A DNA stretch of 64,000 bases from Fidelibacterota bacterium (lineage in GTDB: Bacteria; Pseudomonadota; Alphaproteobacteria; Rhodospirillales; Rhodospirillaceae). Below the pieces are notes generated by a model. It made no database searches. It was not told the DNA's origin and saw only the letters and a list, made by a program, of their open reading frames with translations. The position numbers were made by a program, and so were the translations under genes. The stretch spans positions 3,553-67,552 of the forward strand of contig CANJBL010000013.1 of NCBI GenBank assembly GCA_947472795.1, written 5' to 3'. Shown here one piece after another: positions 1 through 64,000 of the stretch. The number at the start of each line of letters is the position of its first letter. Position 1 is the stretch's first letter.

Positions 1-946
1 TTGTGAACAGATCGCGGTAATCGCCCTGACGGGTAATCAGCAGATCGACAATGGTGCGCAGGGTTTGTTCCTGGGCCTCGTCGATGACCTTGGGTGTGAA
101 ACGCGGGAAGAACGCGGGATCTTTAGCCAAGGTTTCGAAATCGCTGAAGCCCAGCATGTCGGAGAAGAAGGCGCGTACGCCGCCCTCAATGCTGGGCGAG
201 GACACCATGCGGTCTACTTGGCGCTTCAAGCCTTCCTTGGTGTGAAGATCGCCGCTGGCGGCGGCTTTCAAGAGCACATCATCCGGCGGCGCGTTCCAGA
301 GGAAGAAGCTGAGCGCGGTGGCTTTTGAATACCCGTCCAGGCGCTGTTTTCCCGCAACGGCCGGATCGGTTTCGACTGTTTTGTAGCGATAGAGGAAGTT
401 GGGTGACAGCAGCATGTCGGAGAGAACGGCTTGCATACCGATATAGAAGTCGTGACGTGCGTTAGCCGCCTCGCCGGCCAGCCTGACCTTCGTGGCGAGT
501 TCTTTGTCGGTCATGGGCCGGCGGTACATCAAGCGGCCCACGGCACCGAAGAAGGTGCGCGCGCAGGCGTCATCCGCAGCCGTGGCCGATACCGGCTTGC
601 ACGGGATCAGCGTATTGCGGTGTTGCGCATCGACCACTTGCATGGCGACGTTGCGCGCGAGATCGTCATAGCGCTCCACGCCCGAAGCCGAAATCGAAGC
701 ACTGCGGGCGCCGATGGCCAGCAGACCTTCATCGCGCAGCTCAGGCTCAAACCGTCCGGTGATGGAAATGGACGGCCCGAAAATCTCCAGCACTGATTGT
801 TTATACTGACTGGGGCTCAAGCGCAGCGACAACGGCACTTCGTTCTCCGCCGCGGACGCGGGCGAAAGCGATGCCCCCGCCATAAATGGCAACATGCTCA
901 CCGCAACGGTTAGTGCGCGTGAAATCGCAAAACAACTGTTCTTCAT
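1..946 (-). CDS. DUF1592/DUF1588-family secreted protein, paralog of 4874..6556; 3' end runs off the window start
   Basis: My own reverse translation from the ATG at 946 (GAGGAAAAG RBS upstream) gives MKNSCFAISRALTVAVSMLPFMAGA (signal peptide). It continues [48 protein letters not shown], collinear with the 560-aa ORF at 4874..6556. It is absent from the ORF track because there is no stop codon inside the window. Confidence 0.8.
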   Translation of the reverse strand, partial: MKNSCFAISRALTVAVSMLPFMAGASLSPASAAENEVPLSLRLSPSQYKQSVLEIFGPSISITGRFEPELRDEGLLAIGARSASISASGVERYDDLARNVAMQVVDAQHRNTLIPCKPVSATAADDACARTFFGAVGRLMYRRPMTDKELATKVRLAGEAANARHDFYIGMQAVLSDMLLSPNFLYRYKTVETDPAVAGKQRLDGYSKATALSFFLWNAPPDDVLLKAAASGDLHTKEGLKRQVDRMVSSPSIEGGVRAFFSDMLGFSDFETLAKDPAFFPRFTPKVIDEAQEQTLRTIVDLLITRQGDYRDLFT

Positions 947-983
947 CTTTTCCTCACCAAACGGAATTCTTGATGCCGCTTAT

Positions 984-2126
984 TTATTGGCCCGCGACCT
1001 TCGCCGGCGCCACCACGTCTCCCGCCGAGGCCATGCCGAGGACCTTGCCGTCGGCCGTGGCGATGTAGGCGGGCACGGCCTCCATGCGGAAGGTCGTGGA
1101 GATTTCCTGGTTTTGGCCGGTTTTGGGATCAGGGTTGGCATCGGCCAGCTTCTTGATGGCGTGATAAAGACCAACCGAATCAGAGCCATTTCCCGGGCGC
1201 GCCGTATACATATAGATGAAGCGCATCCAGTTGACGTAACCGCCCCAATATCCAAGCAGCTTGCCTTCGGGCTGTTGCGTGATGCGCATGTGCGCATTGC
1301 GGATAGCAATTTCCGCGTAATAGGGCATCTCGCCTTGCAGGTAGAGGTTGGACGGAGTGATGGTCAGCATGCCGTCTTTGATTTCGCCGTGCAGGACGTT
1401 GTGCGATTTCGGGCTGCCGTCGATGACGTAGCTCGCGTTACTCATGACATTACCGGCGGAATCGCGCTCGAGGTGCTGCGTGACACGGTCGAATGTCAGC
1501 GTGACCTTGCCGTCCTTCGAGAGGTCGTCGCCCGTGATCATCAGCGACCACGCCGGCGAAGTATCCACCATGACGTTCCAGGCCACTTCTTCCGGGAAGG
1601 GCATTACCGGCGGAACAGCGCGGAAGGATTCCGTGCAGCCGACGGCGCGCCACATCTGGTTATCAACTTTGCTGTGGGTGTCGGGGTCTTCGAATTTATT
1701 GGCCTCGGTTTTACCGCCAAGGTCGAACCCATAGGCAAACTTGCCGCTCACCGTCTCGATGTTCGGATCAGTGACGGCTTCAGGATAGTTGTAAATGCTG
1801 ACATGCTGGCCGTTGGCAAGCACGGCGCGGGTGTCGGTTTTGCGCGTTATGTCGGCGGGAAGTTCAGTGGAATTGGGCGCATTGGTGACGATGTCTTCCG
1901 CTTCCTTGCGGGTGTAACCGACGGCCACCAGATCGCGGATCGTCCATTCGGTGCGGCCGCCGTTTTTATTCTGCGGACAGTTGGCTTTGAAGTCGGTCAC
2001 GTTGGTGGCCGTGGCCAGCCAGCTGATGACATAGCCCCGGGTCTCGGCTGCCGAAGCTGGCGCAGCCGCGAAGCACAGCGGAACGGCGACAAGCGCAGTT
2101 CGGCTCAGGATTTTCATGAACGTCAT
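984..2126 (-). CDS. secreted hypothetical protein (unrecognised family), paralog of 6645..7796
   Basis: 380-aa ORF with an N-terminal signal peptide (ILSRTALVAVPLCFAAAPASA). It shares blocks with the ORF at 6645..7796: ET(R/H)GYVISW, NCP(Q/E)N(K/R)NGGRTE, WRAVGCT, YMYTARP, DPDPKTGQN. Confidence 0.8.
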   Translation of the reverse strand: MTFMKILSRTALVAVPLCFAAAPASAAETRGYVISWLATATNVTDFKANCPQNKNGGRTEWTIRDLVAVGYTRKEAEDIVTNAPNSTELPADITRKTDTRAVLANGQHVSIYNYPEAVTDPNIETVSGKFAYGFDLGGKTEANKFEDPDTHSKVDNQMWRAVGCTESFRAVPPVMPFPEEVAWNVMVDTSPAWSLMITGDDLSKDGKVTLTFDRVTQHLERDSAGNVMSNASYVIDGSPKSHNVLHGEIKDGMLTITPSNLYLQGEMPYYAEIAIRNAHMRITQQPEGKLLGYWGGYVNWMRFIYMYTARPGNGSDSVGLYHAIKKLADANPDPKTGQNQEISTTFRMEAVPAYIATADGKVLGMASAGDVVAPAKVAGQ

Positions 2127-2177
2127 ATGTCCTCTCCCTGACCTCGGCGCTTTGATGGCTGCGCCAGCGTCACCAAT

Positions 2178-3491
2178 TTAGTTAAAGAACGTCACCAGAT
2201 GCCAGTAAAGGCCAGACCCGGCCATTTCCCTGGCCGCGGCGGCATTGTCGCCACCGGTCACGGAAAGGTCGCGTTTGCCTTCCTTATCGCCGTACATGAC
2301 TTCGTGGCGATTGTTGCCCTGAATGTCGCCGGGCTTCTTGTCGCCAGCAAAGGTATAGAGCGCGCTGCCTTTATAGGCCCACTGCTTGCTGCCGTCGGCG
2401 CGCGCCACCACTTCCCAGAACCCGGAGGGCTGCGCGTTGGCGGGCGCCACGAGAGGGCGGTAGTCCTTGAGACAGTCGGCCGTGCAGCCACGCGTGCCCA
2501 CCAGCTTCGCAACGGCGTAGGAGGCATGATAGCCATCGCGCGCGTGACGGCCACCGTACTGCAGCTTGTAGCGCGAGACCGTGTAGAGCGAGAGGCCCTT
2601 AGCGTTGGTCATCACCGGCCCGCGATAGGGCAGGATATCCACCGCCACCGACGGCGGGGTGTAGTGCTCGAAAGCCAACGCCGGCTTCGCGTCTTTCTCG
2701 GCAAGGATGCCGTTCAAGTCCGTATCGGAATAATCACCGCTGAACGTGTAAAGACGCTGACCTTTGTAGGCCCACTGTGTGGTGCCGTCTTCCCGCGTGG
2801 CCAGCGTAAAATCACCGATGGGACGCGCAACGGCCGGCGCGTAGACCGGCGCCCAGCGCGCCGTATCCTTCGGCGGCGTCTTCAGGACGTAGGTGACCAT
2901 GTGGTTGGTGGATGAGATGAAGCCATACCCATTCGCAACGGCGAGGCTCTGCAACTCGATACCGGACGGGGTCGGGGTCGTCGACTCAGGCGTAAAGGCC
3001 GCGCGGCGCCAGCCCTGCTTCGGCGTGTTCACAGAACTCGCGGGATCGGAAAGCGCCTCAGGACCGCCGGCACGTCCGCCGCGGCGTCCGGGCGGCTCCG
3101 CGGTGGGATCTTTGCCGGAGTAGCGATAAAGCGGGCGGCCCTGATAGGCCCACTGCTTGGCGCCATCGGCGCGCGCCACCACGCTCCAGTCGCCGGAGGC
3201 AACTGCAGTGGCGGAGGCGAGCAGCGGCGGAAATTCCTTGGCGCATTCATCGTTGCAGCTGGATTTTCCCGTGGTCTCGTCCTTGTCATAGAAATAGAGC
3301 GGGTTGCCCGTAGCGTCGCCAAGACGGCGCCACAAGAATTTGTCGCCGGCGTTGGTCACATCGACAAGCGTGATGCCCACAGGCGTTGAGGCGGGCGCTG
3401 CGTTCTTGTCAGCTGCCGCAGCCCCTGTGGCCAGCGCGAGGCTTATCGCCGTGAACCCGGCCGCATGGAGAAGTGTGGTTTTCATGAGCAT
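2178..3491 (-). CDS. secreted repeat protein, COG4315/Lipoprotein_15-like (Yx[FWY]xxD repeats)
   Basis: Signal peptide MKTTLLHAAGFTAISLALATGAAAA. Four repeats of the type WAY(Q/K)G.PLY.(Y/F)(S/A)GD are typical of the PF03640 'secreted repeat of unknown function'. Start is uncertain (GTG 3503, ATG 3491 or ATG 3485). Confidence 0.75.
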   Translation of the reverse strand: MLMKTTLLHAAGFTAISLALATGAAAADKNAAPASTPVGITLVDVTNAGDKFLWRRLGDATGNPLYFYDKDETTGKSSCNDECAKEFPPLLASATAVASGDWSVVARADGAKQWAYQGRPLYRYSGKDPTAEPPGRRGGRAGGPEALSDPASSVNTPKQGWRRAAFTPESTTPTPSGIELQSLAVANGYGFISSTNHMVTYVLKTPPKDTARWAPVYAPAVARPIGDFTLATREDGTTQWAYKGQRLYTFSGDYSDTDLNGILAEKDAKPALAFEHYTPPSVAVDILPYRGPVMTNAKGLSLYTVSRYKLQYGGRHARDGYHASYAVAKLVGTRGCTADCLKDYRPLVAPANAQPSGFWEVVARADGSKQWAYKGSALYTFAGDKKPGDIQGNNRHEVMYGDKEGKRDLSVTGGDNAAAAREMAGSGLYWHLVTFFN

Positions 3492-3503
3492 GCTGTCCCC
3501 CAC

Positions 3504-4862
3504 CTAGGCCAAGACTTCGGAGATGGAACTGGTGACGCGATTGGAGCCAAAGCCCCATTCGCTGATGGGCACACCCATAGCCTGCTGCACCGTGAGGCCG
3601 ACGCGCGTCACCGCATCGCCCGACTTCGGAATGTGCATGCCGGTCTTCATACGCCCGTTGCCGCTGCCGATGGTGATGACCGGATAGTTGCGGATGGAGT
3701 GCAAACGCGGCGCGCCGTGATCGGTGTAAGCGAAGATGACCATGCGGTCGAGCAGCGTGCGGTCGCCTTCCTGGATGTTGTCCATGGTCATGGCAAAATC
3801 GTACAGCGCCTTCATGTAGAGGCTCTGGAACCAGGCACTCTTCACCTGGTATCCGAGCACGGGATCGATAGGCTCTTCGTGCGTGTAGGTGTGGTGATTG
3901 GTGGGATCGCCCTCCATGCGCAGGCCCGACATGCCGACGGTCATGGCGTAGTTCACCGAGCGGGTCTGGCCGCAGGCGAGCGCGTGCGCGAGAAGCACGG
4001 CGAACTGGTTGTGACGTTCCATGGCGTCGGTCGCCAGCGTCAGGGCCTGTTCTTTTTCCTTCTCGGGCACGCCGGGCTTTGTGCAAGCAGCCAAAGGCTC
4101 CGGCTTCTGGAGCTGGAAGGCCAGTTTCTGTTCCAGCGTGCGCAGCGAGGTGAAGTAGTTGTCGAGCTTGGCGCGGTCGGAGGCGCCGAGCAAACGCATC
4201 AGCTCCTCGCGTTCGTCCTTCACGGCCGACAGCACGCTGTGGCGGACCATGACGTCCGGATCGGGCGTGAACTCGGCCGCGTTGGGGTCCTTATATTCAG
4301 GCCCAAAGATGCGGGTGTAGAGCGCCAGCGGCGAGACTTCAGAAGGTTGAAGACCGGTATCCAGACGGCTGCTCCACGTGGCCTTGGGATCGCCCGAAGC
4401 CGTGCATTCGATGGAGCGGAAGCGGGTGCCTTGCGCGATGAGGTCGGTGATCACCGTATCAAAGCTGCCGAAGTAACCACCCGTGCTGGAGACCTTGCCG
4501 GTCATCATGCCTTGCACACCTGTGTAGTGCGTGCTGTTGCTCTGACCGTCGAGGAACACCTGGCCGCCGGAGAAGAGGTTCATCTTCTTTTGGATCGGCT
4601 TCAGAGCCTGTAACTGGATTGGCAGTTCGTAGTTGGTACCGGCATCCTTGGGACGCCAATCGGCTTCCCCAAGACCTAGAGCCCAGAACCATGTGGCAAA
4701 GCGCGGCTGCAGCGGTGCGCCGGTGGCGGCATAGGCATTGCCGTTGTCGTTCAGCAGGCAGTCGAAGGTTGGAAGCCCCACTGTTATGGCGCTCCCCGCC
4801 ATCATGCCTTTCAGCACGCGCCGGCGGTTCAACATTCTTTCCAGAACGGATGTTGCAGCCAT
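3504..4862 (-). CDS. DUF1552 domain-containing protein with a Tat-type signal
   Basis: 452-aa ORF. The N-terminus NRRRVLKGMMAGSAITVGLP looks like a twin-arginine signal. The overall pattern matches DUF1552 proteins, which pair with DUF1592-family genes. It lies directly downstream of such a gene. Confidence 0.8.
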   Translation of the reverse strand: MAATSVLERMLNRRRVLKGMMAGSAITVGLPTFDCLLNDNGNAYAATGAPLQPRFATWFWALGLGEADWRPKDAGTNYELPIQLQALKPIQKKMNLFSGGQVFLDGQSNSTHYTGVQGMMTGKVSSTGGYFGSFDTVITDLIAQGTRFRSIECTASGDPKATWSSRLDTGLQPSEVSPLALYTRIFGPEYKDPNAAEFTPDPDVMVRHSVLSAVKDEREELMRLLGASDRAKLDNYFTSLRTLEQKLAFQLQKPEPLAACTKPGVPEKEKEQALTLATDAMERHNQFAVLLAHALACGQTRSVNYAMTVGMSGLRMEGDPTNHHTYTHEEPIDPVLGYQVKSAWFQSLYMKALYDFAMTMDNIQEGDRTLLDRMVIFAYTDHGAPRLHSIRNYPVITIGSGNGRMKTGMHIPKSGDAVTRVGLTVQQAMGVPISEWGFGSNRVTSSISEVLA

Positions 4863-4873
4863 GGTCGTTCTCC

Positions 4874-6556
4874 CTATTGCACGCTTTGACCGGCCGCAGC
4901 GGCGACCTTGCTGGGCGGTAGTTTGTAGAGCAGGTCGCTCAGAGCGATCTGGCGCAACAACTCGACGAAATTGTAGTGGCTATCGGTGAACTTCTTCTGG
5001 ATCCCAACCCATTCAGCGTCGTTGGCGGCGGGCAGCTGGCCAGCGCCAAAGGCAAACGCCTTCTTGGCCACGCAACTCGTCACGGCGGGATCGTCGTGCA
5101 AGACCTTGGCCAAACCGGCGGGTCCGTCGAACTTCACGCCCGAAAGTTCGCCCGAAGTATCGATCTGCACGCCATTCTCGGTGGTGCGATAGCCGCCGGC
5201 TGAATCGAAGTTCTCCAGCGCCAGACCAATCGGATCGGTGATCTTGTGGCAGCCGGCACACATGGCTTCCGAGCGATGTGCCGTGAGGCGATCACGCGTG
5301 GTTTTGTAGACGGGGTTGGATGTGTCCTGCACAAACTTGAAATCGACGTTCCCCGGCGGCGGCGGAACCGCTTGGCAGAGAATATTCTCGCGCAAAGCTT
5401 TGCCGCGACCCGTCGGTGATGTTCGGCCGGCGGGCGAATGCAACGCGACGAAGCTGGCTTGGGCCAGGATGCCCGCGCGCGGATCGCCCGGCTGGAAGCT
5501 GTAAGGCATCCAGTGTTCAGGTTGGCCGTTGTCGGTCTTGTCGATGAGCGGCACGCCGTAGATGGGGGCCAGCGACGAGGTCAGGAAGGTGTGCGGTGTT
5601 GTGAAAAGATCACGGTAGTCGCCTTGCCGCGCGATGAGGTGATCGACGACGGTGCGCAGGGTTTGCTCCTGCGACTGGTCTTTCACGGTCAACGTATAGC
5701 GCGGGAAAAACTGCGGGTCCTTGGCGACCGTCTCGAATTCGGAAAAGCCCAGCATGTCGGCGAAGAAAGCGCGTACAGCCCCTTCGACGCGCGGGCTCGA
5801 GACCATGCGATCCACCTGACGCTTCAGGCCTTCCTTCGTATTGATTTCACCGGTCTCGGCGGCCTTCAACAGCATCTTGTCGGGTGTGGAGTTCCAGAGG
5901 AAGAAGCTGAGCGCAGAGGCCTTGGAGTAGGCATCAAGGCGTTGCTGGCCGGGGTGATTGGGATCGGGCTCGAGTACGCGATAGCGGAACAAGAACTTGG
6001 GCGAGATCAGCATATCCGAGAGGATTGCCGCCTGGCCGGCGTAGAAATTGTGCAGCGTATTCGCTGCTTCGCTGCTGGCCTTCACTTTGCTTTCGACTTC
6101 CGCCGACGACATGGGACGGCGGTACATCAACTCGCCGATGGCGGTGATGAAATCGCGCGCGCAAGCCTCATCGGCCGCATTCTCGGCTTTGGGTTTGCAC
6201 GGCAGAAGCGTATCGCGATGGTCTTTGTCCACGACCTGCGCGGCAACACCGCGGGCGAGATCGTCGTAGCGCTCGACGCCGGTGGAGGAAACGCTGACTT
6301 GGCGGGCTCCGATGGCGAGCAGTCCCTCCGTGCGCTCTTCCGGCTCGAAGCGCCCTGCGATGGCGATATGGCCGCCAAAGATATCCGCGATGGACTGCTT
6401 GTACTGGCTGGGGCTCAAACGGATCGATTGAGCGGGTTCCGCTGCCGTGGCCGCGTCATCGGCTGCGCGCACGCGATGGTCGGAACTTGCTAAAGCCAGC
6501 GGCAGAAGCCCTGCCCCCAGCAACAGCAGGCGGCGCGCGCGGTTAGACGTCTTCAT
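4874..6556 (-). CDS. DUF1592/DUF1588/DUF1585-family protein with a CxxCH haem-binding motif
   Basis: 560-aa ORF with a signal peptide ([16 protein letters not shown]). It carries conserved [11 protein letters not shown] and FFADMLGF blocks and a CAGCH motif near the C-terminus ([15 protein letters not shown]). Confidence 0.85.
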
Positions 6557-6644
6557 ACGATACGAACTCCCATTCTCTCTCGCAAATTGCCCTTGGCAAA
6601 TTGCCCTCGCAAATCGATGGTCGCAACACTCGGCGCAACGCTGC

Positions 6645-7796
6645 CTAGTTGGTGGGCGCGGCCGCGACCTTTTCCGGCTGCGGCGCAGTGCTCACCGGCA
6701 CCGGCGAAGCAACCAGCTTGCCCTCTTCCGTCGCAAGGAACGCAGGTACTGCCTCCATGCGCCACGTGGCCGAGATCATGCGGTTCTGTCCGGTTTTGGG
6801 ATCGGGATCGGCATCGGCGAACTTCTTCAGCGCGTGCCACATGCCCACCACGTCCTGACCGTTCACCGGACGGGCGGTATACATATAGGCGTAGCGCTGC
6901 CAATCGAGGAAACCACCCCAGTAACCTGAGAGCGTGCCGTCGGGCGACTTCATGTTAATACGCATGTGCGTGTCGTGCATGGCGATCTCGGCATAGAACG
7001 GCATCTCGCCTTCGAGGTAGATATCCTTCGGCGTGATGGACAGCACACCATTCTTGATCTCGCCCTGCAGCACGTTGTGCGAGCGCGGACCGGAATCAAT
7101 CACATATGTCGCACCGGTAAGCACGTTGCCCGCAGCATCGCGCTTCAGGTGCTGGGTGAGCAGGTCCATGGTGATGGTGACCTTGCCGTCCTTGGAAAGA
7201 TCGTCGCCCGTGAGCATGACCGACCAAGCCGGCGCGGAATCGATCATCAAGTGCCAGGTCAGGTCTTCGAAATAGGGGCGGTCCGGCGGGTTGGTGTCGA
7301 AAGAATGGGTGCAACCAACCGCGCGCCAGAGCTGATTGTCGATCTTCTGGTGCGTGTCCGGATCCTCGAACTTCATCTTGTCGTTCTTCACGCCAAGATC
7401 GAAACCGTAGGCGATTTTGCCGACGACGGTCTCGATGTTCGGGTCTGCGACGGACTCAGGATAGTTGTAGATGATGGCCGGCTTGCCGTTGACGGAGCCG
7501 CGTGTGGCGACGCGCGTTTCGTATTTAGCCTCGAGGGTGCCGCCTTGCGTCTTCATAATTTCATCGGCTTCCGCCTCGGTGTAGCCGATCTGCGTGAGCT
7601 GGCGGTGATAGTTCTCCGTGCGGCCGCCATTGCGGTTCTCGGGGCAACTCGCCTTCCTATCGAGATTGTAGGTGGCGGTGGCGAACCAGCTGATGACGTA
7701 GCCATGGGTCTCGGCGCGCGCCACGGACGACACACTTAAAGGAATGGCAAACGCCAGCGACGCCGCGCTCAGCCCAAGATACTTGCGCAAGTTCAT
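6645..7796 (-). CDS. secreted hypothetical protein, paralog of 984..2126
   Basis: ATG at 7796 is preceded by GGGAGGG. Signal peptide MNLRKYLGLSAASLAFAIPLSVSSVARA. Collinear similarity to 984..2126. The longer track ORF (to 7931) is an upstream extension. Confidence 0.8.
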   Translation of the reverse strand: MNLRKYLGLSAASLAFAIPLSVSSVARAETHGYVISWFATATYNLDRKASCPENRNGGRTENYHRQLTQIGYTEAEADEIMKTQGGTLEAKYETRVATRGSVNGKPAIIYNYPESVADPNIETVVGKIAYGFDLGVKNDKMKFEDPDTHQKIDNQLWRAVGCTHSFDTNPPDRPYFEDLTWHLMIDSAPAWSVMLTGDDLSKDGKVTITMDLLTQHLKRDAAGNVLTGATYVIDSGPRSHNVLQGEIKNGVLSITPKDIYLEGEMPFYAEIAMHDTHMRINMKSPDGTLSGYWGGFLDWQRYAYMYTARPVNGQDVVGMWHALKKFADADPDPKTGQNRMISATWRMEAVPAFLATEEGKLVASPVPVSTAPQPEKVAAAPTN

Positions 7797-8246
7797 ATGA
7801 ACCCTCCCTGTCTTCGTCGCGCGTTCGCGCTGCGCGGTTATCAAAACTATCGCAAATTCTGACGTTTGGCGTGCAGCCGTCACCCCCGGCCGCGCGTCAA
7901 TATCCGTAACCAAATGTAACATAAGGCACACACAAAGTGCGATTTCTTTCCCTCGTGCGATTCCGGCTTAGAGCATTGTATCCGCATAGATTTTCATGGT
8001 TTGTCCGCGAAATTGTTCGGCAGCGATCCGGTGCTCGCAGGAATGTGAAAAAAGGGAAGCAAAACGGCCAACTGACCGGACAGATGTGCGCGGCTGTCGA
8101 AATGCTTCTGCTCCAAGGGGCGCAATTTTGAGCACGCGCCCGGCAACAACGGCGGGAAACGCAAGGTTGTTATTGCTTTCGCCGCCCTGTACATCGAACT
8201 GCGCGCGACGAATGACATTTCCACTTTTTATTTGTGCCTGTCTCAT

Positions 8247-9929
8247 ATGCAGTCTTTGAAGGGCCCTGTTGCCCGGGTACTTCCCGCGGCGTGGATCACG
8301 ATCCTGATCCTGCCGAGCCTTGCCTGGATTTTGATCGACGAGCGGGTGTGGCCTTGGGACCCGGGATATTACGGCGACTGGACGTTGCGCGCGGCTGACC
8401 TGCTCGCGCGGGGGATGCTGCATGAGTGGTACGACTTCAATATGCATGCCCTGCAGTTGATGCCGCCCTTGATCGTCTGGCTGGGGCAGTTTTTCGTGCC
8501 GCTGCGCCACGTGACGGGTGACGTGGAATCAGCCCTGATGCTCCTCAATATCTGCACGGGTGCTGCCACCTTGGCATTGATCTATCGCCTGGCCCGCAAC
8601 CTTGGCGCCGGCCTGCTGGCCAGCCTGGCGGCAACGACGGTGTGCGGCGGCGCTGATCTCTTCATCGGATTGATGCACCACTATTTCACCGAGCCGCTTC
8701 AGTCCTTCGCCGCAGCCCTATCGATGCTCGTCGCATTGCACGTGGAGCGGCGTTCCGGCCTGCGCAATCTGGCCCTCGTGCTGTTGCTGATCGATGTGGC
8801 TTTCCTGGCGAAGGCATCGAGCCTGACGTTTATTGCGCCCGCGCTGGCGTATATGGCGGTCGCGCTGTTTGCCACCCGCGGCGATGCGCGCGCGCGCGCA
8901 ACGCGTATCGACAAGGTATTGCTGGCGGTGGGCGTGGTTGGACTTATCCTCACCTTCATTTGGTACAACACCAATTGGACCGTCATGGCCAAACACTTTG
9001 TTCAGGCCACAACCGGTGAAGAAGTCCAGAATTACTATCCGACGACGCTGTCTTTTGCGGTCAAACTGAAATATTGGATCGGCACACTGGCGGACGCGGT
9101 GTTCCTGAGCCGCTGGGGCCTTGCCGCACTCTGTCTCATGATCGTGGCGGCCATTGCAGTTGCGATGGCGAAACTGCGCGCACGCTTTTCAGCGGGCTTC
9201 GCGACCCTGCTGCGCGAGTCCGTCACAACGGGTGCACTTTACGGCCTTTATCTCGCCGGCATGGTGATCGCGATCATTTTTTCCTTCGCTCTGCAGATCA
9301 ATGAGGACCCACGCTATCTGGCGGCGGTCGTTCCTTTAATAGCGGGCCTTGTCGCTTGGACGCTGACGGTTTTGCGGCGGCCCGTCTTGAGTGCTCTCGT
9401 GATCCTCACGGGCATAGCCAACGCGGTCATGGCGAACGCCATCGCGCTTCACTTCTTTCCGTCGCTTTACTACATCTGGCTCTGGCCGGTGGACAAAAGC
9501 CTGACGGAGAGAACCGCTTTGACCCGCATCATCGACGCGACTTGCCAGGACGGGACGCAGATCAATGCTATCGGCGTGTCCTATCCCTGGACCAATTCCA
9601 ACACCGCCAATTTCTTCGCGCAAAAGCAGCGTCTAGATACGCATTTCAGCTGTACGTATTTCTCGATGCCGCAGGATGACGTCAAAACGGCGTTCACCTG
9701 GCTCGACACAACCCGTATCGCCTATGCTGTCACCGTAGCGCCGGAACAGCAGGACCCGCCCAACTTCGTCAATGTGAGCGCGAAGCCGATCGCCGAGGCA
9801 CTGGCCGCCGATGCCCGTTTTGAACTGATGCCTTCATCCAGCCACCGCTTCAAAATCTACCGGCGCCTTCCTGAACCCAGCAGCGCGCCCGAGAGTGACG
9901 AAAGCCACACAAACGAAGGCCGTCCGTGA
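8247..9929 (+). CDS. polytopic membrane protein, putative GT-C type (ArnT/PMT_2-like) glycosyltransferase
   Basis: About 560 aa with many hydrophobic helices. A DE-containing first loop (LIDERVWPWDPGYY) is followed by a soluble C-terminal domain. The neighbourhood contains GT2 and flippase-like genes. Start is ATG 8247 or TTG 8232. Confidence 0.55.
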   Translation: MQSLKGPVARVLPAAWITILILPSLAWILIDERVWPWDPGYYGDWTLRAADLLARGMLHEWYDFNMHALQLMPPLIVWLGQFFVPLRHVTGDVESALMLLNICTGAATLALIYRLARNLGAGLLASLAATTVCGGADLFIGLMHHYFTEPLQSFAAALSMLVALHVERRSGLRNLALVLLLIDVAFLAKASSLTFIAPALAYMAVALFATRGDARARATRIDKVLLAVGVVGLILTFIWYNTNWTVMAKHFVQATTGEEVQNYYPTTLSFAVKLKYWIGTLADAVFLSRWGLAALCLMIVAAIAVAMAKLRARFSAGFATLLRESVTTGALYGLYLAGMVIAIIFSFALQINEDPRYLAAVVPLIAGLVAWTLTVLRRPVLSALVILTGIANAVMANAIALHFFPSLYYIWLWPVDKSLTERTALTRIIDATCQDGTQINAIGVSYPWTNSNTANFFAQKQRLDTHFSCTYFSMPQDDVKTAFTWLDTTRIAYAVTVAPEQQDPPNFVNVSAKPIAEALAADARFELMPSSSHRFKIYRRLPEPSSAPESDESHTNEGRP

Positions 9930-10900
9930 AGGTAGCCCTCATTATCGCGAAGGTCGCCATTACCCTCGCCCTGGCCTGGATCATCCTGGAGCGTGTTGAT
10001 CTCGCGCCGGTGGGCAGCTTCATTACGTCCAGCCGCGCGACGGCAGCCATGATCCTTTGCGTCGGCGTACTCATTGGCCAGGCGTTCATGGCGGCACTTC
10101 GCCTGCGCTGGATCATGCGGCTCATGGGCACGCACCTTCCGTTGAGCACCGGCTTCTCGACATGGATGAGCGGATTACTGGTGAGCCAGGCGACCTTCAT
10201 CGCCGGCGACGCCACGCGCATCTGGCAACTTGTCCAGCGCGGTCACGGCCGCAGGCTGTCGGCCGGCGCGATTTTTCTGGAACGCGCCCTGGGATTTGCG
10301 GTGCTGATGGCTATGGTGCTTGTGTCTCTGCCCTTTCTTCTGGCGCGGGATATGGATGCGGCGGTGCGCGCGGGTCTGTGGACGCTCGGCGGACTGTGTG
10401 GCGTAGGCATTCTGGGCTTCGTTGCGTCCGCATTCGTGAACCGGATCATTGCCCGTGTAGCACCGCGCCTGCACGCTCAGCGCATCGCCTCCGCCATTAC
10501 CGACATCACCTCGGCCGCGCGGCACCTCGCGAGCTCATGGAAGCTAACCATCGCGGTCATCCTTATCAACGTCATCATGCATCTCTGTAATGCGTTGGTT
10601 TTCTACATTCTGGGTTTGGCTGCGGATGTGAACCTGAGCATGGCCAATACAGTGATCGTGGCGCTGCCTGTCATGCTGATGGCCTTGATGCCGATTGCCT
10701 TGGCGGGGTGGGGCGTGCGCGAGGGCGCTGCGGTTGTGGGATATGGATTGTTCGGTATCGGCGCACAAACGGCGACCACGCTTTCCATCACCTTCGGCCT
10801 TGTGCTGCTGCTGACCAGCCTGCCAGGCGGCATTTTCCTCTGGGCCGGCAAGAAGGTTGCCGCCGAAGATCGCGAGCGTCAGCTAGTGGAGCAGATTTGA
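9926..10900 (+). CDS. UPF0104 / lysylphosphatidylglycerol-synthase-TM-region family (flippase-like) membrane protein
   Basis: 324-aa multi-TM ORF. The N-terminus MKVALIIAKVAITLALAWIILERVDL is typical of PF03706 proteins. Its GTG start overlaps the upstream stop (GTGA), suggesting translational coupling. Confidence 0.7.
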   Translation: MKVALIIAKVAITLALAWIILERVDLAPVGSFITSSRATAAMILCVGVLIGQAFMAALRLRWIMRLMGTHLPLSTGFSTWMSGLLVSQATFIAGDATRIWQLVQRGHGRRLSAGAIFLERALGFAVLMAMVLVSLPFLLARDMDAAVRAGLWTLGGLCGVGILGFVASAFVNRIIARVAPRLHAQRIASAITDITSAARHLASSWKLTIAVILINVIMHLCNALVFYILGLAADVNLSMANTVIVALPVMLMALMPIALAGWGVREGAAVVGYGLFGIGAQTATTLSITFGLVLLLTSLPGGIFLWAGKKVAAEDRERQLVEQI

Positions 10901-11050
10901 CATTCGCTACCTAGTTAGCGGAAAAAACTGAGCGGCGAATGTCAAATCGTAAGCTCCACTAGATTCATATATTTCTAGTGGTCCTTTGATTCTAACATTC
11001 GCAAACGAATCACCAGAACTGGGATGCGAATGTTAGAATCGGACCACTAG
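10896..11050. repeat. AT-rich block of three nested or adjacent inverted repeats ending 2 nt before the 11052 start codon
   Basis: IR1 is tttgacattcgc (10896-10907) / gcgaatgtcaaa (10935-10946). IR2 is ccactaga (10956-10963) / tctagtgg (10974-10981). IR3 is ctagtggtcc-ttt-gattctaacattcgca (10975-11003) / tgcgaatgttagaatc-ggaccactag (11025-11050). The motif ACATTCGC/GCGAATGT occurs 4 times. Confidence 0.8.
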
Positions 11051-11051
11051 C

Positions 11052-12056
11052 ATGAGCGACACGGCCCTTATCGTCACATCCATCAACGCGCCCAATGCGG
11101 TCATGGCCGCCTTGCGCGATGGCGCACGCGCGCAAGGCATACGTTTCATTGTGGTGGGCGACACCAAGAGCCCCGCCGACTTCGCGCTGGAGGACTGCGA
11201 TTTCTTCAGCATAGCCCAGCAGCATGCCACAGGGCTGAAGTTCGCTGGCCTTTGCCCCACACGCCATTATGCCCGCAAAAATATCGGCTATCTCGTGGCC
11301 ATTCGCGAAGGTGCGCGGCTGATTCTGGAGACCGACGACGATAACTTCCCGCGCCCGCCCTTCTTCGGCGCGCGCACATGCAGCCACAAAGTGCCCGTGG
11401 TGGCGCGGCCTGGATGGGCGAACCTCTATCGTTATTTCACCGGTGCCGTGATCTGGCCGCGCGGCCTGCCCTTGGATGAAGTGCACAGTCCGCTGGAGGA
11501 CTTTGCGCAGCTTGCGACAGCGACAGTGGAGTGCCCCATCCAGCAGGGTCTGGCCGACGCCAACCCAGATGTGGATGCGATTTACCGCCTGCTCTTCCCG
11601 CTGCCGCAGGACTTCCGCAACGACCGGCGCCTGGCGCTGGCGCCCGGTGCCTGGTGCCCCTTCAACAGCCAGAACACCGCCTGGTGGCCGGAAGCCTTTC
11701 CGCTTCTGTACCTGCCGGCGTATTGCTCATTCCGCATGACCGATATCTGGCGCAGCTTTGTCGCCGAGCGCATCGCAGGAGCTAACGGCTGGCACATCCT
11801 GTTCCACGAGGCCACGGTCTGGCAGGAGCGCAATGAACACAGCCTCATGCGCGACTTTGCTGATGAAATTTCCGGTTATCTCAACAACGCCCGCATCCGG
11901 GAGACCTTGGAAGCCGTGGATGTGGCGCCGGGCGTGCAGCATATTCCGGAAAACCTGCGCCGATGCTATAGGGCTCTGGTGGAGCTGGGCGTCGTGGGAG
12001 CGGAAGAGCTGCCGTTACTCGAAGCGTGGCTGCACGATCTGACGCATATCCTTTAA
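11052..12056 (+). CDS. putative glycosyltransferase, STELLO/DUF288-like
   Basis: 334-aa ORF. N-terminal LIVTSINAPNAV...IRFIVVGDTKSP and a later ETDDDNFP motif resemble DUF288-type glycosyltransferases. Assigned from memory of the family, not from a search. Confidence 0.5.
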   Translation: MSDTALIVTSINAPNAVMAALRDGARAQGIRFIVVGDTKSPADFALEDCDFFSIAQQHATGLKFAGLCPTRHYARKNIGYLVAIREGARLILETDDDNFPRPPFFGARTCSHKVPVVARPGWANLYRYFTGAVIWPRGLPLDEVHSPLEDFAQLATATVECPIQQGLADANPDVDAIYRLLFPLPQDFRNDRRLALAPGAWCPFNSQNTAWWPEAFPLLYLPAYCSFRMTDIWRSFVAERIAGANGWHILFHEATVWQERNEHSLMRDFADEISGYLNNARIRETLEAVDVAPGVQHIPENLRRCYRALVELGVVGAEELPLLEAWLHDLTHIL

Positions 12057-12104
12057 CACGGCGCTTCTTTCGACTCTGGCGCTGCCCGTTGGACATCCCC
12101 CTGC

Positions 12105-12797
12105 TTGCGCCTGTCTCTTTGCCTTTTGACGTGGAACGAAATCGAAGGTTGCCGCAAGGACGTACCGCGTCTCTCATTCGAAGGGTTTGACGAGGTCTTC
12201 GCCCTCGACGGCGGCTCGAAAGACGGCACCGTGGAGTTCCTCACCGCGCAAGGCATCGCCGTGCACCAACAGGAACTGCGTGGATACAATGGCGCCTATA
12301 TTTGCGCGTTTCGCCGCTGCACCACCGATGCCCTGGTGTTGTTTCATCCGAAGGGCTCGATCGATCCTTCCGTTGTTCAAAAATTCCGCCCCTATTTCGA
12401 ACGGGGCTACGACCTTGTTGTCGGCAGCCGCATGATCGCCGGTTCGGTCAATGAAGAGGACGGCAAACTCTTCCGTCCGCGTAAATGGTTCGTGCGCGCG
12501 TTGGCGCTGGTCGCGACGGTTCTTTGGAACCGGCGGGGCGCCATGACGTGGGACGTGCTTCATGGCCTGCGCGGTATGCGGAAAGATGCTTTTGACCGGA
12601 TCGATGCCTTGCCACGAGGATTGTCCATCGACCTGGAAATGGTGGTGCGCGCCTACCGCCTGGGCCTGAAGCAGGTTGAATTCCCGGTCATTGAAAAGCC
12701 CCGCCCCAGCGGCGAGACACACTTCAAGGCATGGCCCACGGGCAAGGCGCTTTTGCGCTATCTTTGGCAGGAATTGCGCCGGCCATCCGGCCTATAG
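12105..12797 (+). CDS. family 2 glycosyltransferase (polyprenyl-phosphate sugar synthase-like)
   Basis: 230-aa ORF with a TTG start. LSLCLLTWNE...ALDGGSKDGT...YNGAY and a C-terminal amphipathic tail are GT2/GtrB/Ppm1-like features. Confidence 0.7.
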   Translation: MRLSLCLLTWNEIEGCRKDVPRLSFEGFDEVFALDGGSKDGTVEFLTAQGIAVHQQELRGYNGAYICAFRRCTTDALVLFHPKGSIDPSVVQKFRPYFERGYDLVVGSRMIAGSVNEEDGKLFRPRKWFVRALALVATVLWNRRGAMTWDVLHGLRGMRKDAFDRIDALPRGLSIDLEMVVRAYRLGLKQVEFPVIEKPRPSGETHFKAWPTGKALLRYLWQELRRPSGL

Positions 12798-12873
12798 TGG
12801 GTCCGGAGTTGTCAAAGCCGAGGGGGTTTTCTATACATCCCCGAGACATCCGCCACGAGCTAGGATTCCATCC

Positions 12874-14172
12874 ATGATCCCGCGCTATGCCCGGCCCGCC
12901 ATGACCAAGATCTGGGAGCCGGACAACAAATTCCGTATCTGGTTCGAGATCGAAGCCCATGCCTGCGATGCCCAGGTGAAGCTGGGCGTCATTCCCGCAG
13001 AAGCCGCGAAAGCCGTCTGGCAGCGCGGCAAGTGGAACATCGAGCGCATCGACGAGATCGAGAGAGAGACCAAGCACGACGTCATCGCCTTCCTGACCAA
13101 CCTGGCGGAATACGTTGGGCCCGATGCGCGCTTTGTGCACCAGGGAATGACCTCGTCGGATGTGCTGGACACCTGTCTTTCCATGCAACTCGTGCAGGCC
13201 GCGGACATTCTGCTGACCGACATCGACGAACTGCTCGCCGCCCTGAAGCGCCGCGCGCTGGAACATAAAATGACAGTGGCCATGGGCCGTAGCCATGGCA
13301 TCCACGCCGAGCCCGTGACGCTGGGCCTGAAATTCGCGGGCTTCTATGCGGAGTTCCAGCGCAACCGTCAGCGGTTGGTGGCCGCGCGCGAAGACATCGC
13401 AAGCTGCGCCATCTCGGGTGCGGTTGGCACCTTCGCCAATATCGATCCCTTCGTGGAAACCTATGTCGCCGAGAAGATGGGCCTGCATGCGGAGCCCGTC
13501 TCGACGCAGGTGATCCCGCGCGACCGGCACGCCATGTACTTCTCGGTGCTGGGCGTCATCGCCAGTTCCATCGAGCGTTTGGCTACCGAAATCCGCCATC
13601 TGCAACGTACGGAAGTACGCGAGGTGGAAGAATATTTCTCGCCCGGGCAGAAGGGCTCGTCGGCCATGCCGCACAAGCGCAACCCGGTGCTGACGGAGAA
13701 TCTCACAGGATTGGCGCGCGTGGTGCGCAGCGCTGTCATCCCGGCCATGGAGAACGTGGCGCTGTGGCATGAGCGCGATATCTCGCATTCATCGGTCGAG
13801 CGCTACATCGGCCCTGATGCCACCATCACGCTGGACTTCGCGCTGGCGCGCGCCACCAACGTCATCGATAAGCTGGTGGTGTATCCGGATGCCATCGCGC
13901 GCAACCTCAACATGATGGGCGGCCTGGTCTTCTCGCAGCGTGTGATGCTGGCGTTGACGCAAGCCGGCGTGAGCCGCGAAGACTCCTATGTCTATGTTCA
14001 GCGCAATGCCATGAAGGTGTGGAACGACGGCGGCCAGCTGCTCGACCGCCTGAAGGGCGATACGGACGTGACCGCCAAGCTGCCAGTGCCGGAATTGGAG
14101 AAGCTGTTCGATATGGGCTACCACACCAAGCATATCGACACGATCTTCACGCGCGTATTCGGCAAAAGCTGA
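12874..14172 (+). CDS. purB: adenylosuccinate lyase
   Basis: MIPRYARPAMTKIWEPDNKF..., a GSSAMPHKRNP signature, and typical length (432 aa) from the in-frame ATG at 12874. The track ORF from 12676 is an upstream extension. Confidence 0.95.
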   Translation: MIPRYARPAMTKIWEPDNKFRIWFEIEAHACDAQVKLGVIPAEAAKAVWQRGKWNIERIDEIERETKHDVIAFLTNLAEYVGPDARFVHQGMTSSDVLDTCLSMQLVQAADILLTDIDELLAALKRRALEHKMTVAMGRSHGIHAEPVTLGLKFAGFYAEFQRNRQRLVAAREDIASCAISGAVGTFANIDPFVETYVAEKMGLHAEPVSTQVIPRDRHAMYFSVLGVIASSIERLATEIRHLQRTEVREVEEYFSPGQKGSSAMPHKRNPVLTENLTGLARVVRSAVIPAMENVALWHERDISHSSVERYIGPDATITLDFALARATNVIDKLVVYPDAIARNLNMMGGLVFSQRVMLALTQAGVSREDSYVYVQRNAMKVWNDGGQLLDRLKGDTDVTAKLPVPELEKLFDMGYHTKHIDTIFTRVFGKS

Positions 14173-14180
14173 CACGCATC

Positions 14181-14954
14181 ATGCCCTCCCCGGACGCCAG
14201 CATCGCTATTCTTGACCGCCTGGGCCTGGAGGAAGACCGCCTCGATACTTTGAATCCGCAAGCGCTGCGCGTGCTCGACGGACTGTGGATGGACCGCACA
14301 GACCCCACCAACCCGCAGCCGCGCAAAGGCGGGCACCTGACGCGCATAAAATCCGCCGTCCTACATAATTTAGTGACCGCGTTTCAACCCAGCCGAACCA
14401 TCGAGATCGGCCTGTTGTTGGGCGCTTCGGCCATGGTCATCATGGCGGCGGCTCAGCGTGAAGGCTATCTCGGTCACTTCGCCATGGACCCCGCGCAGAA
14501 CACACACGCGAAGGGTGCCGGCCTCGAGAACATTGTGGAGGCGGGCCTAAAGCCGCTGTTCACTTTTCTCGAGATCGAGAGTTGCTACGGGCTGCCCTAC
14601 CTGATCATCAACGCTTCGCCGACATTCGACTTCGCGTTCATCGATGCTTCGCACCACTTCGATCACACGCTGCTGGAGTTCTTCTACCTCGACCGCATGG
14701 TGCCGGTCGGAGGCGTGATTGCCTTCGACGATATCAAGACGCCGGCCGTGGAAGCGGTCATCAATTACGTCGCGGCCAACCGGCACTATGTCTGCCGCCG
14801 GGTCGGCGGGCTGGTCTGTGCCATAAAAATGGCCGACGACCTGCGCCACTGGTTCGAGTTCAATCGCTTCGAAATTCCAGACGGCGCGGCCTTCATGCAG
14901 AAGAAATATACCGACAGCGGCAAAACACCGCGGCTGAAGTCATACAAGAGTTGA
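14181..14954 (+). CDS. class I SAM-dependent methyltransferase (Methyltransf_24 / O-MT family 3-like)
   Basis: In-frame ATG at 14181, just after the purB stop. Motif I-like TIEIGLLLGASAM and FAFIDASHHFDHTLLEF are present. Confidence 0.65.
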   Translation: MPSPDASIAILDRLGLEEDRLDTLNPQALRVLDGLWMDRTDPTNPQPRKGGHLTRIKSAVLHNLVTAFQPSRTIEIGLLLGASAMVIMAAAQREGYLGHFAMDPAQNTHAKGAGLENIVEAGLKPLFTFLEIESCYGLPYLIINASPTFDFAFIDASHHFDHTLLEFFYLDRMVPVGGVIAFDDIKTPAVEAVINYVAANRHYVCRRVGGLVCAIKMADDLRHWFEFNRFEIPDGAAFMQKKYTDSGKTPRLKSYKS

Positions 14955-14958
14955 CCGG

Positions 14959-15285
14959 TTATTTGGCTTCGGCGATCTGTGTCACGGCAGCAGCAAAGCT
15001 TTCCTGAAGAGCGCGCGAAGTCTCGGTGCGATTGACGGAAAGACCGGCGGCTTTGAAATCGCGCTCGACCTTTTCCAGCATGTCGTCATCGCCGGGCTTC
15101 TCGAAATTCGCATCGACGACTGTCTTGGCATACTCCTCGGATACTGCGCCCGCATAACCAAGCTTGCCGGCAGCCCACTGGCCAAAGAGCTTGTCGCGGC
15201 GGGCCTGGGCGCGAAAGCGCTGCTCCTCATCGAGCTGATACTTGCGTTCAAAACCCTTCTCGCGATCATCGAATGCGCCGGCCAT
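14959..15285 (-). CDS. DUF1476 protein (alphaproteobacterial F1-ATPase inhibitor zeta subunit family)
   Basis: 108 aa from the ATG at 15285 (GGAGGA RBS): MAGAFDDREKGFERKYQLDEEQRFRAQARRDKLFGQWAA is characteristic of DUF1476. Confidence 0.85.
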   Translation of the reverse strand: MAGAFDDREKGFERKYQLDEEQRFRAQARRDKLFGQWAAGKLGYAGAVSEEYAKTVVDANFEKPGDDDMLEKVERDFKAAGLSVNRTETSRALQESFAAAVTQIAEAK

Positions 15286-15393
15286 AGTGGTCCTCCGTTG
15301 TGTGCCTCTTTCGCATATGGAGACACTGCCGGGCGCTCGCAACCTAGGTTCGTGTAACTGGCGGAACACGTTGGCAACGATTAGGTTACAGAC

Positions 15394-16158
15394 ATGTGCA
15401 CCGTTGTCCTTCTCCGCCGCCCCGGCCAAGCTTGGCCACTAATCCTGGGCGCCAACCGCGACGAAATGTTGAACCGCGCCTGGAAGCCGCCGGCCCGCCA
15501 CTGGCCGGAGCGCACCGACATGGTGGCGGGCCTGGACGAGGTCGGGGGCGGCACGTGGATGGGGTTGAACGACACAGGCGTTGTGGCTTGCATCCTGAAC
15601 CGTCATGGCTCTCTTGGCCCTTTGCCCGGCAAGCGCAGCCGCGGCGAGTTGGTGCTGGAAGCTTTAGACCATGCCGATGCCTCCGACGCGGCCTATGCGC
15701 TGAGCGACCTCGACCCCGCCTCCTACCGCTCTTTCAATATGATCATTGCCGACAACCGTGATGCGTGGTGGCTGTCTATGGCCGACAACAAACGGCCCGT
15801 GCGTCTCGAGCGTATCCCTGAAGGGCTTTCGATGTTCACGGCCCAGGAACGCAACGACGAGAGCGATGCGCGCATCGCGGCTTACTTGCCGCGTTTCCGC
15901 GCTGCACCAGTGCCGGACCCAGATGCGCAGAATTGGGAAGGCTGGCGCGCGCTGCTGGCGTCGACCGACGACGCTGGCGGAACTGCGACGACGGCCATGA
16001 GCTTCCGAATGGCCAATGGCTTTGGCACGTCGTCTTCGTCGCTGCTGGCAGTGCCGTCGGTCGAAGCAGCATTCAACGCCGACAAAAAAGCCCCCATCTG
16101 GCTGTTCGCCGCGGGGGCTCCGGATCATACGTCTTACGCGCCGGTCGATCTCACATAA
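15394..16158 (+). CDS. NRDE-family (TANGO2/DUF833) protein
   Basis: MCTVVLL...ILGANRDE motif at the N-terminus; 254 aa. Confidence 0.85.
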   Translation: MCTVVLLRRPGQAWPLILGANRDEMLNRAWKPPARHWPERTDMVAGLDEVGGGTWMGLNDTGVVACILNRHGSLGPLPGKRSRGELVLEALDHADASDAAYALSDLDPASYRSFNMIIADNRDAWWLSMADNKRPVRLERIPEGLSMFTAQERNDESDARIAAYLPRFRAAPVPDPDAQNWEGWRALLASTDDAGGTATTAMSFRMANGFGTSSSSLLAVPSVEAAFNADKKAPIWLFAAGAPDHTSYAPVDLT

Positions 16159-16184
16159 CCCGCCGGCTGTCGCGCGCACTTATA

Positions 16185-16210
16185 GAGGGGACCGCCGTGA
16201 CGGTCCCCTC
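16185..16210. terminator. GC-rich hairpin between convergent genes (weak U-tract)
   Basis: gaggggaccg-ccgtga-cggtcccctc is a perfect 10-bp stem. It sits between the stop at 16158 (+) and the stop at 16218 (-). Confidence 0.4.
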
Positions 16211-16217
16211 GGAACTC

Positions 16218-16583
16218 CTAGTGCTTCGTCTTCAGCAGTTTTGCGTCGGCGGCGTTGACGTCGACGATCTGGCTAATCTTGCAGATTCCGCCGCCAGCCT
16301 CTTTCACCTGCAGCGTGTCGCTGCTGCAAAGGTCATCGGAATGCGTCTGATGGATAAAGCCGCTCATGGTGATGCCGAGGCAGGGGCCCATGAGATCGAC
16401 ACGCTTGAAACTGCCGTTCTTCATTTCCAGAAGCACGGTGCGGTCATCCACCGCCGGTGACTGGTCGATCTGGTTCAGACGTACGCAGGTTTGGCGTGGG
16501 GTATCAGCAGCGCTGGCGGCCGAAACGGAGATCGCAGCCAAAGCGGTTGCTGCGAAGGTGATGAGGAGGGATTTCTTGGTCAT
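16218..16583 (-). CDS. small secreted hypothetical protein
   Basis: ATG at 16583 is preceded by AAGGAGA. Signal peptide MTKKSLLITFAATALAAISVSAASA. Several Cys residues. Confidence 0.7.
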   Translation of the reverse strand: MTKKSLLITFAATALAAISVSAASAADTPRQTCVRLNQIDQSPAVDDRTVLLEMKNGSFKRVDLMGPCLGITMSGFIHQTHSDDLCSSDTLQVKEAGGGICKISQIVDVNAADAKLLKTKH

Positions 16584-16995
16584 ACGATATCTCCTTGGGC
16601 ATATGAGCGGCGACATGGGAGGCAAAGACAACGGTAGCGAATGCGTGAAGTTCTGCCGTCAAACCGGATGCAAAGTGAAGTTGCGCGAAGGATACGGCTA
16701 TTTTATGGCGGTTGCATCCTTCCGCCGGTAACACCTGCACCCCAAGACGCTGGCCCACCCCGCTTTATTCCCCATTTGTCCGCCCCCCCGAGTCTGTCGT
16801 TTTCGAGCCTGTGGATATCTTGGAAAGCCGCACAGGACCTTATCTTGGGCCTGTTTTCTGCGATTCCCAGGTATGCGCGCGGGTGCGTTGTAGGGCTTGC
16901 CCTCTCCTGCTATATCGACCCCAATATGTAGCCCTAAAAGCCTAGTCCAGGCGGGGCCGGCGCGAGCATCGCCGTTAACCAATGTGGGAACGTTC

Positions 16996-17763
16996 ATGGC
17001 GCGCCGCAAACAGATCTACGAGGGGAAAGCCAAAGTCCTGTTCGAGGGACCTGAGCCCGGTACCCTGGTGCAATACTTCAAGGACGACGCCACCGCCTTC
17101 AACAACAAGAAGAAGGGCACGATTACCGGTAAGGGCGTGCTCAACAACCGCATCTCGGAATACCTGATGATGCGCCTGGAGGAGATCGGCATCCCCACCC
17201 ACTTCGTGCGCCGCCTGAACATGCGCGAACAGCTGGTGAAGGAAGTAGAGATCATTCCGATTGAAGTCGTGGTGCGCAATATCGCCGCCGGCTCGATCTC
17301 GACGCGCTTCGCGATCCCTGAAGGCACGCGCCTGCCGCGCTCCATCGTCGAGTACTATTACAAGAACGACGAGTTCAACGACCCCATGGTGTCGGAAGAG
17401 CACATCACCGGTTTCGGTTGGGCGGCGATCCACGAGATCGACGAGATGCTGAATATGAGCTTGCGCGTCAACGACTACCTGGGCGGGCTGTTCCTCGGCA
17501 TTGGAATCAAATTGGTCGATTTCAAAGTGGAGTTCGGCCGCCTGTATCATGAGAACGGCGACGTGCAGATCGTGCTGGCCGATGAGTTGTCGCCCGACAA
17601 CATGCGCCTGTGGGACACCAAGACCAACGAGAAGATGGACAAGGACCGTTTCCGCCGCGACCTGGGCCGCATCGAAGAGGCCTATCAGGAAGTCGCGCGC
17701 CGCCTGGGCATCCTGCCGGAAAGCGGCCCCACGGATGTTAAGGGGCCATCAACGCTGCAGTAA
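16996..17763 (+). CDS. purC: phosphoribosylaminoimidazole-succinocarboxamide (SAICAR) synthase
   Basis: [41 protein letters not shown]... is the canonical alphaproteobacterial PurC sequence. Confidence 0.95.
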
Positions 17764-17772
17764 AATATACAT

Positions 17773-17897
17773 GTCGTCCTCGGACCTGATCCGAGGACCC
17801 AGGGTTACAAAAAGCCGTACTCTGCGGCGATCACATATCCCTCGGCACGGTTTGACTTCGTAACCCTGGACCCTCGGGACAAGCCCGAGGGTGACGA
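17773..17897. repeat. REP/BIME-like element: two inverted copies of a palindromic unit
   Basis: The left arm is tcgtcctcggacctgatccgaggacccagggttac. The reverse complement of the right arm is tcgtcaccctcgggcttgtcccgagggtccagggttac. Each arm is itself a hairpin. The same unit recurs at 33164..33310, 51261..51297 and 27921..27953. Confidence 0.8.
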
Positions 17898-17926
17898 ATA
17901 GAGTGAGCGAGAGTTCGGAGAAGAAT

Positions 17927-18172
17927 GTGAAAGCGAAAGTACACATCACGCTGAAGAATGGCGTGCTCGACCCGCAAGGCAAAGCCGTTGAACATGCCCT
18001 GCACGGCTTAGGCTTCGGTGGCGTTGGCGGCGTACGCCAGGGCAAGTACATCGAAGTGGACCTGCCGCAGCAGAGCGACAAAGCCAAAGCCAAGAGTCAG
18101 GTCGAGGACATGTGCAAGGCATTGCTGGCCAACACCGTCATCGAGAACTACAGCGTCGAGGTGGTGGACTAA
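17927..18172 (+). CDS. purS: phosphoribosylformylglycinamidine synthase subunit PurS
   Basis: [30 protein letters not shown]... The GTG at 17927 is preceded by GGAGAAG. The track start at 17891 lies inside the REP element. Confidence 0.9.
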
Positions 18173-18174
18173 CG

Positions 18175-18864
18175 ATGAAAGCCGCGGTCATCGTTTTCCC
18201 GGGCTCCAACTGCGATCGCGACATCGCACTCGCCCTCGAGCAAAGCATCGGCAAACCCACGACAATGCTCTGGCACCAGGACACCAACGTGCCCGATGTG
18301 GATTTGATCGTGGTGCCCGGCGGCTTCTCCTACGGCGATTACTTACGCTGCGGCGCCATGGCGGCCCATTCGCCCATCATGCGCGAAGTGAAGCGCCGCG
18401 CCGACAAAGGCACGCGCGTACTGGGCATCTGCAACGGTTTCCAGATCATCACCGAAGCGGGCCTTCTGCCCGGCGTGCTGATGCGCAACAAAGACCTGAA
18501 GTACGTGTGCAAGGACGTCCTTGTGAAGGTGGAAGACTCGCAGAGTGCCTTCACCGCCAAATACAAAGTGGGCGACGTGCTGCGCATTCCCATCGGCCAT
18601 GCCGAGGGCAATTATTTCGCCGACGAAGCCACCCTGAAAGAACTGGAAGACCAGGGCCGCGTGGCGTTCCGGTATTGCACGCCGACCGGCGAGATCACCG
18701 ATGCGGCCAACCCCAACGGCTCGCAACACAACATTGCCGGCGTCTTCAACAAGGCACGCACGGTGCTGGGCATGATGCCGCACCCAGAACGTTTAGCGGA
18801 CAAGCACCTGGGCGGCACCGACGGCCGCGCCATGTTCGACGCCCTGGTGGAAACGCTCGCATGA
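18175..18864 (+). CDS. purQ: phosphoribosylformylglycinamidine synthase subunit PurQ (glutaminase)
   Basis: [16 protein letters not shown]...[13 protein letters not shown]...GICNGFQ...HPE catalytic triad pattern. Confidence 0.95.
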
Positions 18865-21056
18865 ACAAGGTTTCCGCAATTACACCCGAGGTCATCAAGA
18901 CGCATGGCCTTTCGGATGATGAATATAAGCGTGTTCTTGAAGTGCTGGGCCGCGAGCCCAACCTTGTGGAGCTGGGCATCTTCTCGGTGATGTGGTCGGA
19001 GCATTGCTCCTACAAGTCCTCGAAGAAGTGGCTGAAGACACTGCCAACCACAGCGCCTTGGGTCATCTGCGGCCCCGGCGAGAACGCGGGCGTCATCGAT
19101 ATTGGTGAAGGTCTGGCTGCCATCTTCAAGATGGAAAGCCACAACCATCCCTCGTTCATCGAGCCCTACCAGGGTGCGGCGACGGGCGTGGGCGGCATCC
19201 TGCGCGACGTGTTCACCATGGGTGCGCGCCCCATCGCCAATATGAACGCGCTGCGCTTCGGCGACCCTAAGCACCCCAAGACCCGGCACTTGGTGGCGGG
19301 CGTGGTGGCGGGCATCGGCGGGTACGGCAATTGCGTCGGCGTGCCGACCGTGGGCGGGGAAGTGAACTTCCACGCGAGCTACAACGGCAACATCCTGGTC
19401 AACGCCATGACGGTTGGCTTGGCGCAGCAGGATAAGATTTTCTATTCCGCCGCCGCGGGTGCTGGAAACCCGGTGGTGTACGTCGGCTCGAAGACGGGCC
19501 GCGATGGCATCCACGGCGCGACGATGGCGAGCGCGGAGTTCGATGCGAACTCCGAAGAGAAGCGCCCGACAGTGCAAGTGGGCGACCCGTTCACGGAGAA
19601 GCTGCTCATCGAAGCCTGCATGGAGCTGATGCAAACCGACGTCATCCAGTCGATTCAGGACATGGGCGCCGCCGGCCTGACCAGTTCATCCTTCGAAATG
19701 GCCTCAAAGGGCGGCATGGGCGTGGAACTAGATATGAACGCCGTGCCCTGCCGCGAAGAAGGCATGACGCCCTACGAGATGATGCTCTCCGAGAGCCAGG
19801 AAAGAATGTTGATCATTCTCAAGCCGGGCAAGGAAGACGTCGCGCGCAAGATTTTCGAGAAGTGGGAACTGGATTTCGCCGTCATCGGCCACCTGACCGA
19901 CACGGGCCGCATGGTGCTGAAGTTCAACGGCGAGACGGTGTGCGATCTGCCTATCGATCCCCTCGCCCAGGCTTCGCCGGAATATGACCGCCCCTGGGTG
20001 CCGACTGTGAAGCAGGCCGCGCTGGCCTCCGCCTCCGTGAAGGATGTTCCGTGGCCGGAAGCTCTGAAGACACTGATGGGCTGCCCCGACATCGCCAGCC
20101 GCCGCTGGGTGTGGGAGCAGTACGACCACATGGTCATGATGGATACGGCGCAGCGCCCCGGTGGGGATGCGGCTGTGGTGCGCATTCACCGGTCCAACCG
20201 CGCGCTCGCCATCACCACCGACTGCACGCCGCGCTATGTGAAGGCCGATCCCTTCGAGGGCGGCAAGCAGGCCGTCGCCGAGACCTGGCGCAACCTGACC
20301 GCCGTGGGCGCGCGTCCGCTGGCCATCACCGACAACCTCAACTTCGGCAACCCGCAGAAGCCCGAGATCATGGGCCAGATCGTGGAAGCCATCAAAGGCA
20401 TCGGCGAAGCCTGCAAGGCGCTCGATTACCCGGTCATCTCAGGCAACGTCTCGCTCTACAACGAGACCGACGGCAGCCCTATTCTGCCGACACCGGCCAT
20501 TGGTGGTGTGGGCATTCTCGATGATCTCGACACCATGGCGACAGTTGCCTTCAAAGCCGAAGGCGAAACGCTGCTGCTCATCGGCCAGACGAACGAGAAG
20601 GATGGCTGGCTAGGCCAATCGCTGTACTTGCGTGAAATCGCCGGTCAGGAGAAAGGCGCGCCGCCGCCGGTGGACTTGGTGCACGAGCGCAAAAGCGGCG
20701 ACGTGGTGCGCAGCCTTATTCGCGGTGGCAAAGTCACCGCATGCCATGACCTCGCCGACGGCGGCTTATTGGTCGCTGTCACCGAGATGGCGCTGGCCGG
20801 CAATATCGGCTGCCGCCTGGAAAACCTCGTGGCGAAACCGGGCGTGCTTTTCGGTGAAGACCAGGGGCGTTATCTCGTCACCACCAAGGATGCAGGCACG
20901 GTGGAAGCCGCCGCCAAACAGGCTGGCGTCAGCGTGAGCCGCATCGGCGCGACAACGGGTAAAGCCTTAAGCTTCGCCGGTCAAAGCGTTGAATTGGCCG
21001 AGCTACGCCGCATGCACGAAGAATGGTTCCCGGCCTATATGGCCGCACCCAAATAA
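18861..21056 (+). CDS. purL: phosphoribosylformylglycinamidine synthase subunit PurL
   Basis: [22 protein letters not shown]...SEHCSYKSS...ESHNHPS. The ATG overlaps the purQ stop (ATGA). The 1012-aa track ORF is an upstream extension across purS/purQ. Confidence 0.95.
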
Positions 21057-21067
21057 GGAGACCCGCT

Positions 21068-21298
21068 ATGGCCATGGCCGCTGCTGACATCGAAACGATG
21101 ATCAAAGACGCCTTTCCTGACGCCGATGTGTCCATTCAGGACTTGGCCGGCGACGGCAATCATTACGCCGCCACGGTGACCTCCGGGGCCTTTGCGGGCA
21201 AAAGCCGCGTGCAGCAGCATCAGATGGTCTATGCGGCCCTGAAGGGCAAAATGGGCGGGGAATTGCACGCCTTGGCCCTGACAACCCAGGTCCGCTAG
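21068..21298 (+). CDS. BolA-family protein
   Basis: 76 aa: ...DLAGDGNHYAATVTSGAFAGKSRVQQHQMVY..L...GELHALAL is the BolA signature. It sits upstream of a monothiol glutaredoxin, which is classic pairing. Confidence 0.9.
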   Translation: MAMAAADIETMIKDAFPDADVSIQDLAGDGNHYAATVTSGAFAGKSRVQQHQMVYAALKGKMGGELHALALTTQVR

Positions 21299-21396
21299 TA
21301 CAGCTTACGGCGCGGCTTGTCCTTTCGGGTGCTTGTAGTTTTAAGCAGGCAGCCTATATTCCGCCCATCGGACGAACAACCTCGAGGGTTTTCCCT

Positions 21397-21726
21397 ATGA
21401 CGACTCCGGCTATTGACCAAATCAAGAAAGACCTGAGCGAGAACGACGTGGTGCTGTTCATGAAGGGCACTCCGGCGGCCCCCATGTGCGGCTTCTCGGC
21501 GGCGGTGGTACAGGTGCTGTCGCACATCGGCGTGAAGTTCAAAGGCGTGAATGTGCTGGCCGACAACGACGTGCGCCAGGGCATCAAGGACTTCTCCAAC
21601 TGGCCGACGATCCCCCAGCTGTATGTGAAGGGCGAATTCGTCGGCGGCTGCGACATCGTGCGCGAGATGGCCGAAGCCGGCGAGCTTCAGACGCTCATGA
21701 AGGAAAAGCAGGTCGCGACGGCGTAA
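21397..21726 (+). CDS. grxD: Grx4-family monothiol glutaredoxin
   Basis: VVLFMKGTPAAPMCGFS...WPTIPQLYVKGEFVGGCDI, with the CGFS active site. Confidence 0.95.
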   Translation: MTTPAIDQIKKDLSENDVVLFMKGTPAAPMCGFSAAVVQVLSHIGVKFKGVNVLADNDVRQGIKDFSNWPTIPQLYVKGEFVGGCDIVREMAEAGELQTLMKEKQVATA

Positions 21727-21752
21727 GCCTTAGAGACAAGCTCGATAAAACA

Positions 21753-21786
21753 AAACGGCGCTCATGAGAGAGCGCCGTTTTTTGTT
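21753..21786. terminator. bidirectional rho-independent terminator shared by grxD (+) and cassette 1 (-)
   Basis: aaacggcgctc-atgaga-gagcgccgttt, with T-runs on both strands. Confidence 0.85.
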
Positions 21787-21815
21787 TGTGGTCTTTGAGA
21801 CCCAAATCATTCTTC

Positions 21816-22232
21816 TTATTCGTTGTACAGATGAAGCTTTTTCGCCTCCTCATCCGTAAAGTATTTTGCGTTCTTCATATCCGCAATGCACGCGCCCATC
21901 ATGTGGCCAGGCTCGTCTGGGCCATGCTGGCAGACTTCGAAGTCTGCAAAAACCGTATAATCCTGCTTCTCTATTTTCTGGTAAAGGTCCGGGAATTGAT
22001 CCTCCACATCTCGCCAATAGAGGCATAAGTGTCGCTTGGTGCCCACGGGCCATAATATAATGTGGCTATCTGCATACACGGTTACTCGCGCGTGAACTTC
22101 CCGGCACTCCTGGAGCGCATAGTCGCTAGGTCGGCAACCGATCTGGTCAGCGGCAAATGACGTCGTCGCGCAGAGTAGGCTGAGTGCGCAAAGACTGGGT
22201 AGAAAGCGGTTCATTGCTAGCATCTCGGTCAA
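21816..22232 (-). CDS. small secreted protein, candidate orphan immunity protein
   Basis: 138-aa ORF, AT-richer than the flanks. It has the signal peptide MNRFLPSLCALSLLCATTSFA. It is last in the cassette 1 gene string. Start is TTG 22232, ATG 22223 or ATG 22214. Confidence 0.6.
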   Translation of the reverse strand: MTEMLAMNRFLPSLCALSLLCATTSFAADQIGCRPSDYALQECREVHARVTVYADSHIILWPVGTKRHLCLYWRDVEDQFPDLYQKIEKQDYTVFADFEVCQHGPDEPGHMMGACIADMKNAKYFTDEEAKKLHLYNE

Positions 22233-22241
22233 ATTGAAGGA

Positions 22242-22757
22242 TTAAGTTTCTGCGGTCCTTATCGCTTTGGCTCTGCAAATCCTTGCGGGGTCGCGCAGAC
22301 CTGCTCTTCTCTCGCTCTCTTTGAATTCGTCTTTCACTATCTCATGCACGTGCTCGCGCATCGTAAAGAGAGCGCACGGCTCCCCATTTGTGCTTTCTAC
22401 CTGCTCGATACGGAGCAATCGCCACCCGAAGCCGTTGTGTGTCTTGAAACCGAACCTGAGGAGAAAATCGGGATTAAATACAGCAATATAGATCGCCTCT
22501 CCTTTACATTTGTCAGCCACGTTGGATTCGATGCAATCGATCAAACCGTTTTGATAGTGAAATGCGCGAATGGGAAAGTCCGTGGGATTATCAATAGCTG
22601 CTGCATATCCAATACCCTTACCGGACTCACCAACGGGGCTGAGATTTTCCATCAGGTCCAACACCGCGTCAGGCAGGTTCTCCATTTCTGCCGCAAGGAC
22701 GTACTGCGGCAGAAATGCAAAAAGTGCGGCAAAAGCGATGCGTGTGAACGGGATCAT
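22242..22757 (-). CDS. small secreted protein, candidate orphan immunity protein
   Basis: 171-aa ORF with signal peptide MIPFTRIAFAALFAFLPQYVLAA. Its ATG overlaps the upstream stop (ATGA at 22754-22757). Confidence 0.65.
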   Translation of the reverse strand: MIPFTRIAFAALFAFLPQYVLAAEMENLPDAVLDLMENLSPVGESGKGIGYAAAIDNPTDFPIRAFHYQNGLIDCIESNVADKCKGEAIYIAVFNPDFLLRFGFKTHNGFGWRLLRIEQVESTNGEPCALFTMREHVHEIVKDEFKESERRAGLRDPARICRAKAIRTAET

Positions 22758-23365
22758 TTAGCACCGTTGTTTTTCGGCTTCCATAGCATCGGCGGCAAAT
22801 CGGAGTCCGCTCCACTGAGATCGATGTGCGGAGCATCATCGCCGTCTTCAATGTCGTCGATGTCAGCTTGGCATTCGTCTAGAAGCCAAATGCCTCGCTT
22901 TCTCTCAAAAACAAAGTCGCAATCAAAATAATCTTTTGCCCAAGCTTCTGCGACTTTCACGTTGCCCTTCTCAGGCGCCAACGAAAATACCGCCTCGATT
23001 GAGCCATCGTGTACGTAGGTATTTACCTGCACGATCTCCGCCGCCGTCACCAAGTCGTAGTATGAATGTCCGTTGAGCGGGCCAAAGAATATATCGACAG
23101 CTTCTTCATCCATCAGCCCATCAACACAATGGTCTGGATCCGTGGGAAGACATTTCGAACGTGGCGATATGGCGAGAGCGAGAGCTTTGTCTTTGGTCTC
23201 GATGGCCTTTAGGAAGCACCCGATCGCCCAACCGACCTGCGACGTGACCAAATTATTGGGCACATAGCCTGGACACGACGCAAGCGGCGTACCATCGAGA
23301 TCGTCTTTCGCATACGATACATTCGAACAGAAAAGTACCGCAATGATGAGGATGCAAAATTTCAT
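22754..23365 (-). CDS. secreted protein, candidate cognate immunity protein for the M23 toxin
   Basis: 203-aa ORF with signal peptide MKFCILIIAVLFCSNVSYA. Its ATG overlaps the toxin stop (ATGA at 23362-23365). Low GC. Confidence 0.65.
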   Translation of the reverse strand: MKFCILIIAVLFCSNVSYAKDDLDGTPLASCPGYVPNNLVTSQVGWAIGCFLKAIETKDKALALAISPRSKCLPTDPDHCVDGLMDEEAVDIFFGPLNGHSYYDLVTAAEIVQVNTYVHDGSIEAVFSLAPEKGNVKVAEAWAKDYFDCDFVFERKRGIWLLDECQADIDDIEDGDDAPHIDLSGADSDLPPMLWKPKNNGAK

Positions 23366-24267
23366 GGCCTTCCTAGCCAGCCGAGATCTTCAAATATAAG
23401 GTTGGGATCTTCAACGCGGCTACCGCGTGTTGCCGGCGCATCGGGCGTTCCCGGGCGATATGTAAAGTGAAGATGCGGGCCAGTCCCTTCACCCGAGCCG
23501 TTTGTGAATCCAATCTGGCTTCCAGCCGCGACATCCTGACCTACTTTCAGTCCACCGACCGCCCTAGTGTGGGCGTAGCCATACAGATTGCCAGACGCGT
23601 CTCTAATCGTAATGTAGTTGCCGCTTTTAGAATCTTTTCCAATCTCCACCACCTTACCACCAACAACGCTTCGAATGGGTTGATTGGGACGAGAACAAAG
23701 GTCCACGCCGTTGTGAGGAACCGGCCTATTTTCAGTACTGCCGAAATCGTCGCCGCCAATTATCGCACCATTTATCGTCGGATAAAACTTCGCCTGTGTG
23801 CGGCTTTTAGGCAATGGCTTACCTGTGACAGTAATCCCTTCTGTCGGTGGGCCATCAATGACAACGGGCGACCCGCCACCACCCCCAGTGTCCACCCGCC
23901 CTGCGCCGACCTCATCATAGCCGGGTGAGGAAAATGAGCCGGAGTCCACGTAGGGGGAACCAATGGTCGTAACGGATTCCCCGTTGTCGGTGAAACCGTC
24001 GTAAGAGCCCTCGAACTCCGGCAGTCCAGTGTTCGGGTTAATGCGGTTCTTGCGGCTGCCGATGCGCAAAGAGTCGAAAGGTATGTTGTTGGCTGCGGCG
24101 GCCTGGCGGAGAAGGGAAAGAAGTTCCGGGGTTTGCAGAAACTCTGGGAGGATGATCTCGCCGGGCGTCAGGTGCGCGAGATGGCCGAAGCCGGCGAGCT
24201 TCAGACGCTCATGAAGGAAAAGCAGGTCGCGACGGCGTAAAGCCCGAGACACCTTCGGATAAAACAA
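23362..24267 (-). CDS. M23 (LytM-type) peptidoglycan endopeptidase toxin whose N-terminal module is truncated and fused to antisense grxD sequence (orphan, possibly silent)
   Basis: The C-terminus has HNGVD (HxxxD) and GPHLHF (HxH), which are M23 zinc motifs. Residues 31-150 (AHLTPGEIILPEFLQTPELL...GGGGGSPVVIDGPPTEGITV) match the paralogs at 24968..25864 and 26662..27756. Residues 1-32 are read from the reverse strand of a duplicated grxD 3' fragment, and a terminator hairpin lies immediately upstream. Confidence 0.7.
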   Translation of the reverse strand: MFYPKVSRALRRRDLLFLHERLKLAGFGHLAHLTPGEIILPEFLQTPELLSLLRQAAAANNIPFDSLRIGSRKNRINPNTGLPEFEGSYDGFTDNGESVTTIGSPYVDSGSFSSPGYDEVGAGRVDTGGGGGSPVVIDGPPTEGITVTGKPLPKSRTQAKFYPTINGAIIGGDDFGSTENRPVPHNGVDLCSRPNQPIRSVVGGKVVEIGKDSKSGNYITIRDASGNLYGYAHTRAVGGLKVGQDVAAGSQIGFTNGSGEGTGPHLHFTYRPGTPDAPATRGSRVEDPNLIFEDLGWLGRP

Positions 24268-24299
24268 AACGGCGCTCCAAGAGAGCGCCGTTTTTATTT
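24172..24299 (+). repeat. duplicated copy of the grxD 3' end plus its terminator (direct repeat of 21658..21786)
   Basis: 69 nt (gtgcgcgagatggccgaagccggcgagcttcagacgctcatgaaggaaaagcaggtcgcgacggcgtaa) are identical to 21658-21726. A diverged ~20-nt spacer follows. The terminator hairpin aaaacggcgctc-caaga-gagcgccgttttt then follows. Confidence 0.95.
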
Positions 24300-24314
24300 G
24301 GCTTCGTACGCAGA

Positions 24315-24986
24315 CTAATTAAGTGGTTTAAGCGCCGACGTTACCTTCTCAAGCAATTCATCGGCGGCATTCTTGTTCTTGATATGCACGTACGATGCGA
24401 CCGTATATCCACGCCCACCATTTTTGTAAGCAGGATCAGGACGGTATGCGAGAAAAGCCTTCGAGTATCTGTCATAGGCCACATCCTCACGCGTGCAGGC
24501 GACGGTATTTAAACCCATGATGCGTGTTCCTGCGGACGCAATTGACACCGGGGCAGTTGATGGACCTAGACCGCCATCTTTAGACGCCGGACGCGGGCTT
24601 TTGCAGTACGGCTTGCCTACGTAGTCAATGTAGTCATCCAGGGTTTCAACGACGAGCGGCGTATCAAGATATGGGGCGATGACGACAAAGTCGGGTTTGT
24701 CGTCATCGCTCGTACCCATTTTAAGATTCTCACACCCGATTTCTCTGTCCAGCAACACATAGAACCAAAGATCGCTCGAATAACTGTTTGCAATGCTGCA
24801 GACACGAAACCCATCCGGAAGTTTCTCTATTCGAATATTATTTCTGTCGAAGTCATATGGCAGCTCAACGGGGGCCCAATGCGGACGTGGCTCTTTGCCA
24901 CCCAAATCAGCTGCAATAGTTTGTGATATCCAAATCACCACGAACAAACCAAGAAGAACAGCAAGCCTCAATGTCCCTGCTCCCAT
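24315..24986 (-). CDS. secreted or membrane-anchored protein, candidate immunity protein for the glucosaminidase-like toxin
   Basis: 223-aa ORF. N-terminal hydrophobic segment LRLAVLLGLFVVIWISQTIAA. It overlaps the toxin 3' end by 19 nt. Low GC. Confidence 0.65.
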   Translation of the reverse strand: MGAGTLRLAVLLGLFVVIWISQTIAADLGGKEPRPHWAPVELPYDFDRNNIRIEKLPDGFRVCSIANSYSSDLWFYVLLDREIGCENLKMGTSDDDKPDFVVIAPYLDTPLVVETLDDYIDYVGKPYCKSPRPASKDGGLGPSTAPVSIASAGTRIMGLNTVACTREDVAYDRYSKAFLAYRPDPAYKNGGRGYTVASYVHIKNKNAADELLEKVTSALKPLN

Positions 24987-25864
24987 ATGGGCAAACGGTT
25001 ATTAACTGTATCGATCGCGCCTCTGATTAGGTCCGTGTAGCCGCTATGATTATTATACATATTATTGGGGTCCTCCCCCAACTCTCTCATAAAATCATCT
25101 AGGTTGCTCTTGCCCTGTAAGCGGTTGAAAAATTGAGTACCTCTAAACGCGTCAATTGAAGCCTGATTCGTCGGATAGCTATAGGGCTTCTCATTCGCAT
25201 CACTCAGTCCAAATAAATTATTTTTCTTAGACTGACCCCAAGCGCTTTCATGAGCGGCGAGGCCAAGAATGAAATTTGGAGGTACCTTCATCTCATTTGC
25301 TAGCGCGGTGAGAGGACCAGTATATGACCTGAAGAACGCATTCACGTGTGGCGGATTTAAGCTTTTTGGGGTTACCGTAATCCCCTCTGTCGGCGGGCCA
25401 GGAACGACATATGGTTGCCCACCGCCGCCGCCCGTGTCCACTTGCCCGCCGCTGACCAAATCAAAGCCGGGTGAGGAAAATGAACCGGAGTCCACGTAGG
25501 GCGAACCAATGGTCGCAACGGATTCCCCGTTGTCGGTGAAACCGTCGTAAGAGCCCTCGAACTCCGGCAGTCCAGCGTTCGGGTTAATGCGGTTCTTGCG
25601 GCTGCCGATGCGCAAAGAGTCGAAAGGTATGTTGTTGGCCGCAGCTGCCTGGCGCAGAAGGGAGAGAAGTTCTGGGGTTTGCAGAAACTCCGGGAGGATG
25701 ATCTCGCCGGGCGTCAGATGCGCCATCTCGGTGTCGCCACCACGGCCCTGGGCAGCGAGGGCCTTGGCCTGACGGGCGCGTTCCTTCTGGCGCTTTTTCT
25801 CGAGGGCTACGGCCTGCTCGCGCGTCAACGCGCCGGGGCTGTTGTTGCGGAAGAGTTCGGTCAT
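24968..25864 (-). CDS. polymorphic toxin: conserved N-terminal module fused to a glucosaminidase/muramidase-like (FlgJ C-terminal type) peptidoglycan glycosidase domain
   Basis: 298 aa with an AAGGAG RBS. Residues 1-165 are shared with 26662..27756. The C-terminal ...ILGLAAHESAWGQSKKNNLFG... resembles the catalytic-Glu block of Glucosaminidase (PF01832) domains. No signal peptide. Confidence 0.8.
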   Translation of the reverse strand: MTELFRNNSPGALTREQAVALEKKRQKERARQAKALAAQGRGGDTEMAHLTPGEIILPEFLQTPELLSLLRQAAAANNIPFDSLRIGSRKNRINPNAGLPEFEGSYDGFTDNGESVATIGSPYVDSGSFSSPGFDLVSGGQVDTGGGGGQPYVVPGPPTEGITVTPKSLNPPHVNAFFRSYTGPLTALANEMKVPPNFILGLAAHESAWGQSKKNNLFGLSDANEKPYSYPTNQASIDAFRGTQFFNRLQGKSNLDDFMRELGEDPNNMYNNHSGYTDLIRGAIDTVNNRLPIWEQGH

Positions 25865-25960
25865 GGGAAGCGTGCTCCTTTTCTAAAAACAAAAGCAGCT
25901 TCCGTCATAGAATTATCGCGCCTCGCCGCCAATCCGTGCGGCCGCTGTTCCGCCCGCTTT
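25865..25960 (-). promoter_or_regulatory. conserved 5' leader/promoter block of the toxin genes, with a hairpin covering the Shine-Dalgarno
   Basis: About 95 nt nearly identical to 27757..27850. On the mRNA strand it reads GGAAGCUGCUUUU-GUUUUUAG-AAAAGGAGCACGCUUCC and ends 1 nt before the AUG (25866..25903). Confidence 0.55.
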
Positions 25961-25971
25961 TCAAGTTATCC

Positions 25972-26014
25972 AAAAACAAAACGGCGCTCTGTTGAGAGCC
26001 CCGTTCTTTGTTTC
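25972..26014. terminator. third, slightly degenerate copy of the AAAACAAAACGGCGCTC...CCGTT terminator; ends cassette 3
   Basis: caaaaacaaaacggcgctct-gttgag-agccccgttctttgttt has one stem mismatch and a U-run on the minus strand downstream of the stop at 26053. Confidence 0.7.
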
Positions 26015-26052
26015 AAGAAAAAGGTCAATAATTGCGACAGCATAGTGTTTGG

Positions 26053-26619
26053 CTATGAACAGCCCTCGATAAGGCGAATAGCATCCGGCGTTCCAGAGCG
26101 GAAAGTTGTTACTTTATTGTCGTTTGTCTCAAACAGGAGACCACGTTGCATGTCGCTCCGAAGCACTTCCAAATAGTGGCCCGCTTCTTCGAGATAGGGG
26201 TGAGGAGATATCTCCACTTTGGCGCCATAGCCTTCCTTAATCTGCTCTTCCGTCGATCCAACCCGAATACCCTTCTCTGTAGAAATGTATGGATCGACAG
26301 TCTCGGTCTTTCCGAGTTCACGCTCCTCGATATCGATCCGCACAATCTCATTGTCTTGGACCATGTAATAGACCTGAGGATCAACACCATCTGCACGATG
26401 GGCGTACCAACAACTATCTTCTTCAAAGTCGAGCTTGGGGCTAAACTTCGCGCCAAGTGCTTCCTCTGCTTGACTGGGCGTCATCCCGATGCGCACCGGC
26501 CCTAACCCGTCGAAGGTTAGGATTTGGTCCGGCGTGTTCTCGGCCTCCAAAGCGGCATGCGATAGCGCGCAACACGCGAGAGAAGCAGCCGCGAGAACCT
26601 TGATCGATGTGCTTAACAT
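26053..26619 (-). CDS. secreted protein, candidate immunity protein for the LAS/MepA-like toxin
   Basis: 188-aa ORF with signal peptide MLSTSIKVLAAASLACCALSHA. It lies 42 nt downstream of the toxin stop. Low GC. Confidence 0.65.
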   Translation of the reverse strand: MLSTSIKVLAAASLACCALSHAALEAENTPDQILTFDGLGPVRIGMTPSQAEEALGAKFSPKLDFEEDSCWYAHRADGVDPQVYYMVQDNEIVRIDIEERELGKTETVDPYISTEKGIRVGSTEEQIKEGYGAKVEISPHPYLEEAGHYLEVLRSDMQRGLLFETNDNKVTTFRSGTPDAIRLIEGCS

Positions 26620-26661
26620 GGCACTGCAATCCCTTTCGCTACCTAGCGATGCCTCTATATA

Positions 26662-27756
26662 TCACGGGTGCCAGTAGGGATCGACTTCGACATGGATATG
26701 GTCATCGTGGCCGCCCAACGGCGTAACTCCTGCAATGTTAGGATCATTGAAGAATATATTTCTTACTCCTCCCGTTGCGCGCAGAATATCAATCAGCGCT
26801 TGCGTTGCGTTTCGGTCATAGTTGGGGTCTTTCCATGTGGTGCCCGGGACTTGTTGACCGTCACTCCTGACCGGCCTGATGTCGATGCTCGTACCGTTCG
26901 CTTGATGGCCGGTATGACCGTACGGGGATCCGTCTTCTAAACTCATATTTCCCGCGCCGAATGGCTTTGCGCCCGTTGCACTCCATTGTTTACCCGCTTC
27001 ATTGATAAGATTGACTGCGGCCGGCACGCCATATTGAGCCTGTCTAGGTCCACCTCTACGGCCAGGGCCTGGTGTTCCGTAATTATAATATCCGCTAGCC
27101 GGCGTGCCCTGAGGCAGCTGCATGAAACCCGGAAGCGGCGTCGCTTTCACCGTAATCCCTTCTGTCGGTGGGCCATCGATGACAAGGGGCGGCCCACCAC
27201 CACCGCCGTTGTCAGCCTGTGGCGCGCCAATCAGATTAAAGCCGTTCCCAGAAAATGAGCCGCCGTTCTGGAAGGGCGAACCCGTTACCGTCACGCCGTC
27301 CATGCCCGCCCCGTTGCTGGCGAACGGTGGAGCAATGTTGAGTTGTCCAGGGTCCAGGAAGCTGCTGATATCCGGGAGATTACTGAGGCCCGGAAGGTCG
27401 TCGAACGTGGGGATGTAAAAAGACTCGCGATCGTAGTCGGTGTAGTAGTCGAACTCCGGCAGGCCTGTATTGGGGTTAATGCGGTTCTTGCGGCTGCCGA
27501 TGCGCAAAGAGTCGAAAGGTATGTTGTTGGCCGCGGCTGCCTGGTGCAGAAGGGAGAGAAGTTCCGGGGTTTGCAGAAACTCGGGGAGGATGATCTCGCC
27601 AGGCGTCAGGTGCGCGAGTTCAGTATCGCCGCCCCTGCCTTGAGCAGCGAGCGCCTTGGCTTGGCGGGCGCGCTCCTTCGCGCGTTTCTTCTCAAGCTCC
27701 ACGGCTTGCTCGCGCGTCAGGGCACCGGGGCTGTTGTTGCGGAAGAGTTCGGTCAT
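26662..27756 (-). CDS. polymorphic toxin: conserved N-terminal module fused to a LAS-superfamily (MepA/peptidase M74- or M15-like) murein endopeptidase domain
   Basis: 364 aa. Residues 1-102 are ~95% identical to 24968..25864. It carries the same GGGGGPPLVIDGPPTEGITV junction. The C-terminal HTGHQANGTSIDI (HxxxxxxD) and GGHDDHIHVEV (HxH) match LAS zinc-peptidase motifs as in MepA. Confidence 0.8.
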   Translation of the reverse strand: MTELFRNNSPGALTREQAVELEKKRAKERARQAKALAAQGRGGDTELAHLTPGEIILPEFLQTPELLSLLHQAAAANNIPFDSLRIGSRKNRINPNTGLPEFDYYTDYDRESFYIPTFDDLPGLSNLPDISSFLDPGQLNIAPPFASNGAGMDGVTVTGSPFQNGGSFSGNGFNLIGAPQADNGGGGGPPLVIDGPPTEGITVKATPLPGFMQLPQGTPASGYYNYGTPGPGRRGGPRQAQYGVPAAVNLINEAGKQWSATGAKPFGAGNMSLEDGSPYGHTGHQANGTSIDIRPVRSDGQQVPGTTWKDPNYDRNATQALIDILRATGGVRNIFFNDPNIAGVTPLGGHDDHIHVEVDPYWHP

Positions 27757-27850
27757 GGGAAGCGTGCTCCTTTTCTAAAAACAAAAGCAGCTTCCGTCAT
27801 AGAATTATCGCGCCCTGCCGCCAATCCGTGCGGCCGCTGTTCCTCCCGCT
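27757..27850 (-). promoter_or_regulatory. conserved toxin 5' leader/promoter block (copy 2)
   Basis: Near-identical to 25865..25960, including the SD-covering hairpin (27758..27795). Homology ends at about 27850. Confidence 0.55.
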
Positions 27851-27920
27851 ATGCCCGAAGAGCACAGGGTTTAGTCTTGGGACGCACAGGTGCATCACGC
27901 ACTCGTCGCGTTTCTTGGCT

Positions 27921-27953
27921 CTGGGTCCTGGGACCAAGTCCCAGGACGACGCC
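27921..27953. repeat. solo REP-like palindromic unit
   Basis: ctgggtcctgggaccaagtcccaggacgacgcc resembles the right arms of the 17773 and 33164 elements (ccctcgggacaagcccgagggtgacga). Confidence 0.55.
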
Positions 27954-27954
27954 G

Positions 27955-27991
27955 TGTTTGAAAAGCAAACGGGGCCCAAAAGGGCCCCGTT
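27955..27991 (-). terminator. rpsD rho-independent terminator
   Basis: aacggggccc-aaaa-gggccccgtt hairpin (27968..27991), followed on the minus strand by CUUUUC. It lies 25 nt past the rpsD stop. Confidence 0.75.
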
Positions 27992-28016
27992 CGTGTCTCG
28001 GTATGTGCCGCGCTGA

Positions 28017-28631
28017 TTAGCGCGAGTAGAATTCGATGACGAGGTTCGGTTCCATCTGGACGGGGTACGGCACGTCCTTCAGGCCGGGCACGCGCTTCAG
28101 AGCGCCGGCGAACTTGGAGTGATCGACGTCGATGTAATCGGGCACATCGCGCTCGGCGGATTCAGAAGCTTCCTTCAGGGTGGCGAGGTCCTTGGACTTG
28201 CGGCGCACTTCCAGGGCATCGCCCACCTTGACCATGTAGGACGGGATGGTGACGCGCTTGCCGTTGACGCTGACGTGGCCGTGGCTGACGAACTGGCGCG
28301 CGGCGAACACGGTCGGCACGAACTTCATGCGATAGACGATGGCGTCCAGACGGCTTTCGAGAATGCCGATGAGGTTTTCGCCGCTGTCGCCCTTGCGGCG
28401 CATGGCTTCGGCGTAATACTTGCGGAACTGACGCTCGGAGATGTTGCCGTAGTAGCCCTTCAACTTCTGCTTGGCCATGAGCTGCACGCCGTAATCGGAC
28501 GGCTTCTTGCGCTTCTGACCGTGCTGGCCGGGACCGTATTCACGCTTGTTGATCGGGCTTTTGGCGCGGCCCCAAAGGTTGACGTTGAGGCGGCGGTCGA
28601 TCTTGTACTTTGACTCAGTACGCTTGGTCAT
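28017..28631 (-). CDS. rpsD: 30S ribosomal protein S4
   Basis: [39 protein letters not shown]...; 204 aa. Confidence 0.97.
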
Positions 28632-28754
28632 TTTTCAGTCCTATGTTTTTTGTCCCGGTAGGCCGTCCCGCGAGATTGCGGGGGGCGATGAGGAGACCCT
28701 CTGGCTTGAGCCAGTCGGTGCCGCCACATACGTTCCCGGAAATAAGCCGGCGCA

Positions 28755-28781
28755 TCATAGGGGGGGATGGGGGGAAGTCAA
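28755..28781 (-). promoter_or_regulatory. candidate sigma-70 promoter of rpsD
   Basis: The minus strand reads TTGACT-15/16 nt-TATGAT, about 115 nt upstream of the rpsD ATG. Sequence pattern only. Confidence 0.35.
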
Positions 28782-28830
28782 CCCGAACCAGGGACCGAGG
28801 CGCGGGATAGAAGATAATCAAATCAAATAG

Positions 28831-29688
28831 TTAGCGCTTATCGATCTTGAAGCCGGGCTGCCTTTGGGGCCGATCTTCCCGCCGGCCATAGCGCAGCTCC
28901 TTAATGATGCCATGCAGGGTGCGCACTTCCTGGACGGTCAGCTCGGCCCGCTGGAGCATGTTGCGGATATTAATGACCATGCTGGGGCGCTTGTCGTCGT
29001 TGCGCAGGAAGCCGCAGAGGGTGAGTTCCTTCTCCAGGTGGTCGAAAAGCTCCTGCAGCAGCTCTTTCTCGACGGGGCGGGTGCGGTTGTAGGTGGTGAC
29101 GCTCTCGGGCCCGTCGTAGCCCGCCTGGAACCACTCGTAGCCCACCACCAGGACGGCCTGAGCCAGATTGAGCGAGGAGTGCTCGGGGTTCAGCGGGACC
29201 TCGATGACGGTGTTGGCGAGGCCAACCTCGTGATTGGTGAGGCCAATGCGCTCGCGCCCGAACAGCAGGCCGAGGCGCAAGCCCTCGGCAGCGCGGATGT
29301 GCATGTCGGCGGCGGCGGCGCGGGCGGTCATGACGGTCTTGGTCATCTCGCGCCGGCGGGCGGTGGTGGCATAAACCAATTCGAGATCGTTGATGGCTTC
29401 CTCGGTGGTGGCGAAGCGGCGGGCGTCCTGAAGGATTTTGCCGGCGCCCGAGGACGCCCCCACAGCCTTCTCGCTGAGCCAATCTTCCCTGGGATCGACA
29501 AGGCGCAGGTCGGTAAGGCCGCAGTTCATCATGGCGCGCGCGGCGGTGCCGATATTCTCGCCGAGCTGCGGTTCGACCAAAATCACGGCCGGCGGATTGC
29601 TGGCGGGTGTGGCGACAAGGCGGGCCTTGTCGGCATAAGAGTTAGGATGGGCTTTATTGTCCCCGGCTCCCCCCTGCCCTGCGGTCAT
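28831..29688 (-). CDS. trmJ: SpoU/TrmH-family RNA 2'-O-methyltransferase (TrmJ/LasT-like)
   Basis: VILVEPQLGENIGTAARAMMNCGL...LLFGRERIGLTN...SLNLAQAVLVVGYEW motifs. Confidence 0.8.
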   Translation of the reverse strand: MTAGQGGAGDNKAHPNSYADKARLVATPASNPPAVILVEPQLGENIGTAARAMMNCGLTDLRLVDPREDWLSEKAVGASSGAGKILQDARRFATTEEAINDLELVYATTARRREMTKTVMTARAAAADMHIRAAEGLRLGLLFGRERIGLTNHEVGLANTVIEVPLNPEHSSLNLAQAVLVVGYEWFQAGYDGPESVTTYNRTRPVEKELLQELFDHLEKELTLCGFLRNDDKRPSMVINIRNMLQRAELTVQEVRTLHGIIKELRYGRREDRPQRQPGFKIDKR

Positions 29689-29690
29689 GC

Positions 29691-30440
29691 TTACTGCATC
29701 CTCTTTGTGTAGGGCGGCTTGGGAATAGCCTGATGGGTGGCGCGTAAGGCCTCGGACCAGCGTTGACGCAAATCCTCGAAGTAAGGCTCGCCGGGCTCGA
29801 TGCGGTAGATGAGTTCGGCGTGCAGCGCATCGCGGCGCAGGACCAGGAGATCCAGCGGCAGACCGACGGCGAGGTTCGAGCGCATGGTGGAATCCACCGA
29901 GATCAACCCAACTTTCAGCGCGTCATAAATGTCGGAGTTGTATTTGACGGCGCGGTCGAGAATGGGCTTGCCGTACTTATGCTCGCCAATCTGCAGGAAC
30001 GGCGTGTCGGGCGTGGCCTCGATGAAATTGCCAGCCGCGTAGATCATGAACAGGCGCAAGCGCCGGTCCTTGATTTGGCCGCCAAGCAGCAAGGCCACGT
30101 CGAAGCGCGCGTTATGCTGCTCGAGACTGGGGCCGTCGATGCGATAGATTTCACGCACCGCACGGCCCACAAGCTGGGCCGCCTTGAACATCGTGGGTGT
30201 GTTGGAAAGCGTTTCCACTTCGCCGGTCTCGGGGTCGGGCACGCCCTCATTGAGGAGGCTGACCACCGACTGAGTGATGGAGAGATTGCCGGAGCTGGCC
30301 AGAGCGACGACACGTTCGCCGGGCTCCTCCACATAGTGCAACTTGCGGAAGCTCGCGATGTTATCAACGCCCGCATTGGTGCGGGTATCGCAGATCATCA
30401 CCAAGCCTTCCTTCAGCAGCAGTCCCACACAATAGGTCAT
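29691..30440 (-). CDS. proteasome-type Ntn protease (Anbu / peptidase T1-like, COG3484)
   Basis: ATG at 30440 gives MTYCVGLLLKEGLVMICDTRTNAG, with Thr2 as the putative N-terminal nucleophile; 249 aa. Confidence 0.7.
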   Translation of the reverse strand: MTYCVGLLLKEGLVMICDTRTNAGVDNIASFRKLHYVEEPGERVVALASSGNLSITQSVVSLLNEGVPDPETGEVETLSNTPTMFKAAQLVGRAVREIYRIDGPSLEQHNARFDVALLLGGQIKDRRLRLFMIYAAGNFIEATPDTPFLQIGEHKYGKPILDRAVKYNSDIYDALKVGLISVDSTMRSNLAVGLPLDLLVLRRDALHAELIYRIEPGEPYFEDLRQRWSEALRATHQAIPKPPYTKRMQ

Positions 30441-30547
30441 GGCGGCGGTTCCATTGGCGCGCCCCCGAAGGGGCTTATAACCCACCAACGCGCGAAAATG
30501 GAGTCGTGATCCCGCCCCGGCCTGGCCGGACGGCTGGGCAGCCGGGT

Positions 30548-30955
30548 CTAAGCCAGACTGTCGAAGATGAAATCCGCCATGTGCTCGGGCTTAAGCTTGG
30601 GAACCTTGGAGTCCCGCCCCTCCATGGTGCGCTTGATGACAATGTTGGCCTCGACCTTGCGCTGGTCGAGCTTGGCGATGTCCTTGGCGCCTTTGATCTT
30701 GGGATAGTAGAGCGGATCGAGCAGCTTCTGGCGCTCGGTCAGGCGCATGGCGAAGGTGCCCGCGTCTAGGTCCGTCTCGCGGGACCCGGCGAGCGCCCAA
30801 TCCTTCTGGCCGGCGTAACCATCGGCATTCAACGCAGCGATCGCTTCGCCAGGATCACCGTCGGTGAGGCCCGTTTTGTACAGCTGTTTGCTGACACCTA
30901 CATCGGCCCCCCAATCCTGCATGGTTGGGCTGAAAGCGACATAGAGAGTGGCCAT
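30548..30955 (-). CDS. hypothetical protein
   Basis: 135-aa ORF with host-like codon usage. I recognise no family. Confidence 0.6.
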   Translation of the reverse strand: MATLYVAFSPTMQDWGADVGVSKQLYKTGLTDGDPGEAIAALNADGYAGQKDWALAGSRETDLDAGTFAMRLTERQKLLDPLYYPKIKGAKDIAKLDQRKVEANIVIKRTMEGRDSKVPKLKPEHMADFIFDSLA

Positions 30956-31019
30956 GGGCGGACCTTTCCGGAAGGGCTCCGCCCGTGTGTCGCAAACCCC
31001 AAAGGAAAGAGCAAGACTC

Positions 31020-31322
31020 TTAGGGGGTGGTGGTCTTTACGCTGAGGGGTTTGGGCGGCTTGACGATGCGCCGCGGGTCTTCCTTGATTTCAACGCCTTG
31101 CAAGTGCGCGACGACGCGCTTCCAGATAGCCGCGATCTCGGGCTCCTTGATTTCCATGTAGCTCTTCACATGGCGCTGCGCCTGCTGCATGGCGTCGGCG
31201 CCGTAGCAAGCTTTCATGAAGCGCGACAAGGTCGCGGTGTTGAAGTAGAGCGCTTCTTTTTCGGACTCAGAACGCAGGGCTTTCGCCGTGCTGAGAGAAA
31301 CATCCTGTAACTCGTGGGTCAT
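31020..31322 (-). CDS. hypothetical protein
   Basis: 100 aa from the ATG at 31322 (MTHELQDVSLSTAK...). The track ORF extends to 31394. No family recognised. Confidence 0.5.
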   Translation of the reverse strand: MTHELQDVSLSTAKALRSESEKEALYFNTATLSRFMKACYGADAMQQAQRHVKSYMEIKEPEIAAIWKRVVAHLQGVEIKEDPRRIVKPPKPLSVKTTTP

Positions 31323-31476
31323 TGCTCTTCCCGCAAATGCAGCCACATCCTTCCCCGGTAAGGCATAAACGCATGCGTGAGCGCGCGGTTGCAACTAACC
31401 CCCACAAGAAATTGGTGAAATTCACGCGCGATTGTGAACGCGCACGCTGACGTTGTGGGAGCTATTGCGCCTTGGC

Positions 31477-33135
31477 TTATTGCGCTTTTGCGTAGGCGTC
31501 TTTGAGACCCACGGTGCGGTTGAAAACCAGCCCGGTATCGGCATCGCGGCAGAAATAACCCAGGCGTTCGAACTGAACGGTTTCACCCACTTTGGCGTTG
31601 GCGAGCGCGGGCTCAAGACGTGCTTCGATAATTTCCAAGGAATTGGGGTTGAGGTCCTTCACAGGATCGCCGTCGGCGCCCGGATCGGGCCGCATGAAGA
31701 GCGGATTATAGAGACGCACTTCGGCTTTGACGGCATGGGCCGCCGAGACCCAATGCATTGTCGCTTTGACCTTGCGGCCGTCGGGCGCGTTGCCGCCTTT
31801 GGTAGCGGGATCATAGGTGCAGCGCAATTCGATGACGTTGCCGGCTGCGTCCTTCACCGCTTCACGGCAGGTGATGAAGTAGGCATAGCGCAAGCGCACT
31901 TCCATGCCGGGTGAGAGACGGAAGAACTTCTTGGGTGGGTTCTCCATGAAGTCGTCCTGCTCGATATAGAGTTCGCGACCAAAGGGTACCTTGCGCGAGC
32001 CGGCGGACGGGTCTTCCGGATTGTTGACGGCCTCTAGTTCTTCGGACTGGCCTTCGGGGTAGTTCTCGATGACCACCTTCAACGGCCTCAGCACACCAAG
32101 ATAACGGGATGCGGCCTTGTTGAGATATTCGCGCACGCAAGCGTCGAACATGGCGATATCGACAACACTGTTGGCCCGGGCGATGCCCGCGCGCTTGATA
32201 AAATCGCGCACGGCCGCCGGAGGTACGCCACGGCGGCGCAACCCCGCCAGCGTCGGCATACGCGGATCGTCCCAGCCGCGCACATGTTTATCGCGCACGA
32301 ATTGCGTGAGATGGCGCTTGGAGAGGATGGTGTAGGTAATGTTGAGGCGGGCGAATTCCGTCTGCTCGGGGCGCGCGGGCACAGGCAGCTTATCCAGAAA
32401 CCAATTGTAGAGCGGCTTGTGATCCTCGAACTCCAGCGAGCACAGCGAATGGGTGACATGCTCCAAGGCATCCGACTGGCCATGGGCGAAGTCGTAATTG
32501 GGATAGATGAACCACTTGTCGCCGGTGCGCGGATGGTGCGCGTGCAGAATGCGATAGAGCACCGGGTCGCGCAGATTGATGTTGCCGGAGGCCATGTCGA
32601 TCTTGGCGCGCAGCACGCGCGTACCGTTGGGGAACTCGCCCGCGCGCATGCGTCGGAAGAGATCGAGGTTTTCCTCGACGCTGCGCTCGCGGAAGGGGCT
32701 CGGCGTGCCGGGGGACGTCAGCGTGCCGCGATTGGCGCTGATCTGCTCGGCGGTCTGGTCGTCGATATAGGCGTGGCCGTTCTTGATAAGATGTTCGGCC
32801 CACGTGTAAAGCGTCTCGAAATAATCGGACGCATAATAGAGGTGCTGCCCCCAATCGAACCCCAACCAGCGCACATCGTTCTGGATTGAATCGATGAACT
32901 CCTGCTCCTCCTTCACCGGGTTGGTGTCATCGAAGCGCAGATGGCAACGACCGCCGAACTCCTCGGCAATGCCGAAGTTGATGCAGATGGCTTTGGCGTG
33001 ACCGATGTGCAGATAGCCGTTGGGCTCCGGCGGAAAACGCGTCACCGGGCTCTTGTGCTTGCCCGAGGCAAGGTCGTCCTGGATCAGGGTCCAGAGGAAA
33101 TTTCCGGTGGGTGCGGGAACGGCGGGTTCAGACAT
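31477..33135 (-). CDS. glnS: glutamine--tRNA ligase
   Basis: [19 protein letters not shown] (HIGH) and the ILSKR (KMSKS-type) motif; 552 aa, overall GlnRS-like. Confidence 0.93.
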
Positions 33136-33163
33136 GGAAATGCTCGACTAATAAAAACTCAGA

Positions 33164-33310
33164 CCGTCATCCTCGAGCTTGTCCCGAGGATCCAGGGTAA
33201 TGGATGCAAACAGCTGCTTGGGGAAACCCGTTTCGCAGCAAACAGCGCGTGTCTCTGCAGCCTTTCTTCAATACTGCTCTGAACTCTCGGGTCAAGCCCG
33301 AGGGTGACGA
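33164..33310. repeat. REP/BIME-like element with ~26-nt inverted palindromic ends
   Basis: The left end is cgtcatcctcgagcttgtcccgagga. The reverse complement of the right end is cgtcaccctcgggcttgacccgagag. The interior is unrelated to the 17773 element. Confidence 0.8.
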
Positions 33311-33321
33311 GCGGCGTTTTA

Positions 33322-35001
33322 TCACACGCCGTCATCCTGAAAACCATTGGTGATGGGGTAGCGATAGTCTCGCCCGAAGGCGATATGGGTGATTTTCACG
33401 CCAGGCGGCGCCTGGCGGCGTTTGTATTCGGCCGTTTTGAGCATGCGGTAGATCCGGCGCACAGTGGCGGGGTCATATCCCTTGGCAGCCACGGCTGAAA
33501 TGCCCATCTGGCCTTCGATGAGACCTTTGAGAATACCATCGAGCACGTCATAGGGCGGCAGTGTGTCCTGGTCTTTCTGGTTCGGCTTCAACTCCGCCGT
33601 GGGCGGTTTGGTGATGACATTCTCGGGCATCACCGGACCAGCGGGTCCCAGCCCGCCAACGGGCTTGTGTTCATTGCGCCAGCGCGAGACGGCGAACACC
33701 GTCGTTTTATAGACGTCTTTCAGCACAGCGTAGCCGCCGCACATGTCGCCGTAGAGCGTGGCATAGCCCGTGCTCATCTCGCTCTTGTTGCCGGTGGACA
33801 GCACCATCTTGCCGAACTTGTTGGAGAGGGCCATCAGCGTCATGCCGCGCGCCCGGGACTGAAGATTCTCTTCTGTGATGTCGGCGTTGGTTCCGACGAA
33901 CAGCGGCATCAGCATATTGGTGTAGGCCTGCATGGCCGGCCCGATATCGATCTCGTCCAGCCGAACGCCCAACATTTTGGCGACGGCGGCGGCATCATCC
34001 AAACTTTCCTGCGAGGTATAGGGCGAAGGCATCATGACGCAATGGACGCGTGACGGACCCAAAGCGTCGGCGGCCACGGCAGCAGCAAGCGCACTGTCGA
34101 TGCCGCCCGAAAGACCCAGCACTACGCCGGGGAACTTGTTCTTGGTCACGTAGTCGCGCAAGCCCGTGACCATGGCCTGATAGACATTCTCTAGCCGGTC
34201 GGCGGGAGCAGCAGGAGGCTGGAATGCACAAGTCCACCCTGCTCCATCTTTGGCGCCTTTGCCACGCGTCCACTTGGTGATGAGCACGTCGCTTTTCCAC
34301 CACGGCATCTGGATCGCCAGCGAGCGGTCGGTATTGAGAACGAAGGAGCCGCCGTCAAAGACCAAGTCATCCTGACCGCCCACCTGATTGACATAGATGA
34401 GCGGCAGTTTGGTTTCGGTGACGCGCGCCACGGCGCGGGTGATACGCACGTCGGCTTTGTCCAATTCAAAGGGCGAGCCATTGGGCACGATCAGCAGTTC
34501 GGCGCCGGACTCCAGCAGCGTCTCGGCCACGTCTTCGAACCACATATCTTCGCAGACCATCACACCGAGCCGTACCCCGCGGAAGACCATGGGGCCCGGC
34601 GCTGGGCCGGCGGCGAAGACCCGGTATTCATCGAAGACGCCGTAGTTGGGCAGATGGTGCTTAAAACGCACGCCGGTGATTTTACCGCCATCGAGCAGAA
34701 GCACAGCGTTATAGGTCTGATCCTTATCGCGCCAGGGCGCGCCGACGATGAGGCCCGGTCCGCCATCGGCCGTGAGCGCAGCCAGTTCATTTACGCCCGT
34801 AGCGACAGCATCGAGAAAGGCGGGCCGGAAGACCAAGTCCTCCGGCGGATAGCCGGAGACGCAAAGTTCGGAGAAGACCACGAGATTGGCCTTCTTCTGC
34901 GCGGCTTCGGCGCGGGCGGCCTTGATGAGGCCGACGTTGCCGGCGACGTCGCCAACCGTGGGATTGATTTGCGCGAGAGCGATCGAGAGGGCGTCAATCA
35001 T
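33322..35001 (-). CDS. nadE: glutamine-dependent NAD+ synthetase
   Basis: An N-terminal CN-hydrolase domain (LVVFSELCVSGYPPEDL) plus a C-terminal NAD synthase domain (LGLSGGIDSAL); 559 aa. Confidence 0.93.
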   Translation of the reverse strand: MIDALSIALAQINPTVGDVAGNVGLIKAARAEAAQKKANLVVFSELCVSGYPPEDLVFRPAFLDAVATGVNELAALTADGGPGLIVGAPWRDKDQTYNAVLLLDGGKITGVRFKHHLPNYGVFDEYRVFAAGPAPGPMVFRGVRLGVMVCEDMWFEDVAETLLESGAELLIVPNGSPFELDKADVRITRAVARVTETKLPLIYVNQVGGQDDLVFDGGSFVLNTDRSLAIQMPWWKSDVLITKWTRGKGAKDGAGWTCAFQPPAAPADRLENVYQAMVTGLRDYVTKNKFPGVVLGLSGGIDSALAAAVAADALGPSRVHCVMMPSPYTSQESLDDAAAVAKMLGVRLDEIDIGPAMQAYTNMLMPLFVGTNADITEENLQSRARGMTLMALSNKFGKMVLSTGNKSEMSTGYATLYGDMCGGYAVLKDVYKTTVFAVSRWRNEHKPVGGLGPAGPVMPENVITKPPTAELKPNQKDQDTLPPYDVLDGILKGLIEGQMGISAVAAKGYDPATVRRIYRMLKTAEYKRRQAPPGVKITHIAFGRDYRYPITNGFQDDGV

Positions 35002-35011
35002 GACTGACGCC

Positions 35012-36418
35012 CTACTGGGCGGCGGCGATGCGCGTGGTCTTGCCGTGCTGCACGCGCTCGTCCTTCAACGCTTCGGCGATGAGGAACGCGAGCTCGAGGG
35101 CCTGCGATGCGTTGAGGCGCGGATCGCAGTGCGTATGGTAGCGGTCAGCAAGGCCTGCTTCGGTCACAGCCGAAGAACCGCCGACGCATTCGGTCACATC
35201 CTGGCCCGTCATCTCGAAATGCACGCCGCCCGGGTGCGTACCCTCGGCGCGGTGCACGGCAAAGAACGCACGCACTTCGGCAAGGATGCGGTCGAACTGG
35301 CGGGTTTTGTAGCCCGTGGAACTCTTCACCGTATTGGCATGCATGGGATCGCACACCCACACGACCTTGCGGCCTTCACGGCTGACGGCGCGCAGGAGGT
35401 TCGGGTAGTGCTCGGTCAGGCGTTCGGCACCCATGCGGCTGATGATGGTGAGGCGTCCCGCTTCGTTCTGCGGATTGAGCGCATCGCAGAGCGCGAGCAG
35501 ATCGTCGGGCGTGGTCTTGGGTCCGACTTTCACACCCACGGGATTTTGAATGCCACGCATGAACTCGACGTGCGCATGATCGGGCTGACGCGTGCGCTCA
35601 CCGAGCCACAACATATGCGCCGAGCATCCGTACCACTGGCCCGTTGTTGAATCATTGCGGGTCAGCGCTTCCTCATAAGGCAGCAGCAGCGCTTCGTGCG
35701 AGGTATAGAACTCGGTCTCGCGCATCTGGGGAACGGTGTCGCCCGTCAGGCCGCAGGCTTCCATGAACTCGAGTGTTTCCTGGATGCGGTCGGCGAAACG
35801 GCTGTACTTCTCGGCGGTGGCGGTGTTGCCGAGGAAGCCCAGCGTCCACTGATGAACCTTATGCAGATCGGCGTAGCCGCCTTGCGCGAAGGCGCGCAGA
35901 AGGTTGAGCGTGGCAGCCGACTGGTTGAAGGCCTGCACCATGCGCTTCGGATCGGGGATACGCGCTTCCGGCGTGAACTCGGTGCCGTTGATGTTGTCGC
36001 CGCGATAGGACGGCAGCGAGACACCGTTGATGGTCTCCATGGATTCGGAGCGCGGTTTGGCGAATTGGCCAGCCATGCGGCCCACCTTCACGATGGGAAG
36101 TGCCGCGCCATAGGTGAGCACCACCGCCATCTGCAGCATGACGCGGAATGTATCGCGGATGTTGTCCGGGTGGAATTCGGCGAAGCTTTCCGCACAGTCG
36201 CCGCCCTGGAGCAGGAAAGCGCTGCCTTCGGAGACCTTGGCCAAACTCGCCTTGAGCCGGCGCGCTTCGCCCGCGAACACCAGCGGCGGATAGCTGCGGA
36301 GTTGCTTTTCGACAGCCGTCAGCTCCGCCTGGTCCGGATATTCCGGAACCTGGACGATGGGCTTTGTCCGCCAGCTTTCCCGGCTCCATTTGCCGGGGAC
36401 GTTGCCGCTTGCAGCCAT
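35012..36418 (-). CDS. class II 3-deoxy-7-phosphoheptulonate (DAHP) synthase
   Basis: [14 protein letters not shown]...[11 protein letters not shown]...; 468 aa, typical of class II AroA(II). Confidence 0.92.
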
Positions 36419-36604
36419 GGCTACTCAAACCTCTTAAAAGGAACGAACCCTATAATAACTTGAGGAGCCTTTTTCCAGTGTAAAAGCCCCAGATGGGTCG
36501 AAAACACTAGGAAATCTGCCGATTCCGGCCTGCCCGGCGGCACGACACCCCTACCCTTAGTTCGGGCGCGGCGGCAAAAAAGCAAGTGAGGAACGCGCCG
36601 GGTC

Positions 36605-37030
36605 CTAGACGAGGAGGTCGGCGGCAGACCCTTTTGCCGTGCTGCCGGCTTGGGCCTTCATCTTTTCTTCCAGCTCATGCTGCATCTCGTCGATGAGCTT
36701 TTTCTGCTCAGCCGGGCTCATGGCGGCGAATTGCTCCGGCGAGACGCCGTGCTGCTTCAACCAAGATTCCTGATAGCGCTGCTCAGGCGTCTTTTTCATA
36801 TAGTCGGTGAACTGCTTCACCGGATCGTTGTCATCCACCGGCTGCGACGCGCTGGGCGTGATGGCAGCGGAGGAGCCCATGAGACCCAACACCGGATCGT
36901 TTGATGGATCAGAACTGCCCTGCACATTTTGCCGGGTCTTGTCCTTGTTATAGACGGCGGACGGCCAATTTGAGCCGCTAATGGAAGAAATGCTCACGTG
37001 AACGCTCCTTGTCGACAGGTTCCGCGACAA
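36605..37030 (-). CDS. hypothetical protein
   Basis: 141-aa ORF (start uncertain). C-terminal helical region DYMKKTPEQRYQESWLKQHGVSPEQFAAMSPAEQKKLIDEM. No family recognised. Confidence 0.5.
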   Translation of the reverse strand: MSRNLSTRSVHVSISSISGSNWPSAVYNKDKTRQNVQGSSDPSNDPVLGLMGSSAAITPSASQPVDDNDPVKQFTDYMKKTPEQRYQESWLKQHGVSPEQFAAMSPAEQKKLIDEMQHELEEKMKAQAGSTAKGSAADLLV

Positions 37031-37068
37031 TGCGATGCAAGATGAGTGCCACGAACGGGCGTGCGAAA

Positions 37069-37806
37069 TTACTTCGCGAGCCTCGCAAAAAATGCGAGCC
37101 GGCGAGGCAGCAGCTTGTGCCGGCCATAGGCTGGAGCCGTTCGGACCGTGAACCCGGCAGCCCTGAGCGCGGCCACGACGTCGGCCCGAGGGTAGATCCG
37201 CAGGCGATGAGTCTCAAAGCTTTCCCGCCAGCGATCTCCATCGACCTGACGCTGGGAGGCAATCTCACGGGTAAGGACTGCGTCCTCTTCCTGCACCTTT
37301 GTGGTCAGAGCCCAATCCTTTCCCTTGCGCTTGCGGCGATAGGACATGGGTTTGCCTTCGACAATCAGGTCGAAAATGAACAGCCCACCCGGCGCCAGCG
37401 CGCGGGCAATGCGTTTGAAGGTCGTCGCGAGCGCCGGTCCCTTCCCTTTGGGCGGAAGGTAGGCCAGCACCTCGCCCAAAGCCGTCACCGCATCGCAAGG
37501 CGGAAGTTTGAAGTCGGCAATGGACGCGCGCACGACCTTTGCCAGCGGCGCTGTACGACGCGCGATAGTCACTAAAGTTTTTGAGCTGTCGACACCTAAA
37601 GCGTCGTAACCAGCATCGGTGAGTGCTTTTAGCCAGCGGCCATCGCCGCAGCCGACATCAACGACCTTTGCGCGGTCTTTGTTGGTACGGGTGATGCCCG
37701 CTTCACGCAACATGATGCGCAAGACCGGGGCCACTTTCTCCGCAAAGCCGCCGTAGGCTTCGGTCTGGATGTAAGCAAGATCTTCGCCGTAAAACATGTG
37801 CCTCAC
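37069..37806 (-). CDS. class I SAM-dependent methyltransferase
   Basis: VVDVGCGDGRWLKALTDAGYDALGVD is motif I. It overlaps the upstream gene's stop by 4 nt. Confidence 0.8.
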   Translation of the reverse strand: MRHMFYGEDLAYIQTEAYGGFAEKVAPVLRIMLREAGITRTNKDRAKVVDVGCGDGRWLKALTDAGYDALGVDSSKTLVTIARRTAPLAKVVRASIADFKLPPCDAVTALGEVLAYLPPKGKGPALATTFKRIARALAPGGLFIFDLIVEGKPMSYRRKRKGKDWALTTKVQEEDAVLTREIASQRQVDGDRWRESFETHRLRIYPRADVVAALRAAGFTVRTAPAYGRHKLLPRRLAFFARLAK

Positions 37807-39179
37807 TCCGTCGCCGCTACAAAAGCAGCGATATGTTGGGGATTGACCGTGAATTCGAAAGCACGGCTTTCAATGTTCCCTTCTCGCGCTTTGGTGCGCT
37901 CGGGTGTCACGTAATAGCTGTCGGCGCGCACCCATTGCAGAAGCCGGTCGAACTCCGGTGTCTGTTTTGTGCGAATCATGCAGGCCTTTACGCCCGGTTT
38001 GCAGAAAACGGCATTGGCCCAAGCTGCGCCAAAAGGCGCCACGATCCGCCGCGCGGAGGCAAAGAGACGCGCCTGCTCCGCGAAACTCAGATGCTGGGGA
38101 TGAATGATCTCAAAACCCCGAGACTGAAGGATGGCTTCGATCTCCGTTTCATTCCGGATAAGTCGATCATGGTCAGGGCCCAAGGCCGACCTTGCAATGT
38201 AGAGGGATCGTCCCTCGCCTGGTTCTGCGTATTGCTCGGCGGTGTCGCGTAGAGGCTCCAGACACGCGAAAGCGATGTTTTGATTTAGGAACGTGGGTGT
38301 TGCGTAATACATCTCGCGCGCGCGCAGGCTTGACGACGGATCGATGCGGATAATCTGGTCTTCGCCAATGCCGAGGCTGGCCAAGGACTGCAGATGAAAT
38401 GGACGGGCATCTCCATGCAATGCAATTTTCAGGCGCGGCGACGCCATCTTATATAAATGAAGCCTGGGGATTTGGCCCAAAATCCACGACGAATAATTCG
38501 AGACGGCCGTGAGAACGCCAATTGGCTCGTCGATAGTCACGGCTTTCGTTTCCTGCACATCGAACTGCAACGCGCCGGCTGCGGCTGATGCCTTTACCGG
38601 AAAATTGCCATCAAGATGACCCGCCAGCTCGAGTGTCTTGTAGCCGCAGTTGATATCGATCAAGGCCCCGCCCGATAATAGAACGTCTGGCCACAGCGCC
38701 TCGCCGTCTACTTTTAAAAGGACCGCGCCTATACCGGAAAATTTCGCGGTCACGTGATGTTCGCCGCCAGGAAGGACAGTGAGCGTGGTCCCGCCTGGAA
38801 TGACAGTTGGCGCGCAGTCATGGACGCTCTTGCCAGCCTTGGTAAAGCTTTCGAGTGGCAGAACGTTCAAGGAATTTTCCGCGCGCATCACGCGCAGCGG
38901 CATGGCGTACATTTGACCCACGCGGCCCAGCAGCTTTACCACCTGCAGTAACCGCGCGCGTTCGATCTTGCAGGCCAGCAATCTCTGAAAGTAATCGCGC
39001 CCCTCGTCATAGCGCTGCAGGTCGAAGAGCGTGGTACCCAAATAGGTCAAAGCGACGACATCTGTTGGCGCGGTAGTCAGAAGCCGTTGATAAGCAACAA
39101 TGGCCTGCTCACGCTGACCAGCCTTGGCAAACACCCGCGCTTGTTCAGCTAAAACGGCGACGTCTGACGACGACATCAC
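37803..39179 (-). CDS. TPR-repeat protein with a C-terminal GT61/DUF563-like glycosyltransferase domain
   Basis: N-terminal TPR-like repeats (AYQRLLTTAPTDVVALTYLG). C-terminal ...RNETEIEAILQSRGFEIIHPQHLSFAEQARLFASARRIVAPFGAAWANAVF is DUF563-like. Confidence 0.6.
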   Translation of the reverse strand: MMSSSDVAVLAEQARVFAKAGQREQAIVAYQRLLTTAPTDVVALTYLGTTLFDLQRYDEGRDYFQRLLACKIERARLLQVVKLLGRVGQMYAMPLRVMRAENSLNVLPLESFTKAGKSVHDCAPTVIPGGTTLTVLPGGEHHVTAKFSGIGAVLLKVDGEALWPDVLLSGGALIDINCGYKTLELAGHLDGNFPVKASAAAGALQFDVQETKAVTIDEPIGVLTAVSNYSSWILGQIPRLHLYKMASPRLKIALHGDARPFHLQSLASLGIGEDQIIRIDPSSSLRAREMYYATPTFLNQNIAFACLEPLRDTAEQYAEPGEGRSLYIARSALGPDHDRLIRNETEIEAILQSRGFEIIHPQHLSFAEQARLFASARRIVAPFGAAWANAVFCKPGVKACMIRTKQTPEFDRLLQWVRADSYYVTPERTKAREGNIESRAFEFTVNPQHIAAFVAATE

Positions 39180-40546
39180 GCCTCCGGCGCTTCTTTCTCA
39201 GGGACTGGATCGCGCATGGTGACGAATTCTTCCGCGGCCGTGGGATGGATACCAACAGTGGCGTCGAATTGGGCCTTGGTGGCCCCACACTTCAAAGCGA
39301 CGGCAAGGCCCTGAATGATCTCGGGCGCATCGTCGCCGACCATGTGGCACCCCAGCACCTTGTCGGTGGCCCTATCGACAATGAGCTTCATCATGGTGCG
39401 CTCGTCGCGCCCCGAGAGCGTGTGCTTCATGGGTTTGAAGCGCGAAATGAAGAGCCGCACCTTGTGCTTGGCACGCGCTTCTTCCTCTGTGAAGCCCACA
39501 ACCCCCACAGGCGGCTGGCTGAACACCGCAGAGGCGACATTGGTGTAATCGAGCGTGAGCGGATTCTTGTTGAAGAAGGTCTCGGCAAAGACGCGACCTT
39601 CATTGATGGCGACGGGCGTGAGGTTGATTCGGTCGGTGACATCGCCGACGGCAAAGATGCTTTCCACCGACGAGCGGTTCCATTCATCGACTTTCACGGC
39701 TCCTTTGGTGTTGAGCGTGACGCCGGCTTCTTTGAGGCCGAGGGTGGCGGTATTGGGCGCACGGCCCGTCGCCACCATGACGCAATCGGCGATGATCTCA
39801 TCGCCCAGATCGAACATCACGGAATACCCGGCACCTGCTTTCTCCACCGAACGGATACGGCAATCGCGACGGATCTTGATGCCGTCTTTCTCGATTTCTT
39901 CGGCAAGCGTGGATCGTACGTCCTGGTCAAAGCCGCGCAGGATCTGACCAGAACGGATGATGAGAGTTACCACGGACCCCAGCGCGGCAAAGACGCCCGC
40001 GAACTCAACAGCGATATAGCCGCCGCCGATGATAACGATACGCTTGGGACGCGTGGGCAAATCCAGGGCTTCGTTCGACGAGATGACGTGTTCGTGCCCG
40101 GGAAATTCGGGGACCACCGGCCATCCGCCGACAGCGACCAGGATCTTCTCGGCGGTCATGCGCTGGCCGTTCACTTCAACCGTATGCGGATCGGCGATGA
40201 CGCCGCGGCCATCGATGAGCGATACGTTGGCATCGCGCAGCAGGCGTTTATAGATGCCCTCGAGCCTATCTAGTTCTTTGTTTTTCGCGGAGATCATGGC
40301 GCCCCAGTCGTGGGTGGCCCCTTGGATGGTCCAACCGAACCCGACGGCATCCTCAAAGTGCTGAGCGAAGTGGGACCCGATGACAAGGAGTTTCTTCGGC
40401 ACACAGCCGCGCATAACGCAGGTGCCGCCGTAGCGACTTTCCTCGATCACGGCGACCTTGGCCCCGTAACGGCCCGCGAGCCGTGAGGCCCGAACGCCGC
40501 CGGAACCCGCGCCAATGGTGATGAGGTCGTAGTCGAAACGCGCCAT
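39176..40546 (-). CDS. gor: glutathione-disulfide reductase
   Basis: YDLITIGAGSGGVRASR...GGTCVMRGCVPKK redox-active disulfide; 456 aa. Confidence 0.9.
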   Translation of the reverse strand: MARFDYDLITIGAGSGGVRASRLAGRYGAKVAVIEESRYGGTCVMRGCVPKKLLVIGSHFAQHFEDAVGFGWTIQGATHDWGAMISAKNKELDRLEGIYKRLLRDANVSLIDGRGVIADPHTVEVNGQRMTAEKILVAVGGWPVVPEFPGHEHVISSNEALDLPTRPKRIVIIGGGYIAVEFAGVFAALGSVVTLIIRSGQILRGFDQDVRSTLAEEIEKDGIKIRRDCRIRSVEKAGAGYSVMFDLGDEIIADCVMVATGRAPNTATLGLKEAGVTLNTKGAVKVDEWNRSSVESIFAVGDVTDRINLTPVAINEGRVFAETFFNKNPLTLDYTNVASAVFSQPPVGVVGFTEEEARAKHKVRLFISRFKPMKHTLSGRDERTMMKLIVDRATDKVLGCHMVGDDAPEIIQGLAVALKCGATKAQFDATVGIHPTAAEEFVTMRDPVPEKEAPEA

Positions 40547-40588
40547 GGTGCCACCCTCGTTCCACCCCAGCCGGGGCGTCGGGCTGGT

Positions 40589-42412
40589 TTACTCCACCGT
40601 GACGCTCTTGGCCAGATTGCGCGGCTGGTCCACGTCGGTGCCTTTCAAAACGGCAATATGATAGGCCAGAAGCTGCACGGGAATGGTCGCGATGATCGGC
40701 ATGACAAAGGGGTCGAGCCTGGGGATGCAGATGGAATGCTTGGCGTTCTTGCCCGCGCGGCGGATGCCCTCTTCGTCGCTGATGAGCACGACGCGCCCGC
40801 CGCGCGCCACAACCTGCTCGATATTGGACAACGACTTGTCGAACAGCGCGTCGCTGGGTGCGATGACCACAACGGGTGTGTGCTCGTCGATGAGGGCGAT
40901 GGGGCCGTGTTTCAGCTCGCCGGCCGCATAGCCCTCGGCATGAATGTAGGAGATTTCCTTGAGCTTTAAGGCCCCTTCCATGGCTATGGGAAAGAGCGGT
41001 CCGCGGCCCAGATAGAGCACGTCCCGGGCTTCAGCCAACTCTTCAGCGATCGCGCGGATAGACTCGTCCAGGTTCAGGACATCGGCGGCACGGCTGGGCA
41101 CTTCCACGAGCGCGGTCGAGAGTTTGGCTTCCGTGATGGAGTCGATAGCACCCTTGGCTTTGGCGAGCGCGATGGCAAAGGAGGCCAGCGCCATCAGCTG
41201 TGTTGTGAACGCTTTGGTGGAAGCCACCCCGATCTCGGGCCCGGCCAGGGTCGGCAACACGACGTGAGATTCGCGCGCGACGGAACTCTCCGGGACATTC
41301 ACGACGGACAGGATGTTTTGCCCGTGGGCTTTGCAGTAGCGCAACGGCGCAAGGGTATCCGCCGTCTCGCCCGATTGCGAAACGAAGATACCGAGACCAC
41401 CGGGCACCAAAGGCGGCGAGCGATAGCGGTATTCGGAGCCGATGTCCGCTTCTACAGGCACGCGCGCCCACATCTCGATCCAATACTTGGCGACAAGGCA
41501 GGCATAATAAGCCGTGCCACAGGCCACCGCCGTAATGCGCTCGACTTTCGCGAGATCAAAAGGCATGGCCGGCAGCGTGATGGAACGCGCCACCGGGTTG
41601 AACAGCACACGCAAAGTGTCGCCGAGCACCTGCGGCTGCTCATAAATCTCCTTCAGCATGTAGTGGCGATATTCGCCTTTGCCTATCAGCGCGCCAGACA
41701 GTGCCGTTTGCACAATGGCGCGGGCCACTTTGTTACCGTCGGCATCATAGACCGTGATGCCGTCTTTCGAGAGGACCGCCCAATCGTCATCCTCGAGATA
41801 GGTGATGCGCTGAGTCATGGGTGCCAGCGCCATGGCGTCGGAGCCCAGATACATCTCGCCATCGCCGTAACCCACAGCCAACGGGCTGCCTTTCCGGGCG
41901 CCGAAAAGAACATCGTCGCGGCCCGCTATGAGAATGGCGAGTGCGAAAGCACCTTGCAGGCGCTTCAGCGATGCGCGCACGGCGTCTTCAGCCTTTTGGC
42001 CCTGGTTCAAATACTCGGTGATGAGATGGACGACGACTTCCGTATCGGTGTCGCTGTCGAACGTGTGGCCCTTTTTCTCCAGTTCGCTGCGCAGCTCCTG
42101 GAAGTTCTCGATAATGCCATTGTGCACCACAGCGACCTTGCCGTTGGAATGCGGGTGCGCATTGGATTCATTGGGGATGCCGTGTGTGGCCCACCGTGTG
42201 TGACCGATACCGGTGGAGCCGCCGATAGGCTCGGCCTTCACACGCTCAGCGAGGTTAGCGATTTTCCCAGGCGCGCGGCGCCGCGCGATGGTGCCATTCA
42301 TCAGCGTAGCAATGCCCGCGGAATCATAGCCGCGGTACTCCAAACGCTTTAAGCCTTCCAGCAGACATGCCGCCGCTTCGGCCCGCCCGATCACACCAAT
42401 GATGCCGCACAT
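40589..42412 (-). CDS. glmS: glutamine--fructose-6-phosphate aminotransferase
   Basis: MCGIIGVIG... Ntn Cys plus SIS domains, with the C-terminal ...KSVTVE. Confidence 0.97.
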   Translation of the reverse strand: MCGIIGVIGRAEAAACLLEGLKRLEYRGYDSAGIATLMNGTIARRRAPGKIANLAERVKAEPIGGSTGIGHTRWATHGIPNESNAHPHSNGKVAVVHNGIIENFQELRSELEKKGHTFDSDTDTEVVVHLITEYLNQGQKAEDAVRASLKRLQGAFALAILIAGRDDVLFGARKGSPLAVGYGDGEMYLGSDAMALAPMTQRITYLEDDDWAVLSKDGITVYDADGNKVARAIVQTALSGALIGKGEYRHYMLKEIYEQPQVLGDTLRVLFNPVARSITLPAMPFDLAKVERITAVACGTAYYACLVAKYWIEMWARVPVEADIGSEYRYRSPPLVPGGLGIFVSQSGETADTLAPLRYCKAHGQNILSVVNVPESSVARESHVVLPTLAGPEIGVASTKAFTTQLMALASFAIALAKAKGAIDSITEAKLSTALVEVPSRAADVLNLDESIRAIAEELAEARDVLYLGRGPLFPIAMEGALKLKEISYIHAEGYAAGELKHGPIALIDEHTPVVVIAPSDALFDKSLSNIEQVVARGGRVVLISDEEGIRRAGKNAKHSICIPRLDPFVMPIIATIPVQLLAYHIAVLKGTDVDQPRNLAKSVTVE

Positions 42413-42429
42413 GCCGTTTGTCTACCTGT

Positions 42430-43818
42430 TCACGACTCTGATTTCTTATTGATGCTTTGGGATTTCGCCGCTTTCTTCATCTCGCGGTATTTGGCGGCAA
42501 AGCCTTCGCGGGTTTCCTGCCGCGAGGAATTCAGCGCGAGGCCATCCTTGGGCACATCTTTCCTCACGACGGCACCGGCCCCGGTCATGCCGCCCTCGCC
42601 CACTTTCACGGGCGCGACAAGCACCGTGTTGGAGCCGATAGAGGCGCCAGCGCCGATCTGGGTGCGCGACTTGTTGAAGCCGTCATAGTTGGCGGTAATG
42701 GTGCCTGCGCCGACGTTGGCTTTGGCGCCGACATCGGCATCGCCCACGTAGGAGAGATGGTTCACCTTCGCGCCCTCGTCCAGGTGTGCGTTCTTAATCT
42801 CGACGAAATTGCCGACGTGCGCATCCTTGCCGATGGAGGCGCCAGGGCGCAGCCGCGAATAAGGACCGACGATGGCACCTGTCGAGAGATGGGCCCCTTC
42901 AAAGTGACAGAAGCCCTTAATGACGACGCCGTCCTCGACAGTTACACCTGGACCGAAGTGCACGAAGGGGCCGATCTCCACATCCTTGCCGATCTTGGTG
43001 TCGGCAGAGAAATAGACCGTGTCAGGCGCCGTTAGCGTAGCGCCGTTCTCCATGGCGCGCAGGCGCCGCGCGCGTTGGAAGATGGCTTCAGCTTCCGCCA
43101 GTTCGACGCGGCTGTTGATGCCGAGCATCTCGTCCTCGGGGCCTTCGACCACGGCACACGCCAAGCTCTTGGAACGCGCGAGGCCGACGACGTCCGTGAG
43201 ATAGTACTCGCCCTTGGCATTGTTGGGTTTCACACCAGCCAGCAGATCCCACAACACGTTGGCATCAGCGAGCATGATGCCCGAGTTGCAGAGCCCAACC
43301 TTCAATTCTTCCGGCTTTGCGTCTTTGGCTTCGACGATGCGCTCAAGACCGCTATCGCTGGTGATGAGGCGGCCATAGGCGCCAGGATCCTTCGGCCGGA
43401 AGCCGAGCACGACGATGGAAGGCTTCTGTTCTGCAGTGCGCGCCGCGCGCATGTGTTGAATGGTCTCGGCAGCGACGAAAGGCGTGTCGCCGTAGACGAT
43501 GAGCACGTCGCCCTTGAAGCCGGCCAGCGCGTCTTTGGCTTGCAGCACGGCGTGACCGGTGCCGAGCCTGTCCTTCTGCCGCACGGTCTGGTGCGGCGAC
43601 ACAGCTTTGGCGACGCCGTCCATATCGGGCCCGATGACCGCAACCACGGGAGAAATCTTCTCCTCCATGAGCGTCGCGAGCACATGCTGGACCATGGGCC
43701 GCCCGCCAATGGCGTGCATGACTTTGGGCAGGATGGAGCGCATGCGGGTGCCCATGCCGGCGGCCAGAATAACGGCAGCCGTGGCGATTGCGGGAGACGG
43801 GGAGCCGGGGGGCGTCAT
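42430..43818 (-). CDS. glmU: bifunctional UDP-N-acetylglucosamine pyrophosphorylase / glucosamine-1-phosphate N-acetyltransferase
   Basis: AVILAAGMGTRM... plus C-terminal left-handed beta-helix hexapeptide repeats. The ATG at 43818 is chosen; the track ORF (to 44001) is an upstream extension. Confidence 0.93.
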   Translation of the reverse strand: MTPPGSPSPAIATAAVILAAGMGTRMRSILPKVMHAIGGRPMVQHVLATLMEEKISPVVAVIGPDMDGVAKAVSPHQTVRQKDRLGTGHAVLQAKDALAGFKGDVLIVYGDTPFVAAETIQHMRAARTAEQKPSIVVLGFRPKDPGAYGRLITSDSGLERIVEAKDAKPEELKVGLCNSGIMLADANVLWDLLAGVKPNNAKGEYYLTDVVGLARSKSLACAVVEGPEDEMLGINSRVELAEAEAIFQRARRLRAMENGATLTAPDTVYFSADTKIGKDVEIGPFVHFGPGVTVEDGVVIKGFCHFEGAHLSTGAIVGPYSRLRPGASIGKDAHVGNFVEIKNAHLDEGAKVNHLSYVGDADVGAKANVGAGTITANYDGFNKSRTQIGAGASIGSNTVLVAPVKVGEGGMTGAGAVVRKDVPKDGLALNSSRQETREGFAAKYREMKKAAKSQSINKKSES

Positions 43819-44185
43819 GGGCTGCGGAATTTCGGGTTTGGGCTGGGGGCAGAGTGGATGGGTGGAAGGTCGGCTTTGATTATTATAGCTTTTTTCACGG
43901 TAGCACGAAGATGGCATGCCCCTATGGCGGGAGTAAGGCCGGTGCCACAGCCACGGTGTGAGAAAAGCGTACCGAAACGTGTGAAGCCTGCATCGCAGCA
44001 AAACGCCGGGAGCGGGAAAAGTTCCCCAAAAACCAGCAAAATGCGGGGGATAAGCCGGAGGATATCGTGGAAAAACCGCCCCGGCGGGGCATGCATAAAA
44101 AAATCCCCCGAAAACCCCGCCAAAACGCTCCTTGGACCGTTAACAACGGGAATCGGGTGCGATAGGTGCCGGCCTCTGCCTATGG

Positions 44186-44214
44186 TTGACAGGCCAAGGG
44201 TCGGACTTTAAGAA
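44186..44214 (+). promoter_or_regulatory. candidate sigma-70 promoter for tRNA-Val
   Basis: TTGACA-17 nt-TAAGAA, about 47 nt upstream of the tRNA 5' end. Pattern only. Confidence 0.35.
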
Positions 44215-44261
44215 CCGGGCTCTCTTTTTGGGACCTTCAAAGCCTTTTGGCCGGACCCGAA

Positions 44262-44336
44262 CGGGCGGTTAGCTCAGCGGTAGAGCACACGCTTCACACG
44301 CGTGGGGTCGCAGGTTCAATCCCTGCACCGCCCACC
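44262..44336 (+). tRNA. tRNA-Val (anticodon CAC)
   Basis: Manual cloverleaf. Acceptor GGGCGGT/ACCGCCC; D arm GCTC-AGCGGTA-GAGC; anticodon arm CACGC-TTCACAC-GCGTG; T arm GCAGG-TTCAATC-CCTGC. CCA is encoded. Confidence 0.9.
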
Positions 44337-44543
44337 ATTTCCGTCACAGTCTCAAGAGTCGCGAAATCCGCGGCCCTTAGCGTTTTGAGCCGTGAACCGG
44401 GGGACCGCTTCGGAGCGCCGAAACCAGTTCAAGAGGGTGCGGGTTACTTGCGGGTTACGGAGCCCTTCGAATTCGATAGCACTTGAAGTGCAAAACGTAG
44501 CGCAAAGGCTACGCTAGCGCCGCATCCATCATGGTCGTGGCGC

Positions 44544-44828
44544 TCATAGCGGCGCTCCACGGCGAGTGCGCTCGATAATTTCTTGTATTTCGCTTAGCTT
44601 CACCAAACGGCGAGAGTTGAAGAACGTGTAACTTGGCACCGAGCCATTTCGCACCGCTCGAGCAAGTTTCCATGTTTTGATATTGAGAATGCGCGCCGCT
44701 TCTTTGACGACAAACAATTGCTCAGCCAGCTGCGACCGATTCGTCGCGACACCTTCACGGGGCTCTATTCGATCACTGTTCATATGCACCTCCTGCAATT
44801 CAGGAGGCGTACACTCACCGTGTTGCAC
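44544..44828 (-). CDS. excisionase/AlpA-type helix-turn-helix DNA-binding protein
   Basis: LFVVKEAARILNIKTWKLARAVRNGSVPSYTFFNSRRLVKLSEIQEII is typical of HTH_17/Xis-family proteins. It is AT-richer than the flanks and lies next to a tRNA gene. The start may be an internal ATG (44783). Confidence 0.65.
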   Translation of the reverse strand: MQHGECTPPELQEVHMNSDRIEPREGVATNRSQLAEQLFVVKEAARILNIKTWKLARAVRNGSVPSYTFFNSRRLVKLSEIQEIIERTRRGAPL

Positions 44829-44862
44829 TTTGTAGGAACATATTTGCCAGAATTTTGTCCGA

Positions 44863-45516
44863 CTATCGGGCTAGATTCTTTTTCACAATACCGAGCGCTG
44901 CCATGCTACGCAGAGTTTGCGTCATATTCTTCCTAAAAGCGCGCCCCTCGGGCAATTCATTCTCATAAGAGCGAGCCACCAAAATCTGATCTTTCGAGTA
45001 GTTAAATTTTCGGCGCAGTCGGCGAACTTTATGATCTTGCTCGCTCGAATTTAGATTTTGGTAGTCAGGCAATTTCTTTTGCAGAATTGCTCGACATATT
45101 TCGCTTAACGAACGCTTCTTTCGGCCGGCGGTAAAAAAGTCCAGGTAATATTCGTCACCGATTAAGCTAAGAATTTCTTCGTCGCCATCGAGCAATTTTG
45201 GTCCACGGCGCGCAGAAAGCCCCAAGAGAGCTCGCATCGCACTGTCGATACGTTCGTCTTTTGTTGTGCTGCCATTTTTGACGGGATGCCTATTGATGAC
45301 TGCGCGGACTATAAACCGCAACGCCGCCTTTTGGCCAAAGACGGACTTGATGATCATTTGAACTTTCTTTTCGGCAAGTGTTCCATCCTCACCGACCCAC
45401 ACAACATCATCTGGCCCTATTCCTTCCAATCCATGGCCGGCTTGCTGCTTCATAAATTCTGGCGGCTCGGTCAATTTCGACCTCTTTTGGTAGCGACGAA
45501 TTTTCTTCACCTCCAA
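44863..45516 (-). CDS. hypothetical protein (islet gene)
   Basis: 217-aa ORF, low GC, Lys/Arg-rich. No family recognised. Confidence 0.6.
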   Translation of the reverse strand: MEVKKIRRYQKRSKLTEPPEFMKQQAGHGLEGIGPDDVVWVGEDGTLAEKKVQMIIKSVFGQKAALRFIVRAVINRHPVKNGSTTKDERIDSAMRALLGLSARRGPKLLDGDEEILSLIGDEYYLDFFTAGRKKRSLSEICRAILQKKLPDYQNLNSSEQDHKVRRLRRKFNYSKDQILVARSYENELPEGRAFRKNMTQTLRSMAALGIVKKNLAR

Positions 45517-45635
45517 CCTCCCTACTTCTTGTTGACCAAGCGCCGATTCCTGCGTCGCCCCTTAGCCTCTTACGACCCCGACGACCGTAATAGAGCTCAA
45601 TAGACCTCAACGGGTTTCGATTTTTTCTTTATCCT

Positions 45636-46625
45636 TTGTCTATCCGACCGCAGAAGAAAAGCCGCCTGAAGCGCGAGGATCGCTTCTGCAACGTATGCTC
45701 AACGCCGCCATTGGCCCGGCCTGAGCTTTTAGGTGTCACGGTGCTTTTTTCGTCAAAACTTAAACGTGCCGTTGCTTCGCTCCGCATTAACGTCGCTGCA
45801 CGCGTGGAAGGCATTCAGGCAGGCGTTCCAACATTTTTCGACAATTTTATTCTGAAACTCACTGCCAATCTACTCGCCCGTGAAGAGATTCATGATTGGA
45901 ACCTCGCTCACAAGACACAGCCGGGCAGCGAACGCCACGCACTACAAATGGATCTGCAATTCGTCGACATTTACCTGAAAAGCCACGATGAGGGACGGTT
46001 TGTAAAATACGCTGCACGCCGCGCTCTGGACCGAGCGCGCAATGGCATTGTCAGCGACATTGCTGAACTTGATCTCGTGATGAGCCAGGGTACGGACACA
46101 TGTTTGAATTGGAAGAGTGATCCACTCTTCAAGACCGTTTACGATTTCACCCTCTATCCAATGATGCTGTGGGAAATCAGGCCCGCAGCAATCATTGAAA
46201 TAGGCTCGGGTCTTGGCACGAGTGCGATTTGGCTGGCCGATATGCTCGGCGTCCTGAAGATCGAGGCGACGATCTATTCCGTGGACATCACCCCTTTGCA
46301 GAAAACCTATCCTGGCGTTCGCTTTAGCGCCGGCGATTGCCGCCATCCGGAAACGCTGATCGGCGTCGAGGCGTTGAAGGCCATGCCCCATCCACTTCTT
46401 GTCATCGAAGACGCGCACGTCAACGTGCTGGGTGTGCTTACGTATCTACATCCACACATGCGCTCCGGCGACTACCTCATTGTCGAGGATAGTCAACCCA
46501 AGCAAGAAACGCTCGACGGCTTTATGAGCAAATATGGGGCATCTTATCGCGTCGATGCACGTTATACGGACTTCTTCGGCCGCAACGCCACCTGCGCCGC
46601 GAATTCTATTTTCAAACGGGTTTAA
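45636..46625 (+). CDS. CmcI-family (cephalosporin hydroxylase-like) methyltransferase
   Basis: ...YPMMLWEIRPAAIIEIGSGLGTSAIWLA...LLVIEDAHVN...GDYLIVEDS matches the CmcI (PF04989) pattern. The true start may be downstream, for example ATG 45948. Confidence 0.6.
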   Translation: MSIRPQKKSRLKREDRFCNVCSTPPLARPELLGVTVLFSSKLKRAVASLRINVAARVEGIQAGVPTFFDNFILKLTANLLAREEIHDWNLAHKTQPGSERHALQMDLQFVDIYLKSHDEGRFVKYAARRALDRARNGIVSDIAELDLVMSQGTDTCLNWKSDPLFKTVYDFTLYPMMLWEIRPAAIIEIGSGLGTSAIWLADMLGVLKIEATIYSVDITPLQKTYPGVRFSAGDCRHPETLIGVEALKAMPHPLLVIEDAHVNVLGVLTYLHPHMRSGDYLIVEDSQPKQETLDGFMSKYGASYRVDARYTDFFGRNATCAANSIFKRV

Positions 46626-46664
46626 CAAGCGCGGCGAAAAGCGCTGGCATTCTCGGGAGAAGGT

Positions 46665-46741
46665 TGGTGGGCCCGGCAGGACTTGAACCTGCAACCAGGC
46701 CGTTATGAGCGGTCGGCTCTAACCAATTGAGCTACAGGCCC
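46665..46741 (-). tRNA. tRNA with CAT anticodon (elongator Met, or Ile2 after lysidine modification)
   Basis: The reverse complement is GGGCCTG-TA-GCTC-AATTGGTTA-GAGC-C-GACCG-CTCATAA-CGGCC-TGGTT-GCAGG-TTCAAGT-CCTGC-CGGGCCC-A-CCA. The variable and T arms resemble ileX-type tRNAs, but this cannot be decided by eye. Confidence 0.85.
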
Positions 46742-46751
46742 CACCGTCGCA

Positions 46752-46792
46752 ATCGTAACAAAAGAAAAGGCCGGCATCTGAACGCCGGCCTT
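46752..46792 (-). terminator. rpoD rho-independent terminator
   Basis: aaggccggc-8 nt-gccggcctt hairpin, followed on the minus strand by UUCUUUUGUU. Confidence 0.75.
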
Positions 46793-46815
46793 TGAACTTC
46801 ACATCAACACACACA

Positions 46816-49218
<2,403 letters not shown>

Positions 49219-49357
49219 GCTAGCCCCTGTTCTCCAACTTAAAATCTCAAAAACCGCGTCACATAAAGGACGCTCGAATAATGGACGCTCAAATAACGGA
49301 CGCGAGAGCCCCGCCCGGTTTTCCCACCCGGATCCCGAGCCCGGCCCTTCTTATCAC

Positions 49358-51232
49358 TTATGATTTTGCTTCACTGAAGCCAAGGTCCTCACCGTCCTCT
49401 TCCCCCACCGGTCGAACCTGATCTTGCAATGCCTTAAACGCCGCAAACGCTTGTTCCGACGGATTCTCCGCCAGTTCCAACTCCGCCCGCCTCAGATCTG
49501 CCTCTAAATCCGCCCGCTGACAGAGGACAAAAGTGTGTTCCCAGCCGGCCAGTGCCTGGTCCAAAGGCGCCCCTTCCCGGGCAAAAGCCGCATGGACGTA
49601 GACATCTGAATTTAAAAGATTCTCGAGCTCTTCTGCAAACCCTAGCCTCGCTAAATGGGCTCGCAGAGCCGCAAAATCAAGCTCGGGATTTTGAGCGATG
49701 TGCATTAAGGCGTTTTGGCGCAGTGAGTCAAGGCGCGAATCGGCTAAAGTCAGGCTACCAAGACGCTCCTCGACCCGGTCCGTGAGGCCGGGATGGTTGA
49801 GCAGGGTCGCCAATAAAATCCGCTCCCGGGTTCGCCGCGCTAAGGTTGTATCGCTAACGATTCGCCGCGCTGGCGCTGGCGGCAAGGGGGCTGGCGGCCG
49901 GCCATAGGCTTCACGACCGCCCCGCCGGGGTCCTGTTGAACGTCCCGTTCCCCACGCCGCCTTGGGCGGGCGGAAAAGCTCGGAAAGTCGCTCCTGGAAA
50001 AGGTAGCGGTACTGGTCGCGCACGGTGCCGTCGGAAATGACCTCGGCTTTTGCGAGGGCGGCAGTTTTAAGCCCAGCCCGCCGCTCGGGTGTATCGGTTT
50101 GATGTTCGGCGAGAAGCTGGCGCCACATGATATCGGACAGGGGCAGAGCAGCGGTTAAGACCTGCGCCATGGCTTCGGGTCCCTCACGGCGGCAGATGTC
50201 ATCTGGGTCTTTGCCCTGAGGCATCATGGCGAAACGCAAAGAAAGACCCGGTTTTAGCAGGGGCAATGCACGTTCAGCAGCGCGAAGTGCGGCAGCACGG
50301 CCGGCTTTATCACCATCGAAACAGAGGATCGGTTCGGGTGACATGCGCCATAACAATTCGATCTGGTTCTCGGTCATGGCCGTGCCGAGCGGCGCCACGG
50401 CGTTTTGAAAGCCTGCTTGCGCGAGGCCAATCACATCCATGTAGCCTTCGGCGACAATGATCTCTTTCTTTTGCGCCACAGCTTCACGGGCCAGCGCAAG
50501 ACCGTAGAGCAGCTGCCCTTTATGGAAGAGCGGCGTGTCAGGTGAGTTCAGATATTTGGGCTGTTCGTCCGCGGCCATGACGCGGCCCCCGAACGCTACG
50601 GGCCGTCCGCGCAGATCGAAAATTGGAAACAGCACGCGGTCGCGGAAAAAATCGAAGGACTCGCGGCCGTCCTTACCCGGTGACAAAAGGCGCGTTTCGA
50701 GCAGCACGTCTTCCTTCATGCCGCGCGCCATCATCTTGCTCTTCAAAACGTTGCCGCCAGGTGCATACCCCAGACGAAAGCGCTTGATGGTTTCAGCGCT
50801 GAGGCCACGGCCTTGGAGGTATTCAAGTGCCTTGCGACCTTCGGGAGCGGTAAGCGTTTGCTCATATAAAGCGCACGCGGCTTCCACCGCCTCGCGGGCG
50901 CGCGTGCCCTGGGCCGCCTGCTCAATGTCCTGTGGCGTCTGTTGCGGCATCTCAAGACCAGCTTCTTCCGCCAACCGCTCTACCGCTTCGGGAAACGTCA
51001 GGTTCTGGGTCTTCATCACGAAGGTGAAGACGTCGCCGTGCTCACCGCTGGAGAAGCAGTGATAAAAACCCTTGTCGTCATTGATGGTGAAGGAGGGGCT
51101 CTTCTCGTTGGTGAAGGGGCTGAGGCCGACAAACTCCCGGCCACGGCGAATCAACTTCACGCGCCGCCCGACCACGGAGGATACCGAGAGGCGCGTGCGG
51201 ATTTCGTCGAGAAATTGCGGCGGGAACGCCAT
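49358..51232 (-). CDS. dnaG: DNA primase
   Basis: An N-terminal zinc-ribbon region (GLSPFTNEKSPSFTINDDKGFYHCFSSGEHGDVFTF) plus a TOPRIM domain. It lies upstream of rpoD. Confidence 0.95.
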   Translation of the reverse strand: MAFPPQFLDEIRTRLSVSSVVGRRVKLIRRGREFVGLSPFTNEKSPSFTINDDKGFYHCFSSGEHGDVFTFVMKTQNLTFPEAVERLAEEAGLEMPQQTPQDIEQAAQGTRAREAVEAACALYEQTLTAPEGRKALEYLQGRGLSAETIKRFRLGYAPGGNVLKSKMMARGMKEDVLLETRLLSPGKDGRESFDFFRDRVLFPIFDLRGRPVAFGGRVMAADEQPKYLNSPDTPLFHKGQLLYGLALAREAVAQKKEIIVAEGYMDVIGLAQAGFQNAVAPLGTAMTENQIELLWRMSPEPILCFDGDKAGRAAALRAAERALPLLKPGLSLRFAMMPQGKDPDDICRREGPEAMAQVLTAALPLSDIMWRQLLAEHQTDTPERRAGLKTAALAKAEVISDGTVRDQYRYLFQERLSELFRPPKAAWGTGRSTGPRRGGREAYGRPPAPLPPAPARRIVSDTTLARRTRERILLATLLNHPGLTDRVEERLGSLTLADSRLDSLRQNALMHIAQNPELDFAALRAHLARLGFAEELENLLNSDVYVHAAFAREGAPLDQALAGWEHTFVLCQRADLEADLRRAELELAENPSEQAFAAFKALQDQVRPVGEEDGEDLGFSEAKS

Positions 51233-51260
51233 TCAAAGCACCACGAGTTCACTCACGTAT

Positions 51261-51297
51261 CGTAACCCTGAGGCCTGGGGACAAGCCTTAGGACGAC
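51261..51297. repeat. solo REP-like unit
   Basis: gtaaccctgaggcctggggacaagccttaggacgaca resembles the right arm of the 17773 element (gtaaccctggaccctcgggacaagcccgagggtgacga). Confidence 0.55.
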
Positions 51298-51306
51298 ACC
51301 GCGGCT

Positions 51307-51759
51307 TTAGCCCAGCGTCTGCTTCACGACCCCGGAAACGCGGCTGAAATCCAGGCGTCCGGTGTATTTTTCTTTCAGGATGGCCATGACTTTGCCCATG
51401 TCCTTCACGGACGTGGCGCCCGCCTGTTGCACGGCTTCCTTCACCGCCGCGACGGTTGCGGCCTCATCCATTTGCTCGGGCATGAAGGTCTGAATGATGT
51501 CGATCTCTTCCTGTTCCAGCTTGGCGAGTTCGGGGCGCCCGCCCTTGGTGAACATATCGATGCTCTCGCGACGCTGTTTGACCATCGAGTTGAACATCTG
51601 CAGGATTTCGTCATCGGGGATGGCCGTAATGCCCTTGGGCCGGGCCGCGATATCGCGGTCCTTCAGGGCAGCCAGCATGAGGCGCACGGTATGGGTGACG
51701 CGCTCGTTCTTCGCGCGCAACGAGTCTTTCAACGCATCGCTGAGGCGGGTGCGCAGCAT
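51307..51759 (-). CDS. GatB/YqeY domain-containing protein
   Basis: MLRTRLSDALKDSLRAKNERVTHTVRLMLAALKDRDIA... is the typical YqeY N-terminus. The ATG at 51759 is chosen (track ORF runs to 51810). Confidence 0.85.
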   Translation of the reverse strand: MLRTRLSDALKDSLRAKNERVTHTVRLMLAALKDRDIAARPKGITAIPDDEILQMFNSMVKQRRESIDMFTKGGRPELAKLEQEEIDIIQTFMPEQMDEAATVAAVKEAVQQAGATSVKDMGKVMAILKEKYTGRLDFSRVSGVVKQTLG

Positions 51760-51873
51760 GGCGGGGCTCTCACTTTTGACTGTCGGAAAGAGCGAAAGTA
51801 ACTGATTCACCCCGTGTTGGCAAACCGCGCGACACCATCAACAAACGCTTGAATTATTGAGCCTAAATGACAT

Positions 51874-51902
51874 TTGACAGGGCGCCGTCGATTGCTTAAA
51901 CA
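51874..51902 (+). promoter_or_regulatory. candidate sigma-70 promoter upstream of carA
   Basis: TTGACA-17 nt-TAAACA, about 130 nt upstream of carA. Pattern only. Confidence 0.3.
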
Positions 51903-52035
51903 CCGCCGAGTTTTGCCTGCGCCTCACCCGCGTCCGTTCGTGGTGCCGGCATCACGACGGGCCAAGAGTCACGAAACAAAAGCATCGTTTCAGGCTGTCA
52001 AATCCAGGGCTTAGTCGCTGGAGGGACGGTCCGGG

Positions 52036-53274
52036 ATGGCGCAAGCCGAAATCAAGCAGAGGTCAGACTCGACGATGAACACCACCGCCGCCCTCTCCAC
52101 ACAAAAACCCAGCGGGGCGACCGCCGTTTTGGTTTTGGGCGATGGGACGGTGTTTTGGGGCAAGGGCATCGGCGCCACGGGCGAGAACGTCGGCGAAGTC
52201 TGTTTCAACACCAGCATCACCGGCTACCAGGAAGTCCTGACGGACCTGTCCTATGCCGGCCAGATCATCACCTTCACCTTCCCGCACGTCGGCAATGTCG
52301 GCACGAACCAAGAAGACATCGAAAGCATCACGCCGGCGGCGCGCGGCTGCATCATCCGCGACGACATCACCGAACCTTCCAACTACCGCTCGGTCCAGCA
52401 CCTGGATGCTTGGTTGAAGTCGCACAACATCGTTGGCCTCGCAGGTCTCGATACACGCCGGCTGACGCGCCTGATCCGCGACAAAGGCCCGCCGAACGGC
52501 GTCATCTGCCATAACTCTTCCGGCACGTTTGATCTCGCGAAGCTGCATGCCATGGCCAAGGCATGGCCCGGCCTCGACGGCATGGACCTCGCCAAGGATG
52601 TGACCTGCCGCCAGACCTATAGCTGGACGCAAGCCCGTTGGGATCGCGAGCATGGCTATGGCGATCTCGATCCGGCAAAGGCCCAGTTCCACGTCGTTGC
52701 CGTCGATTACGGTGCTAAGCGCAACATCCTGCGCTGCCTCGCCGGTGCCGGCTGCAAGGTGACCGTGGTGCCCGCAACCGCCACCAGCGACGACATCCTG
52801 CGCCACAAGCCCGATGGTGTGTTCCTCTCGAATGGTCCCGGCGATCCGGCGGCCACGGGCGTTTATGCCGTGCCGGTGATTCAGGAAGTCATCAAGAGCG
52901 GCAAGCCGGTGTTCGGCATCTGCCTCGGACATCAATTGCTGTCGCTGGCTTTTGGCGCCAAGACCTACAAGCTGCCGATGGGTCACCGCGGTGCCAATCA
53001 GCCGGTGAAGGACCTGGAGACGGGCAAGGTAGAGATCACCTCGCAGAACCACGGCTTCTGCGTGGATCGCGAGTCACTTCCCAAGAATATCGTCGAGACA
53101 CACACGTCGTTGTTCGACGGCATCGTCGAAGGCATGCGCGCCACCGACAAACCCGTGTTCAGCGTGCAATATCACCCTGAGGCTTCGCCCGGTCCTCAGG
53201 ATAGCCACTATCTCTTCCACCGCTTCACGAAACTGATGGAAGACCAAAAAGCCTCTGATCAGAAGGCGAAATAG
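52036..53274 (+). CDS. carA: carbamoyl-phosphate synthase small (glutaminase) subunit
   Basis: [16 protein letters not shown]...NTSITGYQE...GICLGHQLL...HHGxN-type and HPE motifs. An alternative start is ATG 52075. Confidence 0.95.
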
Positions 53275-53278
53275 AGCC

Positions 53279-56542
<3,264 letters not shown>

Positions 56543-56569
56543 TAGTTCGAAGCAAGCGTTAAGCTGAGA

Positions 56570-56610
56570 GACCGGGGCCGGAAATGGCGCCGGTCTTTCT
56601 TTTCTTTTAT
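56570..56610 (+). terminator. candidate carB terminator
   Basis: agaccgg-14 nt-ccggtct stem, followed by TTCTTTTCTTTT. Confidence 0.5.
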
Positions 56611-56630
56611 GTCCCGGGAGAGACTCGCGC

Positions 56631-57107
56631 GTGATTGAAAAAATCCCAATGACGGCTGAAGGCTTGGCGCCGCTCAAAGAAGAGCTGCATCAGCTGAAGA
56701 CCATTGAGCGATATGCGGTGATCAAGCAGATCGCCGAGGCGCGCGAACACGGCGATCTCTCGGAGAACGCCGAGTATCACGCTGCCCGCGAAAAGCAGAG
56801 CTTCATCGAAGGCCGTATCATCGAGCTGGAAGATGTCGTCAGCCGCGCCGACGTCATCGATCTCTCGAAGCTGTCCGGCAAAACCATACGCTTTGGCGCG
56901 ACAGTGACCGTGGCCGATGTGGATAGCGACGAGGAGATCACCTATCAACTCGTAGGTCCTTACGAGGCCGACCTGAAGAAGAACAAGATTTCGGTGCAAT
57001 CGCCCTTGGGCCGCGCGCTCATCGGCAAGACCGAAGGCGACACGGCGGAAGTGAGCGCTCCCGGTGGTTCGAAGGGCTACGAAGTGCTGAAGGTGAAGTT
57101 TAAATAA
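56631..57107 (+). CDS. greA: transcription elongation factor GreA
   Basis: [19 protein letters not shown]...[20 protein letters not shown]...YEVLKVKF; GTG start. Confidence 0.93.
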
Positions 57108-57118
57108 CGAAGGCGCTC

Positions 57119-57277
57119 TTGAACGCAAAAGCTCCCATTATTCTCGGCATCATTGCGATGGTGTTGGTCTTCGCCATAACGAAAGACATCACCTTCGCCG
57201 CCGTCATTGCCATTGCCGAGATACTCTCGTGGCACGCCGTGCGCGCCATCAAGCACGCTATTCGGCGGGGACAGTAA
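57119..57277 (+). CDS. possible small membrane protein (52 aa); speculative
   Basis: My own reading from a TTG start: LNAKAPIILGIIAMVLVFAITKDITFAAVIAIAEILSWHAVRAIKHAIRRGQ. It has two hydrophobic helices and overlaps the convergent lrp 3' end by 20 nt. No RBS is evident. Confidence 0.25.
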   Translation: MNAKAPIILGIIAMVLVFAITKDITFAAVIAIAEILSWHAVRAIKHAIRRGQ

Positions 57278-57776
57278 GCGGCGGCTGCGCTGGCTTGTCG
57301 CCGTCCACGGCGATGGGCACGCCGGGCAGGCTCTTGGCGCTGCGAATGCCGAGCGCCGACTTGACGTTGGCGACCTTGGGGGCCGCCGTCAGTTTTTCGG
57401 TGACGAACCGCTGGTAGGCGTCCCAATCCTTGGCGACGATCTTCAAGAGAAAGTCGGTCTCGCCGGCCAGCATGTGACACTCGCGCACCTCGGGCCATTC
57501 CTTCACCAAATTCTCAAAGGCTGAGAGATCGGCTTCGGCCTGGCTGTTGAGGCCAACATGGGCGAACACCGTCACGGTATATCCGAGAGACGCCGGGTCC
57601 AGCTGGGCATGGTAGCCCTTGATGTAACCGGCCTGCTCCAGAGCGCGGACACGCCGCAGGCACGGCGGCGCCGAGATGCCGGCCCGCTGAGCCAGATCGA
57701 CGTTGGTCATCCGGCCATCGCTCTGAAGGTCCGACAGGATCTGCCGGTCGATACGATCCAGCTTCACCCGTTGCAT
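57258..57776 (-). CDS. lrp: Lrp/AsnC-family transcriptional regulator
   Basis: MQRVKLDRIDRQILSDLQSDGRMTNVDLAQRAGISAPPCLRRVRALEQAGYIKGYHA... It is divergent from trxB. Confidence 0.9.
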   Translation of the reverse strand: MQRVKLDRIDRQILSDLQSDGRMTNVDLAQRAGISAPPCLRRVRALEQAGYIKGYHAQLDPASLGYTVTVFAHVGLNSQAEADLSAFENLVKEWPEVRECHMLAGETDFLLKIVAKDWDAYQRFVTEKLTAAPKVANVKSALGIRSAKSLPGVPIAVDGDKPAQPPLTVPAE

Positions 57777-57985
57777 GGGCCACACGCGTTCATTTTGAGT
57801 CCCCCGAGAATCGAAACGGTGTCTTTCCCACCGCACGCGAAATATTATTACAAATTCCCTCTTCCTTCACGCAATAGAAAAGATGAAGTCCGGTGCCTTC
57901 AGCCCCCAGCTCGTTGCCTTGCGCGGGGTGCATAGCGACCGTATGTTACCCCCCAATATTGCATCGCAACCCTTTGTTTCGGCTC

Positions 57986-58939
57986 ATGTCCACCATACAC
58001 ACCAAGGTTCTGATACTCGGGTCGGGTCCCGCCGGCCTGACGGCCGCCATTTATACGGCCCGCGCCAATCTTTCGCCCATCGTTGTCGCCGGCATGCAGC
58101 CGGGCGGTCAGATGACCATCACCACGGACGTGGAGAATTATCCGGGATTCCCGGATGTCATCCAGGGTCCGTGGCTCATGGAGCAGATGCAGAAGCAGGC
58201 GGAGAACGTCGGCACGCGGATGATCCACGACCTGATCGTCAAAATCGATCTCACCAAACGCCCGTTCACGTGCGTGGGCGATTCCGGCGACGTCTATACC
58301 AGCGACACACTCATCGTGACGACCGGCGCCTCGGCGCGCTGGCTGGGCCTGGACTCGGAAAAGAAATTCCAGGGTTTTGGCGTATCTGCGTGTGCCACAT
58401 GCGACGGCTTCTTCTTCCGCGGCAAGGAAGTGGTGGTCGTGGGCGGCGGCAACACCGCCGTCGAGGAAGCGCTCTATCTCACCAATCACGCCACCAAAGT
58501 GACGCTGGTGCATCGCCGCGATTTCCTGCGCGCCGAAAAGATTCTGCAGAAGCGTCTGTTCGAGCATCCCAAGATCAAGGTGGTGTGGGACAGCGCTGTT
58601 GATGAAGTCGTCGGCAAGGAAGGCCCTTTGAGCGTCACCGGCGTGAAGCTGAAGAACGTGAAGACGGGCGCTGTGGAGCACATCGAAACCCACGGCCTGT
58701 TCGTCGCCATCGGCCATACGCCGAACACCGAGCTGTTCAAAGGTATCCTCGACATGGATGAGAACGGCTATCTGATCACCGCGCCAGATTCGACGCGGAC
58801 GAATATTCCCGGCGTCTTTGCCGCGGGCGATGTGCAGGACCACGTGTACCGTCAGGCCGTAACGGCCGCGGGAACGGGGTGCATGGCGGCTTTGGAAGCA
58901 GACCGCTTCCTCGCCGCGGGCGGCGCGGCTCACGGTTAA
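57986..58939 (+). CDS. trxB: thioredoxin-disulfide reductase
   Basis: KVLILGSGPAGLTAAIYTARA...ACATCDGFF (CATC redox site)...GDVQD. The ATG at 57986 is chosen. Confidence 0.95.
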   Translation: MSTIHTKVLILGSGPAGLTAAIYTARANLSPIVVAGMQPGGQMTITTDVENYPGFPDVIQGPWLMEQMQKQAENVGTRMIHDLIVKIDLTKRPFTCVGDSGDVYTSDTLIVTTGASARWLGLDSEKKFQGFGVSACATCDGFFFRGKEVVVVGGGNTAVEEALYLTNHATKVTLVHRRDFLRAEKILQKRLFEHPKIKVVWDSAVDEVVGKEGPLSVTGVKLKNVKTGAVEHIETHGLFVAIGHTPNTELFKGILDMDENGYLITAPDSTRTNIPGVFAAGDVQDHVYRQAVTAAGTGCMAALEADRFLAAGGAAHG

Positions 58940-59009
58940 AGGGCCGCTGCTGCGCTTAAAGTGACGTGCGTTCGTTGCGAGATGCGACGACCTGAGGGGA
59001 GACCGCGCC

Positions 59010-59969
59010 ATGGTGATACGTAGCAACGGCCGTCTGGATTGGGACAAACTCCGCGTGTTTCACGCGGTGGCTGAAGCGGGCAGCTTCACACACGCAAGCG
59101 AGACCCTGAATCTCAGCCAATCGGCGGTGAGCCGCCAGATCAGCGCGCTGGAAGACGCGCTGGGTGTCAGCCTGTTCCACCGCCACGCCCGTGGCCTGAT
59201 CCTGACCGAGCAGGGCGATCTGCTCTACAAGACTGTGCACGACGTCTTTGCCAAGCTGAACAACGTTGAAAGCCTGTTGACGGAGACCAAGGAGAACGCC
59301 GAAGGCGTGCTTCGTGTCACGACCACCGTTGCCTTTGGATCGGTGTGGTTGACGGGCCGCCTGAAGGAATTCATCCGCACGTACCCGGATATCCAGGTGA
59401 CCCTGCGCCTCGATGATCAGGAGCTGGATCTCGCCATGCGCGAGGCCGACGTTGCCATCCGCTTTAACGAGCCGACGCAACCGGATCTGATCCAACGCCA
59501 TCTGGTCTCGCTGCACGCCAATCTGTACGCCTCGCCGGAGTACCTGAAGGAGCGTGGCCTGCCGCGCTCGCTGGAAGAACTGCGCAACCACGATTTTGTG
59601 CTGTTCGGCGAAGGCGTGCTCCCAGTCTCGACCGTGCACTGGTTCGCTGACCTGTTGGCCAAGAACAACATGGCCACCCGCTCGACCCTGCGCGTGAACA
59701 ACATTTATGGCATCTACCGCGCCGTGAAGGCCGGCATCGGCATCGGCCCCCTGCCTGAGTATTTCCTGCAAGAAGGACGCGGCATCGTGCAGGTGCTGCC
59801 GGAATTGGAAGGCCCGCCCATCGAGGCCTACTTCGTCTACCCCGAGGAGCTGCGCAATTCGGCCCGCGTAACCGTGTTCCGTGACTTTCTGGTGCGTGAA
59901 ATCGCCAAGGCCCGGACCCAGCTCACGGTCGTTGCCCAAGCCGCCGACGTCCTGCGGACCGCGGGTTAG
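59010..59969 (+). CDS. LysR-family transcriptional regulator
   Basis: LDWDKLRVFHAVAEAGSFTHASETLNLSQSAVSRQISALEDALGVSLFHR is an HTH_1 domain, followed by a LysR substrate-binding domain. Confidence 0.9.
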   Translation: MVIRSNGRLDWDKLRVFHAVAEAGSFTHASETLNLSQSAVSRQISALEDALGVSLFHRHARGLILTEQGDLLYKTVHDVFAKLNNVESLLTETKENAEGVLRVTTTVAFGSVWLTGRLKEFIRTYPDIQVTLRLDDQELDLAMREADVAIRFNEPTQPDLIQRHLVSLHANLYASPEYLKERGLPRSLEELRNHDFVLFGEGVLPVSTVHWFADLLAKNNMATRSTLRVNNIYGIYRAVKAGIGIGPLPEYFLQEGRGIVQVLPELEGPPIEAYFVYPEELRNSARVTVFRDFLVREIAKARTQLTVVAQAADVLRTAG

Positions 59970-60119
59970 AGCCGTTTTTCGGCCATTCGCAGATTAGAAC
60001 TGTGTGAACCTTCCGCGTCATAGACATGCGTTTGCTGCATAGCGGCATTCCTATATCGCATTGGAAATCAGAGATTTTGACACCTATTGTCTTGGCAGAT
60101 GTTGCGGCGCAGCAAACGC

Positions 60120-60352
60120 CAACAACCGGTCCTCCCCCGGTGGTGTAGCGAAGCCCGGCAAGAAACTTGTGATGAACGGTCCTCCCCCGGACATCACTTG
60201 GTCTAAAGGGTAGACGGGTGATCTAGGGTCCTCCCCCCGATGGTCGCCAAGGGTTCAGAGGCGCATAAGCCTCAACCCACGTCTAATAGGTGCTAAACCT
60301 CCCTGCAGAACTTATCGCCCCGAGGGTCCTCCCCCCTCGGGGCGAAATATTT
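60120..60352 (+). ncRNA. candidate multi-hairpin sRNA(s) with C-rich UCCUCCC loops (cuckoo/CcsR, alpha-r14-like)
   Basis: Four hairpins each present tcctccc in the loop. H1 is 60125-60141 (accgg/ccggt). H2 is 60169-60197 (gtgatg..cgg/ccg..catcac). H3 is about 60221-60241. H4 is 60316-60344, a perfect 11-bp stem (cgccccgaggg/ccctcggggcg). A fifth CCTCCC occurs at ~60298. There is no ORF. Ends and strand are inferred, not determined. Confidence 0.55.
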
Positions 60353-60385
60353 ATGGGCCTAGCCCATCTCCCAAATATGCAAACA

Positions 60386-60416
60386 AAAACGGCGCTCCTT
60401 CAGGGAGCGCCGTTTT
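60386..60416. terminator. bidirectional terminator downstream of aatA (-); same sequence family as the grxD terminator
   Basis: aaaacggcgctcc-ttcag-ggagcgccgtttt with A/T runs on both sides. The 5' flank aaacaaaaacggcgctc matches 21748.., 24261.. and 25972... Confidence 0.8.
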
Positions 60417-60437
60417 GCGTTGGAGCTTGTGGCCGAA

Positions 60438-63993
<3,556 letters not shown>

Positions 63994-64000
63994 CCTCTGC

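Follow-up and report, generated by a model that had tools for sequence, protein, structure and literature searches.

The gap between the housekeeping genes grxD and rpsD, in the 64,000-nucleotide stretch of DNA that we analyzed (the window), is occupied by an island of toxin and immunity ORFs on the minus strand that is very probably a polymorphic toxin-immunity system. It consists of two full toxin genes, T1 (MepA/LAS-like) and T2 (glucosaminidase), and one 5'-truncated orphan, T3 (M23 peptidase). The fuller statement, which adds a chromosomal setting and a phage-derived delivery route to the toxin-immunity reading, falls in our judgment a little short of an even chance. The candidates for delivery are cargo of phage particles, a TonB-type bacteriocin and a secretion system that is not yet described.

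Predicted toxin and immunity genes of the island

The six ORFs named in the original prediction, three toxins and three secreted small proteins, are all present on the minus strand where it had placed them (Table 1). Its count of the secreted proteins was wrong, as there are five signal-peptide ORFs in the island, mutually unrelated; the two additional ones (I4 and I5) had been missed, as had the truncation of T3, the pre-toxin motif and the podovirus homology described below. The toxin enzymes have no signal peptide, and their partner ORFs have one. GC content is ~0.50 in the variable toxin and immunity DNA versus ~0.60 in the flanks and the constant module. Just three module copies occur in the window, with repeat similarity far above chance expectation. 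As had been claimed for the window, we found no secretion apparatus in it or in the surrounding ~0-61 kb, and no phage gene was found over the same range.

Table 1. Features of the grxD-rpsD island and its boundary
Feature	Position	Strand	Basis or note
Bidirectional terminator 3' of grxD; island boundary, template of two hairpin copies	21747..21787	.	Repeats, terminator analysis
I5, signal-peptide protein, 132-138 aa, orphan immunity-like	21816..22232	-	ORF calls
I4, signal-peptide protein, 171 aa, orphan immunity-like	22242..22757	-	ORF list
I3, signal-peptide protein, 203 aa, candidate M23-toxin immunity	22754..23365	-	ATGA overlap with T3
T3, 5'-truncated orphan toxin	23362..24171	-	Module from AHLTPGE; M23 domain 23452-23718
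Duplicate grxD 3' end (24172-24240) and bidirectional grxD terminator copy (24260-24300)	24172..24300	+	Repeat comparison
I2, signal-peptide protein, 218-223 aa, candidate T2 immunity	24315..24986	-	Overlaps T2 stop codon
T2, full-length toxin, 298 aa	24968..25864	-	ORF list, Pfam
T2 glucosaminidase/muramidase domain, aa 187-287	25004-25306	-	PF01832
T2 TEGITVT motif	25370-25390	-	Pre-toxin position
T2 module, aa 1-103	25556-25864	-	Shared with T1
Degenerate grxD terminator hairpin copy, between I1 and T2	25973..26013	.	85% identical to 21747-21787
I1, signal-peptide protein, 188 aa, candidate T1 immunity	26053..26619	-	Co-occurrence with M74-like toxins
T1, full-length toxin, 364 aa	26662..27756	-	ORF list
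T1 toxin domain, MepA/LAS-type peptidoglycan endopeptidase, aa 238-364	26665..27045	-	Pfam, AF2/Foldseek
T1 pre-toxin motif TEGITVKA, TonB-box-like beta-strand	27139..27162	-	Constant/variable boundary
T1 constant N-terminal module, aa 1-103	27448..27756	-	88% DNA identity to 25557-25856

T1 consists, in order, of a leader, a basic helix, a module core, a disordered Gly/Pro-rich linker and a MepA-like LAS metallopeptidase. The match of the last to Peptidase_M74 in Pfam is weak (19.9 bits, below the cutoff of 25), but the AlphaFold (AF2) model of T1 matches E. coli MepA (1tzp/1u10) with a Foldseek probability of 1.00 and an E value of 4e-4, so the LAS/MepA-like assignment made earlier is supported by structure; the motifs HTGH..D and HDDHIH can be read straight from the sequence. 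Domains of this type are also found in the homologues P0033, P0039 and P0060. I1 has no match in Pfam, NCBIfam or PHROG. Elsewhere its family was found with M74-like toxins in two settings, one co-directional and one convergent: a homologue adjoins the toxin in L039/L040 (55% identity, 5e-30), another is convergent to it in L051-53 (38% identity, 2e-33), and an orphan copy in L060 adjoins an M74 remnant.

T2 scores 34.5 bits against Glucosaminidase (PF01832), for which the gathering cutoff is 30.2, in agreement with the glucosaminidase/muramidase-like block that had been suggested, and is 46% identical across its whole length to P0025, a glucosaminidase toxin of the sister genome L055. I2 is 51% identical (6e-74) to the ORF 3' of P0025. 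T3 was expected to be an M23 enzyme and matches Peptidase_M23 at 71.5 bits, with the motifs HNGVD and HLH, and I3 is 38% identical (1e-44) to the ORF 3' of the M23 toxin P0038. I1, I2 and I3 are each found again next to a toxin of the matching type, in contigs that are unrelated and in both gene orientations. For I4 a word-indexed search returned no homologue but itself, so its role is assigned by position, and I5 matched no family in Pfam or NCBIfam.

The ORF annotated for T3 reaches 24267 only by accident, through the antisense of a grxD copy. The last 69 nt of grxD (21658-21726) are repeated exactly at 24172-24240, the junction between the T3 module and this copy sits on a 9-nt microhomology (CTCGCGCAC), and a strong bidirectional terminator (24266-24294) lies directly upstream of T3. 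Because the antisense of the grxD copy replaces the N-terminus and the terminator is just upstream, we regard T3 as a 5'-truncated orphan. It lost its first ~47 codons at the microhomology junction with the duplicated grxD 3' end and terminator, and the stretch from the copy through the terminator is the scar of that event. We propose that new toxin and immunity DNA was recombined in at the grxD terminator, which would have left T3 behind, with I3, I4 and I5, as a displaced orphan cassette. CDI loci (cdiA-CT/cdiI) and Rhs arrays have a similar arrangement, a full-length toxin followed by 5'-truncated orphan modules and extra immunity genes. They differ from the island, whose proteins are small (~300 aa), without FHA, Rhs or HINT repeats and without a T5SS or T6SS, and whose orphan arose by microhomology with a neighboring housekeeping gene.

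A constant module with polymorphic C-termini

T1 and T2 share residues 1-103, with 88% DNA identity over 300 nt. A near-identical N-terminal region had been described for all three toxins, which stands for T1 and T2, whereas T3 is without the first ~47 residues. In T1 the module is made up of the leader LFRN.SPGALT, a helix (15-39) and the core GRGGDTE.AH.TPGE...NRINPNTGLPEF. More generally the core follows the pattern GRGxDTxxAHxTPGE...NxINPxTGxPEF over roughly 60 aa, and the window subtype has the LFRN leader (20 aa) in addition. The core is modeled by AF2 with pLDDT 80-96, its fold has no match in the PDB, and a structure search gave only uncharacterized homologues. The module has no match in Pfam, NCBIfam, PHROG or PDB, so that, as had been proposed, it lacks the domains that mark the T5SS, T6SS, T7SS, MuF and colicin classes in Pfam. 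A profile search with the module returned 1,896 cluster representatives, and it is an undescribed domain that defines a large family.

As the toxin-immunity reading predicts, the C-termini that follow the module in these 1,896 representatives are highly polymorphic. In the best 148 of them, the peptidoglycan side is represented by M23, M74, M15_4/VanY, Glucosaminidase, Phage_lysozyme, Hydrolase_2 and 3D/DPBB, and the other C-termini by phospholipase A2 (PLA2), Ntox44 and DUF6973; glycine-zipper/TM tails were identified by eye. Recognizable C-termini, comprising eight peptidoglycan-hydrolase families, phospholipase A2 and the glycine-zipper/TM tails, are predicted to act on the cell envelope, and such a restricted repertoire fits a delivery route that ends in the periplasm. 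No nuclease family was found among the matched C-termini, with fewer than one third of the best 148 members matching any Pfam family. DUF6973 and Ntox44 C-termini were assigned no action. The matches to peptidoglycan hydrolases, the polymorphism of the family and the covariation of the downstream ORFs with toxin type all argue for a polymorphic toxin-immunity system, in which, judging from sequence, the T proteins would be toxic and their partner ORFs would neutralize them.

A reading of these genes as housekeeping autolysins with dedicated periplasmic regulators and no role in conflict is disfavored, and we consider it extremely improbable. M23, MepA-like and glucosaminidase enzymes do have housekeeping roles in cell wall remodeling, and MepM, FlgJ and MepA appear as weak matches in NCBIfam, but their scores are all far under the cutoffs. 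It also fits poorly with enzymes that have no signal peptide beside partners that do, with the foreign GC content of the variable parts, with the absence of the island at the syntenic site of L055, and with an extreme C-terminal polymorphism that includes toxins not directed at peptidoglycan.

Leader, linker and pre-toxin motif

The LFRN leader is conserved, located at the extreme N-terminus, specific to the cellular subtype and now and then duplicated, a pattern that hints at a recognition signal for some machinery of the cell. The toxins might accordingly be orphan effectors of a secretion system whose genes lie elsewhere (a T6SS, T4SS, T1SS or one not yet described), with the leader and module as recognition or adaptor region, although we consider this improbable. 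Orphan effector-immunity pairs remote from the apparatus are common in T6SS, and a peptidoglycan hydrolase with periplasmic immunity follows the logic of Tae/Tai and Tge/Tgi, which also pair an enzyme, an amidase or a glycoside hydrolase, with a periplasmic inhibitor in overlapping or adjacent genes. However, the best 148 members and the proteins of the window have no PAAR, MIX, FIX, Rhs, VgrG, LXG or XVIPCD domain. Searches of the window, the homologues and the examined flanks, which covered the best 25 of 97 flank Pfam families around six other loci, likewise gave no T6SS marker domain or apparatus gene. The absence of nuclease families among the matched C-termini is unusual for families with T6SS marker domains, and the homology of the module to internal proteins of podoviruses would go unexplained.

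A second shared element, '...GGGGG.P.V..GPPTEGITV[TK]', precedes every toxin domain at the constant/variable boundary, and its PPTEGITV is comparable to the pre-toxin boundary motifs of CDI and Rhs proteins (VENN, PxxxxDPxGL). A tentative parallel can be drawn between it and EEIVVTA, a TonB-box sequence of TonB-dependent receptors. In T1 a long linker rich in Gly, Ser and Pro is disordered (residues 107-238, pLDDT <50), and a weaker second copy of the motif, DGVTVTG, lies upstream of the first. By regular expression the motif is present in 36/131 family members (~27%) versus ~4 expected from shuffles, a nine-fold excess, and it is sometimes duplicated within one protein.

The linker and the enriched motif would fit free bacteriocins similar to colicins or pesticin, released for example by lysis, an explanation that we regard as rather unlikely. 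The module would bind an outer-membrane receptor, through which the linker would thread. '[IL]EEITVTAP' would then be the TonB box by which the proton-motive force draws the hydrolase into the periplasm, and kin would be shielded by periplasmic immunity, the part that Pim plays against pesticin and Cmi against colicin M. Chromosomal bacteriocins typically occur as stand-alone cassettes among housekeeping genes, with no apparatus close by, the recognizable toxins are envelope-acting with periplasmic partners, and the LFRN subtype is missing from viral contigs. Pesticin and colicin M are, like the island toxins, modular periplasm-acting proteins of ~300 aa with a periplasmic immunity protein (PMC5821083, PMC8469651), no secretion apparatus adjoins their genes, and they share a TonB-box-like motif. 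In contrast to what bacteriocins would predict, most family members do not have the motif by regular expression, and whole toxin classes lack it (DUF6973, GH24 and an SLT-like group). It lies between linker and toxin, whereas in known TonB-dependent bacteriocins it is N-terminal, and it also occurs in the phage-context proteins L007/P0108 and P0128. Pfam and NCBIfam searches gave no homology to colicin or pyocin translocation or receptor domains, and a lysis gene is absent. The motif of the island is internal and optional, and its role as a TonB box is putative.

Podovirus homologues and proposed delivery

The module is present in 32 IMG/VR contigs, and in those checked it forms the N-terminus of Gly-rich/TM proteins of 480-750 aa. 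Their genes lie between a nozzle-like gene (phrog_3287, with a match to PDB 8zkk, 'nozzle gp16') and a gene assigned to phrog_4287 ('DNA ejection protein'), and the module core is homologous to the N-terminal domain of ejection-cassette (internal) proteins of uncultured marine podoviruses. It has no sequence or fold match to the solved ejection proteins, and to our knowledge the known ejection proteins are single-copy, essential, not polymorphic and without an immunity partner. No cultured phage carries the module, and the LFRN-leader subtype of the window was found in 0 of 2.9 million viral contigs.

A short, toxin-like version of the module occurs in phage contig L007, with a convergent Sel1-like secreted ORF after it, and P0128 is a fusion of a P22-type portal, the module and a C-terminal domain. 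The SU10-like prophage L054 has the same three-cassette architecture as the window, inside a structural operon: three tandem module proteins with different C-termini lie between the MCP and adaptor genes, each followed by a convergent gene for a Sel1-repeat secreted protein or lipoprotein. We rejected the explanation that the module is a known phage structural domain with invariant partners, because the phage partners vary and the domain is uncharacterized. For the same reason the podovirus homology does not refute the toxin-immunity reading.

The chromosomal loci examined number eight (the window, L001-L006 and L055), and each is surrounded by housekeeping genes, with no phage genes seen nearby. 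Across the genomes of 185,579 species, the module turned up at six loci only, each with the short form, and the long phage form was not found in those same genomes. In L055 an unrelated gene fills the gap between grxD and rpsD, and the single toxin cassette of that genome is elsewhere, so the island cassette appears to be mobile.

It is quite improbable, in our view, that the genes encode phage entry enzymes with superinfection-exclusion inhibitors, the array in the window being a decayed or captured prophage remnant similar to L054. Podoviruses do eject peptidoglycan hydrolases (SU10 gp20, T7 gp16; PMC9509320), the partner genes in L054 and L007 are convergent to the late operon and could therefore be expressed in lysogens, and the island has a GC content below that of the genome and one truncated member. 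However, the T1/I1 and T2/I2 pairs are intact, the same island is kept in 9/9 of the metagenome contigs that carry it, no phage gene is left within tens of kilobases, and the LFRN subtype is never viral. Lethal-type C-termini (PLA2, glycine-zipper/TM tails, Ntox44) would also make little sense as entry aids.

Given the homology of the trafficking core to the N-terminal domain of podovirus internal proteins, we consider a phage-derived route the most likely, but delivery by a phage particle, taken alone, is a tentative proposal with clearly less than an even chance. T1 and T2 would be active two-part proteins, in which the disordered linker and pre-toxin motif connect a constant trafficking region to an interchangeable peptidoglycan hydrolase that works in the periplasm of the recipient cell. 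The gene 3' of each toxin would encode a Sec-exported periplasmic protein that neutralizes the toxin in sibling cells. The toxin, made in the cytoplasm, would be directed by the module to a short-tailed phage or phage-derived particle encoded elsewhere than the island, and there into the head or onto the ejection machinery. On adsorption to a cell, the particle would eject the toxin into the periplasm of that cell, in the way that podoviruses eject their ejection proteins. In phages, the module may be a packaging signal or an envelope-interaction domain. Because the loci lie among housekeeping genes without phage genes, the particle route needs a helper encoded elsewhere, and none was seen for the chromosomal loci.

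The heads of podoviruses contain ejection proteins, which the phage releases into the cell envelope and some of which degrade peptidoglycan (PMC9509320; PMC8954989). The island toxins are similar to T7 gp16 and SU10 gp20 as cytoplasmic proteins with no signal peptide, predicted to bring peptidoglycan hydrolases to the recipient periplasm (PMC9509320, PMC8954989). MuF toxins of temperate phages, which are predicted to be packaged in the head and then injected (Zhang et al. 2012, PMC3482391; PMC12226406), likewise combine a phage-virion-associated N-terminal domain with variable C-terminal toxins and adjacent immunity genes. Unlike them, the island has no MuF/SPP1-gp7 domain in Pfam, its module instead resembling a podovirus ejection-cassette domain, and it lies outside any prophage. 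MuF toxins hit nucleic acids and nucleotides, whereas the recognizable toxins of the island family are directed at the envelope and periplasm. If true, delivery as proposed here would be a new, phage-derived route for bacterial toxins.

Layout and history of the island

The gap between grxD and rpsD holds a 6.2-kb island, wholly on the minus strand, with three candidate toxin genes (T1, T2 and T3) and five ORFs that begin with a signal peptide and are candidate immunity genes (I1 to I5). The island is real and not an artefact, and it was unchanged in all of the metagenome contigs bearing T1 (9/9). The original prediction had named six of these ORFs as three toxin-immunity cassettes, and all six are present, but the list was short by I4 and I5, immunity-like genes without a toxin partner. 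We had asked whether I4 could be recognised as an orphaned immunity gene and dropped the idea when no homologues were found.

Features of the island and its flanking genes
Feature	Position	Strand	Product	Role
grxD	21397..21726	+		Island flank
I5	21816..22232	-	138 aa	Candidate immunity gene
I4	22242..22757	-	171 aa	Candidate immunity gene
I3	22754..23365	-	203 aa	Candidate immunity gene
T3	23362..24267	-	ORF of 301 aa	Candidate toxin gene
I2	24315..24986	-	223 aa	Candidate immunity gene
T2	24968..25864	-	298 aa	Candidate toxin gene
I1	26053..26619	-	188 aa	Candidate immunity gene
T1	26662..27756	-	364 aa	Candidate toxin gene
rpsD	28017..28631	-		Island flank

A typical Sec signal peptide, read from the sequence, starts each of I1 to I5 (5/5) and is absent from T1, T2 and T3. 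Compared among themselves, the five secreted proteins are not related to one another, and none matched a family in Pfam, PHROG or NCBIfam.

The three C-termini had been predicted to be M23, glucosaminidase and MepA/LAS-type hydrolases, and these identities were correct. T3 ends in a Peptidase_M23 domain (71.5 bits against a Pfam cut-off of 28.7) with the zinc ligands HNGVD and HLH, read from the sequence, in the HxxxD/HxH pattern. T2 ends in a Glucosaminidase domain (PF01832, 34.5 bits against a cut-off of 30.2) with its catalytic Glu within AHESAWG. The C-terminus of T1 scores under the Pfam cut-off for Peptidase_M74 (19.9 bits versus 25), and T1 reaches 17.9 bits against an NCBIfam MepA-type model with a cut-off of 272. 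In an AlphaFold2 model built from a 148-sequence alignment, the C-terminal part of T1 (approximately residues 240-364) has pLDDT mostly of 70-90 and resembles E. coli MepA (1tzp/1u10; Foldseek probability 1.0, E 4e-4, 155 columns), and the LAS zinc ligands HTGH..D and HDDHIH are present.

All three toxins had also been predicted to share their N-terminal region. This holds for T1 and T2, where residues 1-103, which we call the module, are common to both and the DNA is 88% identical over 300 nt, but T3 is not full length and has the module only from AHLTPGE onward. A second element, GGGGG.P.V..GPPTEGITV[TK], is found in T1, T2 and T3 directly before the point where they diverge. Upstream of the T3 module, the last codons of grxD have been copied exactly over 69 nt (21658-21726 = 24172-24240, plus strand), together with the grxD terminator hairpin, and the join lies on a 9-nt microhomology, CTCGCGCAC, between the L-A-H codons of the toxin and the reverse complement of grxD. 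In the annotated T3 ORF, the opening 31 "codons" read grxD in antisense. T3 is parted from the T2-I2 unit by a strong bidirectional terminator (24266-24294), and the hairpin occurs a third time, in degenerate form, between I1 and T2 (25973-26013). The island probably consists of two toxin-immunity pairs that are live and an orphan cassette accompanied by additional immunity-like genes.

The simplest history is that new toxin and immunity DNA entered repeatedly at the grxD terminator, leaving older cassettes behind. The GC pattern fits this history: GC is about 0.60, genome-like, in the constant module (25500-25999 and 27000-27999) and about 0.50 in the toxin and immunity DNA (22000-25499 and 26000-26499), which fits a resident constant region taking in foreign variable cassettes. 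The grxD-rpsD site itself looks like a hotspot of conflict-related cargo. In a sister genome from the same samples (L055), an unrelated Lactamase_B gene fills the gap, and a single cassette is found elsewhere, beside glnS, consisting of a toxin 46% identical to T2 (P0025) and an I2 homologue. The gene in the gap (L055 1314-2186, syntenic to window positions ~21790-28010) has a Lactamase_B fold and a weak match to the anti-Pycsar protein Apyc1.

Further from the island, we noted at window positions ~1-8000 (via L050) clustered proteins of the planctomycete PSD/PSCyt type (DUF1553/1549-like) and HXXSHH proteins, unusual neighbours for an alphaproteobacterial-style purC-purS-purQ-purL-bolA-grxD order.

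Variation and pairing across the family

A word-indexed protein search is nearly blind to the module family and returned 6 matches, so a full HMMER profile scan was needed. The scan found 1,896 cluster representatives at E<=1e-3, 766 of them at E<=1e-10. Most relatives are 200-400 aa in length and carry the module N-terminally or close to that end. In the best 148 of the 1,896 relatives, Pfam assigned C-termini to DUF6973 (8), Hydrolase_2/SleB (7), M23 (5), Phage_lysozyme (5), Glucosaminidase (4), Ntox44 (3), M15_4 (3), M74 (3), PLA2 (2), VanY (2), 3D and DPBB_1, giving at least 12 toxin families alongside tails without assignment; glycine-zipper and transmembrane tails were also seen among the relatives by eye. 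Save for DUF6973 and Ntox44, the recognisable toxins in these best 148 all act on the envelope, and no nuclease family was matched by Pfam in the same set.

The neighbouring genes vary with the toxins. A homologue of I3 directly follows the M23 toxin P0038 (38% identity, 1e-44), and a homologue of I2 follows the glucosaminidase-type toxin P0025 (51%, 6e-74). Homologues of I1 accompany two M74-like toxins, co-directionally at P0033 (55%, 5e-30) and convergently at P0060 (38%, 2e-33), and an orphan copy of I1 adjoins an M74 remnant in L060. At four other loci (L001 and L003-L005) the ORFs after a toxin encode signal-peptide or membrane proteins, in some cases as a series of three; the run of three secreted ORFs at L003 resembles the extra immunity genes of the window. 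Two contigs (L059 9203-10314 and L060 5535-7239) carry an I1-family gene and a second small ORF as orphans between plsY and dprA; one of the two keeps, on the other strand, an M74-like remnant of 192 aa that the second has lost.

The constant N-terminus with variable C-termini, the co-varying neighbour gene and the orphan cassettes support the original reading of a polymorphic toxin-immunity system, and we consider it very probable that this is the nature of the island. As judged from sequence, the island and its relatives appear to show the computational hallmarks of the polymorphic toxin-immunity class sensu Zhang et al. 2012. Orphan arrays of CDI and Rhs systems work alike, but the island is no member of that class, having neither their repeats nor their secretion systems. 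Its logic is also that of pesticin/Pim and colicin M/Cmi, to which it has no homology.

The module and its phage relatives

Polymorphic toxins are classed by their N-terminal trafficking domain, and this one is unrecorded: profile searches with the module matched nothing in Pfam, PHROGs, NCBIfam or the sequences of the PDB. The expectation that it lies outside the known trafficking classes was borne out, with no known trafficking domain in Pfam or NCBIfam. In a model of the module alone, residues 15-39 form a helix and residues 50-100 a compact core (pLDDT 80-96); Foldseek found no fold neighbour of this model in the PDB. In the BFVD, Foldseek returned only uncharacterised "uncultured Caudovirales" proteins, which are plain homologues (39% identity, rmsd 2.2 A). 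We had entertained a double-glycine leader (GRGG|DTE) in the module and rejected it, as the position following GRG varies and conservation falls on G-R-G-x-D-T.

The module is encoded by 32 IMG/VR contigs, and in most of these it heads a Gly-rich protein of 480-750 aa with hydrophobic segments. In the contigs whose neighbours were scanned, the gene upstream of this long form resembles the "nozzle gp16" of phage VP1 (8zkk/8zkm; phrog_3287), and the gene downstream matches phrog_4287, "DNA ejection protein", so the long forms occupy the gene position of the T7 gp13-gp16 class. Pfam was uninformative for the neighbours of the long forms, and those of 189, 331, 610 and 1457 aa had no PDB match. 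We dropped the idea that the phage module protein is a scaffolding protein, given that the upstream gene matched the nozzle and not the portal.

The last motif of the module, NP.TG..EF (in the window, for example, at ~27448-27480), is found 2-4 times along long phage proteins (P0098, P0104, P0114, P0126, P0150 and P0090) and about 0 times in shuffles, a pattern like that of a short linear motif repeated for binding. On one phage contig (L037 14949-20222), we noted that a DarB-like antirestriction/methyltransferase-helicase giant protein of >1,758 aa is encoded two genes further downstream than the module protein. DarB-like proteins are another class packed into heads and injected.

On the phage contig L007, a short, toxin-like form lies near the nozzle gene, with a Sel1-like secreted ORF after it in convergent orientation, and in the family member P0128 the module and a C-terminal domain are joined to a portal of the P22 type. 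The most telling phage case is L054, an SU10-like prophage from a 228-kb contig (GCA_033763995.1, JANRJL010000032.1) with SU10-type portal, MCP and adaptor genes. Between its MCP and adaptor (9878-14985), three genes in tandem share a near-identical module and end in three different, unassigned C-termini, and after each comes a convergent gene for a Sel1-repeat lipoprotein or secreted protein; this is the architecture of the window inside a phage late operon.

The MuF toxins of phage heads work alike, yet the window modules lack the MuF (SPP1 gp7) domain (Pfam/PHROG, residues 1-110), and whereas MuF toxins are prophage-borne beside portal and terminase genes, the window flanks are housekeeping genes. 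A MuF-like setting beside phage structural genes is found only for the distant relatives L054 and P0128. Similarly, the structural-operon location of podovirus ejection proteins is shared by the homologues L007-L038 and L054, while the window genes share the module only.

We are highly confident that the module is homologous to phage proteins, and it appears to be derived from, or shared with, podovirus ejection-cassette proteins. In tblastn searches with the module, two phage-type modules and two long phage proteins, it was not found in cultured phages or plasmids, and the approximately 1,900 module clusters apparently come mostly from uncultured bacteria and phages. Our literature search turned up no earlier account of the module, and likewise none of toxins with DUF6973 or of periplasmic toxins carried by phages, and the parts of Zhang et al. 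2012 that we consulted list no comparable trafficking class. The family is large and undescribed, and its module would define a trafficking class that is new among polymorphic toxins.

Candidate delivery routes and their significance

The original prediction that no secretion apparatus is encoded in the window stands, and none is found in its flanks, which are housekeeping. Delivery by a cellular secretion system encoded elsewhere is improbable. Neither the window proteins nor the best 148 of the 1,896 relatives have a marker domain in its favour; unlike T6SS effectors, these proteins have no PAAR, MIX, FIX, Rhs or DUF4150. No vgrG, hcp, adaptor or other T6SS linkage was found in the window flanks or among the top 25 of the 97 Pfam families at six other loci.

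Carriage of the toxins by a phage or phage-like particle is a possibility that we hold at somewhat below even chances for this island. It is consistent with the module homology, the phage gene contexts and the finding that the recognisable toxins act only on periplasmic targets, as would be expected if podovirus cargo exits by the tail and so reaches the periplasm. Ejection proteins carried in podovirus heads are released into the envelope, and some of them digest peptidoglycan (SU10 gp20-24, PMC9509320; review PMC8954989). Against this route, the subtype in the window has an extra leader, LFRN.SPGALT, that is missing from 2.9 million viral contigs (0 occurrences), housekeeping genes surround every chromosomal locus examined, and a scan of 185,579 genomes gave only six loci, all of them short forms. 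The leader, which is strictly N-terminal, is present in 41/159 proteins examined and is duplicated in tandem in P0038 (residues 3 and 65) and P0045 (residues 4 and 65); together with its absence from viral contigs, this suggests a signal separate from the phage-type core.

A more specific, and rather doubtful, version of particle delivery would make the LFRN-type cassettes chromosomal "hitch-hiker" toxins. The module would have been copied from podoviruses as a signal for loading into the capsid or ejectosome, and when a short-tailed phage (resident or infecting) or a domesticated particle assembles, the bacterial toxins would be packed into it. The particle would then adsorb to a cell and eject the toxin into its periplasm, killing non-kin, while kin would be protected by the secreted immunity proteins.

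A serious rival, although we judge it unlikely, is that the toxins are free bacteriocins like pesticin or colicin M, with TonB-type import. The AlphaFold2 model has a long disordered linker, and this linker holds a beta-strand motif, [IL]EEITVTAP, in 36/131 members versus ~4 expected, which we take to be like the TonB boxes of TonB-dependent receptors. However, the motif is optional and internal, and it also occurs in members in a phage context. No homology to colicin, pyocin or pesticin translocation or receptor-binding domains was found in Pfam, NCBIfam or the PDB, and we regard possible TonB import as a lead, not a result. Superinfection exclusion, in which an entry enzyme is paired with a blocker, fits prophage arrays but sits poorly with a chromosomal island that is intact and free of phage genes, and with the C-termini of lethal type in other family members.

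The podovirus homology and the identical array of three cassettes in an SU10-like prophage tie interbacterial toxins to the proteins ejected before phage DNA, which are the least understood part of short-tailed phages. If the phage route is true, it would account for the envelope-only action of the recognisable toxins, widen the MuF precedent to Gram-negative periplasmic delivery and make the module a natural capsid-loading tag for phage engineering. Should the toxins indeed be loaded from the host chromosome, they would be the first such toxins to use podovirus heads as syringes, and the physics of ejection from podoviruses would limit this new trafficking class to targets in the periplasm. 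If import is instead of the TonB type, the family would be a large untapped reservoir of lysin-type bacteriocins. By either route, I1-I5 would represent five new families of candidate peptidoglycan-hydrolase inhibitors.

Follow-up and report, generated by a model that had tools for sequence, protein, structure and literature searches.

A locus between grxD and rpsD in a Fidelibacterota bacterium that probably forms an array of polymorphic toxin-immunity cassettes with mosaic toxin genes

Relation to described systems

Pyocins S1/S6 and colicins B/D carry common N-terminal regions attached to different toxins, a pattern described under the term 'diversifying recombination' (PMC5821083). In the colicin M family and pesticin, the TonB box lies within an unstructured segment rich in Gly, Pro and Ser (PMC3390615). 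The locus analysed here, within a 64,000-nucleotide stretch of DNA (the window), is flanked by grxD and rpsD. Its minus strand probably carries an array of polymorphic toxin-immunity cassettes, which we regard as a new variant of the polymorphic-toxin/modular-bacteriocin system. As in the colicin M family and pesticin, the toxins are about 300 aa long (298-364 aa) and carry a swappable C-terminal enzyme whose periplasmic target is peptidoglycan or its precursor, identical N-terminal regions are joined to different toxins, the immunity protein is exported to the periplasm (here by prediction), and there is no dedicated secretion machine. The colicin M and pesticin TonB box is located in an unstructured segment; here, a linker of ~50 residues with predicted disorder terminates in a TonB-box-like motif. 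However, this motif is found mid-protein, directly before the enzyme, while theirs is N-terminal. The tandem cassettes, the truncated orphan and the immunity genes co-oriented with the toxins are further differences. The N-module resembles no colicin or pesticin translocation or receptor domain, whether in sequence or in fold.

In CDI (CdiA-CT/CdiI) and Rhs systems, as here, a conserved upstream region precedes a short junction motif, a variable toxin and a downstream immunity gene. The variable ends of CDI/Rhs proteins have a lower GC content, and 5'-truncated orphan modules keep a conserved stretch able to recombine with the full-length gene. Unlike CDI/Rhs proteins, which reach thousands of residues, the present toxins are of ~300 aa, every full cassette is equipped with a separate leader, and neither CdiB nor a T6SS partner is present. 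VENN, PxxxxDPxGL, haemagglutinin-repeat and YD-repeat motifs were not detected in the toxins, nor was a Pfam match on the N-module.

MuF polymorphic toxins of temperate phages combine a phage-associated N-terminal domain with variable toxins and immunity genes (PMC5576092). Likewise, some relatives of the present family sit among the head genes of SU10-like prophage clusters, but there is no MuF (Phage_Mu_F) domain here and the island lies between grxD and rpsD, not in a prophage. T6SS (Tge/Tae) and T4SS (X-Tfe) effectors share the toxin-immunity logic, and the tox2 C-terminal domain matches one of them (see below). Nevertheless, TssC (PF05943) was found in 0/27 genus genomes, including that of the window, with other family genera scoring E 1e-137, which speaks against T6SS effectors. 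VirB4 is absent from the genome of the window and from most carriers (8 of the other module-carrying genomes searched), which speaks against T4SS X-Tfe effectors; the C-termini are variable enzymes, and PAAR, MIX and XVIPCD-type markers are absent.

Organization of the locus

A full cassette begins with a leader and an N-module of ~100 aa. A disordered Gly/Ser linker, with the junction motif at its end, then leads to a peptidoglycan hydrolase, and a signal-peptide immunity gene with a terminator behind it completes the cassette (Table 1). The N-module appears, on alignment, to be the only part common to all copies. Several hallmarks of polymorphic toxins are found: a conserved N-region with unrelated variable C-termini, a putatively cognate downstream immunity gene that co-varies with the toxin domain, and an orphan, truncated toxin (tox1) along with extra immunity-like genes (the partnerless orfA and orfB). 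Each toxin is followed by an adjacent or overlapping signal-peptide ORF, imm1 overlapping the stop of tox1 by 4 nt. A fragment 62% identical to orfA adjoins grxD in a relative (L009); orfB has no match in Pfam or NCBIfam. The RNA fold of the tox2/tox3 leader is not significant (z-score -1.7).

Table 1. Features of the island and its flanks (positions in the window)
Feature	Position	Strand	Evidence
grxD, monothiol glutaredoxin, host flank	21397-21726	+	ORF; GC3 0.86; PF00462 on identical sister-strain gene
Terminator hairpin copy A, bidirectional, behind grxD and orfA	21752-21781	both	12-pair stem, T tracts on both strands; repeat family D5
orfA, signal-peptide ORF, orphan immunity-like, no toxin partner	21816-22232	-	ORF; GC3 0.60
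orfB, signal-peptide ORF, orphan immunity-like, no toxin partner	22242-22757	-	ORF; GC3 0.55
imm1, putative periplasmic immunity gene to M23 toxin	22754-23365	-	signal peptide in translation; GC3 0.55
tox1 C-terminal domain, Peptidase_M23	23362-23824	-	PF01551 E 6.6e-20; GC3 0.48
tox1 N-module remnant: core from LAHLTPGE, linker, junction motif	23825-24180	-	alignment
Duplicated grxD 3' end	24172-24240	+	repeat D4, 69/69 identical to 21658-21726
Terminator copy B, bidirectional, between imm2 and truncated tox1	24266-24294	both	13-pair stem; repeat D5
imm2, putative periplasmic immunity gene to glucosaminidase toxin	24315-24986	-	signal peptide; GC3 0.50
tox2 C-terminal domain, GH73-type glucosaminidase	24968-25372	-	PF01832 E 3.8e-8; GC3 0.49
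tox2 Gly/Ser-rich linker and junction motif (TEGITVTP, 25367-25390)	25373-25558	-	pLDDT; change point; PSSM
tox2 N-module, codons 1-102	25559-25864	-	GC3 0.73; contains sister-strain tract 25643-25832
Leader of tox2, common to tox2 and tox3, with AAGGAG ribosome-binding site	25865-25960	-	96% identity
Third, weaker terminator-element copy, behind imm3	25973-26013		repeat D5, 85%; 5-pair stem
imm3, putative periplasmic immunity gene to LAS/M74-like toxin	26053-26619	-	signal peptide; GC3 0.56
tox3 C-terminal domain, LAS-type (MepA/M74-like) metallopeptidase	26662-27145	-	PF03411 E 6e-4, below cut-off; GC3 0.52
tox3 linker with 39-aa insert, unrelated to tox1/tox2 linker	27146-27450	-	alignment; PSSM
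tox3 N-module, codons 1-102	27451-27756	-	GC3 0.72
tox3 copy of shared leader	27757-27850	-	alignment with tox2 leader
rpsD, host flank, other island side	28017-28631	-	GC3 0.85; PF00163 and PF01479 on sister-strain gene

C-terminal enzymes and immunity genes

The three C-terminal domains match unrelated peptidoglycan hydrolase families in Pfam (M23, GH73 glucosaminidase and LAS/M74-like) and would attack competitors in their periplasm. In the tox1 M23 domain, both HxxxD and HxH motifs are present. The tox3 domain has Hx6D and HxH motifs and falls in one class with two family proteins (P0016 and P0024) that both carry PF03411. The tox2 domain is modelled by AF2 with a pLDDT of 92-98; its best fold match is 4kt3_A (E 7e-5), the effector chain of a Pseudomonas protegens T6SS effector-immunity complex, with GH73 enzymes coming next. 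The earlier proposal that toxin domains and immunity genes form linked units agrees with their distribution among relatives: homologues of imm2 (51% and 44% identical) follow tox2-like C-terminal domains in L016 and L047; in L012, an M23 module toxin is followed by an imm1 homologue (36% identical).

Mosaic structure of the toxin genes

The original prediction described tox1 and tox2 as nearly identical at 23920-24170 versus 25465-25715 and unalignable beyond the junction motif. Indeed, the two intervals have 11 differences in 251 nt (95.6% identity), and the DNA identity of 24-37% past the motif is alignment noise. Nucleotide alignment of the three genes reveals segments with different identity patterns. 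A 170-nt core is 93-94% identical in all toxin pairs. Codons 1-46 (82%) and the leader (96%) are alike in tox2 and tox3, the linker (91%) in tox1 and tox2 only, and the junction segment is 72-83% identical among the toxins; identity in the C-terminal domains is at noise level. The toxin genes are recombination mosaics.

tox1 lacks the leader and codons 1-46, that is, it is 5'-truncated, while its core remains as similar to those of tox2 and tox3 as they are to each other. A grxD fragment joins the toxin at a 9-nt microhomology, GTGCGCGAG (24172-24180). From its annotated TTG start (24267), tox1 reads this duplicated fragment in antisense over the first 28 codons, which are not N-module. The fragment shows 0/69 differences, versus ~10/58 in the adjoining non-coding stretch (p 2.5e-4), and the adjoining terminator is diverged. 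The fragment's junction indicates that foreign DNA entered the locus. An illegitimate join at the 9-bp microhomology brought in a grxD-linked block belonging to a different allele type and truncated tox1, leaving it as a silent orphan behind a terminator.

A contig from a sister strain (L130) differs from the window at 33 of 16,897 positions. All but one of these differences (32/33) fall in a 190-nt tract of the tox2 N-module (25643-25832), where all 32 equal the tox3 paralogue. Thus, a conversion tract of 190-342 nt between the tox3 and tox2 N-modules, in either direction, separates two otherwise identical strains. The tract is without W-to-S bias (12 W>S versus 14 S>W).

Compositional step

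The N-modules had been described as GC-rich, and the C-terminal domains and small ORFs as AT-richer, with GC values that are confirmed. In 200-nt windows, GC is 0.62-0.64 at 25600-25899 and 27500-27799, versus 0.44 at 24900-25299 and 0.465 at 22400-22599. With each toxin split at the end of PPTEGITV, GC3 falls from 0.69 to 0.48 in tox1 (Fisher p 8.3e-4), from 0.73 to 0.49 in tox2 (p 2.6e-5) and from 0.72 to 0.52 in tox3 (p 1.3e-4). Immunity-like ORFs are at 0.50-0.60, and the flanking host genes purL, grxD, rpsD and trmJ at 0.81, 0.86, 0.85 and 0.84, respectively. Relative to 1,634 ORFs of this genome with a length of 250 aa or more (median 0.736), the N-modules are ordinary (26th-44th percentile) and the C-terminal domains lie in the bottom 0.3-1.2%; a within-gene drop this large is found in only 0.1-0.4% of the genes of the genome. 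This contradicts the possibility that the C-terminal domains have the codon usage of the core genome.

A change-point search on GC3, run blind to the motif position, locates a step near the junction motif in all three toxins, as anticipated (permutation p at most 0.004 for each). The change point falls after codon 166 in tox3 (support interval 155-221; motif end at codon 203), after codon 147 (~25423) in tox2 (112-161; motif end at codon 164) and 13 codons before the motif end in tox1, giving a range of 13-37 codons upstream of the PPTEGITV end. The compositional break thus sits at the junction motif or slightly upstream, which argues that the motif belongs to the variable side.

The N-module family

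The N-module has no match to a Pfam, NCBIfam or PHROG family, a PDB sequence or a known fold. It occurs in ~2,500 protein clusters (50% identity), where it also heads phage ejection-like proteins, and is present in 14/27 genus genomes, 2/10 other genera of the family and 1/24 in the rest of the order. GC3 is higher in the N-module than in the C-terminal domain in 38 of 39 relatives (mean 0.70 versus 0.50, hosts 0.67; Wilcoxon p 1e-11), whose hosts range from 0.33 to 0.81. This indicates that the step is a property of the family's cassettes, not the trace of one import. In an SU10-like phage cluster (L027) the values are 0.80-0.88 and 0.41-0.48. Downstream small ORFs of relatives average 0.55, against 0.70 for their hosts, and the GC3 of the C-terminal domains partly follows that of the host (r 0.41).

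The 114 family proteins fall into at least 45 C-terminal classes. As expected if modules are shuffled, these classes are scattered over the N-module tree, with 50 class changes, where 17 is the minimum and shuffled labels give 67.7 +/- 2.0. In three relatives (L009, L010 and L011) the same grxD hotspot holds other cassettes. Other lineages yielded neither a donor nor a near-identical cassette; the best homologues of the C-terminal domains reach 36-51% identity, compared to 81-92% for housekeeping genes.

Origin of the mosaic

The compositional step probably marks where shared homology ends. Recombination between copies would keep the N-module near-identical and host-like in GC3. The junction motif, C-terminal domain and immunity gene are probably cassette-specific DNA drawn from an AT-richer, horizontally exchanged accessory pool, unhomogenised because it has no partner copy to recombine with. 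Crossovers within the N-module would pass toxin-immunity units from one copy to another, and the orphan tox1 could be re-armed in this way. Shared front halves that overwrite one another would be a route for reshuffling such toxins.

The original prediction went further and suggested that C-terminal and immunity modules were imported onto a resident N-module. Mosaicism, shuffling, linked travel and the entry of foreign DNA are borne out; the graft onto a locus-resident N-module, whose near-identity would reflect one copy reused, is not, and we consider it a tentative option. It accounts for the abrupt loss of homology and the drop in GC3, both near the junction, for a linker common to tox1 and tox2 whose C-terminal domains differ, and for the reassortment of C-terminal classes on the N-module tree. 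It also has an analogy in pyocins S1/S6 and colicins B/D (PMC5821083). However, every complete cassette comes with a leader and a terminator of its own, so that import of whole cassettes followed by N-module homogenisation explains the pattern equally well. Moreover, only two events are directly visible, an N-to-N conversion and an illegitimate join by which an N-module was lost instead of being used, and neither is a grafting of C-terminal domains.

Decay in place could also produce the GC3 step, with no import at all. The cassettes would then be old residents, and neither GC-biased gene conversion nor codon selection would reach their C-terminal and immunity parts, taken to be unique, fast-evolving and weakly expressed, whereas the N-module would remain GC-rich as it recombines. 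The recurrence of the step in 38/39 relatives whatever the host, and in the SU10-like clusters, is consistent with such a scenario, as are the correlation with host GC3, the lack of an identified donor and the fact that the N-module does undergo conversion. Nonetheless it appears improbable, since the N-module is patchily distributed, the cassette content of the grxD hotspot varies among relatives, the grxD scar marks the entry of DNA of another allele type and the observed conversion tract has no W-to-S bias.

In a metagenome-assembled genome of 51 contigs with repeats of 170-400 nt at the locus, the mosaic might be suspected of arising in assembly or binning, through repeats that were collapsed or wrongly joined. 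This is very improbable: L130 (95.9 kb) and L131 (22.3 kb), which come from independent metagenome assemblies of other samples, have the same gene order, grxD fragment and terminators at 99.8% identity. Finally, tandem duplication of whole genes with C-terminal halves diverged past recognition, suggested by the tandem order and the common N-terminal sequence, is refuted, as originally predicted, by the assignment of the C-terminal domains to unrelated families with different catalytic motifs, the immunity genes being unrelated too. N-module DNA that is 93-94% identical also cannot be reconciled with complete divergence just a few codons away.

Junction motif and delivery

Residues 104-150 of the tox2 linker have a pLDDT below 50. 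A TonB-box PSSM was built from 26 TonB boxes of the genome's own receptors, and the junction motif is its best site in each toxin (14.6 bits in tox1, 8.2 in tox2 and 6.0 in tox3). In the family, the TonB-box-like site is always located directly after the N-module. Sites of at least 12 bits are found in 25/114 family members (22%) and 18/122 independent members (15%), versus 0.8% in a background of genome ORF segments; a strong site is lacking in about 75-85% of the family. To our knowledge, no characterised bacteriocin has a TonB-box motif mid-protein. Entry into the periplasm via TonB, through the junction motif at the linker end, may be proposed with reserve. Delivery by a phage particle seems unlikely. 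Most carrier genomes have no SU10-like phage cluster, no matching capsid gene was found in the genome of the window, and the island is outside any prophage. Some other entry route takes the remaining probability.

A joint reading, somewhat doubtful, is that these toxins are natural 'lysocins'. They would form a large family, not yet described, of soluble bacteriocins with peptidoglycan-hydrolase activity and an N-module derived from phage ejection-type virion proteins. If so, they would gain access to the Gram-negative periplasm through a receptor-like TonB box just before the enzyme, no secretion machine would be needed, and the cassettes would be reshuffled by N-module gene conversion. The motif of tox1 reads TEGITVTG (23821-23844), and the tox3 linker contains two TonB-box-like sites, MDGVTVTG (27280-27303) and TEGITVKA (27142-27165).

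Organization of the island

The toxin island occupies 6 kb of the minus strand and is flanked by grxD and rpsD (see the table). Three neighbouring genes, tox1-3, share a front part of about 100 residues, the N-module, which is followed by the junction motif PPTEGITV and a variable C-terminal enzyme domain (CT). Downstream of each lies a small ORF (imm1-3), and two further small ORFs, orfA and orfB, have no toxin partner; all five small ORFs begin with a signal-peptide-like stretch. We infer toxicity and immunity, as well as export and uptake, for the products of tox1-3 and imm1-3.

Features of the toxin island (coordinates in the window unless a locus of a relative or of the same genome is named)
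Feature	Coordinates	Strand	Remark
grxD	21397-21726	+	island flank
orfA	22232-21816	-	last of the island genes
orfB	22757-22242	-	after imm1
imm1	23365-22754	-	after tox1
tox1	24267-23362 (annotated)	-	301 aa
imm2	24986-24315	-	after tox2
tox2	25864-24968	-	298 aa
imm3	26619-26053	-	after tox3
tox3	27756-26662	-	364 aa; first in the direction of transcription
rpsD	28017-28631	-	island flank
Promoter-like element	25865-25960; 27757-27850; L009 ~7830-7870; L005 ~1430-1470		
Terminator hairpin	21747-21787; 24260-24300; 25973-26013		ends each cassette

The C-terminus of tox1 is a Peptidase_M23 domain (E 6.6e-20) and that of tox2 a Glucosaminidase domain (E 3.8e-8). The C-terminus of tox3 is LAS/M74-like, a match under the cut-off (E 6e-4) in which the Hx6D and HxH motifs are present, and it falls in the same BLAST class as relatives with PF03411. 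In the AlphaFold model of full-length tox2 the N-module is moderately confident, residues 104-150 have a pLDDT below 50, and a helical domain from about residue 172 reaches 92-98. The closest solved structure to this CT is 4kt3_A, the effector chain of a Pseudomonas protegens T6SS effector-immunity complex (E 7e-5), followed by GH73 glucosaminidases.

The same terminator hairpin (AAAACGGCGCTC...GAGCGCCGTTTT) ends each cassette, with loop and flanks that vary among copies. A promoter-like element (TTGACGCGA...CAAAAaTCTAT), common to the module toxin genes of the genus, lies about 35-60 nt 5' of the ATG and suggests that these genes may be regulated in common. A leader hairpin hiding the Shine-Dalgarno sequence was rejected: its fold z-score is -1.7, 12 of 200 shuffles are equally stable and the pairing is not kept in relatives.

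A compositional step within the toxin genes

The original prediction, that host-like, GC-rich N-modules are joined to AT-richer CT and immunity DNA, holds. Sliding GC is 0.44-0.48 over the latter versus 0.60-0.64 over the N-modules, whose third-codon-position GC (GC3) is typical of the genome's ORFs of 250 aa or longer (n = 1,634; median 0.736). When the genes are split at the end of PPTEGITV, GC3 falls from 0.72 to 0.52 in tox3 (Fisher p 1.3e-4), from 0.73 to 0.49 in tox2 (p 2.6e-5) and from 0.69 to 0.48 in tox1 (p 8.3e-4). These CT values rank among the lowest 0.3-1.2% of the reference ORFs, and only 0.1-0.4% of the genome's genes have an internal drop as large. A change-point search blind to the motif places the step 13-37 codons upstream of the end of PPTEGITV (permutation p <=0.004), so that the junction motif belongs to the AT-richer side.

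The step recurs in a module toxin copy on contig C2 of the same genome (p 0.01), weakly in the copy on contig C5 (p 0.17), and in all but one of 39 genes of relatives in other genomes, where GC3 averages 0.70 in the N-module, 0.50 in the CT and 0.67 in flanking genes. The small ORFs downstream of the relatives' toxins average 0.55. Across relatives, the N-module tracks host GC3 more closely (slope 0.55) than does the CT (slope 0.34). An origin of the low GC3 purely in place is unlikely.

Mosaic structure and gene conversion

Nucleotide alignment of tox1-3, segment by segment, reveals a mosaic. The 95-nt leader and codons 1-46 are 96% and 82% identical, respectively, between tox2 and tox3 and are missing from tox1. 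A 170-nt core (LAH...PEF) is 93-94% identical in every pair. The linker is 91% identical between tox1 and tox2, while that of tox3 is unrelated and carries a 39-aa insert. Identity is 72-83% at the junction (G5...PPTEGITV) and 24-37%, or alignment noise, in the C-terminal domains. Homology had been expected to end at the junction motif; the CTs are indeed at noise level beyond it, but the conserved part contains several breakpoints rather than one.

The same island is found on two independently assembled metagenome contigs. One of them, the 95.9-kb contig of a sister strain, has 33 differences from the window over 16,897 positions; 32 of these cluster in the tox2 N-module (25643-25832), and each of the 32 gives the sister strain the base found in the window's tox3 (chance ~5e-16). 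Since tox2/tox3 differences are kept in the sister strain at 25571-25580 and 25923-25959, the conversion tract measures 190-342 nt. The remaining difference, at 24030 in tox1, matches the base of the tox2 paralogue. GC-biased conversion is not visible in the tract, where 12 changes are W>S and 14 are S>W. A strain pair whose sole substantial difference is one conversion tract is new.

A grxD scar at the start of tox1

Positions 24172-24240 are identical at 69 of 69 positions to the end of grxD, and this fragment joins the toxin exactly at a nonamer, GTGCGCGAG, that is common to both sequences. As a result tox1 has neither the leader nor codons 1-46, and reading from its annotated start runs through the grxD fragment in antisense. 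The gene lies directly behind a strong bidirectional terminator (24266-24294).

The 58 nt past the duplicated coding piece carry about 10 differences, versus 0 of 69 in the piece itself (p 2.5e-4). A duplication of the grxD end in place would have aged evenly. The two copies are best read as a donor and a recipient allele, which would imply that a grxD-linked block was inserted through homology at one end and microhomology at the other. With a conversion tract in the shared module and the microhomology scar of a probable inter-strain insertion, the locus catches cassette reshuffling in action.

Origin of the mosaic

Two kinds of DNA meet at the GC3 step: one is host-like and recombines between copies, the other is cassette-specific and belongs to a mobile, AT-richer pool. 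The mosaic had been attributed to import of CT modules onto a resident N-module rather than to duplication of whole genes followed by divergence. The second part of that claim stands, as duplication and divergence are excluded. The first is one of two readings that the data fit without deciding between them. Either a resident N-module acquired the CT/immunity unit by grafting, or the unit came with an N-module of its own that was homogenized later; the events actually seen are of the latter kind.

Compositional mosaicism is a known trait of polymorphic toxins. Like these and modular bacteriocins, the locus shows diversifying recombination, has orphan modules and is richer in AT at its variable ends.

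Reassortment and distribution of the family

A word-based search returned 84 relatives, with the module joined to a wide range of cell-wall hydrolases; the C-terminal families comprise PF01832, PF01551, PF03411, PF13539, PF02557, PF00959, PF07486, PF06725 and PF15607. Run against 1.84 billion proteins, a module profile finds 2,544 representative clusters. At least 45 CT classes occur among 114 distinct proteins, and the class changes 50 times on the N-module tree, in trees that rest on about 110 residues. Perfect congruence would need a minimum of 17 changes and shuffled labels give 67.7 +/- 2.0, so that CT reassortment is heavy yet incomplete. CT and immunity genes co-occur as units in three relatives (L016, L047, L012), and other cassettes occupy the same grxD/rpsD hotspot in L009, L010 and L011, of the same genus. 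The module is patchily distributed: within the genus 14 of 27 genomes carry it, elsewhere in the family 2 of 10 genera, and in the remainder of the order 1 of 24.

The window's own genome contains two more module toxins (G000:C2:18023-18823, L005 1501-2301; G000:C5:33594-34358, L004 1501-2265). One ends in Ntox44 (PF15607, E 4e-12) and the other in an unannotated domain. Each precedes an ORF with a membrane segment, not a signal peptide, and neither has a TonB-box-like site.

The records of nine loci from MAGs (RH-... isolates; L009, L011, L013, L016, L018, L024, L026, L032, L047) are titled 'Candidatus Marinimicrobia'. L009, L011 and L016 have purL, grxD, rpsD, trmJ or an adjoining gene in common with the window (amino-acid identity 81-92%); judging from these genes, they are probably close alphaproteobacterial relatives and the label is wrong.

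The N-module and phage proteins

The N-module has no match among Pfam, NCBIfam or PHROG families, and its best hit to PDB sequence profiles has an E-value of 0.24. Foldseek with the predicted fold gives a best E of 4.9 against the PDB and a single match in BFVD, an uncharacterized Caudovirales protein. A 65-aa core (GRGGDTxxAH..GE..P...NPxTGxPEF) is present in more than 366 IMG/VR viral contigs, where it heads Gly-rich proteins of 250-670 aa with membrane segments that match PHROG 'DNA ejection' and tape-measure fragments. None of 50,697 cultured-phage records matched the module in tblastn, and the phage link comes solely from the IMG/VR contigs. A Microviridae pilot protein, an idea raised by viral contigs of 4-6 kb, was discarded as the ORFs resemble fragments of tailed-phage tail/ejection regions. 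A reading of GRGG as a double-glycine leader was dropped, since viral structural-type proteins conserve the same motif.

Many viral module proteins (L080, L100, L104, L112, L116, L124) end in a second conserved motif, GTxTSDDIPAMLSDGEFVMT..., which resembles GDTxxAHLTPGExVxP of the N-module and matches tape-measure PHROGs. Several viral representatives have 2-4 module-like stretches.

Several MAGs of Rhodospirillaceae have long-N variants that end in a hydrolase, each followed by a small ORF, scattered among SU10-type portal, capsid and terminase genes. In such SU10-like prophage or phage-like clusters (L027 1-16207, L031, L037; portal PF23899, E 3e-166; capsid PF17236, E 9e-80), as many as six module toxins, each with its small downstream ORF, alternate with the genes for terminase, portal, scaffold and capsid. 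A phage head cluster is an unusual place for toxin-immunity pairs. The N-module, widespread, held by no curated library and present also in phage virion-type proteins, is new; it links chromosomal toxin arrays, SU10-like prophage cassettes and phage ejection-like proteins.

Dependence of the toxins on the SU10-like cluster was rejected: the capsid is found in only 2 of 17 module-carrying genomes, all MAGs, which can lack prophages, and four genomes of the same genus have the capsid without the module. In these MAGs, with the same proviso, the cluster and the chromosomal toxins of the genus do not co-occur. In the window's genome the SU10-type portal is present only as a truncated copy (341 aa, 43% identical) on a 3.8-kb contig (C48; 92-1117, 3456-3788), which also bears a C-terminal piece of a terminase. 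Amid housekeeping genes at G000:C7:153682-154314 lies a single homologue (210 aa, 50% identical) of an SU10-like-cluster gene.

A possible route of entry

Delivery by a T6SS was rejected since TssC is absent across the whole genus, and delivery by a T4SS since VirB4 is absent from the window's genome and most module carriers. The genome has 30 TonB-dependent receptors of its own, and the junction motif is similar to their TonB boxes, e.g. VETITVTGSRI and TEEILVTGSRI. With a PSSM built from 26 of these boxes, the best site in each toxin is the junction (tox1, 14.6 bits; tox2, 8.2; tox3, 6.0). Of 114 family members, 25 have a site of at least 12 bits, as have 18 of 122 independent members, versus 0.8% of genome ORF segments and none of 78 viral proteins with the module. 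Its position is always 2-89 residues past the module (e.g. PDIEEIVVTAPRK, QLEEITITAQRP). Such a receptor-like motif directly before the enzyme is new.

TonB-dependent uptake, as known for pesticin and colicin M, would fit a linker predicted to be disordered, targets in the periplasm, immunity proteins that are exported and a genome without an injection system. We propose it tentatively, because the motif is mid-protein, the tox2 and tox3 scores are modest and most members have no strong site. A TonB-box mimic beside the enzyme would offer a testable entry mechanism in a genus without T6SS. Lysin-bacteriocin fusions are being engineered as antibacterials (PMC12691632); if TonB entry were confirmed, nature already makes such fusions. 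The private linker insert of tox3 includes a second TonB-box-like site, GMDGVTVTGSP (27280-27303), with a score equal to that of the junction site.

Follow-up and report, generated by a model that had tools for sequence, protein, structure and literature searches.

A polymorphic toxin/immunity island with an N-terminal module apparently related to podovirus ejection proteins, and a proposed route of delivery by phage-like particles

A compact island of approximately 6 kb with low GC content is located between grxD and rpsD in the 64-kb stretch of DNA analysed here (the window), and it encodes three proteins in which related front regions are joined to entirely different C-terminal domains. The question raised by this locus is what the N-terminal region is and how it might carry its attached domains to a target. 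The region at issue, 25370–25864, corresponds to residues 1–165 of a 298-aa ORF (24968–25864, minus strand), here called toxin 2. The island is best explained as a polymorphic toxin/immunity locus, and its N-terminal module suggests phage-like particles as the vehicle.

Layout of the island and the toxin 1 orphan

The island occupies 21.8–27.8 kb of the window and contains three minus-strand toxin genes, which encode a glucosaminidase, an M23 peptidase and an M74/LAS-like peptidase (Table 1). The ORF listing places an ORF with a signal peptide, considered an immunity candidate, directly after each toxin gene. Altogether the island holds two intact cassettes with a common upstream region, one orphan and five signal-peptide ORFs, and the same listing contains no lysis or release gene within it. 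The region of approximately 95 nt common to toxins 2 and 3 is a putative promoter/5'UTR with an AAGGAG ribosome-binding site. The C-terminus of toxin 3 gave a weak Pfam match to Peptidase_M74 (E 6e-4) and a weak NCBIfam match to murein endopeptidase, and its immunity candidate had no match in Pfam and NCBIfam scans. In L011, the homolog of the 138-aa ORF comes after the toxin locus on its downstream side. The 64-kb window as a whole contained no phage-like genes that could be detected.

Table 1. Features of the island, with positions in the window
Feature	Position	Strand	Evidence
Toxin 3, 364 aa: full N-module, long Gly/Ser-rich linker, LAS/M74-like murein endopeptidase domain	26662..27756	-	ORF, Pfam, NCBIfam
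Toxin 3 N-module, aa 1-105: leader M..LFRNxSPGALT, basic helix, core GRGGDTELAHLTPGE...NPNTGLPEF	27442..27756	-	Alignment; phage-module homology
Toxin 3 junction motif GGGGGPPLVIDGPPTEGITVK	27145..27207	-	Translation
Toxin 3 upstream region, ~95 nt, near-identical to that of toxin 2 (approximate coordinates)	27757..27851	-	DNA alignment
Immunity candidate of toxin 3, 188 aa, N-terminal signal peptide	26053..26619	-	ORF
Terminator-like hairpin, third copy of the AAAACGGCGCTC...GAGCGCCGTTTT element	25973..26013		Repeat family D5, 85% identity
Toxin 2, 298 aa: full N-module, linker, glucosaminidase (FlgJ-type muramidase) domain	24968..25864	-	PF01832 E 3.8e-8
Toxin 2 N-module, aa 1-105	25550..25864	-	Alignments, homology searches
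Toxin 2 linker and junction motif, aa 106-165; junction GGGGGQPYVVPGPPTEGITVT at 25370-25432	25370..25549	-	Alignment, AF2, translation
Toxin 2 upstream region, common to toxin 3 (approximate coordinates)	25865..25959	-	DNA alignment
Immunity candidate of toxin 2, 223 aa, signal peptide; homolog in L035	24315..24986	-	ORF, homology
Recombination scar: 69-nt grxD 3' end copy (24172-24240), diverged spacer, terminator copy (24260-24300)	24172..24300	+	Repeat analysis
Toxin 1, 5'-truncated orphan: module from LAHLTPGE, linker, junction GGGGGSPVVIDGPPTEGITVT at 23824-23886, M23 peptidase	23362..24180	-	PF01551 E 6.6e-20
Immunity candidate of toxin 1, 203 aa, signal peptide; homolog in L016	22754..23365	-	ORF, homology
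Additional ORF with signal peptide, 171 aa, orphan immunity candidate; no Pfam match	22242..22757	-	ORF
Additional ORF with signal peptide, 138 aa, orphan immunity candidate; homolog (62% identity) in L011	21816..22232	-	ORF, homology
Native grxD 3' end and bidirectional terminator; left island boundary; template of the duplicated scar	21658..21787	+	Repeat analysis

Module DNA identity between the window paralogs is approximately 88–100%, so the similarity of the three toxins is attributed to paralogy and not to chance. The statement that all three proteins carry the module does not hold for toxin 1, the whole module of about 105 aa being confined to toxins 2 and 3. The listed ORF of toxin 1 (23362–24267) begins in antisense grxD sequence for its first ~30 codons, and homology starts at L-A-H-LTPGE. 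Read on the opposite strand, the codons preceding LAHLTPGE belong to a 69-nt copy of the grxD 3' end that matches the original perfectly (24172–24240 = 21658–21726), and the truncation joint falls in a 9-nt microhomology, GTGCGCGAG. New toxin/immunity cassettes enter through recombination for which the conserved module DNA is the anchor and the junction motif and the terminator downstream are secondary anchors, and the displaced former cassette becomes a 5'-truncated orphan, here toxin 1. The scar is a clean record of cassette acquisition and of the origin of an orphan.

The junction motif was predicted to mark the point at which toxin domains are swapped. Translation reproduced the three motif strings exactly, the 22-aa strings quoted in the prediction beginning one codon further upstream. 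The complete divergence claimed after the motif was also borne out, with three unrelated domains following it (Glucosaminidase PF01832, Peptidase_M23 PF01551 and the weak Peptidase_M74). In the window the junction reads GGGGG..GPPTEGITV, the linker ending in PYxxxGPPTEGITV, and the motif is also conserved at the DNA level; it does serve as a swap point. Across the family this role is limited: the strict pattern was found in 21 of 156 homologs (~13%) against 0.4 expected in shuffles, which makes the motif significantly recurrent, but only in a minority. Most homologs diverge directly after ...NPxTGxPEF. The main family boundary lies immediately after PEF, and the junction motif is a secondary swap point.

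Toxin loci in other genomes

Domain swapping and pairing with immunity genes extend well beyond the window. C-terminal diversity was scanned with Pfam in 39 and 137 homologs (176 in all). The 137 representatives featured Phage_lysozyme (7), Hydrolase_2 (6), M23 (5), Glucosaminidase (4), M15/VanY (3), M74 (3), PLA2 (2) and 3D/DPBB domains. Almost all C-terminal domains across the family are periplasm-acting, and a few (Ntox44, DUF6973) have no assigned target. The toxin 2 domain recurs together with its immunity candidate in L035, where the immunity homolog (43% identity) follows the homologous toxin domain, and the toxin 1 domain recurs with its own candidate (I1a) in L016, where the immunity homolog adjoins the homologous M23 toxin. 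Cognate pairs co-vary and occur on both N-module subfamilies. The traits by which polymorphic toxins are recognised (Zhang et al. 2012) are found together: toxin domains at the C-terminus that are unrelated to one another although the N-terminal region before them is conserved, an adjacent and apparently cognate immunity candidate that co-varies with the toxin domain, and 5'-truncated orphan cassettes made by recombination, represented by toxin 1 and by an array of two truncated copies in L036. This behaviour agrees with the cassette organisation proposed from the window alone. Many decayed or leader-only copies also exist.

The loci occur in two kinds of surroundings. Viral contig 3300012921_000043 and MAG loci L036, L032 and L027 are SU10-like prophages (SU10_portal, SU10_MCP, SU10_adaptor) of Rhodospirillaceae, with three to four module-toxin and immunity pairs placed either inside the cluster of head and tail genes or where it ends. 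Only a subset of loci (L027, L032, L036, L047/48 and L052) lies in SU10-like clusters. The window island and approximately 20 other loci are flanked by housekeeping genes, as is L038, the one locus found in a complete chromosome (OZ257255.1). Within 10 kb on either side of the approximately 20 stand-alone loci there were no phage structural genes and no secretion genes, with the exception of L037, a decayed module copy beside a lone terminase, and pooled Pfam scans of the flanks of 18 stand-alone loci revealed no recurrent secretion or phage family. Several intact loci occur per genome, and the grxD hotspot is used again in a related genome.

A promoter-like motif is conserved upstream of A-type toxins and is absent from the window. 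It was considered as a marker of co-regulation and rejected: its 46 metagenome matches are taken as chance, since none precedes a module toxin and the contigs range from 26 to 55% G+C.

The N-terminal module and its phage relatives

The module of toxins 2 and 3 is composed of a short leader (M..LFRNxSPGALT), a basic helix and a core of approximately 65 aa that runs from GRGGDTxxAHxTPGE through about 51 aa to NPxTGxPEF. It was described at the outset as unplaced, without a signal peptide and with a basic coiled segment, and each point held. Residues 1–165 gave no match in Pfam, PHROGs or NCBIfam scans, and a PDB sequence-profile search returned nothing at E<=10. AF2 modelled toxin 2 with a helix at 15–38 (pLDDT about 90), a disordered stretch at 103–171 and a helical C-domain. 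The module alone was modelled with low confidence (pLDDT 66), and Foldseek comparison of this model with BFVD and PDB gave no match below E 0.7.

An exhaustive phmmer search of 1.84e9 representatives returned 865 cluster representatives at E<=1e-3, in which the conserved core covers residues ~28–105. By tblastn the window module had no real match among 50,697 cultured phages and 72,556 plasmids. Phages DSL-LC04 and Venkman and two spring phages came up only when the query was a consensus or the short form of the motif. One candidate, P0039 (2266 aa, 26 'stretches'), is a repetitive, lysine-rich protein and was set aside as a compositional false positive.

The original prediction tentatively linked GDT..AH..P.E...NP.TGLPEF strings to phage virion proteins, and this link proved correct. 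IMG/VR viral contigs contain 184 module relatives, and hhalign of the bacterial against the phage-context module gave a probability of 99.9% (E 1.3e-35). Sequence comparison shows the module core to be homologous with the N-terminal part of proteins whose genes fill the first ejection-protein slot in podoviruses of the P22-like and SU10-like types. The genes of L050 follow the P22 order (TerL, portal, scaffold, MCP, Ad3, Hc3, a 145-aa gene, the module gene and, after it, 370-aa and 701-aa genes). Upstream of the module gene and on the same strand, 51 of 79 viral loci have a nozzle-like tail protein that ends 0.3–1.7 kb away; in SU10 the ejection proteins gp20–24 come after nozzle gp17 and needle gp18 (PMC9509320). 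The motif is also present, in a short form, in the corresponding slot of phages DSL-LC04 and Venkman. Gene position is what suggests that the phage module proteins are ejection proteins. In L050 and L094 only the C-terminal parts match phrog_598 ('DNA ejection'), and the window toxins have no match to this P22 gp7-type profile. Direct inspection of P22 gp7 and SU10 gp19 revealed no module, which is likewise absent from the proteins of model phage SU10. The A-type leader that defines the window subfamily (LFRNxSPGALT) had no relatives in IMG/VR, where the subfamily was found on no viral contig, and its search in the protein database returned only 11 short remnants.

Routes of delivery

The original prediction listed a phage- or GTA-like particle among several routes, and of these the phage-particle route is favoured by the viral relatives, the profile match and the ejection-slot positions. 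The homology of the module to the front ends of ejection proteins suggests that the toxins are delivered by phage-like particles. The explanation regarded as somewhat more probable than improbable is that a new polymorphic toxin family has been built on an ejection-protein domain, its toxins being packed in podovirus-type heads and ejected into the target periplasm; both packaging and ejection are steps that we infer. A functional toxin (toxin 2 or 3) is composed of the N-module, a disordered Gly/Ser-rich linker and a swappable peptidoglycan hydrolase, with the module as the part that would bring the protein into the phage head and/or through the tail channel. A podovirus-type prophage resident in the cell, or a domesticated derivative of one, would supply the particles that are loaded with the toxins and eject them into the periplasm of a target cell, where they would cut the wall of cells that do not have the matching immunity protein. 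The producer would be protected by the periplasmic immunity protein encoded just downstream of each toxin. Release in the periplasm fits the cargo, which is almost all periplasm-acting. Counting against particle delivery are the absence of the window subfamily from viral contigs and of phage genes near the window loci and the other stand-alone loci, the housekeeping surroundings of the locus in the complete chromosome, the model phages P22 (gp7) and SU10, which do not carry the module, the low pLDDT of the module model and its lack of a structural match, and the few cargo domains with no assigned target. It is also conceivable, with a chance judged to fall a little short of even, that chromosomal cargo genes, dispersed over the genome, use an ejection-protein N-terminal domain to place their products in heads supplied by a resident podovirus or by a podovirus-like particle that has been domesticated. 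This would make the particle a protein-injecting weapon that brings enzymes degrading wall and membrane into the periplasm of non-immune neighbours. If true, this would be an ejectosome-based antibacterial effector route independent of secretion systems, with an effector/immunity repertoire arranged like that of the T6SS.

The same genes could instead encode virion-associated peptidoglycan hydrolases that aid DNA entry and are not interbacterial weapons at all, the 'immunity' proteins acting in superinfection exclusion, against the hydrolase brought in by related phages, and the chromosomal copies being remnants of decayed prophages. The placement of module genes in ejection-protein slots and within prophage structural clusters agrees with this, as do SU10 gp20, a transglycosylase and thus a known ejection protein with a wall-degrading domain, the many decayed or leader-only copies and the L037 copy beside its terminase. 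It is nevertheless thought unlikely. The window island between grxD and rpsD is compact, combines two intact cassettes that have an upstream region in common with five signal-peptide ORFs and one orphan, and contains no further relic of a phage; housekeeping surroundings are also the setting of several intact loci per genome, the cargo includes phospholipase A2 and Ntox44, and cassette swapping with orphan formation is typical of toxin/immunity systems. Such hydrolases would also need particle delivery, so that the difference from the preferred explanation is one of purpose and not of mechanism. The T6SS classically uses small hydrolase and lipase effectors that act in the periplasm, have periplasmic immunity proteins and are encoded at scattered sites distant from the apparatus. 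This pattern, together with the lack of an apparatus adjoining the loci, which calls for a distant machine of some kind, would suit a contact-dependent system (T6SS or Xanthomonas-type T4SS) encoded elsewhere, for which the module would be an adaptor or spike binder sharing its ancestry with phage injection proteins. However, Pfam identified no T6SS effector domains or motifs (PAAR, MIX, FIX, Rhs) in the toxins, and no Hcp, VgrG, PAAR, DUF4123, DUF1795, MIX, FIX or Rhs domain or neighbour was found at any locus, vgrG, hcp and adaptor genes being absent within ±10 kb. The phage relatives are internal proteins of non-contractile podoviruses rather than tail-spike or tube proteins, and toxin copies lie within capsid gene clusters, all of which leaves contact-dependent secretion quite improbable.

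Two further routes had been derived from the motif itself, and against both stands the finding that GRGGDT..AH is the conserved interior of a domain common to phage internal proteins. TonB boxes have an N-terminal position, which the position of the module motif resembles, and DTEMA was read as such a box. The proteins would then be soluble bacteriocins like colicin M or pesticin, released by lysis, with the module as a receptor-binding and translocation domain and DTExAH as a TonB-box-like strand. Periplasmic targets, periplasmic immunity proteins and the lack of linked export genes are compatible with this; but the resemblance of DTExAH is loose, with an acidic residue in the would-be box, the 105-aa module is small beside known translocation and receptor-binding regions, copies are embedded in phage head gene clusters, and the island has no gene for release. 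Bacteriocin-type uptake is judged slightly less probable still than contact-dependent secretion. The reading of GRGG|D as a double-glycine leader, cut by a C39-peptidase ABC transporter during type I export, has in its favour solely that Gly-Gly falls ~42 residues from the N-terminus, and it can be given hardly any credence. The sequence before the glycines is ...LAAQGRGG, with G and A, not hydrophobic residues, at positions -4 and -7, and in phage homologs GRGGDT is found ~10–20 residues from the start or well inside. C39, ABC and HlyD genes are near no locus, and no C39/ABC, TonB-related or other export genes were found within 10 kb of any locus examined.

Comparison with known systems

As in CdiA and Rhs proteins, a demarcation motif precedes the variable toxin, displaced 5'-truncated orphans lie downstream and recombination is anchored on a conserved region. 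Unlike those proteins, the window sequences have no FHA or Rhs/YD repeats by Pfam and no VENN or PxxxxDPxGL motif, and module toxins measure only 220–370 aa and have two alternative boundaries (after PEF and after PYxxxGPxxE[EG]IxV).

The P22 and SU10 ejection proteins resemble the family in the position of its phage relatives, which occupy the gp7 slot (P22-like) or follow nozzle and needle (SU10-like), in the existence of wall-degrading domains such as that of SU10 gp20, and in the phrog_598 C-terminal part of some module relatives. They differ in that P22 gp7 and the SU10 proteins lack the module, whereas the window proteins have dedicated immunity candidates, no ejectosome-forming Gly-rich or TM region and no phrog_598 match. 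The ejection proteins named for comparison also included T7 gp14–16 and P22 gp20/gp16.

In phage T4 a short N-terminal capsid targeting sequence of about 10 aa, removed by the prohead protease, loads unrelated internal proteins (IPI–III, Alt) into the prohead, from which they are injected with the DNA to act in the cytoplasm. These proteins provide a working model for stand-alone cargo genes that use a particle, with no sequence relationship to the module. Should the module likewise be a portable head-packing and ejection signal, phage particles could be loaded with chosen proteins by means of it. The analysis also offers an initial clue to the function of an N-terminal motif that is widespread, though unannotated, among putative podovirus ejection proteins (865 cluster representatives, 184 IMG/VR loci).

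The family is best read as analogous to the MuF toxins, in which a conserved N-terminal phage head-associated domain is also combined with variable C-terminal toxins and adjacent immunity genes. MuF genes lie in the morphogenesis module of prophages, and their products are predicted to be packaged in the capsid and injected with the DNA (PMC3482391, PMC5576092). Pfam identified no MuF domain in the window proteins or the 176 homologs; the module here apparently derives from podovirus ejection proteins, that of MuF from the portal-associated SPP1 gp7/MuF protein. MuF hosts are Firmicutes, whereas module-toxin hosts are Alphaproteobacteria (Rhodospirillaceae MAGs), and MuF cargo consists of cytoplasmic nucleases or (p)ppApp synthetases where module cargo is almost wholly periplasm-acting wall and lipid hydrolases. 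Reports of MuF toxins (Zhang et al. 2012, PMC3482391; Jamet et al. 2017, PMC5576092) place them exclusively in phages and prophages, while most module loci, including those of the window, lie outside prophages. The idea of capsid-delivered polymorphic toxins has so far rested on MuF toxins and their predicted route (PMC3482391, PMC5576092); if the present proposal is correct, the module would be a second, unrelated trafficking domain for such toxins, one that targets the periplasm and is for the most part separate from the prophage genome.

Gene content and assembly of the low-GC island

The region from 21.8 to 27.8 kb of the window is a low-GC island (~52–55% vs ~60%) encoding three toxins (T1–T3), each of which is followed by at least one ORF with an N-terminal signal peptide. 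The C-terminal domain of T2 is a Glucosaminidase (PF01832) and that of T1 a Peptidase_M23 (PF01551), and T3 gave a weak Peptidase_M74/LAS match. The three proteins are unrelated past the junction motif (GGGGG..GPPTEGITV), bearing out the complete divergence originally predicted there; the motif strings quoted in that prediction are exact translations of the DNA, and the toxins indeed lack signal peptides. Besides the three cognate immunity candidates, the island has two additional ORFs with signal peptides, which are likely orphan immunity genes. Another MAG (L011, 11588–11812) encodes a 62% identical homolog of the 138 aa product downstream of a module-toxin locus. A second low-GC islet (~50%) is located at 44000–46700 of the window between glmU (42430–44001, -) and rpoD (46816–49218, -); it contains two ORFs of unknown function (44863–45516, -; 45636–46625, +) and gave no matches to phage structural probes.

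Coordinates of island features in the window and of the promoter-like element in other module loci
Feature	Sequence	Coordinates	Strand	Remark
grxD	window	21397–21726	+	left flank of island
ORF, 138 aa	window	21816–22232	-	extra signal-peptide ORF
ORF	window	22242–22757	-	extra signal-peptide ORF
T1 ORF, 301 aa	window	23362–24267	-	
T2 ORF, 298 aa	window	24968–25864	-	
T3 ORF, 364 aa	window	26662–27756	-	
rpsD	window	28017–28631	-	right flank of island
promoter-like element	L003	639–664		
promoter-like element	L010	611–636		
promoter-like element	L015	242–267		
promoter-like element	L017	3018–3043		
promoter-like element	L018	2911–2936		
promoter-like element	L031	9838–9863		

T2 and T3 are ~93% identical over residues 1–105, referred to here as the module, and have ~95 nt of upstream DNA in common. 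The module is incomplete in T1, where true homology begins only at L-A-H-LTPGE and the first ~30 codons of the ORF are the antisense of a grxD copy. The 3' end of grxD (21658–21726) has a perfect 69 nt duplicate at 24172–24240, which is joined to T1 at a 9 nt microhomology (GTGCGCGAG) that encodes 'VRE' of grxD and, on the opposite strand, 'LAH'. A terminator hairpin is present in three copies, one after each toxin/immunity block: at grxD (21747–21787), after the grxD copy (24260–24300) and downstream of the T3 immunity gene (25973–26013). Because the spacer and hairpin loop differ between the two grxD-tail copies, the block of T2 and its immunity candidate I2 was probably imported, together with the grxD tail, from a relative having this block beside grxD. 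It probably joined via one homologous and one microhomology-mediated crossover that displaced T1, which is a truncated orphan. Two copies in the MAG locus L036 are truncated in a similar way, and the grxD/BolA/purL site of a related genome is occupied by another, different module toxin. Cassettes are gained and displaced through recombination.

The module family and its cargo

The AlphaFold2 model of T2 contains a confident helix (residues 15–38), a small alpha/beta element (54–102), a disordered region (103–171) that includes the junction motif, and a helical hydrolase domain. The module did not match any Pfam, PHROG, NCBIfam or PDB sequence. The 36 relatives identified by a word-indexed search all came from metagenomes or MAGs, and exhaustive phmmer provided 865 cluster representatives at E<=1e-3, of which one was discarded as an obvious compositional false positive. 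The stretch conserved in homologs reads ...LA(A/L)QGRGGDTE(I/V)AH(V/L)TPGE(I/V)V(L/I)P..LQTPE...VG...N(S/R)INPxTGxPEF. A-type proteins, including the window toxins, begin with the leader M..LFRNxSPGALTxEQA and a basic helix, and B-type proteins have an N-terminal extension of 85–100 aa in place of these. The A-type leader occurs twice in tandem ahead of the core in some homologs (P0049, P0061 and P0064) and therefore behaves as a separate, duplicable unit.

Within GTDB genomes the module is nearly confined to freshwater Rhodospirillaceae-like MAGs, often with three to five loci per MAG. Several records (L010, L011, L013, L014, L019, L026, L031 and others) are titled 'Candidatus Marinimicrobia bacterium' and feature module toxins and the alphaproteobacterial-type synteny grx-BolA-purL-purQ-purS, as in Rhodospirillaceae MAGs; this organism label is probably wrong.

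The C-terminal domains of 137 representatives comprise Phage_lysozyme, Hydrolase_2, M23, Glucosaminidase, M15_4/VanY, M74, 3D/DPBB, phospholipase A2, DUF6973 and Ntox44, with no recognised nuclease, deaminase or NADase families among them, and the cargo is predominantly periplasm-acting. The T2 domain and I2 recur as a pair in L035, there on a B-type N-terminus, and the T1 domain recurs with its immunity candidate I1a in L016. Toxin and immunity genes co-vary, and the family behaves as a polymorphic toxin/immunity system.

The junction motif was originally proposed as a conserved swap point. Its extended form is PY.Y.GP..E[EG]I.V, and a strict pattern matched 21 of 156 homologs (0.4 expected). 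The motif is present in both subfamilies, with the variant RDPRMEEIVV in a prophage lysozyme toxin, and is therefore a real conserved element. It is a secondary swap point; the majority of homologs diverge directly after PEF. In the window, the module core and junction are both conserved at the nucleotide level and are recombination anchors. A further, degenerate copy (GAGMDGVTVTGSPF) in the T3 linker points to a short repeated unit.

Phage relatives and genomic settings

A scan of IMG/VR identified 184 module relatives. Aligned as profiles, the bacterial and phage-context modules match over 75 columns (probability 99.9%, E 1.3e-35), which indicates that the module is homologous to the N-terminus of phage proteins encoded at ejection-protein positions. 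These full ORFs encode ~210–760 aa proteins in which the module is followed by basic and Gly-rich hydrophobic segments and, at the C-terminal end, either a phrog_598 'DNA ejection' region or a GPGTGTSDDIPAMLSDGEFV motif common with tape-measure proteins. The position of the gene is consistent across phage lineages. The L050 order (TerL, portal, scaffold, major head, Ad3 (gp4), Hc3 (gp10), a 145 aa gene, the module gene, two large genes) corresponds to P22 genes 4-10-26-14-7-20-16. A same-strand tail protein with weak similarity to the SU10 nozzle gp17 ends 0.3–1.7 kb upstream of the module gene in 51 of the 79 viral loci; in SU10, gp20–24 follow the nozzle and needle and are ejection proteins (PMC9509320). 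A short module form (GRGQDTMLAHITPQEARVLQMMGGMGTVNPATGLREY) occupies the same slot in Methylophilales phage Venkman (gp46) and in phage DSL-LC04, there in a 760 aa 'tape measure' whose gene precedes that of a 'DNA transfer protein'. P22 gp7 and SU10 themselves do not have the module.

The C-terminal motif GPGTGTSD(D/S)IPAMLSDGEFV(M/F)TAKAV (L074 9992–11295, L057 2293–4148, L103 9836–11904, L126 6293–7300, L127 8536–10815) is common to module-bearing phage proteins, many annotated tape-measure proteins and a pelagiphage protein, gp72 of Pelagibacter phage HTVC115P (the L126 entry), encoded between portal and capsid. Proteins with this motif are known or predicted to exit the virion through the tail.

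Toxins are also found inside prophages. IMG/VR contig 3300012921_000043 (L047/L048) begins with SU10_portal, a 334 aa protein whose position suggests a putative scaffold, and SU10_MCP, followed by a B-type module protein and, convergent to it, a Sel1-repeat gene. Next are SU10_adaptor, fibres, the nozzle-like protein and the second module protein, which is paired with a signal-peptide gene. The third module protein, past the lysis cassette, has a Phage_lysozyme domain and likewise a signal-peptide gene. In the interval separating a toxin/immunity pair from the lysis cassette, two ORFs (L047 11660–12529 and 12465–12953) look Fic-like and Dps-like by eye and, if so, would be further accessory 'moron' genes. 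The same SU10-like genes, interspersed with those for module proteins, recur in MAG loci L036 (four module copies), L032 and L027 and in viral L052. In at least some cases, therefore, module toxins lie together with late head and tail genes.

The window and ~20 other A- or B-type loci are flanked by housekeeping genes only, and no recurrent secretion-system or phage family lies within 10 kb of them. Many module copies are decayed. Several samples have leader-only or frameshifted remnants at fixed positions in the chromosome (L131 10001–10219, L132 and L133, between tyrS and yhdP; L037 6966–7871), and in L037 the decayed toxin and immunity gene adjoin isolated genes for the small and large terminase subunits without a portal. 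A conserved promoter-like element, CTTGAC-N-TTCAAAAATCTAT / CTTGAC-N3-A-N3-TYCAAAAWTCTAT, located 60–100 nt ahead of the A-type toxin genes of other MAGs and samples, hints at a shared regulator; of the eight loci with it, several represent one and the same locus in different assemblies or samples. The element was not recognisable upstream of T2 and T3 in the window, whose own ~95 nt block is shared, and a metagenome scan with it returned chance matches only.

Proposed delivery and comparison with known systems

The phage relatives suggest that the module would bring proteins into capsids and/or out through the tail, and that the toxins may enter the target periplasm via ejection from a podovirus-type particle. 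We infer such delivery for the toxins; its main weakness is that no carrier particle was linked to the window's genome or to A-type loci generally. The A-type leader was not found in IMG/VR. The less well supported reading that the proteins are phage infection hydrolases, with the 'immunity' genes acting in superinfection exclusion, invokes the identical delivery mechanism. Also less well supported are cargo of a distant T6SS or T4SS, a TonB-dependent bacteriocin, and C39/T1SS export.

No prior description of the module was found in the literature searched, the coverage of which is incomplete. Closest among known concepts are the MuF phage-encoded polymorphic toxins (PMC3482391, PMC5576092). 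The module family differs from these in having an unrelated, unannotated domain rather than MuF, in its presence in Alphaproteobacteria, in its periplasmic cargo, and in being mostly encoded outside prophages.

Follow-up and report, generated by a model that had tools for sequence, protein, structure and literature searches.

The window, i.e. the whole 64,000-nt stretch of DNA analysed here, carries a trxB gene, a LysR-type regulator gene and a convergent aatA gene, and the gap between the last two holds the elements listed in Table 1. The trxB gene probably starts at the ATG near 57994. By sequence comparison, the LysR gene is an ortholog of Agrobacterium LsrB/VtlR; the best solved-structure match of its product is A. 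tumefaciens LsrB (9HH1; 313.8 bits, E 1.1e-92), followed by the next LTTR at 116 bits. An LsrB ortholog is present in 110 of the 121 genomes of the order, and the order trxB-lsrB-sRNA is found at all ten loci of the genus; a trxB-lsrB operon is known from Rhizobiales (PMC11975290). The initial annotation had taken the LysR gene as mere context; its identity as LsrB is the key to the locus. Since the gene is an LsrB/VtlR ortholog, the sRNA is placed in an AbcR-like, LsrB-linked lineage. In the alignment, the local LsrB is cysteine-free, with V, V, G and V at the four LsrB cysteine positions, and without redox cysteines its signal may therefore differ.

Table 1 Genes and predicted features at the trxB-lsrB-aatA locus (window coordinates).
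Feature	Position	Strand	Basis
trxB, thioredoxin-reductase-like	57893-58939	+	Pfam Pyr_redox_2, E 2.4e-54
lsrB/vtlR-type LysR regulator gene	59010-59969	+	Pfam HTH_1 and LysR_substrate
LysR-type box ATGC-N7-GCAT (T-N11-A), putative LsrB site	60026-60040	+	conservation
GCATAGCGGCATT (GCAT-N3-GG-N3-T), candidate LsrB box	60037-60049	+	read from sequence
Predicted sigma-70-type promoter (-35 TTGGAA, 60061-60066; -10 TATTGT, 60085-60090)	60061-60090	+	conservation
Predicted sRNA, ~255 nt	60097-60352	+	alignment of 10 genomes, covariation
5' hairpin UGUUGC-GGC-GCAGCA	60100-60114	+	alignment columns 6-20
Hairpin 1 (loop UCCUCCC, 60130-60136)	60116-60146	+	fold
Hairpin 2 (loop UCCUCCC, 60180-60186)	60169-60197	+	fold, alignment
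GUCUA-AAGGG-UAGAC element, nearly invariant	60201-60215	+	alignment columns 124-138
Hairpin 3 (loop UCCUCCC, 60229-60235)	60217-60248	+	fold, alignment
Hairpin 4, without anti-SD motif	60251-60278	+	helices 7 and 8
3' module: small hairpin ACGUCUAAUAGGUG, fifth motif AAACCUCCCUG (CCUCCC, 60298-60303), terminator	60273-60352	+	R1 match
Intrinsic terminator (loop UCCUCCC, 60327-60333; tail AAAUAUUUAU)	60315-60354	+	inverted repeat, alignment
Separate bidirectional terminator of convergent aatA, outside the sRNA	60386-60416	both	perfect 13-bp inverted repeat
aatA, convergent	60438-61640	-	domain match (Pfam Aminotran_1_2)

From the lsrB stop (59969) to the aatA stop (60438) there are only ORFs of at most 50 aa, and a Pfam search of these small gap ORFs gave no convincing match (best E 0.33), in line with the earlier description of the gap as ORF-free. 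Small-protein coding was rejected on these grounds and because indels in the relatives are not multiples of three. A scan of the window found GGTCCTCCCC exactly four times, all on the + strand, at the positions first annotated (60128, 60178, 60227 and 60325), and the weaker copy CCTCCC that had been noted around 60298 is present as a fifth. Repeat search returned a 23-nt unit three times, spaced by 50 and 49 nt as the initial annotation had estimated, and a 14-nt unit four times; within the 23-nt family (D1), hairpins 2 and 3 are 83% identical. No classical tandem array was found at the locus by TRF, as repetition is confined to the hairpin cores. Across the genus, 19 of 27 genomes have two or more copies of GGUCCUCCCC within 25-60 nt, with 0 in the reversed-pattern control. 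On both strands of the 3.2-Mb genome, GGTCCTCCCC has seven copies in total, of which four lie at the sRNA locus, which excludes the dispersed REP family that had been named at the outset as one case against an sRNA. A search for GGTCCTCCCC-N-GGTCCTCCCC across a general sequence collection was uninformative, giving unrelated repeats (Streptomyces and others) among the matches listed.

RNAfold placed all four UCCUCCC motifs in 7-nt hairpin loops, as had been proposed for the C-rich heptamer, with an unpaired probability of 0.93-1.0 in the own-sequence fold and a folding z-score of -4.15 for 60060-60360; the fifth motif, CCUCCC, was predicted to be paired in the same fold. Nine congeneric genomes keep the locus downstream of the same genes, and in the alignment of these with our own locus (ten genomes) the loops show little or no variation, while the stems change by compensation. 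Of the 56 pairs recovered by RNAalifold, 16 show compensatory changes. Pairing is seen in 96.3% of cells of the named structure, compared with at most 53% in slid controls, and 15 pairs are changed on both sides; none of 500 shuffles attained the observed values. Moreover, the G-U pairs in the alignment are consistent with the + strand only. The structure initially suggested, a trans-acting plus-strand sRNA exposing anti-Shine-Dalgarno (aSD) loops, is thus backed by covariation in relatives, and 60097-60352 is, as read from these alignments, a conserved structured plus-strand RNA. A minus-strand RNA was rejected because the G-U pairs, the polarity of the terminator and the match to covariance model R1 (described below) all point to the + strand. 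The regular 49-50-nt spacing of the units would also suit a repeat that is never transcribed, be it REP-like or an array of protein-binding DNA sites, but the motif is not dispersed, the stems compensate with G-U pairs that can form on only one of the two strands, and the array begins after a promoter-like block and ends in a terminator, leaving that reading with hardly any credibility.

From 5' to 3', the parts of the predicted sRNA differ in their conservation. In other families of the order, lsrB-linked sRNAs open with the motif of the 5' hairpin too; this hairpin shows no covariation in the alignment, so that its sequence may instead be a DNA operator. Hairpin 1 is the most variable: six of the ten genomes have the loop GGUCCUCCCCC, and the remaining four have CCCUCCCUCCC, CCCACCCUCUCC or another C-rich loop akin to these. 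Compensatory changes are found at four of the six outer-stem pairs in hairpin 2 and likewise in hairpin 3, and at four of six pairs in hairpin 4; the loop of hairpin 2 is kept in nine of ten genomes (CCUCCCC in G024), and the stem of hairpin 3 (GUGAU...AUCAC) looks like a duplicate of that of hairpin 2. The GUCUA-AAGGG-UAGAC element forms either a mini-hairpin of its own or a helix with a downstream GUCUAAU/CCC; in the own-sequence MFE it pairs with 60281-60303, burying the fifth motif. The terminator stem is perfectly paired, as first annotated, over 12 bp rather than the 11 bp then given (14 bp in the alignment). Three of its pairs show compensatory changes and its loop is identical in nine of ten genomes (UCCUCCG in G023); its U-tail is weak.

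The 11-nt GGUCCUCCCCC with its closing pairs is kept in hairpin 3 and in the terminator across the ten genomes, with one exception each, and hairpin 2 keeps it minus the first G in nine genomes. Such conservation exceeds what SD pairing needs, and many identical loops are typical of sponges, as in the CsrB/RsmZ loops that titrate CsrA; the RNA might accordingly be a decoy for a protein or RNA recognising GGUCCUCCCCC. We consider this distinctly unlikely, since no candidate partner is known, UCCUCCC serves AbcR1/2 and NfeR1 as a seed for base pairing, and the closing G-C pairs may just stabilise the 7-nt loops.

Upstream of the predicted sRNA, the ATGC-N7-GCAT box is centred at about -64 from the predicted start, ~71 nt upstream of CAGATGTTGC. 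It was found by a scan of nine loci (our own and eight relatives) and read by eye at the tenth (L009, from G024), and similar boxes precede sRNAs linked to lsrB in further genera of the family. The candidate box GCATAGCGGCATT, at -60 to -48, has one mismatch to the VtlR/LsrB box GCAT-N3-TG-N3-T, whose consensus and position have been reported (PMC7486931, PMC8844928). Together, both boxes span -71 to -48 and are conserved throughout the genus. AbcR1 is activated by LsrB via a GCAT-N3-TG-N3-T box at -61 to -49 (PMC8844928), and NfeR1 via TGCA-N6-GCAT at -72 to -60 (PMC10746234). In the predicted sigma-70-type promoter, the -35 block TTGGAAA (ATGGAAA/ATGGATT in G011 and G024) and TAnnnT keep a fixed spacing at all ten genus loci and the spacer varies; a simple TTGACA/TATAAT scan did not call this promoter. 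A sigma-54 reading of TTGGCAGATGTTGC was rejected, as its spacing is GG-N8-GC instead of GG-N10-GC and its TGG is not conserved, and an EcfG-type reading of GGAAA(C/T)-N-GTA was set aside, as its -10 is TAnnnT instead of CGTT. The RpoH-type promoter of the initial annotation, TTG-16 nt-CTATAT, did not hold either, being 3 nt short of the RpoH1 spacing with a -10 that is not kept in the nine relatives; the S. meliloti RpoH1 consensus is CTTGAA-N16-CCTATAT, with 19 nt required between TTG and CTATAT.

The conserved promoter-like region also bears on whether the RNA belongs to the transcript of the trxB-lsrB operon, as a structured 3' UTR that arises from read-through and may be released by processing; it would then either affect the stability of lsrB mRNA in cis or function as a 3'-UTR-derived sRNA. 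The RNA is co-oriented with lsrB and starts 128 nt past its stop, the sole lsrB-proximal hairpin here (GCCG-UUUUU-CGGC, 59971-59983) is weak, and the same loop occurs in a 3'-UTR element elsewhere in the genome (C33). However, the LysR box, -35 and -10 block between lsrB and the RNA are conserved and their flanks are not, relatives such as L309 and L334 have a good terminator after lsrB and before this block, and the two sRNA units of one genome (G006) each have their own copy of the promoter block. An origin as a 3' UTR is therefore regarded as unlikely.

The initial annotation had named the hairpins as candidates for the cuckoo/ar14/CcsR RNAs, a family marked by CCUCCUCCC-type tandem loops, an RpoH-type stress promoter and maturation with a DUF1127 protein. 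In the Infernal/Rfam check then proposed (ar14, ar15), ar14 (RF02344) was the best Rfam match, at 23.6 bits (E 0.024) for 60210-60349 and 14.6 bits for 60111-60202, which is far under its cut-off of 58.8 bits, and nothing in our own genome exceeded that cut-off. The neighbour of cuckoo/CcsR genes is an OG1/DUF1127 gene (CIN1; RSP_6037/CcaF1 for CcsR). Neither the ORFs of the gap nor the 97%-complete genome gave a match to DUF1127 (PF06568), whose absence at the locus had been correctly noted from the start. A modular series of 2-4 aSD hairpins fits the family description, in which two to four adjacent hairpins each carry CCUCCUCCC in the loop (PMC4615179), and NfeR1, an ar14 member, is also activated by LsrB, so that a distant common origin is conceivable. 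Against this, none of the six genomic copies of the 9-mer CCUCCUCCC lies in the sRNA locus, the RpoH-type promoter fails in conservation and spacing, the cuckoo RNAs are found only in Rhizobiales, Rhodobacteraceae and the unclassified Polymorphum gilvum, and the 5' hairpin and 3' module match the lsrB-linked family instead. Membership of the cuckoo family is thus very unlikely.

For the lsrB-linked family, covariance model R1 was built from 26 lsrB-linked sRNAs of other families, none of them from this genus. The best match of R1 in the window was full-length, at 60273-60352 on the + strand (22.5 bits, E 2.2e-05). The 5' hairpin UGUUGC-N3-5-GCAGCA was found at the transcript start behind trxB-lsrB both here (60100-60114) and in other genera, and the 3' module of the order-wide family, comprising the small hairpin, GCCUCCCUG and the terminator, at 60273-60352; this 5' hairpin and a 3' module recur at about 22 of 29 lsrB-downstream loci from other genera. 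Over 120 species, ranging from Azospirillum to Kiloniella, carry a 28-nt core of the lsrB-linked sRNAs in identical form. An Rfam scan at gathering thresholds found nothing at the sRNA locus, and the lsrB-linked family is undescribed, absent from Rfam, and spread across the order and beyond. In the literature searched, nothing on AbcR-type RNAs in Rhodospirillales-like taxa was found. On this evidence, the local RNA would be a genus-specific enlarged member of the order-wide lsrB-linked anti-SD sRNA family.

Features by which AbcR RNAs are recognised were found at the locus as well: the gene adjoins lsrB/vtlR at all ten genus loci, and an exposed UCCUCCC loop is accompanied by a second aSD motif, the fifth motif, which is paired in the own-sequence fold. 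With an E limit of 10, the Rfam ar15 model did not hit the locus, its best hit in our own genome lay elsewhere (16.3 bits; cut-off 40 bits), and it found nothing at the cut-off in the 121 genomes of the order. Without an ar15 match, only position, regulator and seed are common to the local RNA and AbcR proper. The MmgR/suhB and SorX models likewise gave no match to the local RNA at E <= 10, and order-wide relatives stayed below their thresholds (33.2 bits vs 41 for MmgR/suhB, 32.3 vs 46.6 for SorX).

Taken as a whole, we propose, with a probability of roughly 0.7, that a single + strand gene at ~60097-60352, directly behind trxB-lsrB, encodes an LsrB-driven, multi-seed translational repressor sRNA belonging to the lsrB-linked family. 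The analysis itself establishes the repeat, its fold and covariation, the strand, the synteny, the orthology of LsrB, the conserved box and the tie to the family; transcription, LsrB dependence, targets and repression are what we infer. LsrB would bind ATGC-N7-GCAT near -64 and activate the predicted sigma-70-type promoter, and the transcript would expose four UCCUCCC loops, one in its own terminator, and a fifth CCUCCC before the terminator. Ribosome-binding sites of the GGAGG type, above all G-extended ones such as GGGGAGGA, would be bound by the seeds through base pairing, and translation initiation would thereby be blocked, probably with the help of Hfq, which is encoded in the genome. Several seeds could be redundant or act on several mRNAs at once, as for NfeR1 and AbcR1/2. 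A crude complementarity screen for targets returned mostly exported proteins, with no ABC-transporter binding-protein genes, the typical AbcR targets, in its top ten; PQQ-dehydrogenase, NHL-repeat and M23 genes are among its leading candidates. Signal peptides were found in 44% of genes with an extended complementary SD vs 16% of those with a bare GGAGG, a suggestive difference confounded by false ORFs, and neither of the pre-planned contrasts reached significance (p = 0.13 and 0.40). The 12-nt perfect complement at 25067-25078 (- strand) was rejected as a chance match, since a toxin ORF encloses it and ~80 nt separate it from the next start codon. Energies computed with RNAduplex for neighbouring genes were set aside as meaningless, as the calculation takes no account of intramolecular structure.

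LsrB/VtlR-AbcR is a well-studied virulence and symbiosis circuit and, to our knowledge, has been described only in Rhizobiales. The locus and its relatives suggest a regulator-plus-sRNA cassette much older and wider than Rhizobiales, and the genus appears to show how an sRNA grows by hairpin duplication to a four-to-five-seed molecule. As LsrB here has no redox cysteines, the circuit seems separated from thiol sensing, which raises the question of its present signal. A more far-reaching reading, to which we give limited credence, is that the RNA forms an evolutionary bridge, an LsrB-controlled sRNA at the AbcR position turned into a cuckoo-like array by duplication of the seed hairpin, with even the terminator loop converted into a seed. 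On this view, LsrB and its sRNA would form a cassette that is ancient in Alphaproteobacteria, of which the ar14 (NfeR1) and ar15 RNAs of Rhizobiales are two derived branches. With four or five seeds, one such molecule could also bridge or co-sequester several mRNAs, which one-seed sRNAs cannot. In addition, with a covariance model of the lsrB-linked family, a gene that now lacks annotation would be labelled in hundreds of alphaproteobacterial genomes from freshwater, soil and marine sources.

Among known systems, the cuckoo RNAs (ar14/NfeR1, RF02344; CcsR1-4/RSs0680a-d) are, like the local RNA, modular hairpin series with anti-SD motifs, and NfeR1 in particular is LsrB-activated and has several identical, redundant seeds. 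Unlike them, the local RNA presents UCCUCCC in a tight 7-nt loop rather than CCUCCUCCC, is interspersed with non-aSD hairpins, has no DUF1127 neighbour or RpoH promoter, and lies outside the known taxonomic range. MmgR/suhB (alpha-r8, RF00519; in clan CL00108 as is ar15) and SorX (RF02784) resemble the order-wide relatives in 3' architecture, with a small hairpin, a single-stranded CCUCCCU and a terminator, whereas their genomic context and 5' two-thirds differ from those of the local RNA.

The order-wide sRNAs (Azospirillum, Roseomonas, Reyranella, Kiloniella, Magnetovibrio, etc.) also sit behind trxB-lsrB and share the 5' hairpin UGUUGC-N-GCAGCA and the 3' module with GCCUCCCUG. Usual members are 135-170 nt long, contain a single C-rich hairpin, which is variable, and end in a plain terminator, in contrast to the local RNA of ~255 nt, which has three extra GGUCCUCCCCC hairpins from apparent duplication, a terminator loop converted to the UCCUCCC motif and a diverged 28-nt core. 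Tandem copies, as for AbcR1/AbcR2, are found in G006 and in many genera of the order. UCCUCCC is the aSD sequence of the 5' loop of AbcR1/2, which are encoded in tandem adjoining lsrB (PMC3712013). Like the local RNA, AbcR (alpha-r15, RF02345; Sinorhizobium, Agrobacterium, Brucella) lies next to lsrB/vtlR after trxB, with an identical UCCUCCC hairpin loop, a second C-rich motif before the terminator, and a LysR-type box with GCAT half-sites ~50-70 nt upstream of the start (predicted here). AbcR is ~115-120 nt long with three hairpins, whereas the local RNA has seven to eight hairpins and four identical seeds plus one, with one seed in the terminator loop, and its host lies outside Rhizobiales and has an LsrB without the redox cysteines. 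In its position, the lineage of the local RNA is the counterpart of rhizobial AbcR1/AbcR2 in many non-rhizobial Alphaproteobacteria.

Comparative evidence indicates that a structured RNA, conserved among relatives, is encoded on the + strand of the gap between the LysR gene (59010-59969) and aatA, and we regard the locus as a real sRNA gene with a predicted transcript of ~255 nt (60097-60352). BLAST against 40 relatives found homologs of the gap in eight congeneric genomes (67-73% identity) and a pattern scan added a ninth relative; these relatives are freshwater metagenome bins, one of them labelled Rhodospirillaceae bacterium. Across the aligned genomes, sequence is invariant or almost invariant in the loops of hairpins 2 and 3 and in the terminator loop, and the stems vary by compensation, e.g. 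from GUGAUG/CAUCAC to GCGGUG/CGCCGC. RNAalifold returned 56 pairs, 16 with double changes. The nine-helix structure pairs in 96.3% of cells versus 39-53% with slid partners and shows both-side changes at 15 pairs versus 1-5 in the slid controls, and none of 500 shuffles reached the observed covariation. The G-U pairs, the polarity of the terminator and the covariance-model match described below fit only the + strand.

The motif GGTCCTCCCC starts at 60128, 60178, 60227 and 60325, always on the + strand, just as the initial annotation had stated, and the weaker CCTCCC that it mentioned lies at 60298-60303. A repeat search recovered a 14-nt unit four times and a 23-nt unit three times, the latter at the expected spacing (50 and 49 nt), while TRF found no tandem array in the gap because the repetition is confined to the hairpin cores. 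The C-rich heptamer does occupy hairpin loops, since RNAfold (z-score -4.15) placed each UCCUCCC in a 7-nt loop with unpaired probabilities of 0.93-1.0 for the four. The last copy is enclosed by an inverted repeat that is perfect as claimed, but of 12 bp rather than 11. A REP family dispersed in the genome had been raised as an alternative; since the whole 3.2-Mb assembly contains only seven copies of GGTCCTCCCC on both strands and four of these lie in the gap, the element is local and this alternative falls away. All ORFs in the gap are at most 50 aa, with no convincing Pfam match (best E 0.33).

Features of the predicted sRNA and its promoter region, in 5' to 3' order
Feature	Position	Strand	Basis or remark
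Putative LysR box ATGC-N7-GCAT (T-N11-A)	60026-60040	+	sequence reading
GCATAGCGGCATT, overlaps LysR box	60037-60049	+	one mismatch from VtlR box
Predicted -35 TTGGAA	60061-60066	+	sequence reading
Predicted -10 TATTGT	60085-60090	+	sequence reading
Predicted start	near 60097	+	sequence reading
5' hairpin	60100-60114	+	alignment
Hairpin 1	second in 5'-3' order	+	most variable hairpin
Hairpin 2	after hairpin 1	+	stem GUGAU...AUCAC common to hairpin 3
GUCUAAAGGGUAGAC element	60201-60215, between hairpins 2 and 3	+	nearly invariant
Hairpin 3	after GUCUAAAGGGUAGAC element	+	stem GUGAU...AUCAC as in hairpin 2
Hairpin 4	after hairpin 3	+	without motif
Small hairpin	after hairpin 4, before fifth motif	+	
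Fifth motif AAACCUCCCUG	between small hairpin and terminator	+	
Terminator	3' end	+	loop again UCCUCCC

Hairpins 2 and 3, with their shared stem, look like duplicates. The GUCUAAAGGGUAGAC element can either fold into a local hairpin or base-pair further downstream (60281-60303), with GUCUAAU and with the CCC that belongs to the fifth anti-Shine-Dalgarno (aSD) motif; these folds are mutually exclusive, one of them hides the fifth motif, and covariation does not decide between them. An 11-nt perfect inverted repeat links the LysR box (GCGTTTGCTGC, 60028-60038) with the 5' part of the sRNA (GCAGCAAACGC, 60109-60119). The 5' hairpin never covaries, so it could function as a DNA operator in addition to an RNA stem. 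Further downstream, the aatA terminator (60386-60416; AAAACGGCGCTCC/GGAGCGCCGTTTT) has close copies on the same contig, near window positions 21750 and 24265, and also in relatives.

The assignment to the cuckoo/CcsR family proved wrong. Cuckoo RNAs are defined by 2-4 hairpins with CCUCCUCCC loops, are associated with an OG1/DUF1127 gene in about half of the members, and have been found solely in Rhizobiales, Rhodobacteraceae and the unclassified Polymorphum gilvum (PMC4615179). The Rfam scan proposed as a check gave no match at gathering thresholds; under relaxed thresholds ar14 came first, with 23.6 bits against a cut-off of 58.8, which is passed nowhere in the genome. The 9-mer CCUCCUCCC is absent from the locus, and a DUF1127 gene is missing from the gap, as had been noted, and from the genome. 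Nor did the suggested RpoH-type promoter hold, since TTG-16-CTATAT does not match the spacing of the RpoH1 consensus CTTGAA-N16-CCTATAT and its -10 is not kept in relatives. Elsewhere in the genome, a 3'-UTR-like element (contig C33:2891-2977, minus strand) follows a gene ending ...AKTAKKAA and comprises CCCUCCCCC and a terminator with the loop GGUCCUCCCCC; it is the genome's best ar14 match (29.8 bits, below the cut-off) and may be a 3'-UTR-derived aSD sRNA. A similar terminator loop lies at C32:14878 on the minus strand.

The promoter region, as read from its motifs, fits an LsrB circuit. The sole conserved block between lsrB and the RNA is CATGCGTATGCTGCATAGCGGCATTCC..ATT.GCATTGGAAA, followed by a variable spacer, a TAnnnT hexamer and CAGATGTTGC. 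Relative to the predicted start, the LysR box has its centre at about -64, while the VtlR-like box spans -60..-48; the distance from the LysR box to CAGATGTTGC is constant at about 71 nt in nine scanned loci, and the box was read by eye in a tenth. The same box also precedes lsrB-linked sRNAs in other genera. A generic promoter scan of the locus called nothing. Among solved structures, the LysR product matched 9HH1 by far the best (313.8 bits, E 1.1e-92; next LysR-type regulator, 116 bits); this is LsrB of Agrobacterium tumefaciens, solved by cryo-EM (PMC11975290). The preceding gene is thioredoxin-reductase-like, which reproduces the trxB-lsrB pair called constant in Rhizobiales (PMC11975290), and all ten loci retain the order trxB-lsrB-sRNA. 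In contrast to Agrobacterium LsrB with its four redox cysteines, this ortholog has no cysteine at all; C144, C236, C244 and C273 align with V, V, G and V, so the thiol switch described for Agrobacterium LsrB cannot operate here. Upstream of the trxB-like gene, TGCATAGCG...ATATTGCATCG (57929-57975) is similar to the promoter block of the sRNA, TGCATAGCG...ATATCGCATTG, but its spacer is longer; it may be a second LsrB site, which, if true, would imply trxB-lsrB autoregulation.

Of the 121 genomes sampled from the order, 110 have an LsrB ortholog; none of the 121 reaches the Rfam ar15 cut-off, so the order is not the rhizobial one. Of 29 loci from other genera, about 22 have sRNA-like units of 135-170 nt downstream of lsrB, either singly or as a tandem pair, each unit composed of a 5' hairpin UGUUGC-N-GCAGCA, a variable C-rich hairpin, a hairpin ACGUCUCCCAGACGU, a stretch GAAGCCUCCCUGUU and a strong terminator. 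A 28-nt core is exact in >120 species, including Azospirillum, Roseomonas, Reyranella, Kiloniella, Magnetovibrio and Inquilinus. These units match suhB/MmgR, of the same clan as ar15, only below threshold (33.2 vs 41), and likewise SorX (32.3 vs 46.6). A covariance model of their 3' module, built without any sequence from the studied genus, matched 60273-60352 over its full length (22.5 bits, E 2.2e-05) as its best match in the window, and also matched several congeners. With the 5' hairpin shared as well, the studied RNA has both ends in common with the lsrB-linked family, whereas its middle is much larger. From this comparison, we place it in a much wider, undescribed family of lsrB-linked sRNAs.

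Within the genus, 19 of 27 genomes contain at least two GGUCCUCCCC copies within 25-60 nt, and the reversed control pattern never occurs. Ten genomes have the architecture of the studied RNA (type A), and ten have type B, which retains a CGUCUCCGGACG hairpin; here too the motif occupies the loop of the final terminator. Of 30 genera in the family, only one other shows the pattern, with three seed hairpins followed by a plain terminator. Two GGUCCUCCCC motifs (GGTCCTCCCCCCTAACGGCGC...GGATGGTCCTCCCC) also make up a third locus in some larger genomes of the genus (G001, G019, G197), ~19 kb from the type B RNA of the lsrB region and on the opposite strand. In a divergent congener (G006), lsrB is followed by a tandem pair of sRNA units, each with a separate LysR-box, -35 and -10 block, akin to the tandem state of AbcR1/AbcR2; the terminator loop of its first unit is CUCCUCC.

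We propose that LsrB would activate a sigma-70-type promoter and that the transcript would expose five seeds, four of them identical and the fifth weaker; by base-pairing with ribosome-binding sites of the GGAGG type, these seeds would repress translation, probably with the help of Hfq, which the genome encodes. The functional idea of the initial annotation is broadly right. A rough search for start regions offering 8-10 nt of complementarity yielded mainly exported proteins, among them NHL-repeat proteins, an M23 peptidase, a PQQ dehydrogenase, a creatininase and a Lipoprotein_15 protein; its top ten contained no ABC-transporter binding protein, and the enrichment test was confounded and, in its pre-planned form, not significant. 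The multi-seed proposal is modelled on NfeR1, in which three identical aSD motifs act redundantly, and on AbcR1/2, in which two act independently.

In Rhizobiales, AbcR1 and AbcR2 lie in tandem beside lsrB and expose the aSD UCCUCCC in a 5' loop (PMC3712013), a heptamer identical to that of the studied RNA. LsrB activates AbcR1 via a box GCAT-N3-TG-N3-T at -61..-49 (PMC8844928; PMC7486931) and NfeR1 via TGCA-N6-GCAT at -72..-60 (PMC10746234). These three facts bear on the studied locus. The LsrB-sRNA circuit in Rhizobiales is known already; the new details are its breadth, the missing Rfam family, the expansion of seed hairpins and the cysteine-free LsrB.
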